29,166 bases of DNA. It comes from Ardenticatenia bacterium (GTDB taxonomy: Bacteria; Chloroflexota; Anaerolineae; Aggregatilineales; Aggregatilineaceae). The stretch covers positions 1-29,166 of the forward strand of contig JALSSH010000604.1 in the NCBI GenBank assembly GCA_026984385.1. The letters are read 5' to 3'. The notes beneath the pieces were generated by a model, which worked only from the letters and a program-made list of their open reading frames with translations, made no database searches and was not told the DNA's origin. Numbering within the stretch: the first letter of the stretch is position 1; every line of letters starts with the position of its first letter. Of this stretch, positions 1 to 29,166 are shown in pieces. The position numbers and the translations under genes are program-made.

Positions 1-1
1 C

Positions 2-166
2 CGCACCGGCAGCGCCGAAGACGCTGCCCATGTGCGCGCGCTGAGCGGGGAAACGCTGCCACCACCGCCGCAGTTGCCGCCTTTGCCCGAGGTGGTCGCC
101 CAAGCCCAAGCTGACTTGGAGGCGCTGTTGCGCCGCGTGGAAACGTTGATCGCTGCGCTGGGCTAA
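2..166 (+). CDS. 3' end of an unidentified protein (partial, runs in from before the window)
   Basis: Open frame from position 2 (RTGSAEDAAHVRALSGETLPPPPQLPPLPEVVAQAQADLEALLRRVETLIAALG) ending TAA at 164-166, 30 nt before the next gene; no recognisable motif. Confidence 0.6.
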   Translation, partial: RTGSAEDAAHVRALSGETLPPPPQLPPLPEVVAQAQADLEALLRRVETLIAALG

Positions 167-196
167 GCTGCCTGCACTACGCCGATAGGAAACACA

Positions 197-1030
197 ATGC
201 CCGAACCGATCCCCACCGCGATCCTGTTGCCGGACGGCTCGCTTGCCCCTACGCCCTACGCGGCACACTCGCTGGCGGAAGTGGCCGAACACGAGCCGCA
301 AGGGGTTTACACCGTCGCGCGCACCTTTCAGCACGACCGCGCGCTGTTGTTGGACGCGCACCTAGACCGCATGGAAAAGTCCGCGCGGCTGGTCGGCATT
401 CCCTTGAAGCTGAACCGCCCCCAACTGCGCGCCGCACTACGCACGTTGATCCACCGCGCAGGCTATCCGGAATCCCGCTTCCGCATCACCGTCCCGCGTG
501 ACGTGCCCGAGCAGGTCTATTTGGCACTCGAACCGTTGCGCCCCGTGCCCGAACACGTTATGCAGGAAGGCGCGCACGTGATCACCGTGCCGCTGGTGCG
601 CCCCAACCCCGTCGCCAAAACGACCGATTGGGTCAAAAAGCGTCGCCCTGCCTACGAACAACTGCCGTCGGACGTTTACGAGGGTATCTTGCTTGACGCA
701 AAGGGCTATGTGCGCGAGGGCTTGTCCAGCAATTTTTACGGCGTGTTGGAAGGGACGCTCCACACGGCGGGAGAAGGCGTGTTGGAAGGCATTACACGCA
801 TGGCCGTTTTGGAGCTTGCACCGCAGGTGTTGCCGCTGGAAATGACGCCCGTTCACAAAAGTGACCTGCCGCGCTTGAGCGAGGCGATGCTCACCAGCAG
901 CAGTCGGGGCGTTGTGCCGATCACGCGCATTGACGGGCAGCCGGTGGGGGATGGGCGTGTGGGGCCGATCACGCGGCGGTTGCAGCAGCTTTACGACGCC
1001 TGGACCGAAGCGCACGCCGAGCCGATCTAG
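197..1030 (+). CDS. Class IV PLP-dependent aminotransferase (IlvE/D-amino-acid aminotransferase/PabC family)
   Basis: Motifs HLDRM, PVAKTT (candidate PLP lysine), EGLSSNFY, LEGITR, SSSRGVVPITRIDG; AGGA upstream of ATG. Confidence 0.88.
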   Translation: MPEPIPTAILLPDGSLAPTPYAAHSLAEVAEHEPQGVYTVARTFQHDRALLLDAHLDRMEKSARLVGIPLKLNRPQLRAALRTLIHRAGYPESRFRITVPRDVPEQVYLALEPLRPVPEHVMQEGAHVITVPLVRPNPVAKTTDWVKKRRPAYEQLPSDVYEGILLDAKGYVREGLSSNFYGVLEGTLHTAGEGVLEGITRMAVLELAPQVLPLEMTPVHKSDLPRLSEAMLTSSSRGVVPITRIDGQPVGDGRVGPITRRLQQLYDAWTEAHAEPI

Positions 1031-2025
1031 CCGTCGGAAGCGTCTTCGGAGATGTCGCGGCGCAAGAGACGTTCGGCCTCCCAGATAGGCAGCTTTTCGT
1101 AGCGACGGCGTAATATCTCCAAGCGCGGATAGCCGTCGGCGGCCTCGGCGGCCCATTCCTGGGCAAAAGCGCCCGTGCGGATCGTGTCCAGCACGTTTTC
1201 CATTTGCTGGCGCAACTTCACGTCCTTAAAGCGTTCCACGCGCGAAAGCGTGCCATATTGGGCGATGCGCGGGTGCAACACCAAACTGGGCAGCACGCCG
1301 ATCTCGGCCCATTTGGTGATCACATAGCCCAGCTCGCCGGAAAGATATTGGCTGAGCGCGATAGCCTCCGGCGAAAAGCCCTCGCGGGTCAATACCTCCA
1401 GCGCGGTTTGTAGCGCGCTGTGCACGGCGGCAAGCAACGCTTGCTGAGCAAACAGATCGAGTTCGGCCTCCTGGCGAAAGGTCAGCTCGACCGCGCCTTG
1501 ATGCAGCGCGCCCAACGCTTTGGCGACGGCCAACACCCGCGCCCACGCCTGGCCGGAAGCGTCTTGTTCCACCGCCACAAAGCTCGGGAAGCCGCCCCCC
1601 TCGATGTACCCTTCGCGCACGCGCTGCCCGACCGCTTGCGGCGCGATCAGCCCCACGTCCACAAAAGGTGGCGGCTCGACAAAGCCGAACGCCACATTGT
1701 AGCCCGAAGCAAAGATCAGCAGATCGCCCGGGCGCATCCCGGGGGCGACTTGCTCCACATACAGCGGCGCGGCGATCTCGTCCGGCAACATCAGCAAAAC
1801 CACGTCTGCGCGCGCCGCTGCCTCTTCGATGCTGAGCACCTCGAAGCCATCGCTATAGGCGCGGTCGGCGTAAGGGTCGGGGCGGTTGCCGACCAGCACA
1901 GGGAACGCGCTATCCCGTAAGTTCAGCGCCACTGAGCGCCCCATGTTGCCGTAGCCGATGACAGCCAGCGTGCTGTTGATCAACAAACCCAGATCGGCGT
2001 CGGCGTCGTGATAGATAACGGCCAT
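1027..2025 (-). CDS. Ketol-acid reductoisomerase (IlvC/KARI class I)-like protein, divergent paralogue
   Basis: N-terminus MAVIYHDADADL, Rossmann motif AVIGYGNMG, LLMLPDE, TFRQEAELDLF; start moved to ATG 2025 because GGGAG lies upstream; several canonical catalytic residues are altered. Confidence 0.85.
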   Translation of the reverse strand: MAVIYHDADADLGLLINSTLAVIGYGNMGRSVALNLRDSAFPVLVGNRPDPYADRAYSDGFEVLSIEEAAARADVVLLMLPDEIAAPLYVEQVAPGMRPGDLLIFASGYNVAFGFVEPPPFVDVGLIAPQAVGQRVREGYIEGGGFPSFVAVEQDASGQAWARVLAVAKALGALHQGAVELTFRQEAELDLFAQQALLAAVHSALQTALEVLTREGFSPEAIALSQYLSGELGYVITKWAEIGVLPSLVLHPRIAQYGTLSRVERFKDVKLRQQMENVLDTIRTGAFAQEWAAEAADGYPRLEILRRRYEKLPIWEAERLLRRDISEDASDG

Positions 2026-2076
2026 CGTTTGCTCCCAACGTGAACGCGGCAAGTGCGCGTGATGTTTTGCACGGTC

Positions 2077-2085
2077 ATTCTATCA
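2077..2085 (-). promoter_or_regulatory. Extended -10 promoter candidate for the IlvC-like gene
   Basis: TGaTAGAAT on the minus strand about 50 nt upstream of the start; no good -35. Confidence 0.45.
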
Positions 2086-2132
2086 CGCGCGGCTTTTCTG
2101 CCCAGCTCTATAGCGGCTCGGCGCGGAAAAGT

Positions 2133-2161
2133 TTGCGCCGCCGTGCAGGGTAAGCTACATT
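2133..2161 (+). promoter_or_regulatory. Sigma70-type promoter candidate for the metallophosphoesterase
   Basis: TTGCGC (2133-2138), 17-nt spacer, TACATT (2156-2161). Confidence 0.4.
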
Positions 2162-2203
2162 GTGCGCATTCAATCACCCGAACCCGATTGCCTCACAGGG
2201 GTA

Positions 2204-3004
2204 ATGTCTATGCTGCCTCATCTGACGTTTGTTCACATCACGGACTCGCATATGACTTCGGACGGCGCACCTTTACATGGCGTGGCTTCTGCGCCCAATT
2301 TGCGCCGTTTAGTGCGCTTGATCAATGATTTTCCCACACCGCCGGACTTCGTGCTGCACACCGGCGACGTTTCCCATGACCGAGGCGCGCCCTCCTATGA
2401 GCAAGCTCAGCCCATTCTCGCCGAGCTGCGCACGCCGATCTACTACGTGGCGGGCAACCACGACGCCCCGGCGCTGTTGCGCAAGTTCTTAGGCGCGCCG
2501 CCTGCCGCAAACGGCGACCCGACCGCTCCGCTGGACTATGTGTTTGAGGTGAAGGGGGAGCGCTTTTTGGTGTTGGACGGTTGCTGGGAGCACGTGCGTG
2601 ACCCGCTCGGCTGGCTCAGCGAGGAACAACTCGCGCGGGTGCGCGACGAAGCCGCTCCACAAGGGCCACCGTTGACGATTGTTTTGCACTATCCGCCGTT
2701 CAAGATGGGGTCGCCCTGGCTGGACGACAATATGATCCTAACCAACGGCGCGGCCCTGCACGAAGCGCTTTTGCCCGCGCGGGGACGTTTGCGCGCGGTG
2801 CTTTGCGGCCATTTGCACCGCAGCAGCCAAATCGTGCGCGATGGGATTACGTACATCTCCGCGCCCAGCGTGGCCCCTGCTTACACCTGGCAGCCCTGGG
2901 ACGCCGAGCCGCGTCCCGATCTGGAAGTGCCGCCCGCTTATAACCTGGTGCACTACTTCACGGATCGCGTGGTTGTGCAACAGTACCATTTTGCGCGTGT
3001 GTAA
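2204..3004 (+). CDS. Calcineurin-like metallophosphoesterase, CpdA/Icc-like (possible 3',5'-cyclic nucleotide phosphodiesterase)
   Basis: Ordered motifs HITDSH, HTGDVS, GNHD, LHYPP, CGHLH; start set at ATG 2204 after AGGGG (ATG 2210 also possible). Confidence 0.85.
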   Translation: MSMLPHLTFVHITDSHMTSDGAPLHGVASAPNLRRLVRLINDFPTPPDFVLHTGDVSHDRGAPSYEQAQPILAELRTPIYYVAGNHDAPALLRKFLGAPPAANGDPTAPLDYVFEVKGERFLVLDGCWEHVRDPLGWLSEEQLARVRDEAAPQGPPLTIVLHYPPFKMGSPWLDDNMILTNGAALHEALLPARGRLRAVLCGHLHRSSQIVRDGITYISAPSVAPAYTWQPWDAEPRPDLEVPPAYNLVHYFTDRVVVQQYHFARV

Positions 3005-3012
3005 GGGAAAAG

Positions 3013-3040
3013 AAAAAGCCCGCGCGCTGCGCAGGCTCGG
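3013..3040 (-). terminator. Rho-independent terminator downstream of tRNA-Glu
   Basis: Minus strand AGCC-T-GCGC-agc-GCGC-G-GGCT stem (one G-U pair) followed by TTTTCTTTTCCC. Confidence 0.7.
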
Positions 3041-3043
3041 CTG

Positions 3044-3116
3044 TGCCCCTATGGGGATTCGAACCCCAGTCTTCACCTTGAAAGGGTGGCATCCTAGTCC
3101 TCTAGACGATAGGGGC
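3044..3116 (-). tRNA. tRNA-Glu (TTC), CCA not encoded
   Basis: Acceptor stem GCCCCTA/TAGGGGC, anticodon loop CT-TTC-AA, T-loop GTTCGAATC, 73 nt to discriminator A. Confidence 0.96.
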
Positions 3117-3129
3117 GTGACATGCGCTC

Positions 3130-3158
3130 ATTCTACCAGTGCATCAGAGAGGCGTCAA
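3130..3158 (-). promoter_or_regulatory. Sigma70-type promoter of tRNA-Glu
   Basis: TTGACG (3158-3153), 17-nt spacer, TAGAAT (3135-3130), 13 nt upstream of the tRNA 5' end. Confidence 0.85.
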
Positions 3159-3239
3159 GGAAATTTCGGGGCTTTGTTCTGTGCGATGAACATCGTCCGC
3201 AGGGAAGCGCTTTTCGGGCTAGGAGTGCGTGCGCAGAGC

Positions 3240-3324
3240 GGGCGCGCCGCCTAGCCGCGCGCAGCGCGGCTGACGCGCGGCATCCGCCGCGCGTAGTGCG
3301 CCGAAGGCGCACGGCGGCGCGCCC
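3240..3324. repeat. Nested palindromic element forming a four-way junction (12-bp closing stem plus three hairpins)
   Basis: Stems 3240-3251/3313-3324, 3253-3260/3264-3271, 3273-3280/3287-3294 and 3296-3302/3306-3312 are all perfect Watson-Crick; the structure is seen directly, the function is unknown. Confidence 0.85.
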
Positions 3325-3352
3325 CTGCGTCCCCAACCGCACGAGCTACGTT

Positions 3353-4312
3353 CTACGCACTCGTCAGTTGGCCTAGCTCCATTTCCAGCAAGCGCTCGGC
3401 GTCCACGCCCACGCAAATATTGACCGGCGGACGTCCTTCCCAGGGGAGCGCTCCCTCGCGCGCCACGTTCCCGACCACCCCGGGCCACGTTTTGCCGCGC
3501 CCAAGTCCGGCCAGCTCCACGCGGATCGGCCAGCGTTCCACCTGGAAAAGCGATGGGTCGAGCACATACGCAATGGCCGAGGAGTCGTGCACGTAAATTC
3601 CTTGCAAATGGGGGTAATGTCGCTCGAAGAATGCGCGATAGAAGCGCACGATGCGCGCGATATGTTGCGCCAGCGGATTTTGCGCCTGCTCATAGCGCGC
3701 CAGGTGTTCGGGCGTCATATTGACCTTGTGTGTCACGTCTAGCCCCACCATCGTCACCTGCCAATCTGCCGCAAAAACGGCTTCCGCCGCTTCCGGATCG
3801 TTCCAGATGTTGGCTTCGGCGGTGGGCGTAGCGTTGCCCGCTTCGTAGGCGTTGCCGCCCATCAACACCACTTCGCGCACGTTTTGGGCGATGCGCGGCT
3901 CCAGGTGCAGCGCCAGCGCGATATTGGTCAGTGGCCCGATGGGCACAAGCGTAATTTCGCCCGGGGCGGCCATGACCTGCTCGATGATGAACTCAGCGGC
4001 GCTTTGCGCGATGGCGTGCGTGCTCGGCGGCGGCAACTCGACGTTGCCCTGGCCGTCCGCGCCGTGTACGAAATCCGCCGGCCCGTTGAAGCGCCCCGCG
4101 ATGGGTGCGTGTGCGCCCTGGGCCACCGGAATATCGCTGCGCCCCGCGATCTCTAACAGCCGCAGCGCGTTGGTCGTCGCCAGCTCCACCGCCACGTTGC
4201 CGAAAATGGTTGTCAGCCCGAGCACGTCAAGTTCCGGCGAGCGCAAGGCGAAAAAGATCGCCATCGTGTCGTCTACGCCCGGGTCGGTATCAATGATGAT
4301 TTTGCGCGCCAT
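3353..4312 (-). CDS. Nucleoside hydrolase (IUNH/Rih family)
   Basis: N-terminal DTDPGVDD (DxDxxxDD), HGADG, IGPLTN, MGG, AEANIWNDPEA, GLDVT, HD motif. Confidence 0.95.
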   Translation of the reverse strand: MARKIIIDTDPGVDDTMAIFFALRSPELDVLGLTTIFGNVAVELATTNALRLLEIAGRSDIPVAQGAHAPIAGRFNGPADFVHGADGQGNVELPPPSTHAIAQSAAEFIIEQVMAAPGEITLVPIGPLTNIALALHLEPRIAQNVREVVLMGGNAYEAGNATPTAEANIWNDPEAAEAVFAADWQVTMVGLDVTHKVNMTPEHLARYEQAQNPLAQHIARIVRFYRAFFERHYPHLQGIYVHDSSAIAYVLDPSLFQVERWPIRVELAGLGRGKTWPGVVGNVAREGALPWEGRPPVNICVGVDAERLLEMELGQLTSA

Positions 4313-4326
4313 AGCGTCTCCTGATC

Positions 4327-5235
4327 CTATTGGTGCAGCGCAACGGCAATTTGCGCGGCCACGTGTGCGTTGTTCACCAGCGCGGCGATGTTCGCTTGTT
4401 TGGAGCGCCCGTTGGTCAGCTCCAACACTTTTGCCAGCACAAAGGGCGTCACGGCTTTGCCGTGTATGCCGGCCTCGTCGGCCAAGCGCGTTGCTTCTTG
4501 GATGGCGGCTTCGGCCTCGTCTTGTGGCAAGGCCTCGGCTTCCGGCACGGGCACGGTGACCAGCACCGCATGCCCCAACCCCAACTTGTCCCGCGCAGCG
4601 ATGATCGCGGCGGCTTCTTGCGGGCTATCCACGCGCTGGTCAATCGGCAGCCCGCTAGAGCGGCTGTAAAAAGCGGGCAGCGTGTCCGTCCCGTAACCCA
4701 AGATCGGCACGCCTTGCGTTTCCAAAACCTCCAACGTGCGTGGCAAGTCCAAGATGGACTTAGCCCCCGCGCAAACCACCGCAATCGGCGTGCGGCCCAG
4801 CTCGATCAAGTCGGCGGAAACGTCCTCCGGATGCCCGCGATGCACCCCGCCGATGCCGCCCGTCGCAAAAACGCGAATGCCCGCCATGTGCGCCACGATC
4901 ATCGTGCCCGCGACGGTGGTCGCGCCATGTTGACGCAAGCCGACCACAATCGGCAGATCGCGCCGCGAGCATTTGCGCACGCCCTGTTGCCCCAACTCGG
5001 CCAGTCGCTCGATCTCTTCTCGGCCCAGGCCCACCTTGATCCGTCCGTCCAAGACGGCGATAGTGGCGGGGATGGCGCCCTCCTCGCGGATCGCTTGTTC
5101 CATCGCCAGCGCGGTTTCCACGTTGGCCGGATAGGGGAAGCCGTGTGTGATCAAGGTGGATTCCAGCGCTACCACCGGCGAGCCGCTCTCTAGAGCAGCG
5201 GCGATCTCCTCCGAATACGTCAATACGTTGTTCAT
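4327..5235 (-). CDS. psuG: Pseudouridine-5'-phosphate glycosidase
   Basis: VALESTLITHG, GATTVA, FATGGIGGVHRG, DVSADLIELGRT, AGAKSILD, NIAALVNNA. Confidence 0.95.
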   Translation of the reverse strand: MNNVLTYSEEIAAALESGSPVVALESTLITHGFPYPANVETALAMEQAIREEGAIPATIAVLDGRIKVGLGREEIERLAELGQQGVRKCSRRDLPIVVGLRQHGATTVAGTMIVAHMAGIRVFATGGIGGVHRGHPEDVSADLIELGRTPIAVVCAGAKSILDLPRTLEVLETQGVPILGYGTDTLPAFYSRSSGLPIDQRVDSPQEAAAIIAARDKLGLGHAVLVTVPVPEAEALPQDEAEAAIQEATRLADEAGIHGKAVTPFVLAKVLELTNGRSKQANIAALVNNAHVAAQIAVALHQ

Positions 5236-5639
5236 CCGGCTACAACCTTTACCTGCACGCGCCGCTTACGCGGTCCATCGAATTCGTAGAACATGACGCT
5301 TTGCGAGCCGCCCAGAAGCAGCTCCCCGTTCTCGATCACCAGCAGCACGCTGTGGCCGATCAGCGCCGCTTTGATGTGTCCGGCGGCGTCGGCGGGTGTG
5401 TCGTACTGGTGTTTGAAGTCCACGCGCGTCGGCACAAGCCGCCGCACATCTGCGATGATGTCCTGCGGGGTGGTGGGGTCCATCATCGAGTTGACCGTCA
5501 CGGCGGCGGTCGTGTGCGGCACGATCACCGCACACAAGCCGGATTGCACGCCGCTTTCTGCGACGGCTGCGCGCACCTGCGCGGTGATATCCACCAAGGC
5601 ATCACCGTTGGGCGTTTCTAGCGTGATTGTCTTCAGCAT
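5232..5639 (-). CDS. YjbQ/UPF0047 family protein
   Basis: 135 aa; PHTTAAVTVN...DP, DAAGHIKAALIG, LLLGGSQSVMFYEFDGPRKR; overlaps psuG start (ATGA) and kinase stop. Confidence 0.9.
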   Translation of the reverse strand: MLKTITLETPNGDALVDITAQVRAAVAESGVQSGLCAVIVPHTTAAVTVNSMMDPTTPQDIIADVRRLVPTRVDFKHQYDTPADAAGHIKAALIGHSVLLVIENGELLLGGSQSVMFYEFDGPRKRRVQVKVVAG

Positions 5640-6589
5640 GAAAAATCCACCTCGTCGCCTGCCGAACGCAACAGCGCCAGCGTCTCTTCACACGTGGGCG
5701 CGGTCACACCACCGCCCACACGTTGCACAACCAGTGCGCCCGCTGCGTTTGCCAGCTTGGCGCTATCTTGCAAAGAAAGCCCGTTGAGCACTCCGGCCAT
5801 GAAAACCGCGTCGTAGGTGTCGCCCGCGCCCACCGAGTCCACCACACGCTCAACCGGATAGGGCGGAATATCCAGCCACCAGTCCGAAGTTATGACCATG
5901 CTCCCTTTGGCCGCGCGTTTGGCGACCACAAACTTCGGCCCCATTACCAGCAAACTGGCAAAAGCATTGGGTCCCTCTTTGCCATCTGCGGCATAGGGAG
6001 CTTCATCATCAGCGAGGAACAATAAATGCGTGCGTTCCAAAGCCCAGCGCACCTGCTTGGGGTCGGCGTAGCGCAGGAACGGCCCCGCGTCCAAATAGAT
6101 CGGCGTGCCTGCTTTGTGCGCGTGCTCAATGGCGCGGGTCGTCATCTTCACGACGCGCTTTTCGGTGAGCGTGTAGCCCTCGATAAAGAGCGCGTCCGCT
6201 TTCTCGATAACCTCGTCCAACCCCTCCGGATATTCCGCCTCTGGTCCTTCGCCGTAGTGTCCGACGAAAACGTGTTTGTCTTCCTCTTTGTCCGTCAACA
6301 CAAGTACCAACGTCGTTTCGGAGTTCGGAGTGGTTAGCACGTGATGGGTATCTACCCCCCGTTCGTTGAGTGTTCCGAGCACCATTTGCCCAAAGACATC
6401 ATCGCCGATCACGCCGGACATCGAGACCTCAACCCCAAAATTCAGCGCCGCCAGGGCAAAGTTCGCCATGCCGCCGGGTTGGACATTGCGCCGCTCGGCG
6501 TTTTGGTGTCGGGCTGCGCGCAAGGGCAGCTTCACCGGCATGATAATATCCAGCACCACATCTCCTACGGTCACAATACGCTTGCTCAT
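5633..6589 (-). CDS. PfkB/ribokinase-family carbohydrate or nucleoside kinase
   Basis: MSKRIVTVGDVVLD, PGGMAN, DSVGAGD signature; start set at ATG 6589 after AGGAG rather than the 7237 start in the ORF track. Confidence 0.92.
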   Translation of the reverse strand: MSKRIVTVGDVVLDIIMPVKLPLRAARHQNAERRNVQPGGMANFALAALNFGVEVSMSGVIGDDVFGQMVLGTLNERGVDTHHVLTTPNSETTLVLVLTDKEEDKHVFVGHYGEGPEAEYPEGLDEVIEKADALFIEGYTLTEKRVVKMTTRAIEHAHKAGTPIYLDAGPFLRYADPKQVRWALERTHLLFLADDEAPYAADGKEGPNAFASLLVMGPKFVVAKRAAKGSMVITSDWWLDIPPYPVERVVDSVGAGDTYDAVFMAGVLNGLSLQDSAKLANAAGALVVQRVGGGVTAPTCEETLALLRSAGDEVDFSC

Positions 6590-6594
6590 CACTG

Positions 6595-7614
6595 CTACTC
6601 CTGGCGCGCCAAGCGCGCGCTCGCCAACTTGTGTACCCCTTCGGCAATCTCGCGCACGCCGTATTCGGCAAAGACCGGATCGGCGTCCAACACGGCTACC
6701 AACGCGGGATCGAAGGCGTCGAACCCGCGATACGCGCCCGCGATGGCACACGCAATCGCGCCGACCGTGTCCGCATCGCCGGAAAGGTTGGCGGCGTAGA
6801 TCGCGGTTTGTCTGGGGTCGCCTTCGGCCATCACCAGCACACCGAAGGCCGCGCCGAGCGTTTCCGGCACGCTGAGCGACGCCCCGACCACGTCGTAAAT
6901 TTCCACCAAGCGCGTAAAGGCGTCTCCCGAGCCACGCGCAATATGCACGCCCATCTCGATCCGTCGCGCCACCGAAGGGCCTAACCAGCGCCGCCCGTGT
7001 TGACGTCCCAACTCCGCGCCCATCATGCCCGCGCTGACCACCGCGTCGAGCGTGGCGTTTTCGGTCATCGCAACGGCAATCGCCGCCGCTACCGCCGCCG
7101 CGCCGCTGATCGCCACGTTGGTATTGTGTGTGGGTGTGCAAACCGTCACCGCGTCGCGCACCGCACCGAGCGGGTCGCCCGGGTGGAGCAAGCCCACCGG
7201 TGAGATACGCATCGGCGCGCCGTTGGTGTCGCCCCAAAGCCCCGTCGTGTGGGGGTCTTCGCCGCGTTTGAGCGCTTGCACGCCGCGCCGTGTGCTCGGC
7301 CCCACGTAGGGGGACGTTTCTCCGCCCACACGATCATACCAGGTGATGATCGCCTTGACCGCGCCTTCGAGCGTCACTCCGCCGTCGCGGATAAATTGCT
7401 GCGCCAGCGAAAAGGCTTGCTCGCTGTCGTCCGTGATGCGTCCGGCAGGTAGCCCTGCGTGCACCGGATGGTCATCCGGCGCGGGCAGGAATTTGTCGAT
7501 CCAACCGCCGTAGGCTTCCCATGTTTGGTAGGGATCAAAATAGGCGGGCATTCCCCATGCGTCGCCCAAGGCTTGCCCGTACAGCCCGCCCAGAATTTTT
7601 TCTTGCAGGGACAC
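6595..7614 (-). CDS. ADP-ribosylglycohydrolase (ARH/DraG/YegU) family protein
   Basis: GQALGDAWG, ITDDSEQA, NGAPMRISP, GDADTVGAIA metal-binding motifs; GTG start after AAGGAGG. Confidence 0.92.
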   Translation of the reverse strand: MSLQEKILGGLYGQALGDAWGMPAYFDPYQTWEAYGGWIDKFLPAPDDHPVHAGLPAGRITDDSEQAFSLAQQFIRDGGVTLEGAVKAIITWYDRVGGETSPYVGPSTRRGVQALKRGEDPHTTGLWGDTNGAPMRISPVGLLHPGDPLGAVRDAVTVCTPTHNTNVAISGAAAVAAAIAVAMTENATLDAVVSAGMMGAELGRQHGRRWLGPSVARRIEMGVHIARGSGDAFTRLVEIYDVVGASLSVPETLGAAFGVLVMAEGDPRQTAIYAANLSGDADTVGAIACAIAGAYRGFDAFDPALVAVLDADPVFAEYGVREIAEGVHKLASARLARQE

Positions 7615-7681
7615 GTGCCCCTCCTTCGTTCGGCATCAGAATAAACGACGTGGACAGGTGTTATGGCCTGTCTGGCATAAA

Positions 7682-7706
7682 CGGGGGCGTATGTCCTACG
7701 CCCCCG
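7682..7706. terminator. Perfect 10-bp hairpin between the permease and ARH genes (terminator or REP-like)
   Basis: CGGGGGCGTA-tgtcc-TACGCCCCCG; followed by TTTAT on the minus strand. Confidence 0.55.
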
Positions 7707-7725
7707 CTCAACTCATCACTGCCGC

Positions 7726-9192
7726 TCACGCCTGTGCAGGCGCGGGCTGTCGGTGGTTTCGCTGGAGTAAGTGTAACCCTCCCAGCGCTAACCAGATCGC
7801 AATAGAAACGGCCAGCCCGATCAAAAAGCCGAGCGTCACCGAGTGGTCGGCCAGCGACGTTGTTTCCACAAAGAGCATAAAGACCAGCCCTAAATAGAGC
7901 CACAGCGAAACCACCATCGCGCCCGCGCTGGCGAGCGGGTGGCGTCCGATACGCTCCACATCCAACATAAAGGGCAGATTCACGCCGATAAGGAACAACG
8001 AACCGGCCATGATCAGCCCCCCATAGAGAAACACGGTTGACGTGCTCCAGTCGGTCCCCAGGCTGAGAAAGCCCTTCGGCGCGGAAAACATACTCACACC
8101 GACCAATACGCCAAAAACGGCCACCATCGCCATGAACATATGCAGCACGCTCAAGCGCTGAATGGCGCTCCAGAAGGTCGCGTCAAAGCCCTCGCCTTCC
8201 GCCGAGCGCAACGTGCGAACCCGCACGGCAAGCTGATTTTGCAGCGCGTAGATTACCAGCGCCATCACTGTTGCCATGTAGGGCAACACTTGCGGCAACT
8301 GCGAGGGGATCTCCAGCGACCCCACGCGCACCGAAAGCGCGTCGAACGAGCCGAAGATGACCGAAGCCAACCCCGTCCCGATGGGGTGTCCTCCGCCCAG
8401 GTAGGGCGTCGCCAAGGCGATAAAGCCGCGTCCGGCGGTCATGTTCGCCTGGAAAAAGCCCAGGTAGCCCATGCTCATATGCACGCCGCCCAGCGCGGCC
8501 AGCACGCCGCTGAGCACCAACGCCAGATATTTGATGCGCGTCACGCGGATACCTACCGAGGCCGCCGCTTCCGGGTTTTCACCCACCGCGCGCAGATGGA
8601 TACCGGTCGGCGTGCGGTAGAGGAAGTACCACACCACCGCCACCGACGCCAACGCGATCCACGTCATCACGCTTTGGTTATCCAGCACTTGGTAGAAGAA
8701 AGAAACTACCGGAATATCGTTGAGAAACTTGGGCAGGTGGATAAAGGGCATCTTCATGCTCTCTAGGCCGCCCTGGGTGTTGCCACGGTCGCCGGTCAGC
8801 TCGTACATGATGGCGATGGTGGCCGATTGCCCCAGGAAGTTGATGGCAATGCCCGAAAGGATCAAGTCGGCTTTGAGCTTGAGGTGGAAAAAGCCGAGTA
8901 TCCACGCGGTGAGCACTCCCATCACCAAGCCCATCCCAAGCCCCAGCCAGGGGCCGACCATCCTTCCTGTATCGGCCCCCCACCAAGTTTGGGCGTAGGC
9001 GCTGAAGACCACGCCGGTAAAGGCCGAGATGAGCATGATCCCTTCTAGCCCGATGTTGATCACGCCCGCGCGGTCGGAGATCAGCGCGCCGAGTGACGGC
9101 AACAGGATCGGCGTGGTCACGCGCAACACAGAAGCGAGAAACGCCGCGCTGAAGATACCTTCCAAAACGTTCTGAAACAGTGAGTTATCCAT
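7726..9192 (-). CDS. Nucleoside/sugar ABC transporter permease (BPD_transp_2, CUT2 type) with about 170 aa C-terminal membrane extension
   Basis: VTTPILLPSLGALISDRAGVINIGLEG, GIHLRAVGENPEAAASVGI, TAGRGFIALA, PQVLPY. Confidence 0.9.
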   Translation of the reverse strand: MDNSLFQNVLEGIFSAAFLASVLRVTTPILLPSLGALISDRAGVINIGLEGIMLISAFTGVVFSAYAQTWWGADTGRMVGPWLGLGMGLVMGVLTAWILGFFHLKLKADLILSGIAINFLGQSATIAIMYELTGDRGNTQGGLESMKMPFIHLPKFLNDIPVVSFFYQVLDNQSVMTWIALASVAVVWYFLYRTPTGIHLRAVGENPEAAASVGIRVTRIKYLALVLSGVLAALGGVHMSMGYLGFFQANMTAGRGFIALATPYLGGGHPIGTGLASVIFGSFDALSVRVGSLEIPSQLPQVLPYMATVMALVIYALQNQLAVRVRTLRSAEGEGFDATFWSAIQRLSVLHMFMAMVAVFGVLVGVSMFSAPKGFLSLGTDWSTSTVFLYGGLIMAGSLFLIGVNLPFMLDVERIGRHPLASAGAMVVSLWLYLGLVFMLFVETTSLADHSVTLGFLIGLAVSIAIWLALGGLHLLQRNHRQPAPAQA

Positions 9193-11320
9193 GCGCGCCC
9201 TCCTCGGCAGGGGTCAGCGAGCCGTTGCCGTTTTGGCCTTCTCCCATATCCAATTCGAGCGTCCCCCGTCGCCGGATGCGGCGGCGGCGGACGAACGTCA
9301 CCAGCGCTTCCGCCGTGATGAGCAAGATCACCACTGCTTGGATGATGCGCACGACCTCCGAGCTGATATTGGCGTCGCGCTCCATCACTTGCGCGCCGGT
9401 ACGCAGATAGGCGTAGAGCAGCCCCGTAAAGGGCACAACCAGCGGGTTATTGCGTGCCAGCAGCGCCACCACCACGCCCTCAAAAGCCAGCCCAACGGAG
9501 ATATTCAGGATCAAGCGGCGGTGCATCCCCATTGCCAGGTGCGCGCCCGCCAAACCGGCCACCGCGCCGCTGATCGCCATGACCAACATAATCGTGCGCT
9601 TGGTGTTCACCCCGCCGTAGTTGGCGAACTTGATGTTTGCGCCGATCATGCGGATTTCGTAGCCGATGGGCGTGCGGCGGATCATCAGCCAGGTGAGCAC
9701 CACCATCGCGATCACGATATAGACGGCGATGGTGACTTGGTCGCCGGTCACGTCCACGATCGGGGCCAGCAGGCCGTTTTCAGGAATCCAGTCCGAATAG
9801 GTGTAGCCCGCGTCCGGCGGTTTGAGCTGGAAGGTGAGCACCATCTCGTAGAAACGCTGCGCGACCATGTTCAGCATCAAGGTTGAAACAAGCTCGTCTG
9901 CGCCCAAATACGCTTTCAGCGCGCCAGGGAGCAGTCCCCAAAGGAAGCCTGCCGTCGCCGCCGAAAGTAGCGCGATGGGCACGAGCAGATAGGACGGCAG
10001 ATTGCCGAAAGTCAGCCCGACCACGCCGGAGACCAACGCGCCGAAATAGAGCTGCCCTTCCGCGCCCAAGCTGAACTGGCGCGCGCGGAAGACCATCGCG
10101 ATGGAAAGCCCCAACAAGATCAGCGTCAGCGCGTCCCGAATCCAAACCACCCAGCGGTTCAGACGGCTCAACGGCCCAAGCAAGAAAGCGTCATAGGCTT
10201 TGTTGGTGGCCTTGATCGTCTCCTTGATGCGCACGCTGGTATCCAGGGGGTTGGGGCGCACATAAACCGTGTAAACTCCCTCTGCGGGCAACGTTACATC
10301 TTGCAAGATCGCGTCGCGCGTGCTTTTCAGCTCGCGGGAGAACTGCTCCACTTGCGCATCGGTAGCGTTGTCGTTGAAGGCGATCTTTTCGCCGTCTGGC
10401 CCGTAGAGCGTCACTTGCAAGTCCATCCCCACTTCGGGGCGTGAAACGTAAGCCAGGATCGTCACCACATCGCCCTCACGTCCGGCGAAGTGATATTCGG
10501 CCTCACGCAAGGGATTGGAGACTTTCTCCTTGTTGAAGATCGCGCCAACCGGTTTGCTGTTGTAAGCAAAGTCCACCAGCGGGGGCGCATCAGAAACCAG
10601 GGCGACGGTGACTTCTGCGTTGACCTCTTCCACGCCTTCGGCAGCTTGCGCCGTGATGGTGTAAAAGCCGTCTTCGGGCAAGGTGAAGTCTTGGATGACG
10701 TAGCCGTTTTTCTTGGTCAGATAGCGACGGAAAGCGCGCGTTTGGGTTTTGGTGGCTTGCGTGCCCTCGCCAAGCACGTTACCGTTCTCGTCGCGCAACG
10801 TCAAGGCCAACGGCAGCTCTACGTCTTGGTCCACATAGGCCAACACCGAAACGACATCGCCCGCCCGCCCGGCGAACGTGTAGCTGACCGCGTCCTGCGG
10901 TGAGCTGAACTCGGTGGCGATCTTTTCACCGTAATTGATGGTAGTCAGTGCTTCGGCATCCGAAACAACTTTGATGCGGAACTCGCCGCGAATTAAGCTA
11001 TCAGCAGCATCTAGACTGAAAAAAGCCGTCATCAGATAGCCGAAAATAAGCGCGACGACCACCGTTAACAACACGCGCGCCGCGTCCCAGCGCAGCTCCC
11101 AAATGAGCAAAAAGACGCTGAATCCCGCCAGGGCGTTGATCAACAAAACGCTGAGCGGCCCGGGCGTGGCTTGGATGGCGTCCTTCACTTCGGAAAGAGA
11201 CATGCCCAAGCCGAGGCCATAAGCCTTATAGCTCAAAAACAACAGCGTGAGCACAGCCATTACGAAGCCGAAGAGAGGGAGCGTCAGTCGGTTACCTTTT
11301 TGCGCGGTTTTGGGTTTCAT
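9185..11320 (-). CDS. Nucleoside/sugar ABC transporter permease with two inserted PPC-like extracellular domains
   Basis: C-terminal core FSLGAEGQLYFG, ELVSTLMLN, GYEIRMIGAN, LAFEGVVVALLARNNP; N-terminal part has a tandem YxFAGRxGDVV...TLPxxGxYT repeat. Confidence 0.88.
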   Translation of the reverse strand: MKPKTAQKGNRLTLPLFGFVMAVLTLLFLSYKAYGLGLGMSLSEVKDAIQATPGPLSVLLINALAGFSVFLLIWELRWDAARVLLTVVVALIFGYLMTAFFSLDAADSLIRGEFRIKVVSDAEALTTINYGEKIATEFSSPQDAVSYTFAGRAGDVVSVLAYVDQDVELPLALTLRDENGNVLGEGTQATKTQTRAFRRYLTKKNGYVIQDFTLPEDGFYTITAQAAEGVEEVNAEVTVALVSDAPPLVDFAYNSKPVGAIFNKEKVSNPLREAEYHFAGREGDVVTILAYVSRPEVGMDLQVTLYGPDGEKIAFNDNATDAQVEQFSRELKSTRDAILQDVTLPAEGVYTVYVRPNPLDTSVRIKETIKATNKAYDAFLLGPLSRLNRWVVWIRDALTLILLGLSIAMVFRARQFSLGAEGQLYFGALVSGVVGLTFGNLPSYLLVPIALLSAATAGFLWGLLPGALKAYLGADELVSTLMLNMVAQRFYEMVLTFQLKPPDAGYTYSDWIPENGLLAPIVDVTGDQVTIAVYIVIAMVVLTWLMIRRTPIGYEIRMIGANIKFANYGGVNTKRTIMLVMAISGAVAGLAGAHLAMGMHRRLILNISVGLAFEGVVVALLARNNPLVVPFTGLLYAYLRTGAQVMERDANISSEVVRIIQAVVILLITAEALVTFVRRRRIRRRGTLELDMGEGQNGNGSLTPAEEGAHG

Positions 11321-12858
11321 AGGTACTGCTCCATTTCTTCGGGGGGTTGCCGCTCCGCGCCGAGCATATACAACCCCAGCTTATCCTCGGTCAAGTCCGG
11401 CGTGTTGGGGAAGACCGCCACGATCTCGCCTTCATACATCACCATAATCCGATCCGAGAGCTTCATCACCTCTTGCAAGTCCGCCGAGATGAGCAAAATA
11501 GAAAGCCCGCTGGTACGTTGGTCCACAAGTTGCTGGTGGATGTACTCAATCGCGCCAATATCCACACCGCGCGTCGGCTGGGCGGCGATAAGCAAGCGGG
11601 GGGAGGAAGAAAGCTCGCGCGCCACCACCACTTTTTGCATATTGCCGCCGGAAAGGGACCCCACCGGCAAGTTCGGCCCGGGCGCCAAAATATCAAAGCG
11701 CTCGATCAGTTCCTCACCGTGTTGGCGGATGGTGCGCAAGTCCAGCAGTCCGTGCCGCGTAAAGGGCGGGCGATAGTAGCGATCTACGATCAGGTTGTCG
11801 CCGATGGTCGCGTCTACGGCGACGCCGTTGGTCAGGCGATCCTCGGGGATATGCGCGACATGCGCTTCTCGCACTTTACGCGGCCCAGACCCCAACACCT
11901 GTGCGCCATCTACATACGCTTCTCCACCGGAAGCAGGGCGCAATCCGGTGAGCACTTCGACCAACTCGGTTTGGCCGTTACCTTCTACGCCCGCAATGCC
12001 CAGGATTTCACCCTCGTAGGTGGTAAAGGTGGCGTTGTGGAGCAAAGTCCGTCCGGTCTCGTTGATATAGGTTAGCCCGCGCACCTCCAAAACCGGCTTG
12101 CCGCGCTGGACGGGGGGCTTGTCCACCTGCATAAAGACCTCACGCCCCACCATCATCCGCGCAAGCTCGGCCTCGTTCGTTTCCGAGGTGTTGACCGTGC
12201 CCACCGTGCGCGCGTCGCGCATCACGGTGACGCGGTCGGAAATTTCCATGACCTCGCGCAGCTTGTGGGTGATGAAGATGACCGTTTTTCCTTCGTCCAC
12301 CAAGTTTCGAATGGCGGTGAAGAGGTCTTTGGTTTCGCGTGGGGTCAGCACAGCGGTTGGCTCGTCCAAGATCAGGATTTCCGCGCCGCGATAGAGCGCC
12401 TTGAGGATTTCTACACGCTGGCGCATTCCCACCGGCACGGTATCTACGCGCGCAGTTGGCTCAATATGCAGCCCGTACATTTCGGAAAGTTTGCGCGTGT
12501 CTTCGATAATCGAGGGCACGTCAACGGAAAGCCCGCGCGTAGTTTCCATGCCCAACGCGATATTTTGGGCGATGGAGAACGAGTCCACCAACATAAAGTT
12601 TTGGTGAACCATGCCGATCCCCAGGTCAATGGCTACCTGCGGGTTACCGATCTCAACCCGCTGGCCGCGCAGCCAAATCTCACCCTCGGTAGGCTGTTCT
12701 AGCCCGTAGAGGATTTTCATCAAGGTGGACTTGCCCGCGCCGTTTTCCCCGACCAGCGCGTGGATTTCCCCCTTTTCGACAGAAAGGTGCACATGGTCGT
12801 TGGCGAGCACACCGTTGGGATAAATTTTGACAATATCTCTTGCTTCTATGATCGTCAT
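11317..12858 (-). CDS. ABC transporter ATP-binding protein with two NBDs (CUT2/nucleoside type)
   Basis: GENGAGKST, MVHQNF, ILDEPT, GVEGNGQ, LSGGNMQK, AAQPTRG. Confidence 0.96.
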   Translation of the reverse strand: MTIIEARDIVKIYPNGVLANDHVHLSVEKGEIHALVGENGAGKSTLMKILYGLEQPTEGEIWLRGQRVEIGNPQVAIDLGIGMVHQNFMLVDSFSIAQNIALGMETTRGLSVDVPSIIEDTRKLSEMYGLHIEPTARVDTVPVGMRQRVEILKALYRGAEILILDEPTAVLTPRETKDLFTAIRNLVDEGKTVIFITHKLREVMEISDRVTVMRDARTVGTVNTSETNEAELARMMVGREVFMQVDKPPVQRGKPVLEVRGLTYINETGRTLLHNATFTTYEGEILGIAGVEGNGQTELVEVLTGLRPASGGEAYVDGAQVLGSGPRKVREAHVAHIPEDRLTNGVAVDATIGDNLIVDRYYRPPFTRHGLLDLRTIRQHGEELIERFDILAPGPNLPVGSLSGGNMQKVVVARELSSSPRLLIAAQPTRGVDIGAIEYIHQQLVDQRTSGLSILLISADLQEVMKLSDRIMVMYEGEIVAVFPNTPDLTEDKLGLYMLGAERQPPEEMEQYL

Positions 12859-13106
12859 CTACTACCCCCTAGATTAGGATGTCGGGGCACGGGAAGCGCT
12901 TCAGCCCGTCTGACCGTTTGACCGGTGCATAAGCCAGCACAGCGAAGATGTGCCGAGCGTAGCGTGGGCTGGTGATGGGCTGAGCGGGTGCTGAGTGGGA
13001 AAAGGACGATGCAACAGCACAAAGGGGAGAGGCGGCATACCAGAGAGAGATGGAAAGAGCCATGTTGGTTTTGTGTTCCGCGAACGCACCCGCAAACTAA
13101 TAGCAA

Positions 13107-13133
13107 ACTGGGGCGAGCATAGCTCACCCCAGT
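13107..13133 (-). terminator. Hairpin after the substrate-binding protein gene (weak terminator or mRNA-stability element)
   Basis: Minus strand ACTGGGG-T-GAGC-tat-GCTC-G-CCCCAGT, continuous with one G-U pair only on this strand, followed by TTGCTATTAGTTT. Confidence 0.6.
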
Positions 13134-13154
13134 CAATACGTGATTGTGCCCGAC

Positions 13155-14330
13155 TTACTGCGCCAGGTACTCCGCAGCGTCGAAGTCTACTTCCGGCATC
13201 TCGTCGCAAGCCATGCCGACCTCGGCCAAGCTATAGCCCAAGTCCAAGCGCGCTTCGAAGACGGTGTTCACGGTCACTTCGCCAGCTTCCAGCTTCTCGG
13301 TGGTCGCGTCCATCAAGTCCAGGATGTTTTCCGGCGTGTTTTCGTAGTAAATATCGTTCATCGCCAAGCCAACGCCGCCCTTGCTCACGCCCAAAACTTC
13401 GGCCTGGCCGTAAGGCAGTTCGCCCTTCAGGTGCAAGTCAATGGCGCGGAAGAGGGAGTTGTCCACGTTCTTCATCATGCTGGTGAGAATGTGCTGGGCT
13501 TGCTCGGGGTCGGTGTCCGCGATGATGGTGGCCTGGTCGGAGTCCACGCCGATCGCGTAGTGGCCCTGCTCGTAGGCTGCCTCAAACACGCCCACACCCG
13601 TGCCACCGGCCACCTGGAAGACGATGTCCGCTTTTTGTTCGTACATCGCCAGGGTGATTTCTTTGCCTTTGGCGGGGTCGTTCCAACCGCCGGCATACTG
13701 GACGATCACGTCCACGTCGGGGTTAACCAGGCAAGCGCCTTGTTCATAGCCAACGATGAAGTCGTTGATGACCGGAATATCTTGCCCACCGATCACGCCG
13801 ATGATCGCGTCGTCATTGACGCCTTCGATGCCGCTGGTGGTGATAGCTGCCGCATACACGCCCGCCAGGAACGAACCTTCGTTCTGGGCGTATTGCACGG
13901 AGTAGACGTTGGTGCAGCCCTCGACGCAATATTCGGGGTCGTCGTAGGGAACGGAGTCATCGTAGAAAATGAAATACTTGTCCGGATACAGATGTACGCG
14001 CTTGGCGAGGAATTCGCCCATCTGGAACGTGCCGACGATCAACACGTCGTAGTTGTCCACGTCGGCCATCGCGTCGCTCAGGCCACTTTCCCAGTTGGCA
14101 GGGTCAATGCCCAGCTCAATGGTGTTGACCTCGACGTTGTAGCCCTCGTCGATCAGGCGATCCATGCCGCGCTGCGCGGAATCAAAGAAAGACTTGTCGC
14201 CCAAAACGCCGTTGATCACCAATGTGATGCGCAAGGGTTGGTCTTGAGCCGACGTGCGGGAGGGGACGGCAACCGCCGCCACCACCATAACCATAACGAT
14301 GGCTAGTGCAAGGAACTTTGAACGGGTCAT
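13155..14330 (-). CDS. BMP/PnrA-family ABC substrate-binding protein (nucleoside-binding type)
   Basis: LGDKSFFDSA, NEGSFLAG, GVIGGQDIPVINDFIVGY, DIVFQVAGGTGVGVFEAA, IGVDSDQ; Sec signal peptide ending TSA-QD. Confidence 0.93.
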   Translation of the reverse strand: MTRSKFLALAIVMVMVVAAVAVPSRTSAQDQPLRITLVINGVLGDKSFFDSAQRGMDRLIDEGYNVEVNTIELGIDPANWESGLSDAMADVDNYDVLIVGTFQMGEFLAKRVHLYPDKYFIFYDDSVPYDDPEYCVEGCTNVYSVQYAQNEGSFLAGVYAAAITTSGIEGVNDDAIIGVIGGQDIPVINDFIVGYEQGACLVNPDVDVIVQYAGGWNDPAKGKEITLAMYEQKADIVFQVAGGTGVGVFEAAYEQGHYAIGVDSDQATIIADTDPEQAQHILTSMMKNVDNSLFRAIDLHLKGELPYGQAEVLGVSKGGVGLAMNDIYYENTPENILDLMDATTEKLEAGEVTVNTVFEARLDLGYSLAEVGMACDEMPEVDFDAAEYLAQ

Positions 14331-14385
14331 GTTTCTACACTCCTAAGCGAAATCTCCAAATATATAGGGATATGGTGCTGTTCAC

Positions 14386-14414
14386 ACTATAACCGACACG
14401 GTTAATTGCGTCAA
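14386..14414 (-). promoter_or_regulatory. Sigma70-type promoter of the ABC/nucleoside cluster with an inverted repeat in its spacer
   Basis: TTGACG (14414-14409), 17-nt spacer, TATAGT (14391-14386); TAACCG-aca-CGGTTA at 14390-14404. Confidence 0.8.
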
Positions 14415-14476
14415 GTTTCGCGCGCATGGGCACAGGGCTTAGCAACATTTGATTTTCGCCCTTAACTTCATCTCTA

Positions 14477-14519
14477 TGGTATAACACACTTGACCGAAAT
14501 ACTCATATCGAATTATAGG
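14477..14519 (+). promoter_or_regulatory. Promoter candidates upstream of the PrsW fusion gene
   Basis: Extended -10 TGgTATAAC (14477-14485); TTGACC (14490-14495), 18-nt spacer, TATAGG (14514-14519). Confidence 0.5.
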
Positions 14520-14520
14520 G

Positions 14521-14579
14521 AGAAAGGCGCATTTCTTCCTCACCTGAAGGCGAGGAGCTTCTGCGCCAACGTTCTATGA
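14521..14579 (+). mobile_element. Orphan IS200/IS605 (TnpB-associated) right-end-like hairpin, no transposase
   Basis: GGCGCA...TTCCTC-A-CC-tgaa-GG-C-GAGGAG...TGCGCC interrupted hairpin; pattern resembles IS605-group right ends as I recall them, not database-verified. Confidence 0.5.
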
Positions 14580-14628
14580 CCTCAAAAGTAGCGCACGTCC
14601 TTGACCGGCACACATAACGGAAAGTGCC

Positions 14629-16440
14629 ATGAGCACAGTTGCTTTAGTCGGCTATTTTGTGGCGCTGGCATTGCCCGCGCTGACTATTTATCTTTTTGTG
14701 ACGTTGGACGTTTTTGGCACAGGCCGCCCCAGCACCGTCTTTTTGTGTGCGGGGTGGGGCGCGCTGGGCGCGTTTTTCCTCGCTTGGGGTTTTAACAGCG
14801 CTATCTCAGCGCGCGGCGTTTCTTATACACTGCTGACTTCGGCGGTCGCACCGGTAGGCGAGGAACTGCTCAAGGCGTTGGTACTCATCTACCTGATCCG
14901 CAGCCCCCGTTTTCGTTACATTGTGGACGGCGCGGTATACGGCATTGCCGTAGGGTTGGGCTTTGCGCTTTCGGAAAATCTGTTTATTTACTTGCCCCAA
15001 GCAGGAGACGCTGTGTTGGGGGTGGCGTTGAGCCGTGCGCTTTCCACTTCGCTTATGCACGCTACCGCCAGCGGTCTAGTGGGCATCTCACTGGGTCGCC
15101 TGCGGCGCACCGATAGCGCACGCCGCAAGATGTTCCCGCTGATCGGCATTGGCTTGGCGATCTTGCTACACGCCACTTATAACAACCTGGCCGCACACTT
15201 GGAGGGCGTGCCATTGTTGTTTGTGGCGATGGGGGTGGGCGTCGGTGGTGGCTTGGTGATCGCGTGGGAGATTGTGCAAGGGCTGACCGACGAAAAACGC
15301 CGCTTCACCGAAACGCTCAGCCACGACGTGGACGTTTCCGAAGGGGAACGCGAAGCCGTCCAACGTCTGGGAGATGTCGGCATTGAGCACGTTTTCCGTG
15401 AGCTACGCGATTATTTCGGCGACGAGAACATCGCCCTCATTCGTCGTTTGCTTTCCATTCAGGCCAATATCGGCATTTTGCGCAACAATTTACAAGGGCC
15501 AGCCAGCGAAAGGTTGCGCCGCGCCTGGGAAGAAGAGATCGAGGCTTATCAGGAGGAGATGGAGGAAGTGCGTCGCCAATTAGGGCGCTCGGTGTTGCTC
15601 TTCGTGCAGCGTGTCTTTCCCACCAACGATGAGGCCCTTCAAGAAGTGCTCAACGAGGAGCTGGCGCGTTTTGACCCCACCTTTGTCCACCGCTTTGATA
15701 TGTTCATGCGCATCTCCGGCCTGGCGGAAACTTTCACACCGGAGCAACTTACCGCGATGGCCGAACGGCTGAGCCAAATCGATATTTTCCGCGATGTGTC
15801 GTTGGCAAACTTGGAAAACCTAAGCCGTGCGATCAAGGTGCAAGAATTTGAGGACGGAGAGGTGCTTTTTAACGCGGGCGATGAGGGAAACGCGATGTAT
15901 TTGGTGGAAGAGGGGCAGATCGCCATTTACGTTCCCAGCGATGGCGACGAAAAGCTCTTGCGCACCTTCCAACCGGGGAGCGTGGTGGGCGAATTCTCGC
16001 TATTAGACGGGCGTCCGCGTTCGGCACGCGCCCAAGCTGTTGGGCACGTGCGCACGCTGATGTTGGAACGCCAGGTCTTCACCATGTTTATCCAAAGCCG
16101 CCCGTTGGTGGTTCTGGCAATGTTACGCTATCTGGCGGACAAGGTGCGCTACACCACAAAATCCGTCGAGGCGGCGGTCGAATGGATGACACGCATCAGT
16201 CGCGGCGAATATATGCCGATGGAAGTTGAAGCTCCCGCGCCGCAACCTCAACCCCCCGCGACGGAAGTTATCTTGGAGCCGGACACGCTCTCACCGGAAA
16301 CGCCGGAGCAGGTGAGCGGTGTATTTTCGGCGGTCGCTTCCCGACTTTACGAGCGAGAGCACGCCATGCGTCAACCATTGACGCCACCGACGGACAAGCA
16401 TCCTCAAGATGAGCACACAGAACGAGAGCGCAATGAGTGA
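14629..16440 (+). CDS. PrsW-family intramembrane metalloprotease fused to a cyclic-nucleotide-binding domain
   Basis: PrsW motifs APVGEELLK (EExxK), GFALSEN (FxxxEN), HATASG, LHATYN; C-terminal cNMP domain GDEGNAMYLVEEGQIAIY...GEFSLLDGRPRSA. Confidence 0.9.
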   Translation: MSTVALVGYFVALALPALTIYLFVTLDVFGTGRPSTVFLCAGWGALGAFFLAWGFNSAISARGVSYTLLTSAVAPVGEELLKALVLIYLIRSPRFRYIVDGAVYGIAVGLGFALSENLFIYLPQAGDAVLGVALSRALSTSLMHATASGLVGISLGRLRRTDSARRKMFPLIGIGLAILLHATYNNLAAHLEGVPLLFVAMGVGVGGGLVIAWEIVQGLTDEKRRFTETLSHDVDVSEGEREAVQRLGDVGIEHVFRELRDYFGDENIALIRRLLSIQANIGILRNNLQGPASERLRRAWEEEIEAYQEEMEEVRRQLGRSVLLFVQRVFPTNDEALQEVLNEELARFDPTFVHRFDMFMRISGLAETFTPEQLTAMAERLSQIDIFRDVSLANLENLSRAIKVQEFEDGEVLFNAGDEGNAMYLVEEGQIAIYVPSDGDEKLLRTFQPGSVVGEFSLLDGRPRSARAQAVGHVRTLMLERQVFTMFIQSRPLVVLAMLRYLADKVRYTTKSVEAAVEWMTRISRGEYMPMEVEAPAPQPQPPATEVILEPDTLSPETPEQVSGVFSAVASRLYEREHAMRQPLTPPTDKHPQDEHTERERNE

Positions 16441-17080
16441 CATCTCAACAACGGGTCTGGTGGCTATCGCCGAGCGCCTCGCCGATCATGCGCTTTTCAA
16501 AGGCGTGGAGCGGGCCGACCGCGAAGCACTGATCCACGTCATGGAACGACGGCATTTTCCCAAAGGAACGGTGCTCTTCCGCAAAGGCGACCCGGGCAGC
16601 TCGATGTATATCATCCTCAGCGGCAAGGTGCGCATCTACACCGAGGACGCTGAGGGTAACGAGTTCACTATACGTTACCTTTCGGAGATGTTCGGCGAGT
16701 TTTCGATGTTGGACGAACGCCCACGTTCGGCCTCTGTGGCGGCAGCGGAAGATTTGGATGTGCTGATCTTGCATCGCGACGACTTCACGCGCTATTTGCG
16801 CGAACACCCCATGGTTGGGCTGGCGATGATGCGCAACTTGGTGGAACGAGTGCGTTACACCACCACCTACCTCCAGCGCGTGATCGAGGCCACACGTCGG
16901 CTTGCCGAAGGAAATTTGGAGGTGGACATGCACAACGCGCCGGAGGCCGAAACGGATGGCGAAATTCGGAGCTTGATCCGGACTTTTGTGCAGATGGTGC
17001 GACAAGTGCAAACGCGCGAGATTGCTTTGCAGCAGGGCCTAAAAGCCGATCAGTCTTCTGGGGAGGCTTCCTCCGATTGA
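16433..17080 (+). CDS. Cyclic-nucleotide-binding domain protein with C-terminal HAMP-like segment
   Basis: LFRKGDPGSSMYIILSGKVRIY...GEFSMLDERPRSA, then VIEATRRLAEGNL...DGEIRSLIRTFVQM; start set at ATG 16433 overlapping the prsW stop (ATGAGTGA), 16409 also possible. Confidence 0.85.
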   Translation: MSDISTTGLVAIAERLADHALFKGVERADREALIHVMERRHFPKGTVLFRKGDPGSSMYIILSGKVRIYTEDAEGNEFTIRYLSEMFGEFSMLDERPRSASVAAAEDLDVLILHRDDFTRYLREHPMVGLAMMRNLVERVRYTTTYLQRVIEATRRLAEGNLEVDMHNAPEAETDGEIRSLIRTFVQMVRQVQTREIALQQGLKADQSSGEASSD

Positions 17081-18180
17081 GCGGAAGTGTTGTGTTCGGC
17101 GTCCGCCAACGTTTCGGCATTTTCCAGCTTGATAATCACCGCGCTGATGTTGTCTTCGCCGCCGCGCTGGTTCGCCAAGTCGATCAGTGCCTGAGCTGCT
17201 TCTGCGGGCGTGGTACTACATGTCGCAAATTGGGCGATCTCAAACGGTTTGACGTGGCGCGTTAGCCCGTCGCTGCAAAGCACCAGCCAATCCCCTTCGG
17301 CCAGCTCCCGACTGTATAGATCAGCTTCCACGTCTTCCACTTGCCCCAAAGCACGGTAAAGCACGTTGCGCATCGGGTGGACGGCGGCTTGCTCATGGGT
17401 GATGTGGCCGGAAGCAAGCAGCGCCTCAACAAAGCTGTGGTCGTCCGTCACCTGGTTGATCCAGCCGTTTTTCCCGTTGATCAAATAGGCGCGGCTGTCT
17501 CCCACGTGGGCAATGATCACGCGGGGGCTGCGCACAAAAGCCAGCGTGACCGTTGTACCCATGCCTTGATAAGCGGGATATTCCTCGGCGCGTTCGATGA
17601 TGGCGCGATTGGCGCGGCGAATGGTGGTGCGCAGTTTGTCCGCGATCTCGTCATCGGAAAGCGCGCGTAGCGTTTCGCTGCCGCGCACCGCCCCCAGGAA
17701 TTCAGCTTGGATCGCTTCTAACACCAAGCGGCTGGCTTCTTCACCTGCGGCGGCCCCGCCCATGCCGTCCGCAACTACGGCCAACACCACGCCTTCCCGT
17801 GCCCAAAGCCCGACGCGGTCTTCGTTGTTGCCACGCACGCGCCCCACGTTGGAAATAGCGCTCACGCGCGGGACGGGCTGTGTGGGGTCGAAATCTTCCG
17901 GCACAGAAAGCGACGCTCCACACCCGATGCAATAACGGGCTAGGGGTTGGTTGGGCGTGCTGCAACGCAAACAGATAATCGCGGCTTCTAATGAGGCGGA
18001 GGTGATGTTGAGAAAGCGTGCGGTTGCGTCTTGAGGGTGGGTGTTCTCTTCGAGAAGGCGGCGGTGTTTGTGCACACCGTGCGCGGCGGCTTTTGTTTCC
18101 AAACGGGCGCCGCATTGGAAGCAAAAAACCGCGCGTTGCAAATTTTCATGCCCGCACACCGAACATAGACGGGTTTTCAT
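17050..18180 (-). CDS. PP2C/Stp1-family Ser/Thr phosphatase with two N-terminal double zinc ribbons
   Basis: SNVGRVRGNNED, VADGMGG, AHVGDSRAY, DHS, LCSDGL, GGEDNIS; CSVC...CFQC and CLRC...CIGC; start set at ATG 18180. Confidence 0.92.
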   Translation of the reverse strand: MKTRLCSVCGHENLQRAVFCFQCGARLETKAAAHGVHKHRRLLEENTHPQDATARFLNITSASLEAAIICLRCSTPNQPLARYCIGCGASLSVPEDFDPTQPVPRVSAISNVGRVRGNNEDRVGLWAREGVVLAVVADGMGGAAAGEEASRLVLEAIQAEFLGAVRGSETLRALSDDEIADKLRTTIRRANRAIIERAEEYPAYQGMGTTVTLAFVRSPRVIIAHVGDSRAYLINGKNGWINQVTDDHSFVEALLASGHITHEQAAVHPMRNVLYRALGQVEDVEADLYSRELAEGDWLVLCSDGLTRHVKPFEIAQFATCSTTPAEAAQALIDLANQRGGEDNISAVIIKLENAETLADAEHNTSAQSEEASPED

Positions 18181-18218
18181 GGTCGCACCCTTTTGAATGG
18201 TCGGTTTCCCTAGCTTGA

Positions 18219-18246
18219 ATTTTACTGCCCAGCGGCAGCCGTGCAA
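18219..18246 (-). promoter_or_regulatory. Sigma70-type promoter candidate for the PP2C gene
   Basis: TTGCAC (18246-18241), 16-nt spacer, TAAAAT (18224-18219). Confidence 0.55.
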
Positions 18247-18269
18247 ATAGAGATAGGGTCGGGGTGGCG

Positions 18270-19532
18270 CTAGTTGGGTAGTTGTAATGTGAGCGGAAGC
18301 TCGATGTAAAATGTGCTGCCCGGCAACTCGGTTTCACTGCGTCCGGCGCTTTCTACCCAGATATGCCCTTGGTGCGCCTCCACAATCCCTTTGCAGATCG
18401 CCAACCCCAACCCCAGCCCGCCGCCGCGAAAGGCGGCTTTGCTGGTGGAGTGGAGCTGGGTGTCTCCTGTGACGTAAAAGCGGTCGAAGATGTACGGCTG
18501 ATCTTCCGGCGCGATGCCGATGCCGCTATCTTGAAAGACGATGCGCACAAAAGGTTCGTCAGCGTCCTCGACACGTTCCACATACAGCGAGATCGTGCCG
18601 CCGTCCGGCGTGTATTTGATGGCGTTGCTCAGCAAATTGCTAAAAGCCATTTCGAGCATCTGCTTATCCGCCACCAACGAGATTTTCCAGTCTTCCGGCG
18701 TCAGTTGCAATTGCAAGGCACGTTGGGTCAACACGGGAGTATAGTCCACGATCACCTGGCGAATGCTCTCTGCCAGATTGGTATAAGCCAGCCGCAAGTC
18801 TACTCTGCCGGAAGCGATGCGCGAGACGATAACGATCTCGTCCACCACTGCGTGCAAACGCTCGATGGCGGTCAGCAAGCCGGTGAGGGTGGCGTTGGCT
18901 TCTGTGTTCGTCGCCATCAACTGCTGGATGGCGGGCAGCGTTTGTACCAGGCGGCTGTAACCGTAAACGGTGGTCAACGGCGTGCGCAGCTCGTGCGCGG
19001 TGAGCTGGATAAAATCATCCTTCAGCCGGTCGAGCCGTTGCAGTTCGCGGTTGCGCGTTTCCAACTTGCGCACGGTTTCTTCTAAGCGCGTGATCAACTC
19101 TTGGTGATAGGCGCGACGGGCTTCGTCCAGGTCTTCGATGGGGGGCGCGGGGAGCTGTCCTGCCAGGCATTCTTCCACCGTGTGCACCAACATCTGCAAG
19201 TTGATCGGTTTGGTGATGTAGCCGTTGACACCGGCCACCAACGTTTTGCGCCGCTCGAAGTCGTGGATCTGGGCCGTCACGGCGATGATGGGCACATTGC
19301 ACAGCTCGCCATCGGCACGCAGTCGGTCGGTGATCTCGCGCCCGCTCATGTCCGGCAAATTGATATCGGTCAGGATCAAATCCGGATGATGTTGGCGCGC
19401 CATGTCCAATCCGTCCAGGCCGGTCGGGGCGATCAGAACGCGATAGCCGTTATGGGTGAGGATGCGATGAATGAGCGTTTGGCTATCGGGATCGTCTTCG
19501 ACATAAAGGATTGTGGCTTTGGGGCTGGTCAT
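18270..19532 (-). CDS. Soluble hybrid receiver-histidine kinase (REC-HisKA-HATPase)
   Basis: REC: YVEDD, LTDINLPDMSG, ITKP; H-box AHELRTPLT; N-box LSNAIKY; DSGIGI, IFDRFY, GLGLGLAI; no hydrophobic TM segment. Confidence 0.93.
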   Translation of the reverse strand: MTSPKATILYVEDDPDSQTLIHRILTHNGYRVLIAPTGLDGLDMARQHHPDLILTDINLPDMSGREITDRLRADGELCNVPIIAVTAQIHDFERRKTLVAGVNGYITKPINLQMLVHTVEECLAGQLPAPPIEDLDEARRAYHQELITRLEETVRKLETRNRELQRLDRLKDDFIQLTAHELRTPLTTVYGYSRLVQTLPAIQQLMATNTEANATLTGLLTAIERLHAVVDEIVIVSRIASGRVDLRLAYTNLAESIRQVIVDYTPVLTQRALQLQLTPEDWKISLVADKQMLEMAFSNLLSNAIKYTPDGGTISLYVERVEDADEPFVRIVFQDSGIGIAPEDQPYIFDRFYVTGDTQLHSTSKAAFRGGGLGLGLAICKGIVEAHQGHIWVESAGRSETELPGSTFYIELPLTLQLPN

Positions 19533-19566
19533 GGTGTTTTTCTCTGCCCTTAGGAATAGGCTCGGC

Positions 19567-22101
19567 TTAGCTGATCTCGGCGAGTTGGTCGGGGCCGTGT
19601 AGCTTTTGGGCCAACAGCGCGTGTTCGTCGTGCTGGAGCTGCGGGTCTTCCGCGTAGACGGTGCGCGCCTCGCGTTGGGCCAGCTCCACCAGCTTTGGGT
19701 TGATCTGTTCGGCTAGGCGGAAGCGGGTCATGCCGCTTTGTCGCACGCCGAGCAAATCACCCGGGCCGCGCAATTGCCAATCCAGCTCGGCCAAGCGAAA
19801 ACCGTCTGTGGTGGCCTCAATTGCGGCCAAACGTTTGGCAGCCTCTTCCGCGTTGCTGGTGTTGACCAGCAAGCAGAAGGATTTGTGCTCGCCACGCCCC
19901 ACACGCCCCCGAAACTGATGCAATTGTGCCAATCCGAAGCGCTCCGCGCTCTCGATTAAGATCACGTTGGCGTTGGGCACGTCCACGCCCACCTCGACCA
20001 CCGCCGTCGCCACCAAAATATCCAGCTCGCCCGCCGCAAAAGCGGCCATGACGGCTTCCTTGTCGCTCGGAGACATGCGCCCGTGCACCAACCCCACACG
20101 CAGATCGGGGAAAATCTCTTTTTGCAGCCGTTCATGCTGTTCGGTGGCCGAGCCGAGTTCTTGCAGCGCTTCGGAAGTTTCCACCAACGGGTAGATGATG
20201 AACGCTTGTCGCCCCCGTTCTACCTGCGCGCGGATAAACGTGTAGGCGCGCTCGCGTTCCAACGAGGTGAGCACGCGCGTCTCAACCGGCGTGCGACCGG
20301 GCGGCAGCTCGTCAATGACGCTCAAGTCCAAGTCCGCGTAAAGCGTCAACGCCAACGTGCGCGGGATCGGCGTGGCAGTCATCACCAGCACATGCGGATG
20401 AGTGCCCTTGCTGCGCAGCGCGGCGCGCTGTTCCACACCGAAGCGGTGTTGTTCGTCGATCACGGCCAGCGCCAAATCGTGGAATTGCACGCCTTCCTGG
20501 ATCAGCGCGTGCGTGCCGACGACCACCTGGACGCTACCATCGGCCAGTCCGGCGTAAATTTCCTCGCGTTCGACGGCGCTTGTGCGCCCGGTGAGCAAAC
20601 GCAGCGTGATCTGCTCACCTTCCGGCAGCCGTCCCAGCAGATCGGCCAGCGTGCGGGCGTGTTGTTCGGCCAGAATGCTGGTGGGGGCCATCAGCGCGGC
20701 CTGTTTGCCGTTGCGCACAGCCATTCCCAACGCCAACGCCGCCACCGCTGTTTTGCCCGAGCCGACGTCGCCTTGCAAAAGGCGGCTCATCGGCACGTCG
20801 CGCGCCAAGTCTGCGCGGATGTCTTCCAAAGCGCGCCGTTGGGCAGCGGTGAGCGTGTAGGGCAGGGCGGCCAACGCGCTCTCCAGCCACTCGTCGGTCA
20901 CCGATAGCGGTTGCCCGGGCACAGATTGCCATGCGCGCCGTTGAGCTTGCATCTCCATTTGGAAGAGGAAAAGCTCGTCAAAGGTGAGCCGCCGCCGCGC
21001 GTATTCCAGCGCCTCGAAGGAGTCCGGAAAGTGCACTTGTTGCAGCGCCCAACTCAAATCTGCCAGGTCTGCGCGTTCCAAGACGCTGAGCGGCAAGTGT
21101 TCGGGGATGCGCGTGGCCCATTGTGTGACCACTTGGCGCACCAAGCGGCGCATAGTGCGCGCGGAGATGCCGCGCGTCAACCCGTAGACGGGCACGATGC
21201 GCCCTACATGCAGATTTTCGCGCTCCAACATCTCCCATTCGGGGTTGGTCATGGTGGGCTGACCGCGAAAAAGCTCCACCTTGCCGCTCAAAACAACCAT
21301 ACTGCCCCGCTTGAACTGTTTTTGTAGCCAGGGCTGGCCGAAAAATGCGACGTTGAGCAGCCCTGTTCCGTCGTCCACCGTCACGAAAAGATACGCGCGC
21401 TTGCCCGTCGCCACCCTTTGCGCCACCGAGCGCACCGCCGCGATCACGGTGACCGTCTCGCCCGGGCGCAGCCGGTTGAGCGTGCGTAGCTTGCTATAGT
21501 CGTCGTAGCGGCGCGGGAAGTACAAGAGCATATCCGCCACTGTGCGAATGCCGAGCTTTTCCAAGCGTTGGGCCATCTTTTCGCCCACGCGCGGCAGCGT
21601 GGTGACCGGCGCTTGCAGCGCCGCGTAGCGCTCGGCGGCCTCTTGCGGCTCTAGCGCGGCGTAGCGTCGGCGTGGCGGGCGAAACGGCGCAGATGCCGCG
21701 ATGGTGGCCGTCGGTGTGGTTTTTCGCGGACTGGGGGGCGAGGCAGGCGTGCGTTTTTCCGACGTGAGCGGCGGTGTTGTTGATGGTGCGGCGGATTGTT
21801 CTTGTGCATAAGTGGAAGGGGGCAAGTCCGACGGCGCGGGGACGCGCCCCATGATGCGCCCCAGCATGTACTTCACCACCTCATGGCGTGCTTTGGGGGC
21901 GTCTTGTTCTCCGTATCGGCGCAAATAGCCCTCCAGCTCGTCTATCAGTTGATGATGTTCGGGACGTTTGGCTTGTTGGTGGGCGTCTTGCACCCAGTGC
22001 TCCACAAACGACTCCAACCCACCGATAACGGCGGTGTTTTTGTAGCCGGTTTCTTGTTCCAACTTCAGTATCTTGACCAGAGTTTCCAACGCCGAAGGCA
22101 T
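19567..22101 (-). CDS. recG: ATP-dependent DNA helicase RecG with N-terminal extension
   Basis: Wedge region LLYFPRRYDD, RRRLTFDELF, LQGDVGSGKT, DEQHRFG, TATPIPRTL, QFRGRVGRG, DWQLRGPGD. Confidence 0.97.
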   Translation of the reverse strand: MPSALETLVKILKLEQETGYKNTAVIGGLESFVEHWVQDAHQQAKRPEHHQLIDELEGYLRRYGEQDAPKARHEVVKYMLGRIMGRVPAPSDLPPSTYAQEQSAAPSTTPPLTSEKRTPASPPSPRKTTPTATIAASAPFRPPRRRYAALEPQEAAERYAALQAPVTTLPRVGEKMAQRLEKLGIRTVADMLLYFPRRYDDYSKLRTLNRLRPGETVTVIAAVRSVAQRVATGKRAYLFVTVDDGTGLLNVAFFGQPWLQKQFKRGSMVVLSGKVELFRGQPTMTNPEWEMLERENLHVGRIVPVYGLTRGISARTMRRLVRQVVTQWATRIPEHLPLSVLERADLADLSWALQQVHFPDSFEALEYARRRLTFDELFLFQMEMQAQRRAWQSVPGQPLSVTDEWLESALAALPYTLTAAQRRALEDIRADLARDVPMSRLLQGDVGSGKTAVAALALGMAVRNGKQAALMAPTSILAEQHARTLADLLGRLPEGEQITLRLLTGRTSAVEREEIYAGLADGSVQVVVGTHALIQEGVQFHDLALAVIDEQHRFGVEQRAALRSKGTHPHVLVMTATPIPRTLALTLYADLDLSVIDELPPGRTPVETRVLTSLERERAYTFIRAQVERGRQAFIIYPLVETSEALQELGSATEQHERLQKEIFPDLRVGLVHGRMSPSDKEAVMAAFAAGELDILVATAVVEVGVDVPNANVILIESAERFGLAQLHQFRGRVGRGEHKSFCLLVNTSNAEEAAKRLAAIEATTDGFRLAELDWQLRGPGDLLGVRQSGMTRFRLAEQINPKLVELAQREARTVYAEDPQLQHDEHALLAQKLHGPDQLAEIS

Positions 22102-22118
22102 AAGTTACTTTGTCCTGT

Positions 22119-22961
22119 TCACGATTTACGCACGACGGCCAACCCCAACCCCTTCGCGCCGACGTGCACGCCGATAACCGGCGTGACCTCGGCAGTGACG
22201 ATTTCGCGCTGAGGGTACAAGTCCGCCAGCGCCTCGCTTAGGCGTTGCGCACCTTCTGGGTTGCTGGTGTGTAAAAACGCCAGATGAGAAAATGGGGCGG
22301 CTGCGCGCGTTAATTGAATCAATGTATCAAAGGCGCGGTGCGTAGTGCGCACACGCGAAGCGGAGTGTACCTCACTATCGTGCAGGTGGATAATGGGCTT
22401 GATCTTGAAAAAATCGCCGAGCCAGGCCGCCGCCCAACTCACCCGCCCGCTGCTCCGCAGCGATTGGATCGAATCTAGCGCGGCCCAAATGTGCGTGCGC
22501 GGTTGCATAGCGCGCACCGCCGCGACGATCGCCTCCAACTCGGCGCCCGCCTCGGCCATTTCCGCCGCTGTGAGCACCTGCCAGCCCAGCCCCATGCTAA
22601 GCTGCGTGCTATCAATCAGCGTGACACGGTGCGGCGCTAACGTTTTAGCGGCCAGGTGAAAAGTGTTGTAGATGCTGCTGAGCTTGGCCGGTGCGGTGAT
22701 GGCGAGCACGTGTTCGGCTTCGTCCAGCGCGCGCGCCATCATCGCTTGCGTTTGGCCGAGCGGCGGCGCAGACGTGGTCGGGTAAATAGGTGTGTTTATG
22801 AGGCGGCGGTAAAAATCCTTGCGGGTCAATTGCACGCCGTCGTCGGCCAAGCTTTCTTGCCCGAACTGAACATAGGTGGGCACAACGCGGATGTCGTAGC
22901 GCTCGACCCAGGCGCTCGGCAAATCGCACGTGCTATCCGTCATAATCAGCAAGCGACGCAT
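22119..22961 (-). CDS. DegV family fatty-acid-binding protein (FakB-like)
   Basis: IMTDSTCDLP, TTSAP, IDSTQLSMGLG, SGRVS, KIKPII, TPVIGVHVG. Confidence 0.93.
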   Translation of the reverse strand: MRRLLIMTDSTCDLPSAWVERYDIRVVPTYVQFGQESLADDGVQLTRKDFYRRLINTPIYPTTSAPPLGQTQAMMARALDEAEHVLAITAPAKLSSIYNTFHLAAKTLAPHRVTLIDSTQLSMGLGWQVLTAAEMAEAGAELEAIVAAVRAMQPRTHIWAALDSIQSLRSSGRVSWAAAWLGDFFKIKPIIHLHDSEVHSASRVRTTHRAFDTLIQLTRAAAPFSHLAFLHTSNPEGAQRLSEALADLYPQREIVTAEVTPVIGVHVGAKGLGLAVVRKS

Positions 22962-23833
22962 CAGCTCTCATCCTCGCTCGCGTCCGGATTTTCGTGCACG
23001 ACCACGCCCATCCCATCCGGCCCGATCAACGTCGCCAGGCTGGGGCCGTAGAGCACGGTGGCGATGGCGTGGCCGGGGAATTCGAATGACAAACGCTCTT
23101 GAATTTGGCGAGCGCGTTCGGTAGGGGAAACGGAGCTTTCTAAGATCACGAGTTGTTCGGGCGCGATAAACTCGGTCACAAACTCCATCAATTTGTCGAG
23201 CGCCTGGGCCTGGGTGCGCACTTTTTCCATCGGGATCAGCTCACCTTCTTCGATGGTCAGGAAGGGTTTAATGTTAAGCATGGTCCCGAGGATGGTTTGC
23301 GCCTCGCTGAGCAGCCCATTATAGCGCAGATAGGTAAGTGAGTTCACGTAAAAGACCGAATACACATGCGGCAGCGTAGCCCGCACCACATGCACGATCT
23401 CGTCCAGCGATGCCCCATCTTCGGCCAGGCGCGCGGCCAGCTCCACCAAAATCGCCAGACCGACCGAAGTCGTGCGCGAATCCACCACCGCAATATCGCA
23501 GCGCCCCAGCAGGGTTTGGCTGGCGGTGCGCGCATGTTCCCAGGCTTTGCTCATGTGGCGGGACATGTGCAACGAGAGGATTTGGTCGGTTTCGCGGTGC
23601 AAACGCTGATAAACAGCGATGAAGTCGTCTACCGGTGGCGCGGAAAGCGTCGCGCGGATGTCGCTACGCTCCATTAAGCGGAAAAAGTCGGCGGCTTCCA
23701 GGTCTACGCCTTCGCGGAAGGCTTGTGTGCCCAGATGGATCAAAAGCGGCACAACGTGGATGTTGTAGTGCTGCGCAACTTCAGGGCGTGGAAAGTGCGC
23801 CGAACTGTCGGTCACAATTCGGACTTTGCCCAC
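22961..23833 (-). CDS. DegV family fatty-acid-binding protein (FakB-like), second copy
   Basis: VRIVTDSSA, VDSRTTSVGL, LNIKPFL, GPSLATLIGP; GTG start after GGAGG. Confidence 0.92.
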   Translation of the reverse strand: MGKVRIVTDSSAHFPRPEVAQHYNIHVVPLLIHLGTQAFREGVDLEAADFFRLMERSDIRATLSAPPVDDFIAVYQRLHRETDQILSLHMSRHMSKAWEHARTASQTLLGRCDIAVVDSRTTSVGLAILVELAARLAEDGASLDEIVHVVRATLPHVYSVFYVNSLTYLRYNGLLSEAQTILGTMLNIKPFLTIEEGELIPMEKVRTQAQALDKLMEFVTEFIAPEQLVILESSVSPTERARQIQERLSFEFPGHAIATVLYGPSLATLIGPDGMGVVVHENPDASEDES

Positions 23834-23877
23834 GTGAGTATCCTCCCCCGCTGTAACTGGTCGGACGTGGTTTGGCG

Positions 23878-25557
23878 CTATTCTGCGCCCACAAGATAAT
23901 GATAGTGGGCCTGCCCGCCGTAGACCAGCTCGAACTCCGGCCCCGGGTAGAGTGCGCTCAGCTCCTCAACCAGTGCCCGTGCCTCGTCTTCCTGGACATT
24001 CGCGCCGTAATAAAGCGTGATCAGCTCACAATCTCCCGCGCACATTTGCGCGATCAGGTCTTTGAGCACCTGGCCGATGTTGTTGCCCGCCACCGCAAGC
24101 GCCCCGTCGATCAGCCCGATGATTTGCCCTTCTTGCACGCTCACGCCGTTGAGTTCGACACTGCGCGTGGCGGTGGTCACCTCGCCGGTGGCGATCTCGT
24201 CTTTGGCCTGCTGCATCGCGGCGGCTACTTTCTCAAAATCTCCTTGGGGATCGTAAGGCAACAGCGCGCTGATGCCCTGGGGCATGGTGCGTGTGGGAAT
24301 GACGATCACTTCCTGGTCGGTCGCCAAGCGTGCGGCTTGTTCGGCGGCCAAGATGATATTTTTGTTGTTCGGCAACACGATCACTTTGCGCGTGGGCACG
24401 CGCTGGATCGCCTCCAATATCTCTTGGGTGCTGGGATTGTTGGTCTGCCCCCCGTCGATCAGCTCCGCCGCGCCCAGTTGACGGAAGACGCGCGCCAAGC
24501 CCTTGCCGGAAGCCACCGTCACCACCGCGACGCTTTCCTCGTCCATCTCCGGCAAGGCGATCTCCGGTTCGGGATCGCCTTGCTCGGCGGCGCGTTCACG
24601 CACGTACTCGTGGAATTGCTCTTGCATATTTTCCACGACAATATCGCTGATCGTGCCCAAACTCACCGCGTAGCTCAACGGGATGCCCGGGTCGTGGACG
24701 TGCACGTGCACTTTGATCGCGCGTTCGTCGCCCACCACCAACGTAGACCAGCCCATTTGGTCAATGGCGGCGCGTACCACGTTCACGTCCAGGTTTTCAC
24801 CCTGGAGGATAAACTGCACATCGTAGCCGTAGCCCAACTCGTCTTCGGGAGCCAACGCGGCGGCCAGGTTCTCGACCGCTTCGGCGGCCCGTTCGTGCTC
24901 GACGGTGATCGCTTGGCCCTGCAAATGGAGCAGTATTCCCTCCAGGATGTAAACCAAACCGCTGCCGCCGGAATCGACCACACCGGCTTTTTTGAGGATC
25001 GGCAACATTTCCGGCGTACGTTCGAGCGCGTCTTTGGCGCGCGCCACGACCCGCTCTAAGATGGCGACCATGTCCCGCGTTTCGGCGTAGGCGGCTTCGG
25101 CTTCTTCGGCAGCTTCACGCGCCACTGTGAGGATCGTCCCCTCAACCGGCTGGATCACACCGCGATAGGCGGTCTCTGCGGCTTCTCGCAGTCCGTGCAC
25201 CAGCAGCTCAGGGCTGAGCGCTTCTTGCTCTTTGAGCACATGGGCGAAACCCTGCCAAAGTTGCGAGAGGATCGTGCCGGAGTTGCCACGCGACCCCATC
25301 ATCGCGCCGTGTGCGATCAGCGCGGCGACTTGCCCTGCGTGGTTAGAACCGTTGCGCTCGGCTTCCTGAACGGCGTTGCGCATGGTCATAAGCATATTTG
25401 TTCCGGTGTCGCCATCCGGCACAGGAAAAACGTTCAGTTGGTTGACGGTGGCGTGATGGCGGTCTAGCCAGTCCCTGCCAGCGGCGGCCATGCGTTTGAG
25501 CGCTTCGCCGTCACAAGCGGCGCGATCGTGGGGTGGGGGAGATGTGTTTTCGGCCAT
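23878..25557 (-). CDS. fakA: DAK2-domain fatty acid kinase subunit (FakA/YloV family)
   Basis: NQLNVFPVPDGDTGTNM, GSRGNSGTILSQ, PVEGTILTV, GVVDSGG, KVHVH, GGQTNNPS, LPNNKNI, GGQAHY. Confidence 0.93.
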   Translation of the reverse strand: MAENTSPPPHDRAACDGEALKRMAAAGRDWLDRHHATVNQLNVFPVPDGDTGTNMLMTMRNAVQEAERNGSNHAGQVAALIAHGAMMGSRGNSGTILSQLWQGFAHVLKEQEALSPELLVHGLREAAETAYRGVIQPVEGTILTVAREAAEEAEAAYAETRDMVAILERVVARAKDALERTPEMLPILKKAGVVDSGGSGLVYILEGILLHLQGQAITVEHERAAEAVENLAAALAPEDELGYGYDVQFILQGENLDVNVVRAAIDQMGWSTLVVGDERAIKVHVHVHDPGIPLSYAVSLGTISDIVVENMQEQFHEYVRERAAEQGDPEPEIALPEMDEESVAVVTVASGKGLARVFRQLGAAELIDGGQTNNPSTQEILEAIQRVPTRKVIVLPNNKNIILAAEQAARLATDQEVIVIPTRTMPQGISALLPYDPQGDFEKVAAAMQQAKDEIATGEVTTATRSVELNGVSVQEGQIIGLIDGALAVAGNNIGQVLKDLIAQMCAGDCELITLYYGANVQEDEARALVEELSALYPGPEFELVYGGQAHYHYLVGAE

Positions 25558-25575
25558 GACGAGTATATTGTGCCT

Positions 25576-25932
25576 TTATTCGGTGCGGCTGACACGTAGG
25601 CCCTGAACATGGACGTTCACCTGGCCTACGGGCACTCCGATACGCTGTTCGACGGCATAGCGCACGCTGTTGATCAAGCTGTTGGCAACCGAAGCGATGC
25701 GCGTGCCGTACTCGATGATAACATAGACATCGATCACGATCTGAGAATCTTCTTGCCGAACCTGGATACCTCGGTTCGGGTCGCGCGTGAGGCTGGCGGC
25801 GATATCCGAAGCCAGGTTCGGCGCGGCCATGCCCACCACGCCATACGTCTGGAGCACGGTATGGCTGACCAGGCTGGCGATGGCGTTGGTGGAAATTTCA
25901 ATCGTACCGCGTGGCGTTTCGTTCGTCGTCAT
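25576..25932 (-). CDS. Asp23/Gls24 family protein (YloU-like)
   Basis: GTIEIS...YGVVGMA...IDVYVIIEYGTRI...VNVHVQG; conserved position between rpmB and yloV. Confidence 0.93.
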   Translation of the reverse strand: MTTNETPRGTIEISTNAIASLVSHTVLQTYGVVGMAAPNLASDIAASLTRDPNRGIQVRQEDSQIVIDVYVIIEYGTRIASVANSLINSVRYAVEQRIGVPVGQVNVHVQGLRVSRTE

Positions 25933-25962
25933 CTGTGTTTTCTCTTGCGTTGATAGCTACCC

Positions 25963-25991
25963 TTGCAGAACGGTAGTCTCTATGGTAGCAT
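25963..25991 (+). promoter_or_regulatory. Sigma70-type promoter of rpmB
   Basis: TTGCAG (25963-25968), 17-nt spacer, TAGCAT (25986-25991) with extended TG. Confidence 0.7.
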
Positions 25992-26032
25992 GGCCTGCGC
26001 TTGTTTGGACTCAACCGGTGTGAGGCAGCGCT

Positions 26033-26233
26033 ATGGCTAAGTGTGAAATTTGCGGCAAGTCCCCTCAGTTTGGGCACAACGTGAGCCACTCAATGCGCCG
26101 TACCAAGCGGAAGTTCAAGCCCAATGTCCAGCGCGTGAAAGTGATGGAAAACGGGCGCTTGGTCAGCAAATACGTGTGCACTCGTTGCATTCGTACCATG
26201 AGCAAAGATGTCAAGTTGCGCAAAAAGGGCTAA
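26033..26233 (+). CDS. rpmB: 50S ribosomal protein L28 (form with two CxxC motifs)
   Basis: MAKCEICGK...GHNVSHSMRRTKRKFKPNVQ...VCTRCIRT. Confidence 0.97.
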   Translation: MAKCEICGKSPQFGHNVSHSMRRTKRKFKPNVQRVKVMENGRLVSKYVCTRCIRTMSKDVKLRKKG

Positions 26234-26257
26234 GTTTGGCCCGTTTTGCCCGCTCGG

Positions 26258-26288
26258 AAAAGAGCCAGCCTTTTGCGCTGGCTTTTTC
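26258..26288. terminator. Bidirectional rho-independent terminator between convergent rpmB and rpe
   Basis: AAAAG-AGCCAGC-cttttgc-GCTGGCT-TTTT. Confidence 0.75.
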
Positions 26289-26961
26289 ATTGGGCGCTTT
26301 GCGCCGCTTGGCGCAGCGATCGGATTGCGGCGCGGATGCCTTCCGCCGCGCGAAAAACTGCCGTGCCCGCTACCAGCACGCTGGCGCCGTTTTGCACCAC
26401 CAGCGGCGCAGTTTGCGGGCTGATGCCGCCGTCCACCTCAATCGTCACGTCCCAACCGCCCGCTTGAATCATTTCCGCGAGGGCGCGGATTTTGCCCAGC
26501 GTCTGGCGGATAAACGACTGCCCGCCAAAACCCGGGTTCACCGTCATCACCAGCACCATATCCACAAATGGCAAAATCTCTTGGACCATCACGGCGGGCG
26601 TGTGCGGGTTGAGCACCACCGCAGGCTTGACGCCGGCTTGGCGAATTTGTTGCACCACGCGGTGCAAATGGGCGCATACTTCCACGTGCACGCTGATGAT
26701 ATCCGCGCCCGCCTGAGCAAAAGCCGCGATGTGTTTTTCCGGTTCGACAATCATCAGATGGACGTCGAGCGGGAGCGACGTGGCGCGCCGTGCCGCTTCC
26801 ACGACCATCGGCCCCATGGTGATATTGGGCACGAAGCACCCATCCATCACGTCTACATGGATCAGATCGCAGCCGCCGGCTTCTGCTTCGGCGATTTGTT
26901 CGCCCAGGCGCGTAAAGTCGGCGGAAAGGATCGACGGAGCGATGCGGATAGGTTGGCTCAC
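26287..26961 (-). CDS. rpe: Ribulose-phosphate 3-epimerase
   Basis: IAPSILSADF, IHVDVMDG, LDVHLMI, VMTVNPGFGGQ, EVDGGI, VLVAGTAVF; start set at GTG 26961 after AGGAG. Confidence 0.97.
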   Translation of the reverse strand: MSQPIRIAPSILSADFTRLGEQIAEAEAGGCDLIHVDVMDGCFVPNITMGPMVVEAARRATSLPLDVHLMIVEPEKHIAAFAQAGADIISVHVEVCAHLHRVVQQIRQAGVKPAVVLNPHTPAVMVQEILPFVDMVLVMTVNPGFGGQSFIRQTLGKIRALAEMIQAGGWDVTIEVDGGISPQTAPLVVQNGASVLVAGTAVFRAAEGIRAAIRSLRQAAQSAQ

Positions 26962-26996
26962 GGCAGGTTGCTCCTGAATGATCAATATGCGCGCGT

Positions 26997-27026
26997 ATCT
27001 TAACCAATCCTACGGCGGTATGGCAA
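26997..27026 (-). promoter_or_regulatory. Sigma70-type promoter candidate for rpe
   Basis: TTGCCA (27026-27021), 18-nt spacer, TAAGAT (27002-26997). Confidence 0.55.
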
Positions 27027-27068
27027 CACCAAATTGCAGCCGGGCTTGTGGGGGCGGGTTGAAAGTCG

Positions 27069-27104
27069 GCGGGCTGTGCGTTTCGAAAGATGCGCACAGC
27101 CCGC
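27069..27104. repeat. Long GC-rich hairpin downstream of the PhnE-like gene
   Basis: GCGGGCTGTGCG (27069-27080) pairs perfectly with CGCACAGCCCGC (27093-27104); inner TC-GAAA-GA; no clear U-tract. Confidence 0.65.
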
Positions 27105-27128
27105 AAACGAAAATGGGCGGAAGAAAAG

Positions 27129-29166
27129 CTAGACGATGCGTTCGCGGATAGCTGCGCTGGCATAATCTAGCACCGAAACGACGATTGCAATCGCCAACAC
27201 AGCCACACCTGCTTGGCGATAGCGCAGCAAGTTGATCTGCTGCTGGAGCAAAAAGCCGATGCCACCACCGCCCACAAAACCGATGATCGTGGACATGCGC
27301 ACGTTGATATCCCAACGGTACATCGTGAAGGCGATATACGGTGGCACGATCTGGGGCACAACGGCGTAGACCACCGTCTGCAAGCGCGTTGCACCGGTGG
27401 ACTGGATCGCCTCGATCGGCCCTTGGTTGATATTTTCTACTTGTTCAGAATAGAGCTTGCCCAGCGCGGCGACAGAGTGCAGCGTCAGCGCCAACACACC
27501 CGCGAACGGCCCTACGCCTACCCAGATCACAAACACAATGCCCATGATCAACGGCTCGATGGAGCGCAGCGTGTTCAACACGGTGCGGGTGGACGTATAA
27601 ACGGTCATGCCCAGCGGGAAGGTGGTGTGTGTGCCTGCTAGGCCGCCTGCCACACCGCCCAACACCCCCCCTATGATCGCCGAAACGCCGATGTAGCGCG
27701 TCACGGTGGCAAAACCCAAATCAAGCGTTGTGCCCACCGGCAAGCGTTGATCCACAACCGCGCGCACCAAATCGATCGCCAGCGCGGTGAGGATAAAAAC
27801 CGCCACCCCGCCCGCAAAAAACGCGACCATGCGCCCGGTGCGTTCGGCAACGTCTTGGTCGGTTTGCCATTGATTGCGTGGGAAGATGCCCAGATGCTCC
27901 AACACCTGCACTACAATTTGCCCGCCGAGCACCCCCGCCACCAACGGTGTTAGGATGCCCAACAACACGGCTTGCATCCCAACGTAGGCGGTGACGGTCA
28001 ACAAGATCGCTCCTGCCAACGCCCCCAAGAGCGCGCCCAGCACATGGCTAAGTGGCATAGAAACATGGCGCAAAGGGCCGGAAGCCAGCGTTGCACTCAG
28101 CGAGGCCAACCAAAAACCACCCGCCAAGCCCGCTAACGCGGTAATGGTCAGCTCGACCAGTTCGCCCAGCGTACCCACGAAATTCCCCAGGTCGGCCAGC
28201 AACCCACTTTGCAGGTGGTCGCCCAACCATAACCCTAAACCGCCCAACACACCGAGCACAAAAACCACAACGGCCAGCAAGATCGCGTTGGTGAACACTC
28301 CGCGCGCCCGACGCCAACTTCGCTTTTGCGGCAGACGTGCTGCGGCCCACGTCACCAGCGCCAATCCACCGATTGCCAGCGGGATCGCCACCAGCCCCTG
28401 AGTGACGTTTTGGCCCAGCGTCACGCCTTCACGACCCAGCGGCCCTAACAACATCGCGCCAAGCGCCGCGCCGATCGGCAACGCCACAAAACCGCTCAGC
28501 ACGTTGCCCAACGGCATATTGACCTGGCGCATCAAGTTTCGCGCGGCAATGAAACTCAGCACAAAGGCGATCGGCAGCGCCAACGTGGTTGCCATCAGCG
28601 CCAAGAAGATCGTCTCGATCATCTTGGCAATAACCGTCTTGGTCGTTTCGCTGAGCCGAGGTGTGCCCACAGGAACAAGGGTTTGCACCTCCAGCGTGTG
28701 CGTTTTGCCGCTCAGCCCGCGCCCTTTGGGCACTTTCAGCTCCACGAGAAAATGCCCCGCGCCGTCCACGTCGAAGGCGGTCTCTTCGCTGACGTCGGTT
28801 TCTCCTTCGGCGGAAGTTGTCGCCAGCTTAAAGGGCATCTTTTGGCCGGTAGCGGAAACCAACTGAATACGGGCGATGGCGTCCGCTGGAAAGTCAAAGC
28901 CTTCTGCCGTGATTATCTCATCGACATCGGCGCAAGGCGGCGTAAAGATGATATACGGCCCTTCGCCGGTTTCGGCGCGCCCTTCCGACAGCCCCTCGGA
29001 CGGGCAGCCGATTTGAAAGGTGACGGCGTAGTCGCGGGTCTCACGGTCTCGGGTGAAGATGTTGGGCGAAAGCAATTCGCGCATGGCGCGCTGCACCGAG
29101 GCTTGGCGCACCTCGTCTTTGACTTCGTCCAAGCTGATCTCGGTGGTGTTCCAGCCGTAAGCGTAA
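27129..29166 (-). CDS. PhnE/PtxC-like phosphonate/phosphite ABC permease with large insertions (5'-partial)
   Basis: MIETIFLALMATTLALP, LNTLRSIEPLIMGIVFV, GKLYSEQVE (EAA region), YRWDINVRMSTIIGFVGGGGIG; frame stays open to the window edge (YAYGWNTTEISLDEVK). Confidence 0.88.
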   Translation of the reverse strand, partial: YAYGWNTTEISLDEVKDEVRQASVQRAMRELLSPNIFTRDRETRDYAVTFQIGCPSEGLSEGRAETGEGPYIIFTPPCADVDEIITAEGFDFPADAIARIQLVSATGQKMPFKLATTSAEGETDVSEETAFDVDGAGHFLVELKVPKGRGLSGKTHTLEVQTLVPVGTPRLSETTKTVIAKMIETIFLALMATTLALPIAFVLSFIAARNLMRQVNMPLGNVLSGFVALPIGAALGAMLLGPLGREGVTLGQNVTQGLVAIPLAIGGLALVTWAAARLPQKRSWRRARGVFTNAILLAVVVFVLGVLGGLGLWLGDHLQSGLLADLGNFVGTLGELVELTITALAGLAGGFWLASLSATLASGPLRHVSMPLSHVLGALLGALAGAILLTVTAYVGMQAVLLGILTPLVAGVLGGQIVVQVLEHLGIFPRNQWQTDQDVAERTGRMVAFFAGGVAVFILTALAIDLVRAVVDQRLPVGTTLDLGFATVTRYIGVSAIIGGVLGGVAGGLAGTHTTFPLGMTVYTSTRTVLNTLRSIEPLIMGIVFVIWVGVGPFAGVLALTLHSVAALGKLYSEQVENINQGPIEAIQSTGATRLQTVVYAVVPQIVPPYIAFTMYRWDINVRMSTIIGFVGGGGIGFLLQQQINLLRYRQAGVAVLAIAIVVSVLDYASAAIRERIV

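Follow-up and report, generated by a model that had tools for sequence, protein, structure and literature searches.

The closest described systems to the repeat reported here are the REP/BIME/REPIN elements of Enterobacteria, Pseudomonas and Stenotrophomonas. Both are GC-rich, extragenic palindromes that exceed 100 copies per genome, form lineage-specific families, prefer gene 3' ends without target-site duplication and lie in mosaics with other short modules in either orientation, and in both the active form is presumably a folded single strand. Each REP consists of one imperfect stem-loop, 20-40 nt long and tagged at one end by GTAG or CGTC (PMC3733652), and REPs flank a RAYT gene. REP/BIME elements are known from the literature to be bound by gyrase, IHF and Pol I (PMC2817692). 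Bacterial MITEs (Correia/NEMIS, ERIC, RUP, Nezha) and the Rickettsia palindromic elements are also comparable, being small, high-copy sequences with terminal inverted repeats that can fold as RNA or DNA and of which some lie in frame in protein genes. A third point of comparison is provided by the short inverted repeats shaped by template switching according to the Ripley model (PMC8604942, PMC5941160), whose arms are perfect, whose multinucleotide "compensated" changes occur without intermediates and whose spacers flip between reverse-complement forms such as GAA and TTC. Finally, the terminal repeats of parvoviruses and AAV (T/Y hairpins) consist of an outer palindrome around small inner ones, with the interior in two inverted configurations.

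The window, i.e. the whole 29,166-nt stretch of DNA analyzed here, belongs to a metagenome-assembled genome (MAG) of an uncultured hydrothermal-vent Anaerolineae bacterium (G000; 3.0 Mb, 626 contigs, 61.9% GC, 90% complete). Its positions 3240-3324 most likely represent one copy of a non-autonomous palindromic repeat of REP/BIME-like character, for which folded DNA rather than a strand-specific RNA is the form that matters, and this folded form would be made of hairpins in single-stranded DNA or of a cruciform. In this 85-nt core, a 12-bp closing stem encloses three perfect hairpins joined by linkers of 1, 1, 1 and 0 nt, and the stem extends outward, across a 3-nt bulge, through GCGCAG and CTGCGT (Table 1).

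Table 1. Positions in the window of the repeat, its flanking modules and its neighbors, with the conservation of each part of the core among 100 parsed copies
Feature	Position	Strand	Description and basis	Copies with the consensus
Canonical U-tract terminator of tRNA-Glu	3038-3016	-	Terminator scan	
tRNA-Glu(UUC)	3043-3116	-	ARAGORN, Rfam	
tRNA-Glu promoter	3130-3158	-	TTGACG-17-TAGAAT; scan; ~80 nt beyond the repeat	
Left flanking module, "Z" type	3222-3239		Includes GAGTGCGT (3223-3230) and GCGCAG (3231-3236); pairs in folds	
Closing stem, 5' arm GGGCGCGCCGCC	3240-3251		Sequence and folds; holds the palindromic octamer GGCGCGCC	97/100 (consensus GGCGCGCCGCC); invariant in alignment A1
Arm 1	3253-3260 / 3264-3271		8 bp, loop GCA (3261-3263)	84/100
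Arm 2	3273-3281 / 3286-3294		9 bp, loop ATCC (3282-3285); flip and flop forms across copies	90/100
Arm 3, GTGCGCC-GAA-GGCGCAC	3296-3302 / 3306-3312		7 bp, loop GAA	98/100 (consensus GTGCGC[CT]..[AG]GCGCAC)
Closing stem, 3' arm GGCGGCGCGCCC	3313-3324			99/100; invariant in alignment A1
Right flanking module, "W" type (..GCGTCCCCAACCGCACG..)	3325-3362		Includes CTGCGT (3325-3330) and ACGCACTC (3355-3362); common to several copies	
Inosine-uridine nucleoside hydrolase gene, last of the nucleoside operon	3353-4312	-	Pfam IU_nuc_hydro, E 8e-97	

The closing stem, the three hairpins, the linkers and the outward extension are all present as given in the initial annotation of this DNA, whose span of 3231-3330 corresponds to the core plus the outer extension. 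Arm 2, which it had drawn as 8 bp with a CATCCG loop, is indeed a perfect hairpin, its actual size being 9 bp with a smaller loop. The outer 8-bp inverted repeat that it proposed as possible wider ends, of which the right arm runs into the hydrolase stop codon (3353-3355), lies in flanking modules that are common to about a dozen copies and are imperfect inverted repeats, but does not mark the boundary of the family as such. Folding on both strands goes far beyond shuffled sequences, in line with what had been expected of a genuine structure. As DNA, the core reaches -53.2 (+) and -53.3 (-) kcal/mol (z -7.40 and -7.31), none of 200 shuffles being as stable, with an identical four-way junction on the two strands; as RNA, the region 3215-3370 gives z values of -5.35 (+) and -4.47 (-). 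The absence of any recognizable RNA family also held, since the Rfam search at gathering score returned no family for the element (best sub-threshold match, 21.7 bits against a cutoff of 79), and at E values up to 10 it returned only noise. The element had rightly been distinguished from a tRNA: ARAGORN and Rfam find one, tRNA-Glu, only at 3043-3116, and a tRNA-derived element was rejected on the same grounds. An integron attC site was likewise rejected, as the stems are perfect and there is neither a GTTRRRY motif nor a cassette array.

The core is one member of a large family. BLASTN with the core finds 109 places in G000, so that the element is not a single unconserved copy, a possibility that the initial annotation had left standing, and nhmmer finds 112 places. 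A covariance model built from 54 copies (alignment A1) matches at least 102 places in G000 and at least 69 in the MAG of the only other species in the genus (G001). A further subfamily, missed by nhmmer and detected by its closing stem, has wholly different arms 1 and 2 within the same architecture and with the same arm 3. Altogether about 112-120 copies are present in G000. Logan word depth, taken from four public vent metagenomes, rises from 7-19 in the flanks to 630-2,900 within the repeat, and this excess indicates that the true copy number is probably above our count. The arm-3 pattern has matches in G001 and in metagenomes. One genome from another genus (G043) holds 3-4 divergent copies with the same layout, in which the closing stem is partly compensated and still contains GGCGCGCC. 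Searches of viral contigs, of 39 other genomes in the family and of 150 taken from across the class, many of these genomes being incomplete MAGs, did not detect the repeat. This is a high-copy and genus-restricted family. Of the 1,252 contig ends in G000, 35 are no more than 250 nt from a core, and the repeat thus helps explain part of the fragmentation of the MAGs of this genus. We also observed that JGI contigs of the same species from sister samples (L165, L178, L268, L276, and L282) bridge several G000 contigs across repeats, and these contigs could serve to scaffold the MAG.

The survey of 100 parsed copies, whose unit length is 82-90 nt, allowed us to examine which parts of the cloverleaf are conserved. 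The closing stem is nearly constant, and the sequence of arm 3 is kept in nearly all copies of both species. The sequences of arms 1 and 2 vary across the family, and where they differ both sides are altered together so that the hairpin stays perfect, arm 2 including compensated GC-to-AT changes in A1. Each of the 98 distinct cores folds into three hairpins on both strands, and their stems add up to 3,205 GC and 321 AT pairs (more than 3,500 Watson-Crick pairs) with 2 mismatches. In A1, 99.7% of the cells are paired and eight pairs carry 73 double-sided versus 1 single-sided change; these values were reached by 0 of 500 shuffles and collapse in slid registers. The G001 copies repeat the pairing pattern of G000. 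G-T pairs number 69 on the plus strand versus 3 on the minus strand and are confined to the ends of stems, at a small number of inherited junction positions; the single T..G pair just inside the closing stem accounts for 50 of the 69. This asymmetry was considered as a hint of an RNA strand and rejected, since these few inherited positions account for it. Because wobble intermediates are nearly absent and both strands fold equally, the pairing points to a constraint or a mechanism acting on DNA palindromes and is not what selection on RNA produces.

A second feature of the family is the inversion of its loops and interior. Loop 2 occurs in three reverse-complement pairs (TCT 17 and AGA 11; ATTC 16 and GAAT 7; ATCC 15 and GGAT 14), and G001 shows flip/flop pairs at loop 2 as G000 does. 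Loop 1 (TGC 39 and GCA 4; TCC 19 and GGA 3) and loop 3 (GAAA 11 and TTTC 9; GAA 27 and TTC 0) are strongly skewed to one orientation, and pure neutral flipping does not account for this skew. The counts for loop 1 also show that for this loop the GNA triloop on the plus strand, to which attention had been drawn initially, is a minority form and not a family trait. The whole 61-nt interior is found in both orientations (16 versus 9) between the same pair of flanking modules, with the breakpoints of the inversion inside the closing stem. At one orthologous locus of the two species (C502 versus L089), loop 1 is inverted (GGA/TCC) and one pair of arm 1 is doubly substituted. Between samples of the same species, 2 of 9 loci with flanks at least 99.4% identical differ by an exact loop inversion (TCT/AGA and GAA/TTC), in short-read contigs that run through the repeat and in which chimeric assembly paths are possible.

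These features closely match those of the Ripley-model repeats introduced above. Template switching between short inverted repeats has been described to homogenize arms and to invert spacers, including GAA/TTC flips (PMC8604942). By analogy, replication template switching between the short inverted repeats of the cloverleaf would homogenize its arms and invert its spacers, and we infer that it would account for the perfection of the stems as well as for the "compensated" changes. The described cases are isolated, whereas the present family consists of four nested or adjacent inverted repeats dispersed in more than 100 copies. It offers some 100 replicates, in two species, of nested inverted repeats that stay perfect through double changes without intermediates and whose spacers are flipped, and it is a clean illustration that covariation can come from a DNA mutational mechanism and not from RNA selection. 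An orphan cloverleaf that proves to be a dispersed repeat is also a warning against annotating such elements as RNA genes.

The placement of the copies is informative with respect to this distinction. Based on gene contexts from our own simple codon-usage scoring of ORFs, the 56 intergenic copies with two neighbors lie between convergent genes in 22 cases, tandem genes in 30 and divergent genes in 4, against a genomic background of 17% convergent, 67% tandem and 16% divergent contexts. The copies therefore prefer gene 3' ends, and they do so without orientation bias, the two orientations of the core being equally frequent (15:15) in tandem contexts. The enrichment between convergent genes and the depletion between divergent ones would be expected if the host had selected a structured RNA module for the 3' ends of its operons, i.e. 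a terminator without U-tract, a block to 3'-exonucleases or an insulator, repeated since many operons need one. This explanation also draws on the extreme stability of the fold as RNA, on the mostly G-first loop 3 (GAA, GAAA, GTAA) on one strand and, at the window locus, on the hydrolase gene having no canonical terminator before the tRNA-Glu promoter though the tRNA has one. However, the even orientation in tandem contexts and the equal folding of both strands speak against it, as do the free inversion of interior and loops, the presence of some copies in frame inside genes (see below) and the virtual absence of G-U pairs in the 74 changed cells, unlike what is seen in selected RNA. A strand-specific RNA function is the main rival of the folded-DNA reading and, on balance, we regard it as unlikely. 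The structured-RNA option of the initial annotation is accordingly disfavored, while its other option, a non-autonomous single-stranded DNA or cruciform repeat, is the one that the copy number, the strict Watson-Crick stems on both strands, the flip/flop forms, an empty site and the lack of orientation bias point to.

The flanks of the copies are mosaic. Most copies are bordered by modules from a small set of short sequences, which are imperfect inverted repeats of one another; the Z/W pair of the window copy is common to about a dozen copies. Some copies form part of ~330-nt composites that contain additional hairpins. Other palindromic repeats of G000, i.e. simple hairpins of 47-48 nt and one-arm versions, end in GGCGCGCCGC as the cloverleaf does (C4:2443, C10:3043, C14:2877, C399:6919, C503:3709; C119:1258, C542:1305; C64 ~4392; C418:681). 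No target-site duplication was found at the borders of the copies, where direct repeats follow the length distribution of shuffled flank pairs.

Gain or loss of a copy is suggested by one empty orthologous site. The intergenic region of G000 contig C31 is ~103 nt shorter than its G001 counterpart carrying copy L115 and lacks the repeat, which supplies the empty site that had been sought; it is a single case of presence/absence, with borders blurred by divergence. An empty X-Y junction was looked for in G000 and only one-arm variants of it were found. In G001, L115 (C324, ~1560-1760) lies between the stop codon of one gene and the signal-peptide region of the next. Here the frame is open through the repeat and an ATG is present in the loop of arm 3, so that the repeat may alter the start of the next gene.

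Further copies lie within coding sequences. The copy at C20:2301-2389 of G000 (L157) is inside a conserved gene for a DUF2298/PMT_2-type membrane protein, in frame in both species, the G001 counterpart being at ~3355-3562 of L095 with a length that differs by exactly 3 nt. It encodes an Arg- and Ala-rich loop of ~30 residues, whereas the loop at this position of the protein is also Arg-rich but shorter in four other genera. The copies at C398 and C232 look like the in-frame C20 copy. On the evidence of these reading frames, which show it, some copies can be translated. In each species, the orthologous copy in this gene carries the dominant arms 1 and 2 of its own species, which argues for concerted evolution among copies.

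Several of these properties recall an ordinary MITE, namely a deletion derivative of a DDE insertion sequence moved by cut-and-paste through its 12-bp terminal inverted repeats, in which the internal hairpins would be incidental. The element is 85 nt long and high-copy with perfect 12-bp inverted repeats, these ends being present in 97-99 of the 100 copies, presence/absence polymorphism is seen at the C31/L115 site, other palindromic repeats share the GGCGCGCCGC ends, and in-frame gene insertions are known for MITEs. We nevertheless hold this origin to be quite improbable. Shuffled flank pairs show direct repeats as often as the real borders do, matching ends were not seen to enclose a transposase or a longer element, and there is no DDE_Tnp_1 match in G000 (only a fragment in G001). 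Moreover, the three-hairpin layout is kept despite wholly replaced arms, and also in another genus, which terminal repeats alone would not require; unlike in MITEs, the interior is maintained by compensated changes rather than decaying. The cloverleaf also departs from REPs. Instead of a single imperfect stem-loop, the cloverleaf is a perfect four-way junction of 82-90 nt. GTAG is only internal in it, before arm 3, in 52 of the 100 copies (GTGG takes its place in 39), and the ends read GGGCGCGCC. The cloverleaf belongs broadly with the REP, BIME and MITE repeats, but it does not show the hallmarks of canonical REPs (a single tagged stem-loop, a RAYT) or of DDE MITEs (a target-site duplication, a parent insertion sequence), so that we file it in neither. 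In a literature search that was not exhaustive, neither this family nor any bacterial repeat of cloverleaf shape was found described. The family adds a four-way junction to the known REP-like shapes, in a phylum (Chloroflexota) with few accounts of such repeats.

We then turn to the enzymes that might mobilize the repeat. A RAYT or TnpA(Y1) gene, which had been suggested as a partner, was not found in functional form in either MAG: G001 has no Y1_Tnp match, and the lone Y1_Tnp-like protein of G000 (PF01797) was rejected as a RAYT, as this acidic protein of 615 aa matches only through a degenerate C-terminal domain, where other residues have taken the place of the HUH motif and the tyrosine. 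This acidic, Pro-rich protein is encoded at 391-2238 (minus strand) of L031 (G000:C191), with a further match at 3-245 of L032 (C19); its HUH motif reads DYVVM, its catalytic Tyr is missing, and G043 encodes a homologue. Neither G000 nor G001 contains TnpB (PF07282). A gene framed by two copies in a REPtron-like manner was also considered and rejected, as neighboring copies enclose ordinary housekeeping genes, whose products are a binding protein, a beta-lactamase-like protein, an M23 peptidase, a GT2, a thiolase, and a mutase. In the fragmented G000, genes were not found between paired orphan ends either. Binning often loses insertion sequences. Since both MAGs are fragmented and 81-90% complete, the mobilizer gene may simply be unassembled.

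The family points to a mobilizing or homogenizing activity. The invariant closing stem bearing GGCGCGCC and arm 3 may be the recognition parts for a putative trans-acting enzyme or for gene conversion, and such recognition would spread and homogenize the copies. A more far-reaching proposal, which we advance tentatively and consider doubtful, is that the family represents a new class of structure-specific mobile or self-homogenizing DNA, in which GGCGCGCC in the closing stem and arm 3 would be read by a candidate junction- or hairpin-specific enzyme other than RAYT, the interior would flip like a viral flip/flop terminal repeat, and copies could be written in frame into proteins. The likeness to the parvovirus and AAV repeats is in shape only: these are the ends of linear single-stranded viral genomes undergoing rolling-hairpin replication by a Rep nickase, whereas the cloverleaf copies are internal to the chromosome, each of their loops flips on its own and they have no known Rep gene.

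The invariance of the palindromic octamer GGCGCGCC in each closing arm could alternatively mean that the repeat is a chromosomal protein-binding or DNA-topology site, recognized by a cruciform- or junction-binding protein, gyrase, a nucleoid protein or a GGCGCGCC-specific enzyme and kept for the host, its spread being secondary. The over-use of GGCGCGCC in G000 (866 occurrences), several other GC-only palindromes being nearly absent, would fit such a site, and so would the binding of gyrase, IHF and Pol I that is known for REP/BIME elements (PMC2817692). On the other side, no candidate protein was found, only about a quarter of the GGCGCGCC sites are in repeats, and copies inside coding sequences argue against a positional function. 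The restriction of the family to one genus also implies that it does not answer a general host need. We judge a host binding site to be very improbable and retain the reading as a REP/BIME-like folded DNA. As a separate observation, the octamer counts in G000 are strongly uneven: GCGGCCGC and CCGGCCGG do not occur, GGGGCCCC occurs once, CCCGCGGG 3 times and CGGGCCCG 4 times, as compared with the count given above for GGCGCGCC and 1,341 for GCGCGCGC. This uneven use of GC-only palindromic octamers looks like restriction avoidance of CGGCCG, GGGCCC and CCGCGG.

At the window locus, the repeat sits 29 nt downstream of the stop codon of the nucleoside hydrolase gene, and the order on the minus strand is hydrolase gene, repeat, tRNA-Glu promoter, tRNA-Glu, and terminator. 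The terminator scan found no canonical terminator of the hydrolase gene's own before the tRNA-Glu promoter. The organism does use standard intrinsic terminators, as the U-tract terminator of tRNA-Glu indicates. The window copy is present and identical in four samples from 2018-2025, in assembler contigs that break inside the repeat, and flipping and movement are thus not fast. This copy would be a passenger downstream of the nucleoside operon. If transcribed, it would form a very stable 3' structure that could incidentally stabilize the mRNA or insulate the nucleoside operon from the tRNA-Glu promoter, and an effect of this kind as a 3' RNA structure would be plausible. The synteny between G000 and G001 at this locus stops exactly at the repeat: the tRNA-Glu promoter is conserved in G001 and the sequence beyond it is unrelated there. 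This promoter, in the 3016-3158 region of the minus strand, is near-consensus with an extended TG.

Follow-up and report, generated by a model that had tools for sequence, protein, structure and literature searches.

A candidate riboside-scavenging operon in Anaerolineae that joins a YegU-like ADP-ribosylglycohydrolase-fold enzyme, a PfkB-family kinase and YjbQ

Introduction

YegU-like enzymes of the ADP-ribosylglycohydrolase (ARH) fold and proteins of the YjbQ/UPF0047 family are widespread, and structures have been solved for both, yet neither has a known physiological function. The YjbQ/UPF0047 family is without an established function (bioRxiv 10.64898/2026.06.26.734693), and the YegU-like ARHs include none for which substrates have been tested (PMC10819704), which is counted here against the explanation that we prefer. 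The locus described here sets members of both families in a clean, conserved genetic context, together with a kinase, a nucleoside hydrolase and an importer for nucleosides. Candidate substrates are thereby limited to ribosides taken up by the cell, which brings an enzyme screen within reach. The locus is carried on a 29,166-nucleotide stretch of DNA (contig JALSSH010000604.1; hereafter the window) from an uncultured Anaerolineae bacterium of hydrothermal-vent origin. A sequence-only reading of the window had proposed a nucleoside salvage operon of nine co-oriented genes, in which three different glycosidase families share one kinase and one importer.

Results

Gene content and layout

All nine genes lie on the minus strand at the positions that had been proposed, and each returned a single strong Pfam match consistent with its proposed identity. 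The features are as follows.

14386 to 14414, minus strand: sigma-70-like promoter candidate 5' of the BMP gene (TTGACG-17-TATAGT, 10/12; consensus match only)
13155 to 14330, minus strand: BMP/PnrA-family substrate-binding lipoprotein, 391 aa (Bmp PF02608, 2e-58)
11317 to 12858, minus strand: ABC ATPase with two nucleotide-binding domains, 513 aa (ABC_tran PF00005, twice)
9185 to 11320, minus strand: permease 1, 711 aa (BPD_transp_2)
7726 to 9192, minus strand: permease 2, 488 aa (BPD_transp_2)
6595 to 7614, minus strand: YegU-like ADP-ribosylglycohydrolase-fold enzyme (ARH), 339 aa (ADP_ribosyl_GH PF03747, 2e-58, 198.8 bits)
5633 to 6589, minus strand: PfkB-family kinase of a distinct clade, 318 aa (PF00294, 6e-43)
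5232 to 5639, minus strand: YjbQ/UPF0047 protein, 135 aa (PF01894, 7.5e-37, 126.5 bits)
4327 to 5235, minus strand: PsuG, pseudouridine-5'-phosphate glycosidase, 302 aa (Indigoidine_A PF04227, 1.4e-125)
3353 to 4312, minus strand: IUNH-family nucleoside N-ribohydrolase, 319 aa (IU_nuc_hydro PF01156, 8e-97, 324.9 bits)

The ATPase and permease 1 genes overlap by 4 nt and the two permease genes by 8 nt, whilst the ARH and PfkB genes, the latter with its true start at the ATG at 6589, are separated by 5 nt. A 7-nt overlap joins the PfkB and yjbQ genes, which are probably translationally coupled, and is followed by a 4-nt overlap between yjbQ and psuG and a gap of 14 nt between psuG and the IUNH gene. 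The widest gaps fall between the BMP and ATPase genes (296 nt, with a hairpin past the BMP stop codon) and between the permease 2 and ARH genes (111 nt). No riboswitch or leader was revealed by Rfam at the gathering threshold, which returned tRNA-Glu only, and an E-value scan of positions 12800 to 14700 for such elements yielded one chance lncRNA match and nothing else. Six public DNA runs from three studies contain this stretch, with no RNA run among those listed.

The four upstream genes encode a BMP/PnrA-type ABC importer, comprising the binding protein, a double-domain ATPase and two BPD_transp_2 permeases within one operon. Among proteins of solved structure, the BMP protein is most closely related to two that bind nucleosides, TmpC/PnrA (2FQW) and BmpD (6SHU); the ATPase falls below the cut-off for all NCBIfam equivalogs. 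In permease 1 the BPD_transp_2 domain spans only residues 393-668, and the N-terminal extension of ∼390 aa contains two repeated hydrophilic domains; its orthologues measure 566-798 aa in 66/66 loci, falling into two length classes, and a faint PPC match was observed in one of them. In permease 2 the domain occupies residues 19-309, with a hydrophobic C-terminal extension of ∼170 aa, and orthologues range from 461 to 635 aa. At the other end of the operon, the IUNH protein combines the family profile with the DxDxxxDD calcium/ribose motif (DTDPGVDD, residues 8-15, read from the translation); its best NCBIfam matches are UriH, RihC and RihA, and among solved structures it most resembles plant NRH and IU-NH.

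Conservation among related genomes

Conservation was examined in species-level genomes of Chloroflexota at 80 loci anchored on the ARH gene; 70 of these loci had sufficient downstream sequence and 64 sufficient upstream sequence. The operon is present in at least 80 related species. Downstream of the ARH gene, PfkB was found in 70/70 loci, IUNH in 68/70 and YjbQ in 66/70; upstream, ABC genes, including the ATPase, were found in 62/64 and the BMP protein in 57/64, with the order of the importer genes kept in 57 to 62 of the 64. The co-occurrence in relatives expected by the sequence-only reading was thus observed, and the recurrence of the arrangement in 65/70 related loci indicates that it is not due to chance. 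Median spacing across loci is -1 nt from ARH to PfkB and -7 nt from PfkB to YjbQ, the latter not exceeding 30 nt at 96% of the 72 loci measured. ARH-PfkB-YjbQ is the tight core of the operon. The spacer between the permease 2 and ARH genes has a median of 482 nt across loci, leaving room for the transporter and enzyme genes to be transcribed separately, which weighs against the explanation preferred below.

When the class was sampled evenly (80 Anaerolineae genomes plus that of the window itself), an ARH match at E ≤1e-40 was found in 10 of the 80 and a close orthologue (at least 60% identity) in one, the window's own genome being excluded from both counts. The idea that the operon is universal in Anaerolineae was rejected on these figures; the rarity of close ARH orthologues indicates that the operon is clade-restricted.

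The ARH, kinase and YjbQ proteins

The ARH is orthologous to E. coli YegU, to which it is 36% identical along its full length (309 aligned residues, E 1.8e-59), and its family assignment by PF03747 is matched by the fold of an AF2 model (pLDDT 97.4), for which the best Foldseek matches are MJ1187, DraG and ARH3. All 81 sequences compared keep the two-metal ligands T61, D62, D280, D282 and T283, D63 is Asp in 80/81, and the TDD/DxDT metal-ligand positions are near-invariant across 139 wider ARH representatives. The catalytic or metal-binding Glu of the GDAxGxxxE motif (E28 in DraG, E41 in ARH3) is absent: position 25 is occupied by Tyr instead of the Glu seen in DraG, MJ1187 and YegU, and among the 81 orthologues it is Tyr in 42, Gln in 35 and His in 4, but never Glu, which occupies the position in 68 of the 139 wider representatives. 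The Glu of ARH3 at this position is essential, and Tyr, Gln or His in its place could mean altered or weak catalysis, which counts against the explanation preferred below. Thirteen of the best 150 ARH representatives are long proteins, of a length that would accommodate both ARH and PfkB, in both domain orders, and a PfkB domain was present in 9/9 of the long ARH-bearing proteins scanned with Pfam. By Rosetta-stone logic, fusions in either order place both enzymes in a single pathway.

The PfkB kinase carries the GDxVxD, GG lid and DTVGAGD motifs, the last two being conserved, but lies under the cut-off for all NCBIfam equivalogs. The best score was with IolC_N (120 bits), ribokinase following at 91 (TIGR02152, 90.6 bits against a cut-off of 299.65), whilst the PsuK model NF007355 gave 20-23 bits against a cut-off of 540. 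In a phylogenetic tree the operon kinases form one clade (100/100) apart from YegV, RbsK and PsuK; YegV clusters instead with the kinase domains of the fusion proteins (97/94), so that orthology of the operon kinase with YegV, to which it is 25% identical, is rejected. A change of kinase on the arrival of PsuG was rejected also, since loci with and without PsuG share the single kinase clade. A true RbsK orthologue (46% identity) is encoded on another contig, C226, of the same genome.

YjbQ scored 121.3 bits on TIGR00149, above the cut-off of 67.75, and has a mean column identity of 82%. A general link between YjbQ and PfkB was rejected, as no PfkB, ARH or IUNH lay within 4 kb of YjbQ at 40 sites from other classes of the phylum. 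The conserved synteny and spacing described above bear out the proposal that YjbQ and a small-molecule ARH are connected with the salvage of nucleosides.

PsuG as an accessory gene

PsuG matched PF04227 over profile positions 1-291 of 291 (418.9 bits) and is 53% identical to E. coli PsuG (E 2e-102). Residues E31, K93, D149 and K166 of the E. coli enzyme, which we take to be its catalytic and metal residues, are all identical in the pairwise alignment, and the protein is, on this sequence evidence, a genuine pseudouridine-5'-phosphate glycosidase. Its membership of the operon is another matter. The sequence-only reading had placed PsuG at the core, with the operon kinase as its PsuK-like partner, but psuG is found in the operon at only 20/80 loci, all from the closest clade, and is absent from 60/80; in other members of the class it lay apart from the ARH operon at 12/12 of the other Anaerolineae loci sampled. 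Where present it is accommodated closely, with a YjbQ-to-PsuG spacing of -4 nt in 17/17 loci. There is no adjacent PsuK-type kinase in the window, and a canonical PsuK (40% identity to that of E. coli) is encoded on contigs C231/C69 of this genome. PsuG is therefore an accessory, clade-specific late insertion, for which the canonical PsuK on those other contigs is the most probable kinase. Hence the notion of three glycosidases sharing one kinase is only partly right: the genes are indeed adjacent, but PsuG is mostly outside the operon and has a PsuK of its own.

Discussion

A proposed pathway and its rivals

The gene families, synteny and spacing support an operon for riboside uptake and breakdown, much as the sequence-only reading had it. 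Taken as a whole, the explanation that we favour, with a probability of roughly 0.65, is a riboside-scavenging operon made up of an importer, IUNH and an ARH-PfkB-YjbQ trio, to which PsuG has been added. The identities of the genes, their conserved synteny and spacing, the ARH-PfkB fusions, the accessory standing of PsuG and the separate PsuK are observed; which ribosides are used, whether kinase or ARH acts first and what YjbQ might contribute are what we infer from them. The BMP-type importer, with its unusual extra permease domains, would import nucleosides or related ribosides, of which ordinary beta-N-ribosides would be hydrolysed by IUNH to base and ribose, whilst the trio would process a second, non-canonical riboside. 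Within the trio a kinase-first order is preferred, albeit at roughly even odds: PfkB would phosphorylate the riboside 5'-OH, and the two-metal site of the YegU-like ARH would then release ribose 5-phosphate, as in PsuK/PsuG, with YjbQ taking as its substrate either the kinase product or what the cleavage sets free, sugar phosphate or aglycone. In one sub-clade PsuG was brought into the operon, probably so as to draw on the importer and promoter already there. The kinase-first order is favoured because known ARH substrates have a 5''-phosphoester on the cleaved ribose, as in the ARH3 and DraG structures, and because the genome already has a true RbsK whilst the operon kinase is far under the ribokinase cut-off.

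The separate RbsK and the low ribokinase score also count against the converse order, in which ARH would cleave an imported unusual riboside to aglycone and free ribose, PfkB would serve as ribokinase for ribose released by ARH and IUNH alike, and YjbQ would aid ribose handling, perhaps in place of the RbsD pyranase. By analogy with the proposal for ribose-utilisation (RUS) loci of Bacteroidetes, where ribokinases are paired with nucleoside hydrolases and ARHs (bioRxiv 10.1101/574913), the kinase could be a second ribokinase acting after hydrolysis. The ribokinase-like motifs fit such a role, as does the place of ribokinase among the better NCBIfam matches, and YegU-like ARHs are paired with different PfkB clades, which is what one would see were the identity of the ribokinase immaterial. 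A search for RbsD/FucU gave no match in this genome, which is 90% complete, and matches in only 20/81 of the class members sampled, which also fits this order; YjbQ as a stand-in for RbsD is a weak idea. Against the order, other YjbQ paralogues in the phylum show no link to ribose genes at the 40 sites examined, and the best kinase match is of IolC type. Hydrolysis before phosphorylation is distinctly the less probable account.

A single PsuK-like operon kinase feeding ARH, PsuG and IUNH, in a pathway for C-, N- and O-linked ribosides derived from modified RNA and from NAD or ADP-ribose, is improbable. The genes adjoin and are coupled in the window, a relative encodes a YjbQ::PsuG fusion protein (P0258), and psuG immediately follows the kinase gene in three of the loci that have it; the 60 operons without PsuG, however, keep the same kinase clade, the operon kinase scores poorly as a PsuK, IUNH needs no kinase, and the window encodes no NAD or ADP-ribose enzyme. 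Least credible of all, and very unlikely in our estimation, is that the ARH acts as a regulator by removing ADP-ribose from proteins, in the manner of DraG, ARH1 or ARH3, and neighbours nucleoside genes incidentally. Its fold and conserved two-metal ligands would suit that role, but the catalytic Glu is missing, no ADP-ribosyltransferase family appears in the Pfam matches of the nine operon genes, linkage to the transporter and kinase is kept in 62 to 70 loci, with repeated PfkB fusions, and the nearest named relative, YegU, itself comes from a transporter-kinase operon.

The riboside-scavenging reading admits a bolder, tentative extension that we consider rather doubtful as yet, namely that the three enzymes together form a previously undescribed route for a non-canonical riboside (e.g. 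alpha-linked, modified-base or cofactor-derived), in which the ARH would be a (phospho)riboside glycosidase lacking the classical Glu and operon-type YjbQ an unrecognised riboside or sugar-phosphate enzyme. If true, UPF0047 would gain its first physiological role and the yegU-type genes would be solved alongside. The case of PsuG, a pathway enzyme docked onto an existing uptake operon apart from its own kinase, warns that operon neighbours need not be obligatory partners.

Comparison with known systems

The importer shares its binding-protein family with those of T. pallidum (PnrA/TmpC) and B. burgdorferi (BmpD), and its four-gene layout with BMP/PnrA-type importers generally, but differs in that all orthologues of permease 1 have one or two extra hydrophilic domains and all those of permease 2 an extra C-terminal membrane segment. 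Of the solved structures, the one closest to the ARH both in sequence (E 4e-20) and in fold (TM 0.79/0.89) is MJ1187 of Methanocaldococcus jannaschii (PDB 1T5J), which differs in the Glu noted above and is, to our knowledge, an uncharacterised ARH-fold protein with no function known.

The sequence-only reading knew of no described pathway with this full combination of genes, which is not wholly undescribed. A YegU-like ARH, adjoining a PfkB kinase and in one operon with a nucleoside-type importer, is the known but unsolved logic of E. coli yegTUV, which encodes an NHS-type transporter (YegT), an ARH-family protein (YegU) and a PfkB kinase (YegV), is repressed by GgaR/YegW and has an unknown function (PMC10819704). 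The present operon differs in having a BMP-type ABC importer rather than an MFS transporter, a kinase outside the YegV clade, Tyr rather than Glu at position 25 of the ARH, and the addition of YjbQ, IUNH and, here, PsuG; no regulator was found by Pfam among the nine genes, nor was a GntR-type regulator recognised beside them. Literature searches on YegU/YegV, on YjbQ and on ARH together with pseudouridine turned up no biochemical assignment. The RUS loci, which harvest ribose from varied ribosides, likewise combine ribokinase-family kinases, IUNH and, in some species, ADP-ribosylglycohydrolases (bioRxiv 10.1101/574913), but belong to another phylum, rely on a SusC/D outer-membrane system and RusT for uptake, have a dedicated regulator and are not reported to include YjbQ. 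Finally, PsuG is a clear orthologue of its counterpart in E. coli psuK-psuG-psuT (yeiC-yeiN-yeiM), with the catalytic positions kept. Here psuG is accessory and has no adjoining psuK, and it is rather the kinase-then-glycosidase logic of the E. coli system that serves as the model for the proposed ARH route.

Operon architecture and genomic setting

The sequence-only reading had described nine co-oriented genes between positions 3353 and 14330, and this arrangement is borne out by the presence of nine consecutive minus-strand open reading frames, each with one strong Pfam match. The features are as follows, in order of transcription.

Features of the operon and its flanks (coding assignments from Pfam)
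13155-14330, minus strand: Bmp, binding protein (BMP)
13100-13150, minus strand: strong GC-rich hairpin, directly after the BMP stop codon, in the 296-nt BMP-ATPase spacer
11317-12858, minus strand: two-domain ABC ATPase
9185-11320, minus strand: permease 1, BPD_transp_2
7726-9192, minus strand: permease 2, BPD_transp_2
6595-7614, minus strand: ADP_ribosyl_GH (ARH)
5633-7237, minus strand: open reading frame containing PfkB; the true initiation codon is the ATG at 6589, for a protein of 318 aa
5232-5639, minus strand: UPF0047/YjbQ
4327-5235, minus strand: Indigoidine_A/PsuG
3353-4312, minus strand: IU_nuc_hydro (IUNH)
3043-3116, minus strand: tRNA-Glu(UUC), directly 3' of IUNH

Overlaps join the ATPase to permease 1 (4 nt), permease 1 to permease 2 (8 nt), PfkB to YjbQ (7 nt) and YjbQ to PsuG (4 nt), with gaps of 5 nt between ARH and PfkB and 14 nt between PsuG and IUNH. 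A sigma-70-like site is present 5' of the BMP gene, and the hairpin that follows this gene may act as a partial terminator, keeping the binding protein in excess over the membrane components. An Rfam search of the window returned no riboswitch. The tRNA gene has its own promoter-like site and terminator-like hairpin (3130-3158 and 3016-3038, respectively), the latter being common to the convergent gene at 2162-3004.

The source genome (3.0 Mb in 626 contigs, 90% complete) has as its near relatives only Chloroflexota/Anaerolineae MAGs, and the window DNA occurs in hydrothermal-vent metagenome runs. Elsewhere in this genome, contig C74 (L112:578-3465) carries a second IUNH gene followed by two PfkB genes; this block lies directly 3' of the operon in several relatives, for example at locus L003, and is detached in the window's own genome.

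Conservation across relatives

Using ARH as the query, with one genome per GTDB species, 80 loci were recovered with ARH proteins of 62-87% identity, against which all nine window proteins were searched. Among the 70 loci with at least 4.5 kb of sequence 3' of ARH, PfkB was present in all 70, IUNH in 68, YjbQ in 66 and the three together in 65; among the 64 with at least 7.5 kb 5' of ARH, the ATPase and both permeases were present in 62 and the BMP protein in 57. The expectation that the genes co-occur in relatives thus holds for the core genes but not for PsuG, which only 20 of the 80 loci carry between YjbQ and IUNH, these all being among the closest relatives. Median spacing is -1 nt from ARH to PfkB and -7 nt from PfkB to YjbQ (at most 30 nt in 96% of 72 loci), compared with 482 nt from permease 2 to ARH, and on account of these gap sizes ARH-PfkB-YjbQ is the tightest unit of the operon.

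The breadth of the clade was gauged with 80 evenly drawn genomes of the class, searched beside the window's own. ARH matches at E 1e-40 or better were found in 10 of the 80, and at 60% identity or more in one; the operon clade is restricted. All operon loci are from Chloroflexota save L077, which was found in a bin labelled 'uncultured Pleurocapsa sp.' and may be a mis-binned contig.

The ARH-kinase pair

The window ARH shares 36% identity over its full length with E. coli YegU, whose operon, yegTUV, is uncharacterised (PMC10819704). When 1.84 billion cluster representatives were searched exhaustively, 3,236 ARH relatives emerged, the best 150 of which include 13 long proteins, of 599-758 aa, that carry the ARH domain at one or the other terminus. 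Nine of these were scanned with Pfam, which confirmed an additional PfkB domain in every one and showed both domain orders; profile search located a PfkB segment in the remaining four. Fusions in both orders comprise the relative proteins P0284, P0298, P0306, P0308, P0325, P0363, P0364, P0398 and P0393; as independent Rosetta-stone events, they tie ARH and PfkB to one pathway. Another relative, P0270, is a double ARH.

Phylogenetic analysis placed the kinases paired with ARH in more than one lineage. YegV groups with the fusion-protein kinase domains (support 97/94), and the operon kinase of Anaerolineae stands in a clade of its own, apart from RbsK, PsuK and YegV. The operon kinase retains both the GG lid and the catalytic DTVGAGD motif, and a true RbsK orthologue (46% identity) is encoded on contig C226 of the same genome.

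In ARH itself, T61, D62, D280, D282 and T283 never vary across 81 sequences, 80 of which have Asp at position 63. The position four residues beyond the GDAxG glycine is Glu in DraG (E28), MJ1187 and YegU, and Tyr in the window protein; across the 81 orthologues it is Tyr in 42, Gln in 35, His in four and Glu in none. The ARH3 counterpart, as E41A, is the trapping mutant in several PDB entries. Since 139 wider representatives show a mixture of Glu (68), Gln (30) and Ser (15) here, the position looks like one that varies with specificity or mechanism within the YegU-like group, as opposed to a mark of decay. The AF2 model of ARH is very confident (pLDDT 97.4), and the closest solved fold is that of the uncharacterised MJ1187.

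PsuG and pseudouridine kinase

The window PsuG is genuine, sharing 53% identity with the E. coli protein and keeping the four catalytic positions. The gene is frequent in the class, with 64 of 81 genomes encoding it, and 12 PsuG loci from the class sample all lie apart from any ARH operon, one of them adjoining PsuK. For PsuG, the evidence does not support the earlier proposal of one kinase shared by three glycosidases: the operon PfkB reaches 20-23 bits with the pseudouridine-kinase model, whose cut-off is 540, and the genome has a separate, canonical pseudouridine kinase gene, split by an assembly gap at contig ends (C231:2354-3043 and C69:1-519; L110 and L111). The two parts share 40% (residues 1-182) and 29% (residues 141-299) identity with E. 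coli PsuK, and their surrounding genes are unrelated to the operon. The kinase expected to partner PsuG is thus not the operon PfkB. Nor does the proposal apply to IUNH, which requires no kinase. A HhH-GPD glycosylase gene lies 3' of the split gene.

In the maximum-likelihood tree, the kinases of operons with and without PsuG form one clade (support 100/100), and therefore the kinase was unchanged when PsuG arrived; PsuG is an add-on to the operon. Three PsuG-containing operons (L015, L023 and L030) have no YjbQ, with PsuG directly after the kinase, and L034 is the sole locus lacking both.

YjbQ

Structures for the YjbQ family come from structural genomics only, and the family is still said to be without clear function (bioRxiv 10.64898/2026.06.26.734693). 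The genome encodes three YjbQ paralogues, and the one in the operon is highly conserved (mean column identity 82%). Of 40 sites with a YjbQ gene in other classes of Chloroflexota, none was found to have PfkB, ARH or IUNH within 4 kb; the PfkB link is specific to the operon paralogue. One of these sites alone has any operon-family neighbour (L119:3953-5685, non-Anaerolineae Chloroflexota), a YjbQ of 49% identity being convergent to a PsuG-containing open frame of 510 aa.

Related YjbQ proteins (48-59% identity) occur in three further settings, and more distant paralogues in other Chloroflexota carry a fused FMN-dependent TIM barrel or polyprenyl synthase.

Unusual YjbQ settings
L089:1435-2760: YjbQ::PsuG fusion, with SIS, BtpA and two PfkB genes after it
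L091:402-1460: YjbQ::SIR2 fusion (once)
L092:8001-8840: tandem YjbQ-YjbQ, within a cluster that has MFS transporters and numerous SIS and PfkB genes
L094:5989-7488, L095:5989-7491, L097:5950-7329: fusions to an FMN_dh-type barrel (IDI-2-like by domain matches) or polyprenyl synthetase

Some ten such fusion frames of the last type, of 500-540 aa, were present in the phylum sample. Collectively, these settings and fusions hint at reactions on phosphorylated sugars or diphosphate esters, as leads as opposed to proof.

The transporter

The BMP protein is closest to PnrA/TmpC and BmpD, which bind nucleosides. All permease 1 orthologues are extended (566-798 aa), with about 200-450 residues beyond the core domain, and fall into classes of 566-612 aa with one hydrophilic domain and 704-798 aa with two; the window protein is of the latter class, its two repeated hydrophilic domains (residues ~40-390) lying ahead of the permease core. 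A faint PPC match was seen in one orthologue. Permease 2 is 461-635 aa in all 70 orthologues, about 130 residues beyond the core domain, and all 70 have extra hydrophobic segments after BPD_transp_2, which in the window protein make up the C-terminal ~170 residues.

Proposed pathway

Most likely, the importer would take up nucleosides and related ribosides, with IUNH splitting the ordinary ones and ARH-PfkB-YjbQ handling a non-canonical riboside. For the latter, an order in which the riboside would be phosphorylated before ARH releases ribose 5-phosphate is slightly favoured, because a real ribokinase is present elsewhere in the genome, because the operon kinase is un-ribokinase-like by score, and because known ARH substrates (those of ARH3 and DraG) bear a 5''-phosphoester on the cleaved ribose. 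The reverse order, hydrolysis by ARH with the operon kinase then acting as a ribokinase, is a serious rival, which matches the gene content of the Bacteroidetes RUS loci, where ribokinases, nucleoside hydrolases and ARHs occur together (bioRxiv 10.1101/574913). That ARH instead serves in protein de-ADP-ribosylation is unlikely, given the linkage to a transporter and kinase and the ARH-PfkB fusions.

Comparison with known systems

The locus puts two orphan families within reach of joint testing. The combination of transporter, ARH and PfkB is a known, unsolved theme, represented by yegTUV and RUS. The window ARH resembles YegU of yegTUV, but differs in having no Glu at the variable position, and the operon kinase falls outside the YegV clade. 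New at this locus are the conserved and translationally coupled YjbQ, a kinase clade apart from YegV, the ARH variant without Glu, the extended permeases, and a PsuG docked, in a clade-specific manner, away from PsuK.

Follow-up and report, generated by a model that had tools for sequence, protein, structure and literature searches.

PrsW (YpdC) of Bacillus subtilis is the site-1 protease of the anti-sigma-W factor RsiW (PMC10202637; PMC3498285). PrsW proteins fused to PilZ, cNMP-binding, FHA and Zn-ribbon domains were described as likely signalling peptidases by Zhang, de Souza, Anantharaman, Iyer and Aravind (2012; PMC3482391), and the relationship between PrsW and APH-1 is also cited there. 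One sentence of that paper was the only match in our literature search that pairs PrsW with cyclic nucleotide-binding. Further, in the CalpL-CalpT-CalpS system of type III CRISPR, a nucleotide second messenger activates a protease whose cut in an anti-sigma factor sets an ECF-like sigma factor free (bioRxiv 10.1101/2024.05.08.593097).

We analysed a stretch of 29,166 nucleotides from an Ardenticatenia bacterium (this whole stretch is called the window below), in which an initial annotation had proposed a PrsW protease fused to an intact cyclic-nucleotide sensor. The fusion was confirmed as one uninterrupted frame of 603 aa with four parts, in which both PF13367 and PF00027 were matched. The features of the locus are as follows.

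14629..16440, + strand: whole gene (P0001), 603 aa; PrsW, helical middle domain, cNMP-binding domain and HAMP-like tail
14629..15285, + strand: PrsW intramembrane protease domain, residues 1-219 (Pfam PF13367, AF2 model, APH-1 fold match)
14860..14874, + strand: catalytic motif 1, E78-E79-L-L-K82; E78 and E79 invariant and K82 conserved in at least 90% of 43 sequences; at least 90% in 92 wider members
14962..14979, + strand: catalytic motif 2, F112-A-L-S-E116-N117; F112 and E116 invariant, N117 at least 90% (43 sequences)
15058..15060, + strand: catalytic motif 3, H144; invariant (43 sequences)
15169..15183, + strand: catalytic motif 4, H181-x-x-x-N185; both residues invariant (43 sequences)
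15286..15783, + strand: conserved cytoplasmic helical middle domain, residues 220-385; 67% mean column identity, without a Pfam family
15784..16128, + strand: cyclic-nucleotide-binding (CNB) domain, residues 386-500 (Pfam PF00027, fold and profile matches)
15988..16026, + strand: phosphate-binding cassette G454-E-F-S-L-L-D-G-R-P-R464-S-A466; G454, R464, S465 and A466 invariant
16129..16437, + strand: C-helix and HAMP-like tail, residues 501-603; conserved VRYTT helix, Pro-rich insert, terminal helix 558-584
16409..17080, + strand: downstream paralogue (P0122), cNMP-binding and HAMP, 223 aa (215 aa if the start is ATG 16433)
14331..14628, no strand assigned: upstream intergenic region, 298 nt, without an ECF-type promoter

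At least 120 full-length homologues were found in Anaerolineae, and the PrsW and cNMP domains were both present in all of the top 120 database homologues. Further, the domain junctions were spanned by contigs from four independent metagenome runs (three studies), which differed by substitutions only, with 0 indels. A frameshift artefact, which the initial annotation had named as a possible source of the fusion, was thus ruled out, as was an assembly artefact. No RNA run among those searched contained the window stretch. When 43 homologues with 28-88% identity to the window's protein were aligned, residues E78, E79, F112, E116, H144, H181, N185, G454, R464, S465 and A466 were invariant (43/43). 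Across 92 wider family members, conservation of the catalytic residues was at least 90%.

The N-terminal part matched PrsW-protease (PF13367; MEROPS M82) at residues 35-197 with an E-value of 3e-29 (102.3 bits vs a cut-off of 23.5), which places it in this family. All four PrsW motifs (EExxK, FxxxE(N), H and HxxxN) were found where the initial annotation had put them, together with the complete phosphate-binding cassette. The B. subtilis PrsW equivalog (NCBIfam NF033739) was not reached (49.6 bits vs a cut-off of 225). In the AF2 model, there were seven TM helices (3-26, 34-61, 66-90, 98-124, 130-160, 164-190 and 194-231) in a CPBP/APH-1-type multi-pass membrane fold, with APH-1B as a match (Z 16.3, 202 residues aligned over model residues 1-227). 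The K/R-rich loops 91-97 and 156-167 fit the cytoplasmic side of a topology with the N-terminus outside and the C-terminus inside. The model of the full protein had a pTM of 0.51, at which the arrangement between the domains is uncertain.

The segment of about 165 aa between protease and sensor (220-385) had been described as a helical or coiled-coil linker. Its helical nature was borne out; instead of a low-complexity coiled coil, it is a strongly conserved domain. When 1.84 billion representative proteins were searched, 152 matches were obtained, nearly all of them beginning about 210-230 residues into a PrsW protein. No Pfam family, PDB sequence relative or usable Atlas match was found for this domain. 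Folded alone, it gave a poor model (pLDDT 62), and fold searches with the whole model returned no match centred on it.

The CNB domain matched PF00027 (cNMP_binding) at residues 405-490 with an E-value of 1e-21 (77.2 bits vs a cut-off of 27.5). Its fold matched solved CNB domains of CRP-type regulators, PKG and HCN/CNG channels (Z 17), and its profile matched PKG, PKA-R and CRP. Thus, the profile, the beta-barrel fold and the G-E ... R-[ST]-A cassette of a CNB domain are all present. The Arg-Ser-Ala cassette is found in cAMP binders and cGMP binders alike, so that the cassette is compatible with either nucleotide. A CRP-type HTH was absent in the Pfam search, as the initial annotation had stated, and the tail aligns with a HAMP-like module; the C-terminal DNA-binding domain of CRP/FNR transcription factors is thus lacking.

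The HAMP-like tail, which makes up the last ~100 residues, had been missed in the initial annotation. In a profile-profile comparison, it matched the tail of the small cNMP-HAMP proteins with a probability of 97.4% (E 1.4e-11). No Pfam HAMP match was obtained for the fused tail, which carries an insert of about 16 residues in the connector relative to the P0122-type tail. P0122 itself matched cNMP_binding (E 5e-23) and HAMP (PF00672; E 2e-8, 34.9 bits vs a cut-off of 25). Its gene overlaps the PrsW stop codon, and GAGAG precedes ATG 16433. One weak terminator-like site lies near the PrsW/P0122 junction, on the opposite strand, and the count of such sites was not above that in shuffles. A small cNMP-HAMP gene was located downstream in 53 of 67 related loci.

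The protease half and the sensor half are linked in evolution. In at least seven sampled genomes of the same class, a split form was found, in which PrsW with the middle domain (~367 aa) is directly followed by a cNMP protein of ~245 aa. In the module tree, the G139 fusion was nested inside the split clade (100/100), indicating that the fusion arose at least twice.

The initial annotation found no ECF sigma/anti-sigma pair adjacent to the gene, and none was present within the window. Core genes (ilvC, nucleoside salvage, RecG and FakA) lie on either side, and no ParA-like gene was found within the window. Among 13 loci of the window's subclade, the conserved neighbours were a Zn-ribbon PP2C phosphatase and a REC-histidine kinase. 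The gene was found in 32 of 41 genomes of its family, consistent with inheritance along the lineage, and its carriers are uncultured Anaerolineae from hydrothermal vent, wastewater and groundwater.

A search of the neighbourhood for cyclases and anti-sigma factors, which the initial annotation had suggested, found both in related loci. Among the 67 related loci with enough upstream DNA, an orthologous ECF sigma gene was located directly upstream on the same strand in 32, and in 30 of these loci a membrane protein of ~140 aa with two TM helices was also present. A class III cyclase is often close by, and the cyclase-AAA_16 gene was also present in 19 loci. The sigma linkage was absent from the window and from all 20 sampled loci of at least 58% identity with enough upstream DNA. 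In the PrsW tree, the sigma-linked loci were located on several deep branches, and the window's unlinked clade was sister to a linked clade of 24 rows. Given this spread and sister position, the linkage is probably ancestral and was probably lost in the window's subclade.

The window's own genome encodes a single PrsW. An orthologue of the sigma factor (62% identity) was found together with a two-TM protein on another contig of this genome.

L044:7500-7952, contig C340: two-TM protein of the own genome

Thus, a cognate ECF sigma factor with a candidate membrane anti-sigma factor, as expected for regulated proteolysis, occurs outside the window, both in relatives and on contig C340. On contig C467, we found a cyclase-STAND protein with 47% identity over the full length. 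ORF counts for the own genome were eight for class III cyclases and seven for cNMP-binding proteins, with several candidates for an M50 site-2 protease. The first catalytic domain of the cyclase best matched C1 of soluble adenylyl cyclase and kept both metal-binding Asp residues; the second lacks these Asp residues, as in a C2 domain.

Among 201 genomes of the order, the sigma orthologue and PrsW occurred together in 55, PrsW only in 23, the sigma orthologue only in one and neither in 122. This co-occurrence held even when the two genes were located on different contigs, and the sigma orthologue was found without a member of the PrsW family in only 1 of 56 genomes. Some genomes possessed two or three PrsW paralogues, of which only one was sigma-linked. 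Structure prediction for the own sigma factor paired with the first 88 residues of the two-TM protein gave an ipSAE of 0.72 in 3/3 runs (best control 0.00), with contacts that span sigma regions 2 and 4. Of 78 solved complexes, 51 attained this mark, as did 2 of 108 mismatched pairs; a pass signifies that the pair resembles known sigma/anti-sigma pairs and is no measure of binding as such.

The motif G[GC][CA]AC-N16-18-[AG]CGAC preceded the sigma gene in 32 of 33 loci, the own genome included, where the promoter reads GGGGAAC-N16-ACGACCTA (L044, about 6915-6945). Upstream of PrsW, the same ECF motif was missing from the window and from 26 loci of its clade, and it occurred in only 1 of 33 sigma-linked loci. 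A scan of the own genome with the strict form of the motif gave eight matches, of which only the sigma gene's own promoter precedes an ORF. In sister clades, ParA-like genes flank the cluster, together with a Cys-rich protein of 72 aa and a protein of 127 aa; in the own genome, one ParA-like gene adjoins the sigma gene and a second stands at the head of the cyclase cluster. A search of the own genome with the tail profile matched the two window proteins only, and a shared sensor tail coupled to MinD-like ATPases was rejected on this ground.

Our preferred reading, which we hold tentatively, is that the protein is a PrsW protease under the control of a cytoplasmic cyclic nucleotide, most probably cAMP, and that it makes the site-1 cut in an anti-sigma factor. 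The cyclic nucleotide would bind the C-terminal CNB domain, and the resulting change would reach the 7-TM protease via the conserved helical middle domain. The middle domain would act much like the C-linker, which connects CNB domain and pore in HCN/CNG channels. In HCN, CNG and SthK channels, ligand binding on the cytoplasmic side is transmitted to the membrane domain. Site-1 cleavage of a membrane anti-sigma factor may follow, with the two-TM protein as the best candidate for the substrate: a protein of ~150 aa with a predicted cytoplasmic sigma-binding head, two TM helices and a short outer loop that bears a conserved L-x-G-[T/A]-A-x-G motif. In the own genome, this putative substrate is the one encoded with the ECF sigma factor on contig C340. 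A site-2 protease would subsequently release the sigma factor. The messenger is likely to come from the soluble-adenylyl-cyclase-like cyclase-STAND-TPR protein on C467, and the small cNMP-HAMP paralogue downstream is probably a second sensor subunit or a modulator.

Because the sigma/anti-sigma pair is not adjacent to the window's copy, the assignment of the substrate rests on synteny in sister clades, on co-occurrence and on the single PrsW of the genome. The rarity of an ECF-type motif before PrsW also counts against the preferred reading. Since relatives lie beside an adenylate cyclase, a sigma factor and an anti-sigma factor, an internal messenger probably triggers gene switching through a membrane cut. 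The full pathway, which we propose with somewhat more reserve, would run from the sAC-like cyclase-STAND protein through cAMP to the CNB modules of PrsW and the small paralogue, then to a cut in the outer loop of the hairpin anti-sigma factor, and finally to the freeing of an autoregulated ECF sigma factor. The initial annotation's proposal that a second messenger inside the cell controls membrane proteolysis gained support from conservation, from the split and fused forms and from synteny; from such sequence and context, we infer nucleotide binding, nucleotide identity, gating, substrate and the direction of regulation.

Other readings share part of this evidence. The protease may be gated by a cyclic nucleotide and yet act here on another substrate, such as another membrane regulator or damaged membrane proteins, with the sigma link limited to clades in which the genes are adjacent. 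This would agree with the missing linkage in the 20 scorable loci of the window's subclade, with the phosphatase and histidine kinase conserved there and with the genomes in which one of several paralogues alone is sigma-linked. Further, 23 PrsW-positive genomes have no detectable sigma orthologue, and some members of the family must therefore act on something else. For the window's protein we consider this reading unlikely: its genome has a single PrsW and yet keeps both the sigma/two-TM pair and the cyclase, and the sigma orthologue almost never occurs without a PrsW family member. It is less likely still that the sensor modules, without gating catalysis directly, act through their shared C-terminal tails on a MinD/ParA-like relay that recurs in these clusters (an ATPase, a 4xCxxC mini-protein and a small helical protein), of which PrsW would be one output or an anchor. 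The ParA-like genes and small proteins around the cluster in sister clades, and the positions of ParA-like genes in the own genome, suggest such a relay, whereas the tail profile recognised only the two window proteins, the window itself has no ParA-like gene, and the existence of split and fused forms connects the sensor with PrsW proper.

The CNB superfamily includes sensors of 2-oxoglutarate, haem and other ligands, and NtcA and DNR were among the structural matches of the domain. The fold might accordingly bind another small molecule in place of a cyclic mononucleotide, or serve in docking or dimerisation as in some CRP/FNR-type domains. We regard this as improbable, because the Gly-Glu and Arg-Ser-Ala that hold ribose and phosphate are intact, with their invariant residues, because true cAMP/cGMP binders are the top matches in both sequence and fold, and because a cyclase is genomically linked in 19 loci. 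A self-cut of the chain that frees the cytoplasmic cNMP-HAMP module as a soluble signal appears more improbable again. Such self-processing was proposed for PrsW fused to toxin domains (PMC3482391), and a low-confidence segment of the model (231-249) lies just after the last TM helix; however, the same paper separates signalling fusions from toxin fusions, the cNMP module of the split variants is already a separate soluble protein that needs no release, and the active site, judged from the topology, would sit at mid-membrane depth or further towards the outside, remote from the cytoplasmic tail. A Pycsar-like anti-phage effector, that is, a membrane-damaging cNMP-binding membrane protein activated by cCMP/cUMP, is scarcely credible here. 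PADLOC models of PycTIR and the Pycsar effector matched the CNB domain (E 1e-10), and PycTIR CNB domains were among its fold matches, but these models matched that domain alone, no Pycsar cyclase is adjacent, core genes surround the locus, the gene follows the lineage and its protease residues are conserved. A Pycsar or other defence system was rejected for these reasons.

If the full pathway, from the cyclase to the freed sigma factor, is true, it would be the first example in which a classical cyclic mononucleotide gates regulated intramembrane proteolysis, and PrsW enzymes would gain a defined trigger. How PrsW is switched on is unclear even in Bacillus; this family bears its own sensor, which points to a cyclic nucleotide as a specific, testable input. 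Further, cAMP signalling would be joined to ECF sigma control by membrane proteolysis, a route of which we found no description for classical cyclic mononucleotides. The protein would also show how a cytoplasmic domain can gate an active site placed towards the outside of the membrane. The comparative data supply the remaining parts for reconstitution in E. coli: a cyclase, a sigma factor whose autoregulated promoter is recognisable, a small candidate substrate with its conserved motif in the outer loop, and a possible second sensor subunit.

Compared with known systems, the protein shares a common TM fold with APH-1 of gamma-secretase and with CPBP/Rce1-type proteases. APH-1 differs in that it is non-catalytic, lacks the Glu/His motifs and has no detectable sequence similarity to the window's protein. 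The order of membrane domain, helical linker and C-terminal CNB domain is that of HCN, CNG and SthK channels (CNB fold Z 15-17), with a protease in place of the pore; the likeness of the middle domain to the C-linker is an analogy of mechanism, not a demonstrated homology. The proposal resembles CalpL-CalpT-CalpS in its sequence of nucleotide second messenger, protease, anti-sigma cut and sigma release. However, the protease there is a soluble SAVED-Lon enzyme that responds to cyclic tetra-adenylate in immunity, whereas here a CAP-type CNB domain is carried by an intramembrane protease in a chromosomal, lineage-wide module.

With PrsW of B. subtilis, the protein shares the Pfam family, the four catalytic motifs and a multi-pass membrane nature, and about half of its relatives adjoin an ECF sigma factor and a membrane anti-sigma factor, the known class of PrsW substrate. 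In contrast to B. subtilis PrsW, it has about 385 extra cytoplasmic residues (middle domain, CNB domain and HAMP-like tail). Further, the candidate substrate is a two-TM hairpin with an outer loop of ~20 residues, unlike the single-pass RsiW type with its folded outer domain, and the trigger would come from inside the cell, not from envelope stress. By architecture, the gene falls into the class of signalling peptidases of Zhang et al. (PMC3482391), with the same logic, deduced there as here, of cleavage upon a signal sensed by the fused domain. The initial annotation knew of no characterised case of this logic; PrsW-cNMP fusions as such were already listed in 2012, in the one sentence of that paper, which offers no family description, partners or substrate. 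Described here are the middle domain, the HAMP-like tail, the small paralogous sensor, the split variants and the neighbourhood of cyclase, sigma and anti-sigma genes.

The PrsW-cNMP protein is encoded in one frame and is followed by P0122, a small stand-alone paralogue of its C-terminal module.

14629-16440, + strand: PrsW-cNMP protein, single uninterrupted frame, 603 aa
16409-17080, + strand: P0122, stand-alone cNMP-HAMP protein, 223 aa

A Pfam search assigned residues 35-197 to the PrsW protease domain (E 3e-29) and residues 405-490 to a cyclic-nucleotide-binding (CNB) domain (E 1e-21). The same search detected no DNA-binding domain in the 603-aa protein, in agreement with the initial annotation, which had described a sensor lacking a CRP-type helix-turn-helix. 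The PrsW catalytic motifs and the phosphate-binding cassette that it had reported were all located, at E78-E79-x-x-K82, F112-x-x-x-E116-N117, H144 and H181-x-x-x-N185, and from G454 to A466, respectively. The catalytic residues together with G454, R464, S465 and A466 were invariant in an alignment of 43 homologues, which were 28-88% identical to the window's protein. A database search detected at least 251 relatives, the best 120 of which were labelled Anaerolineae or Chloroflexi, were approximately 510-710 aa long and all possessed both Pfam domains. Further, contigs of four metagenome runs, drawn from three studies (hydrothermal vent and others), spanned the gene including the junctions of its domains and differed from it by substitutions alone, with zero indels. 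We therefore rejected a frameshift artefact absent from relatives, and the fusion is genuine. Upstream of the gene, contigs of three metagenome runs broke off at 14421, 14430/14431 and 14513 and continued with unrelated sequence, suggesting that this intergenic region is a strain-variable junction. Family members were present in 78 of 201 sampled genomes of the same order, some of which carried two or three paralogues, and in 32 of the 41 genomes of the window's own family.

The AlphaFold2 model of the protein (mean pLDDT 81.7, pTM 0.51) has four parts: seven transmembrane (TM) helices come first, then a helical domain in the cytoplasm, the beta-barrel of the CNB domain and, last, a long C-helix with a terminal helix (558-584) after it. 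In a fold search with this model, the TM part (residues 1-227) resembled APH-1B (Z 16.3), and the CNB part resembled CRP-type, PKG and HCN/CNG domains (Z ~17). An N-out, C-in topology was indicated by two K/R-rich loops (91-97 and 156-167) together with the cytoplasmic C-terminus, and from it we infer that the Glu and His motifs sit in the middle to outer half of the membrane.

Residues 220-385 had been described as a helical or coiled-coil linker of about 165 aa. The helical character was borne out, and the region is a well-conserved domain rather than a linker, with a mean column identity of 67% and 22 invariant positions across the wider aligned stretch 214-392. No Pfam family matched this middle domain. 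Its profile matched only 152 proteins among 1.84 billion representatives, and in nearly all of them the domain began approximately 210-230 residues into the protein. A PrsW domain was present in 87 of the 92 full-length matches and a fused CNB domain in 31, and REC, PAS, CheW or DnaJ took the place of the CNB domain in single proteins. Judged from this distribution, this cytoplasmic domain is specific to PrsW and defines a subfamily, "signalling PrsW". The last ~100 residues of the fusion, which contain a Pro-rich insert of ~16 residues, gave no match when searched alone against Pfam. They are homologous to the tail of P0122 (hhalign probability 97.4%, E 1.4e-11), and Pfam identifies the tail of the small downstream protein as HAMP.

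The overlap of P0122 with the end of the PrsW gene, stop codon included, is 32 nt; it would shrink to 8 nt with translation from the ATG at 16433, which is preceded by GAGAG. The sole terminator-like site near the junction was weak and on the opposite strand. Of 67 related loci, 53 had a small cNMP gene 3' of PrsW. A split form occurred in at least seven of the sampled same-class genomes; in it, a ~367-aa protein of PrsW plus middle domain is followed directly by a separate ~245-aa cNMP protein, the two genes often overlapping by 4 nt. In a tree of the sensor modules, the split proteins, the small P0122-type proteins and the fused modules from the window's clade each formed a well-supported group. 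The fused module encoded by one genome (G139) was placed inside the split group (support 100/100), indicating that fusion occurred at least twice. The fused and split variants provide strong comparative evidence that sensor and protease work together. At one locus (L013, genome G056), the split PrsW-plus-middle-domain gene was followed by a gene for a BTAD/TPR transcriptional-activator-like protein and not a cNMP protein. With this neighbour and the single members bearing REC, PAS or CheW, the PrsW-middle-domain scaffold accepts other sensors.

Gene calls around homologues on long contigs revealed a recurrent order: a ParA-like ATPase, a 72-aa Cys-rich protein, a 127-aa protein and a ~1020-aa cyclase (PF00211) with AAA_16, then an ECF sigma factor, a 140-aa protein, PrsW-cNMP, the small cNMP protein and a second ParA-like gene. 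The initial annotation had proposed a neighbourhood search for cyclases or anti-sigma factors, and relatives provided both kinds of candidate. Of 75 loci from species-representative genomes, 67 could be scored (at least 1.7 kb upstream). An orthologous sigma gene, mostly ~60-80% identical to the two sigma queries, lay within 4 kb on the same strand as PrsW in 32 of these; the small protein was also present in 30 of the 32, and the cyclase-STAND gene occurred in 19 loci. Sorted by identity to the window's protein, linkage was found in 0/20 loci at 58% or more, 17/25 at 50-58% and 15/22 below 50%. In the PrsW tree, sigma-linked loci occurred at several deep branches, and the window's unlinked clade (29 rows, 96/95) was sister to a linked clade of 24 rows; thus, linkage was probably ancestral and lost once. 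Three loci filed under Oceanobacillus sp. and Pleurocapsa MAGs (L070, L102, L105) bore the full Anaerolineae-type cluster and nested within Chloroflexota clades, and are probably mis-binned contigs rather than gene transfers. In 13 loci, all of the window's subclade, two other genes lay near PrsW instead, which may reflect plain synteny or a clade-specific partner.

17050-18246, - strand: double-Zn-ribbon PP2C (Stp1-like) phosphatase
18270-19532, - strand: REC-HisKA-HATPase kinase with N-terminal receiver domain

The genome of the window has a single PrsW copy, and its candidate partners are on other contigs. On contig C340 (L044:6915-9380), a predicted autoregulated ECF sigma promoter (GGGGAAC-N16-ACGACCTA) precedes a sigma orthologue (62% identity), whose gene is overlapped by that of the two-TM anti-sigma candidate; a ParA-like gene lies beside. 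Two genes for small envelope proteins follow and may belong to the sigma operon; the 195-aa product has a TM helix at its N-terminus, and the 200-aa product has an SdrD_B-like domain and a TM helix at its C-terminus. Contig C467 (L045:40-4596) encodes a ParA/MinD-like ATPase and a Cys-rich mini-protein of 72 aa, then an ORF placed where relatives have the 127-aa gene, and a 1087-aa cyclase-STAND protein (47% identity over full length) with tandem sAC-like C1/C2 cyclase domains, AAA_16 and TPR. In sister clades, a cluster of this type lies directly 5' of the sigma, anti-sigma and PrsW genes.

The small protein, aligned from 33 sequences, consists of a conserved cytoplasmic head, a TM helix, an outer loop of ~20 residues in which the motif L-x-G-[T/A]-A-x-G is conserved, another TM helix and a basic C-terminal end; no Pfam anti-sigma family matched it. 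Structure prediction of its residues 1-88 with the genome's own sigma factor gave an ipSAE of 0.72 in all three runs (best control 0.00). Solved complexes attained this mark in 51 of 78 cases and mismatched pairs in 2 of 108. The predicted contacts span regions 2 and 4 of the sigma factor, as known pairs of this kind do; the prediction, a sign of likeness to such pairs rather than of binding, supports an anti-sigma role. In 32 of 33 loci, that of the window's genome among them, an ECF-type promoter, G[GC][CA]AC-N16-18-[AG]CGAC, lay 40-75 nt 5' of the sigma gene; before PrsW it was absent in the window and in 26 loci of its clade, and present in 1 of 33 sigma-linked loci. In a genome-wide motif scan, the autoregulatory sigma site was the only one before an ORF. 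Expression of PrsW is thus probably independent of the sigma factor, a requirement for an activator.

The genome contains eight ORFs with class III cyclase domains and seven with CNB domains. In the linked cyclase, two catalytic-homology domains precede the AAA_16 and TPR regions. The first best matched C1 of soluble adenylyl cyclase (E 2.4e-12) and has kept the two Asp residues that bind metal; His and Val occupy these positions in the second, which in this resembles a C2 domain. From this sAC-like arrangement, cAMP is the candidate messenger.

The remaining genes include a nucleoside and pseudouridine salvage cluster (3353-14330, - strand) encoding an inosine-uridine nucleoside hydrolase, a PsuG-like Indigoidine_A protein, a PfkB kinase, two ABC permeases, an ABC ATPase and a Bmp/PnrA binding protein. 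The N-terminal region of RecG gave only weak helix-hairpin-helix-type matches.

3043-3116, - strand: tRNA-Glu (anticodon TTC), the sole RNA family match in the window
5633-7237, - strand: PfkB ORF, ~215 N-terminal residues outside assigned domains
9185-11320, - strand: ABC permease ORF, ~390 N-terminal residues outside assigned domains
19567-22101, - strand: RecG helicase, 844 aa, ~165 residues before the wedge domain

Most likely, a cAMP signal would be passed through PrsW and the anti-sigma factor to the sigma factor. Across the 201 genomes of the order, the sigma orthologue and a PrsW family member occurred together in 55, PrsW alone in 23, sigma alone in one and neither in 122, figures that are counts rather than a test, as related genomes are not independent. 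In the window's family, sigma and PrsW are on different contigs and still co-occur, and both were missing from six nearly complete genomes of one genus. Among rival explanations, PrsW may have a different substrate in the window's subclade. The signal might also be relayed via the MinD/ParA-like ATPase; a profile of the sensor tail speaks against this, as it matched only two proteins of the genome, both in the window. Further rivals are that the CNB domain binds a non-nucleotide ligand, or that PrsW releases its own sensor module. A Pycsar-like defence role was excluded by genomic context and by PADLOC matches confined to the CNB domain.

Public annotation labels relatives as PrsW plus CRP-like cAMP-binding protein, and PrsW fusions to cyclic-nucleotide-binding domains were listed as likely signalling peptidases (Zhang et al., 2012; PMC3482391). 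Our literature search found no experimental work on the PrsW-cNMP family. The gene therefore belongs to a variant of the PrsW pathway that is catalogued but uncharacterised, to which we add the unlinked partners in its own genome, the predicted sigma/anti-sigma interface, the co-occurrence counts, the sigma promoter, evidence for repeated fusion, a definition of the middle domain and recognition of the HAMP-like tail. In the cAMP-to-sigma pathway favoured here, PrsW would cut the hairpin anti-sigma factor first, in its outer loop, and an M50 protease of the same genome would finish sigma release; the small paralogue may pair with the fused module via HAMP-like helices. These events would begin with cAMP binding to the CNB domain, from which the middle domain would relay the change to the TM protease, by analogy with HCN/CNG channels, in which the C-linker couples the CNB domain to the membrane part.
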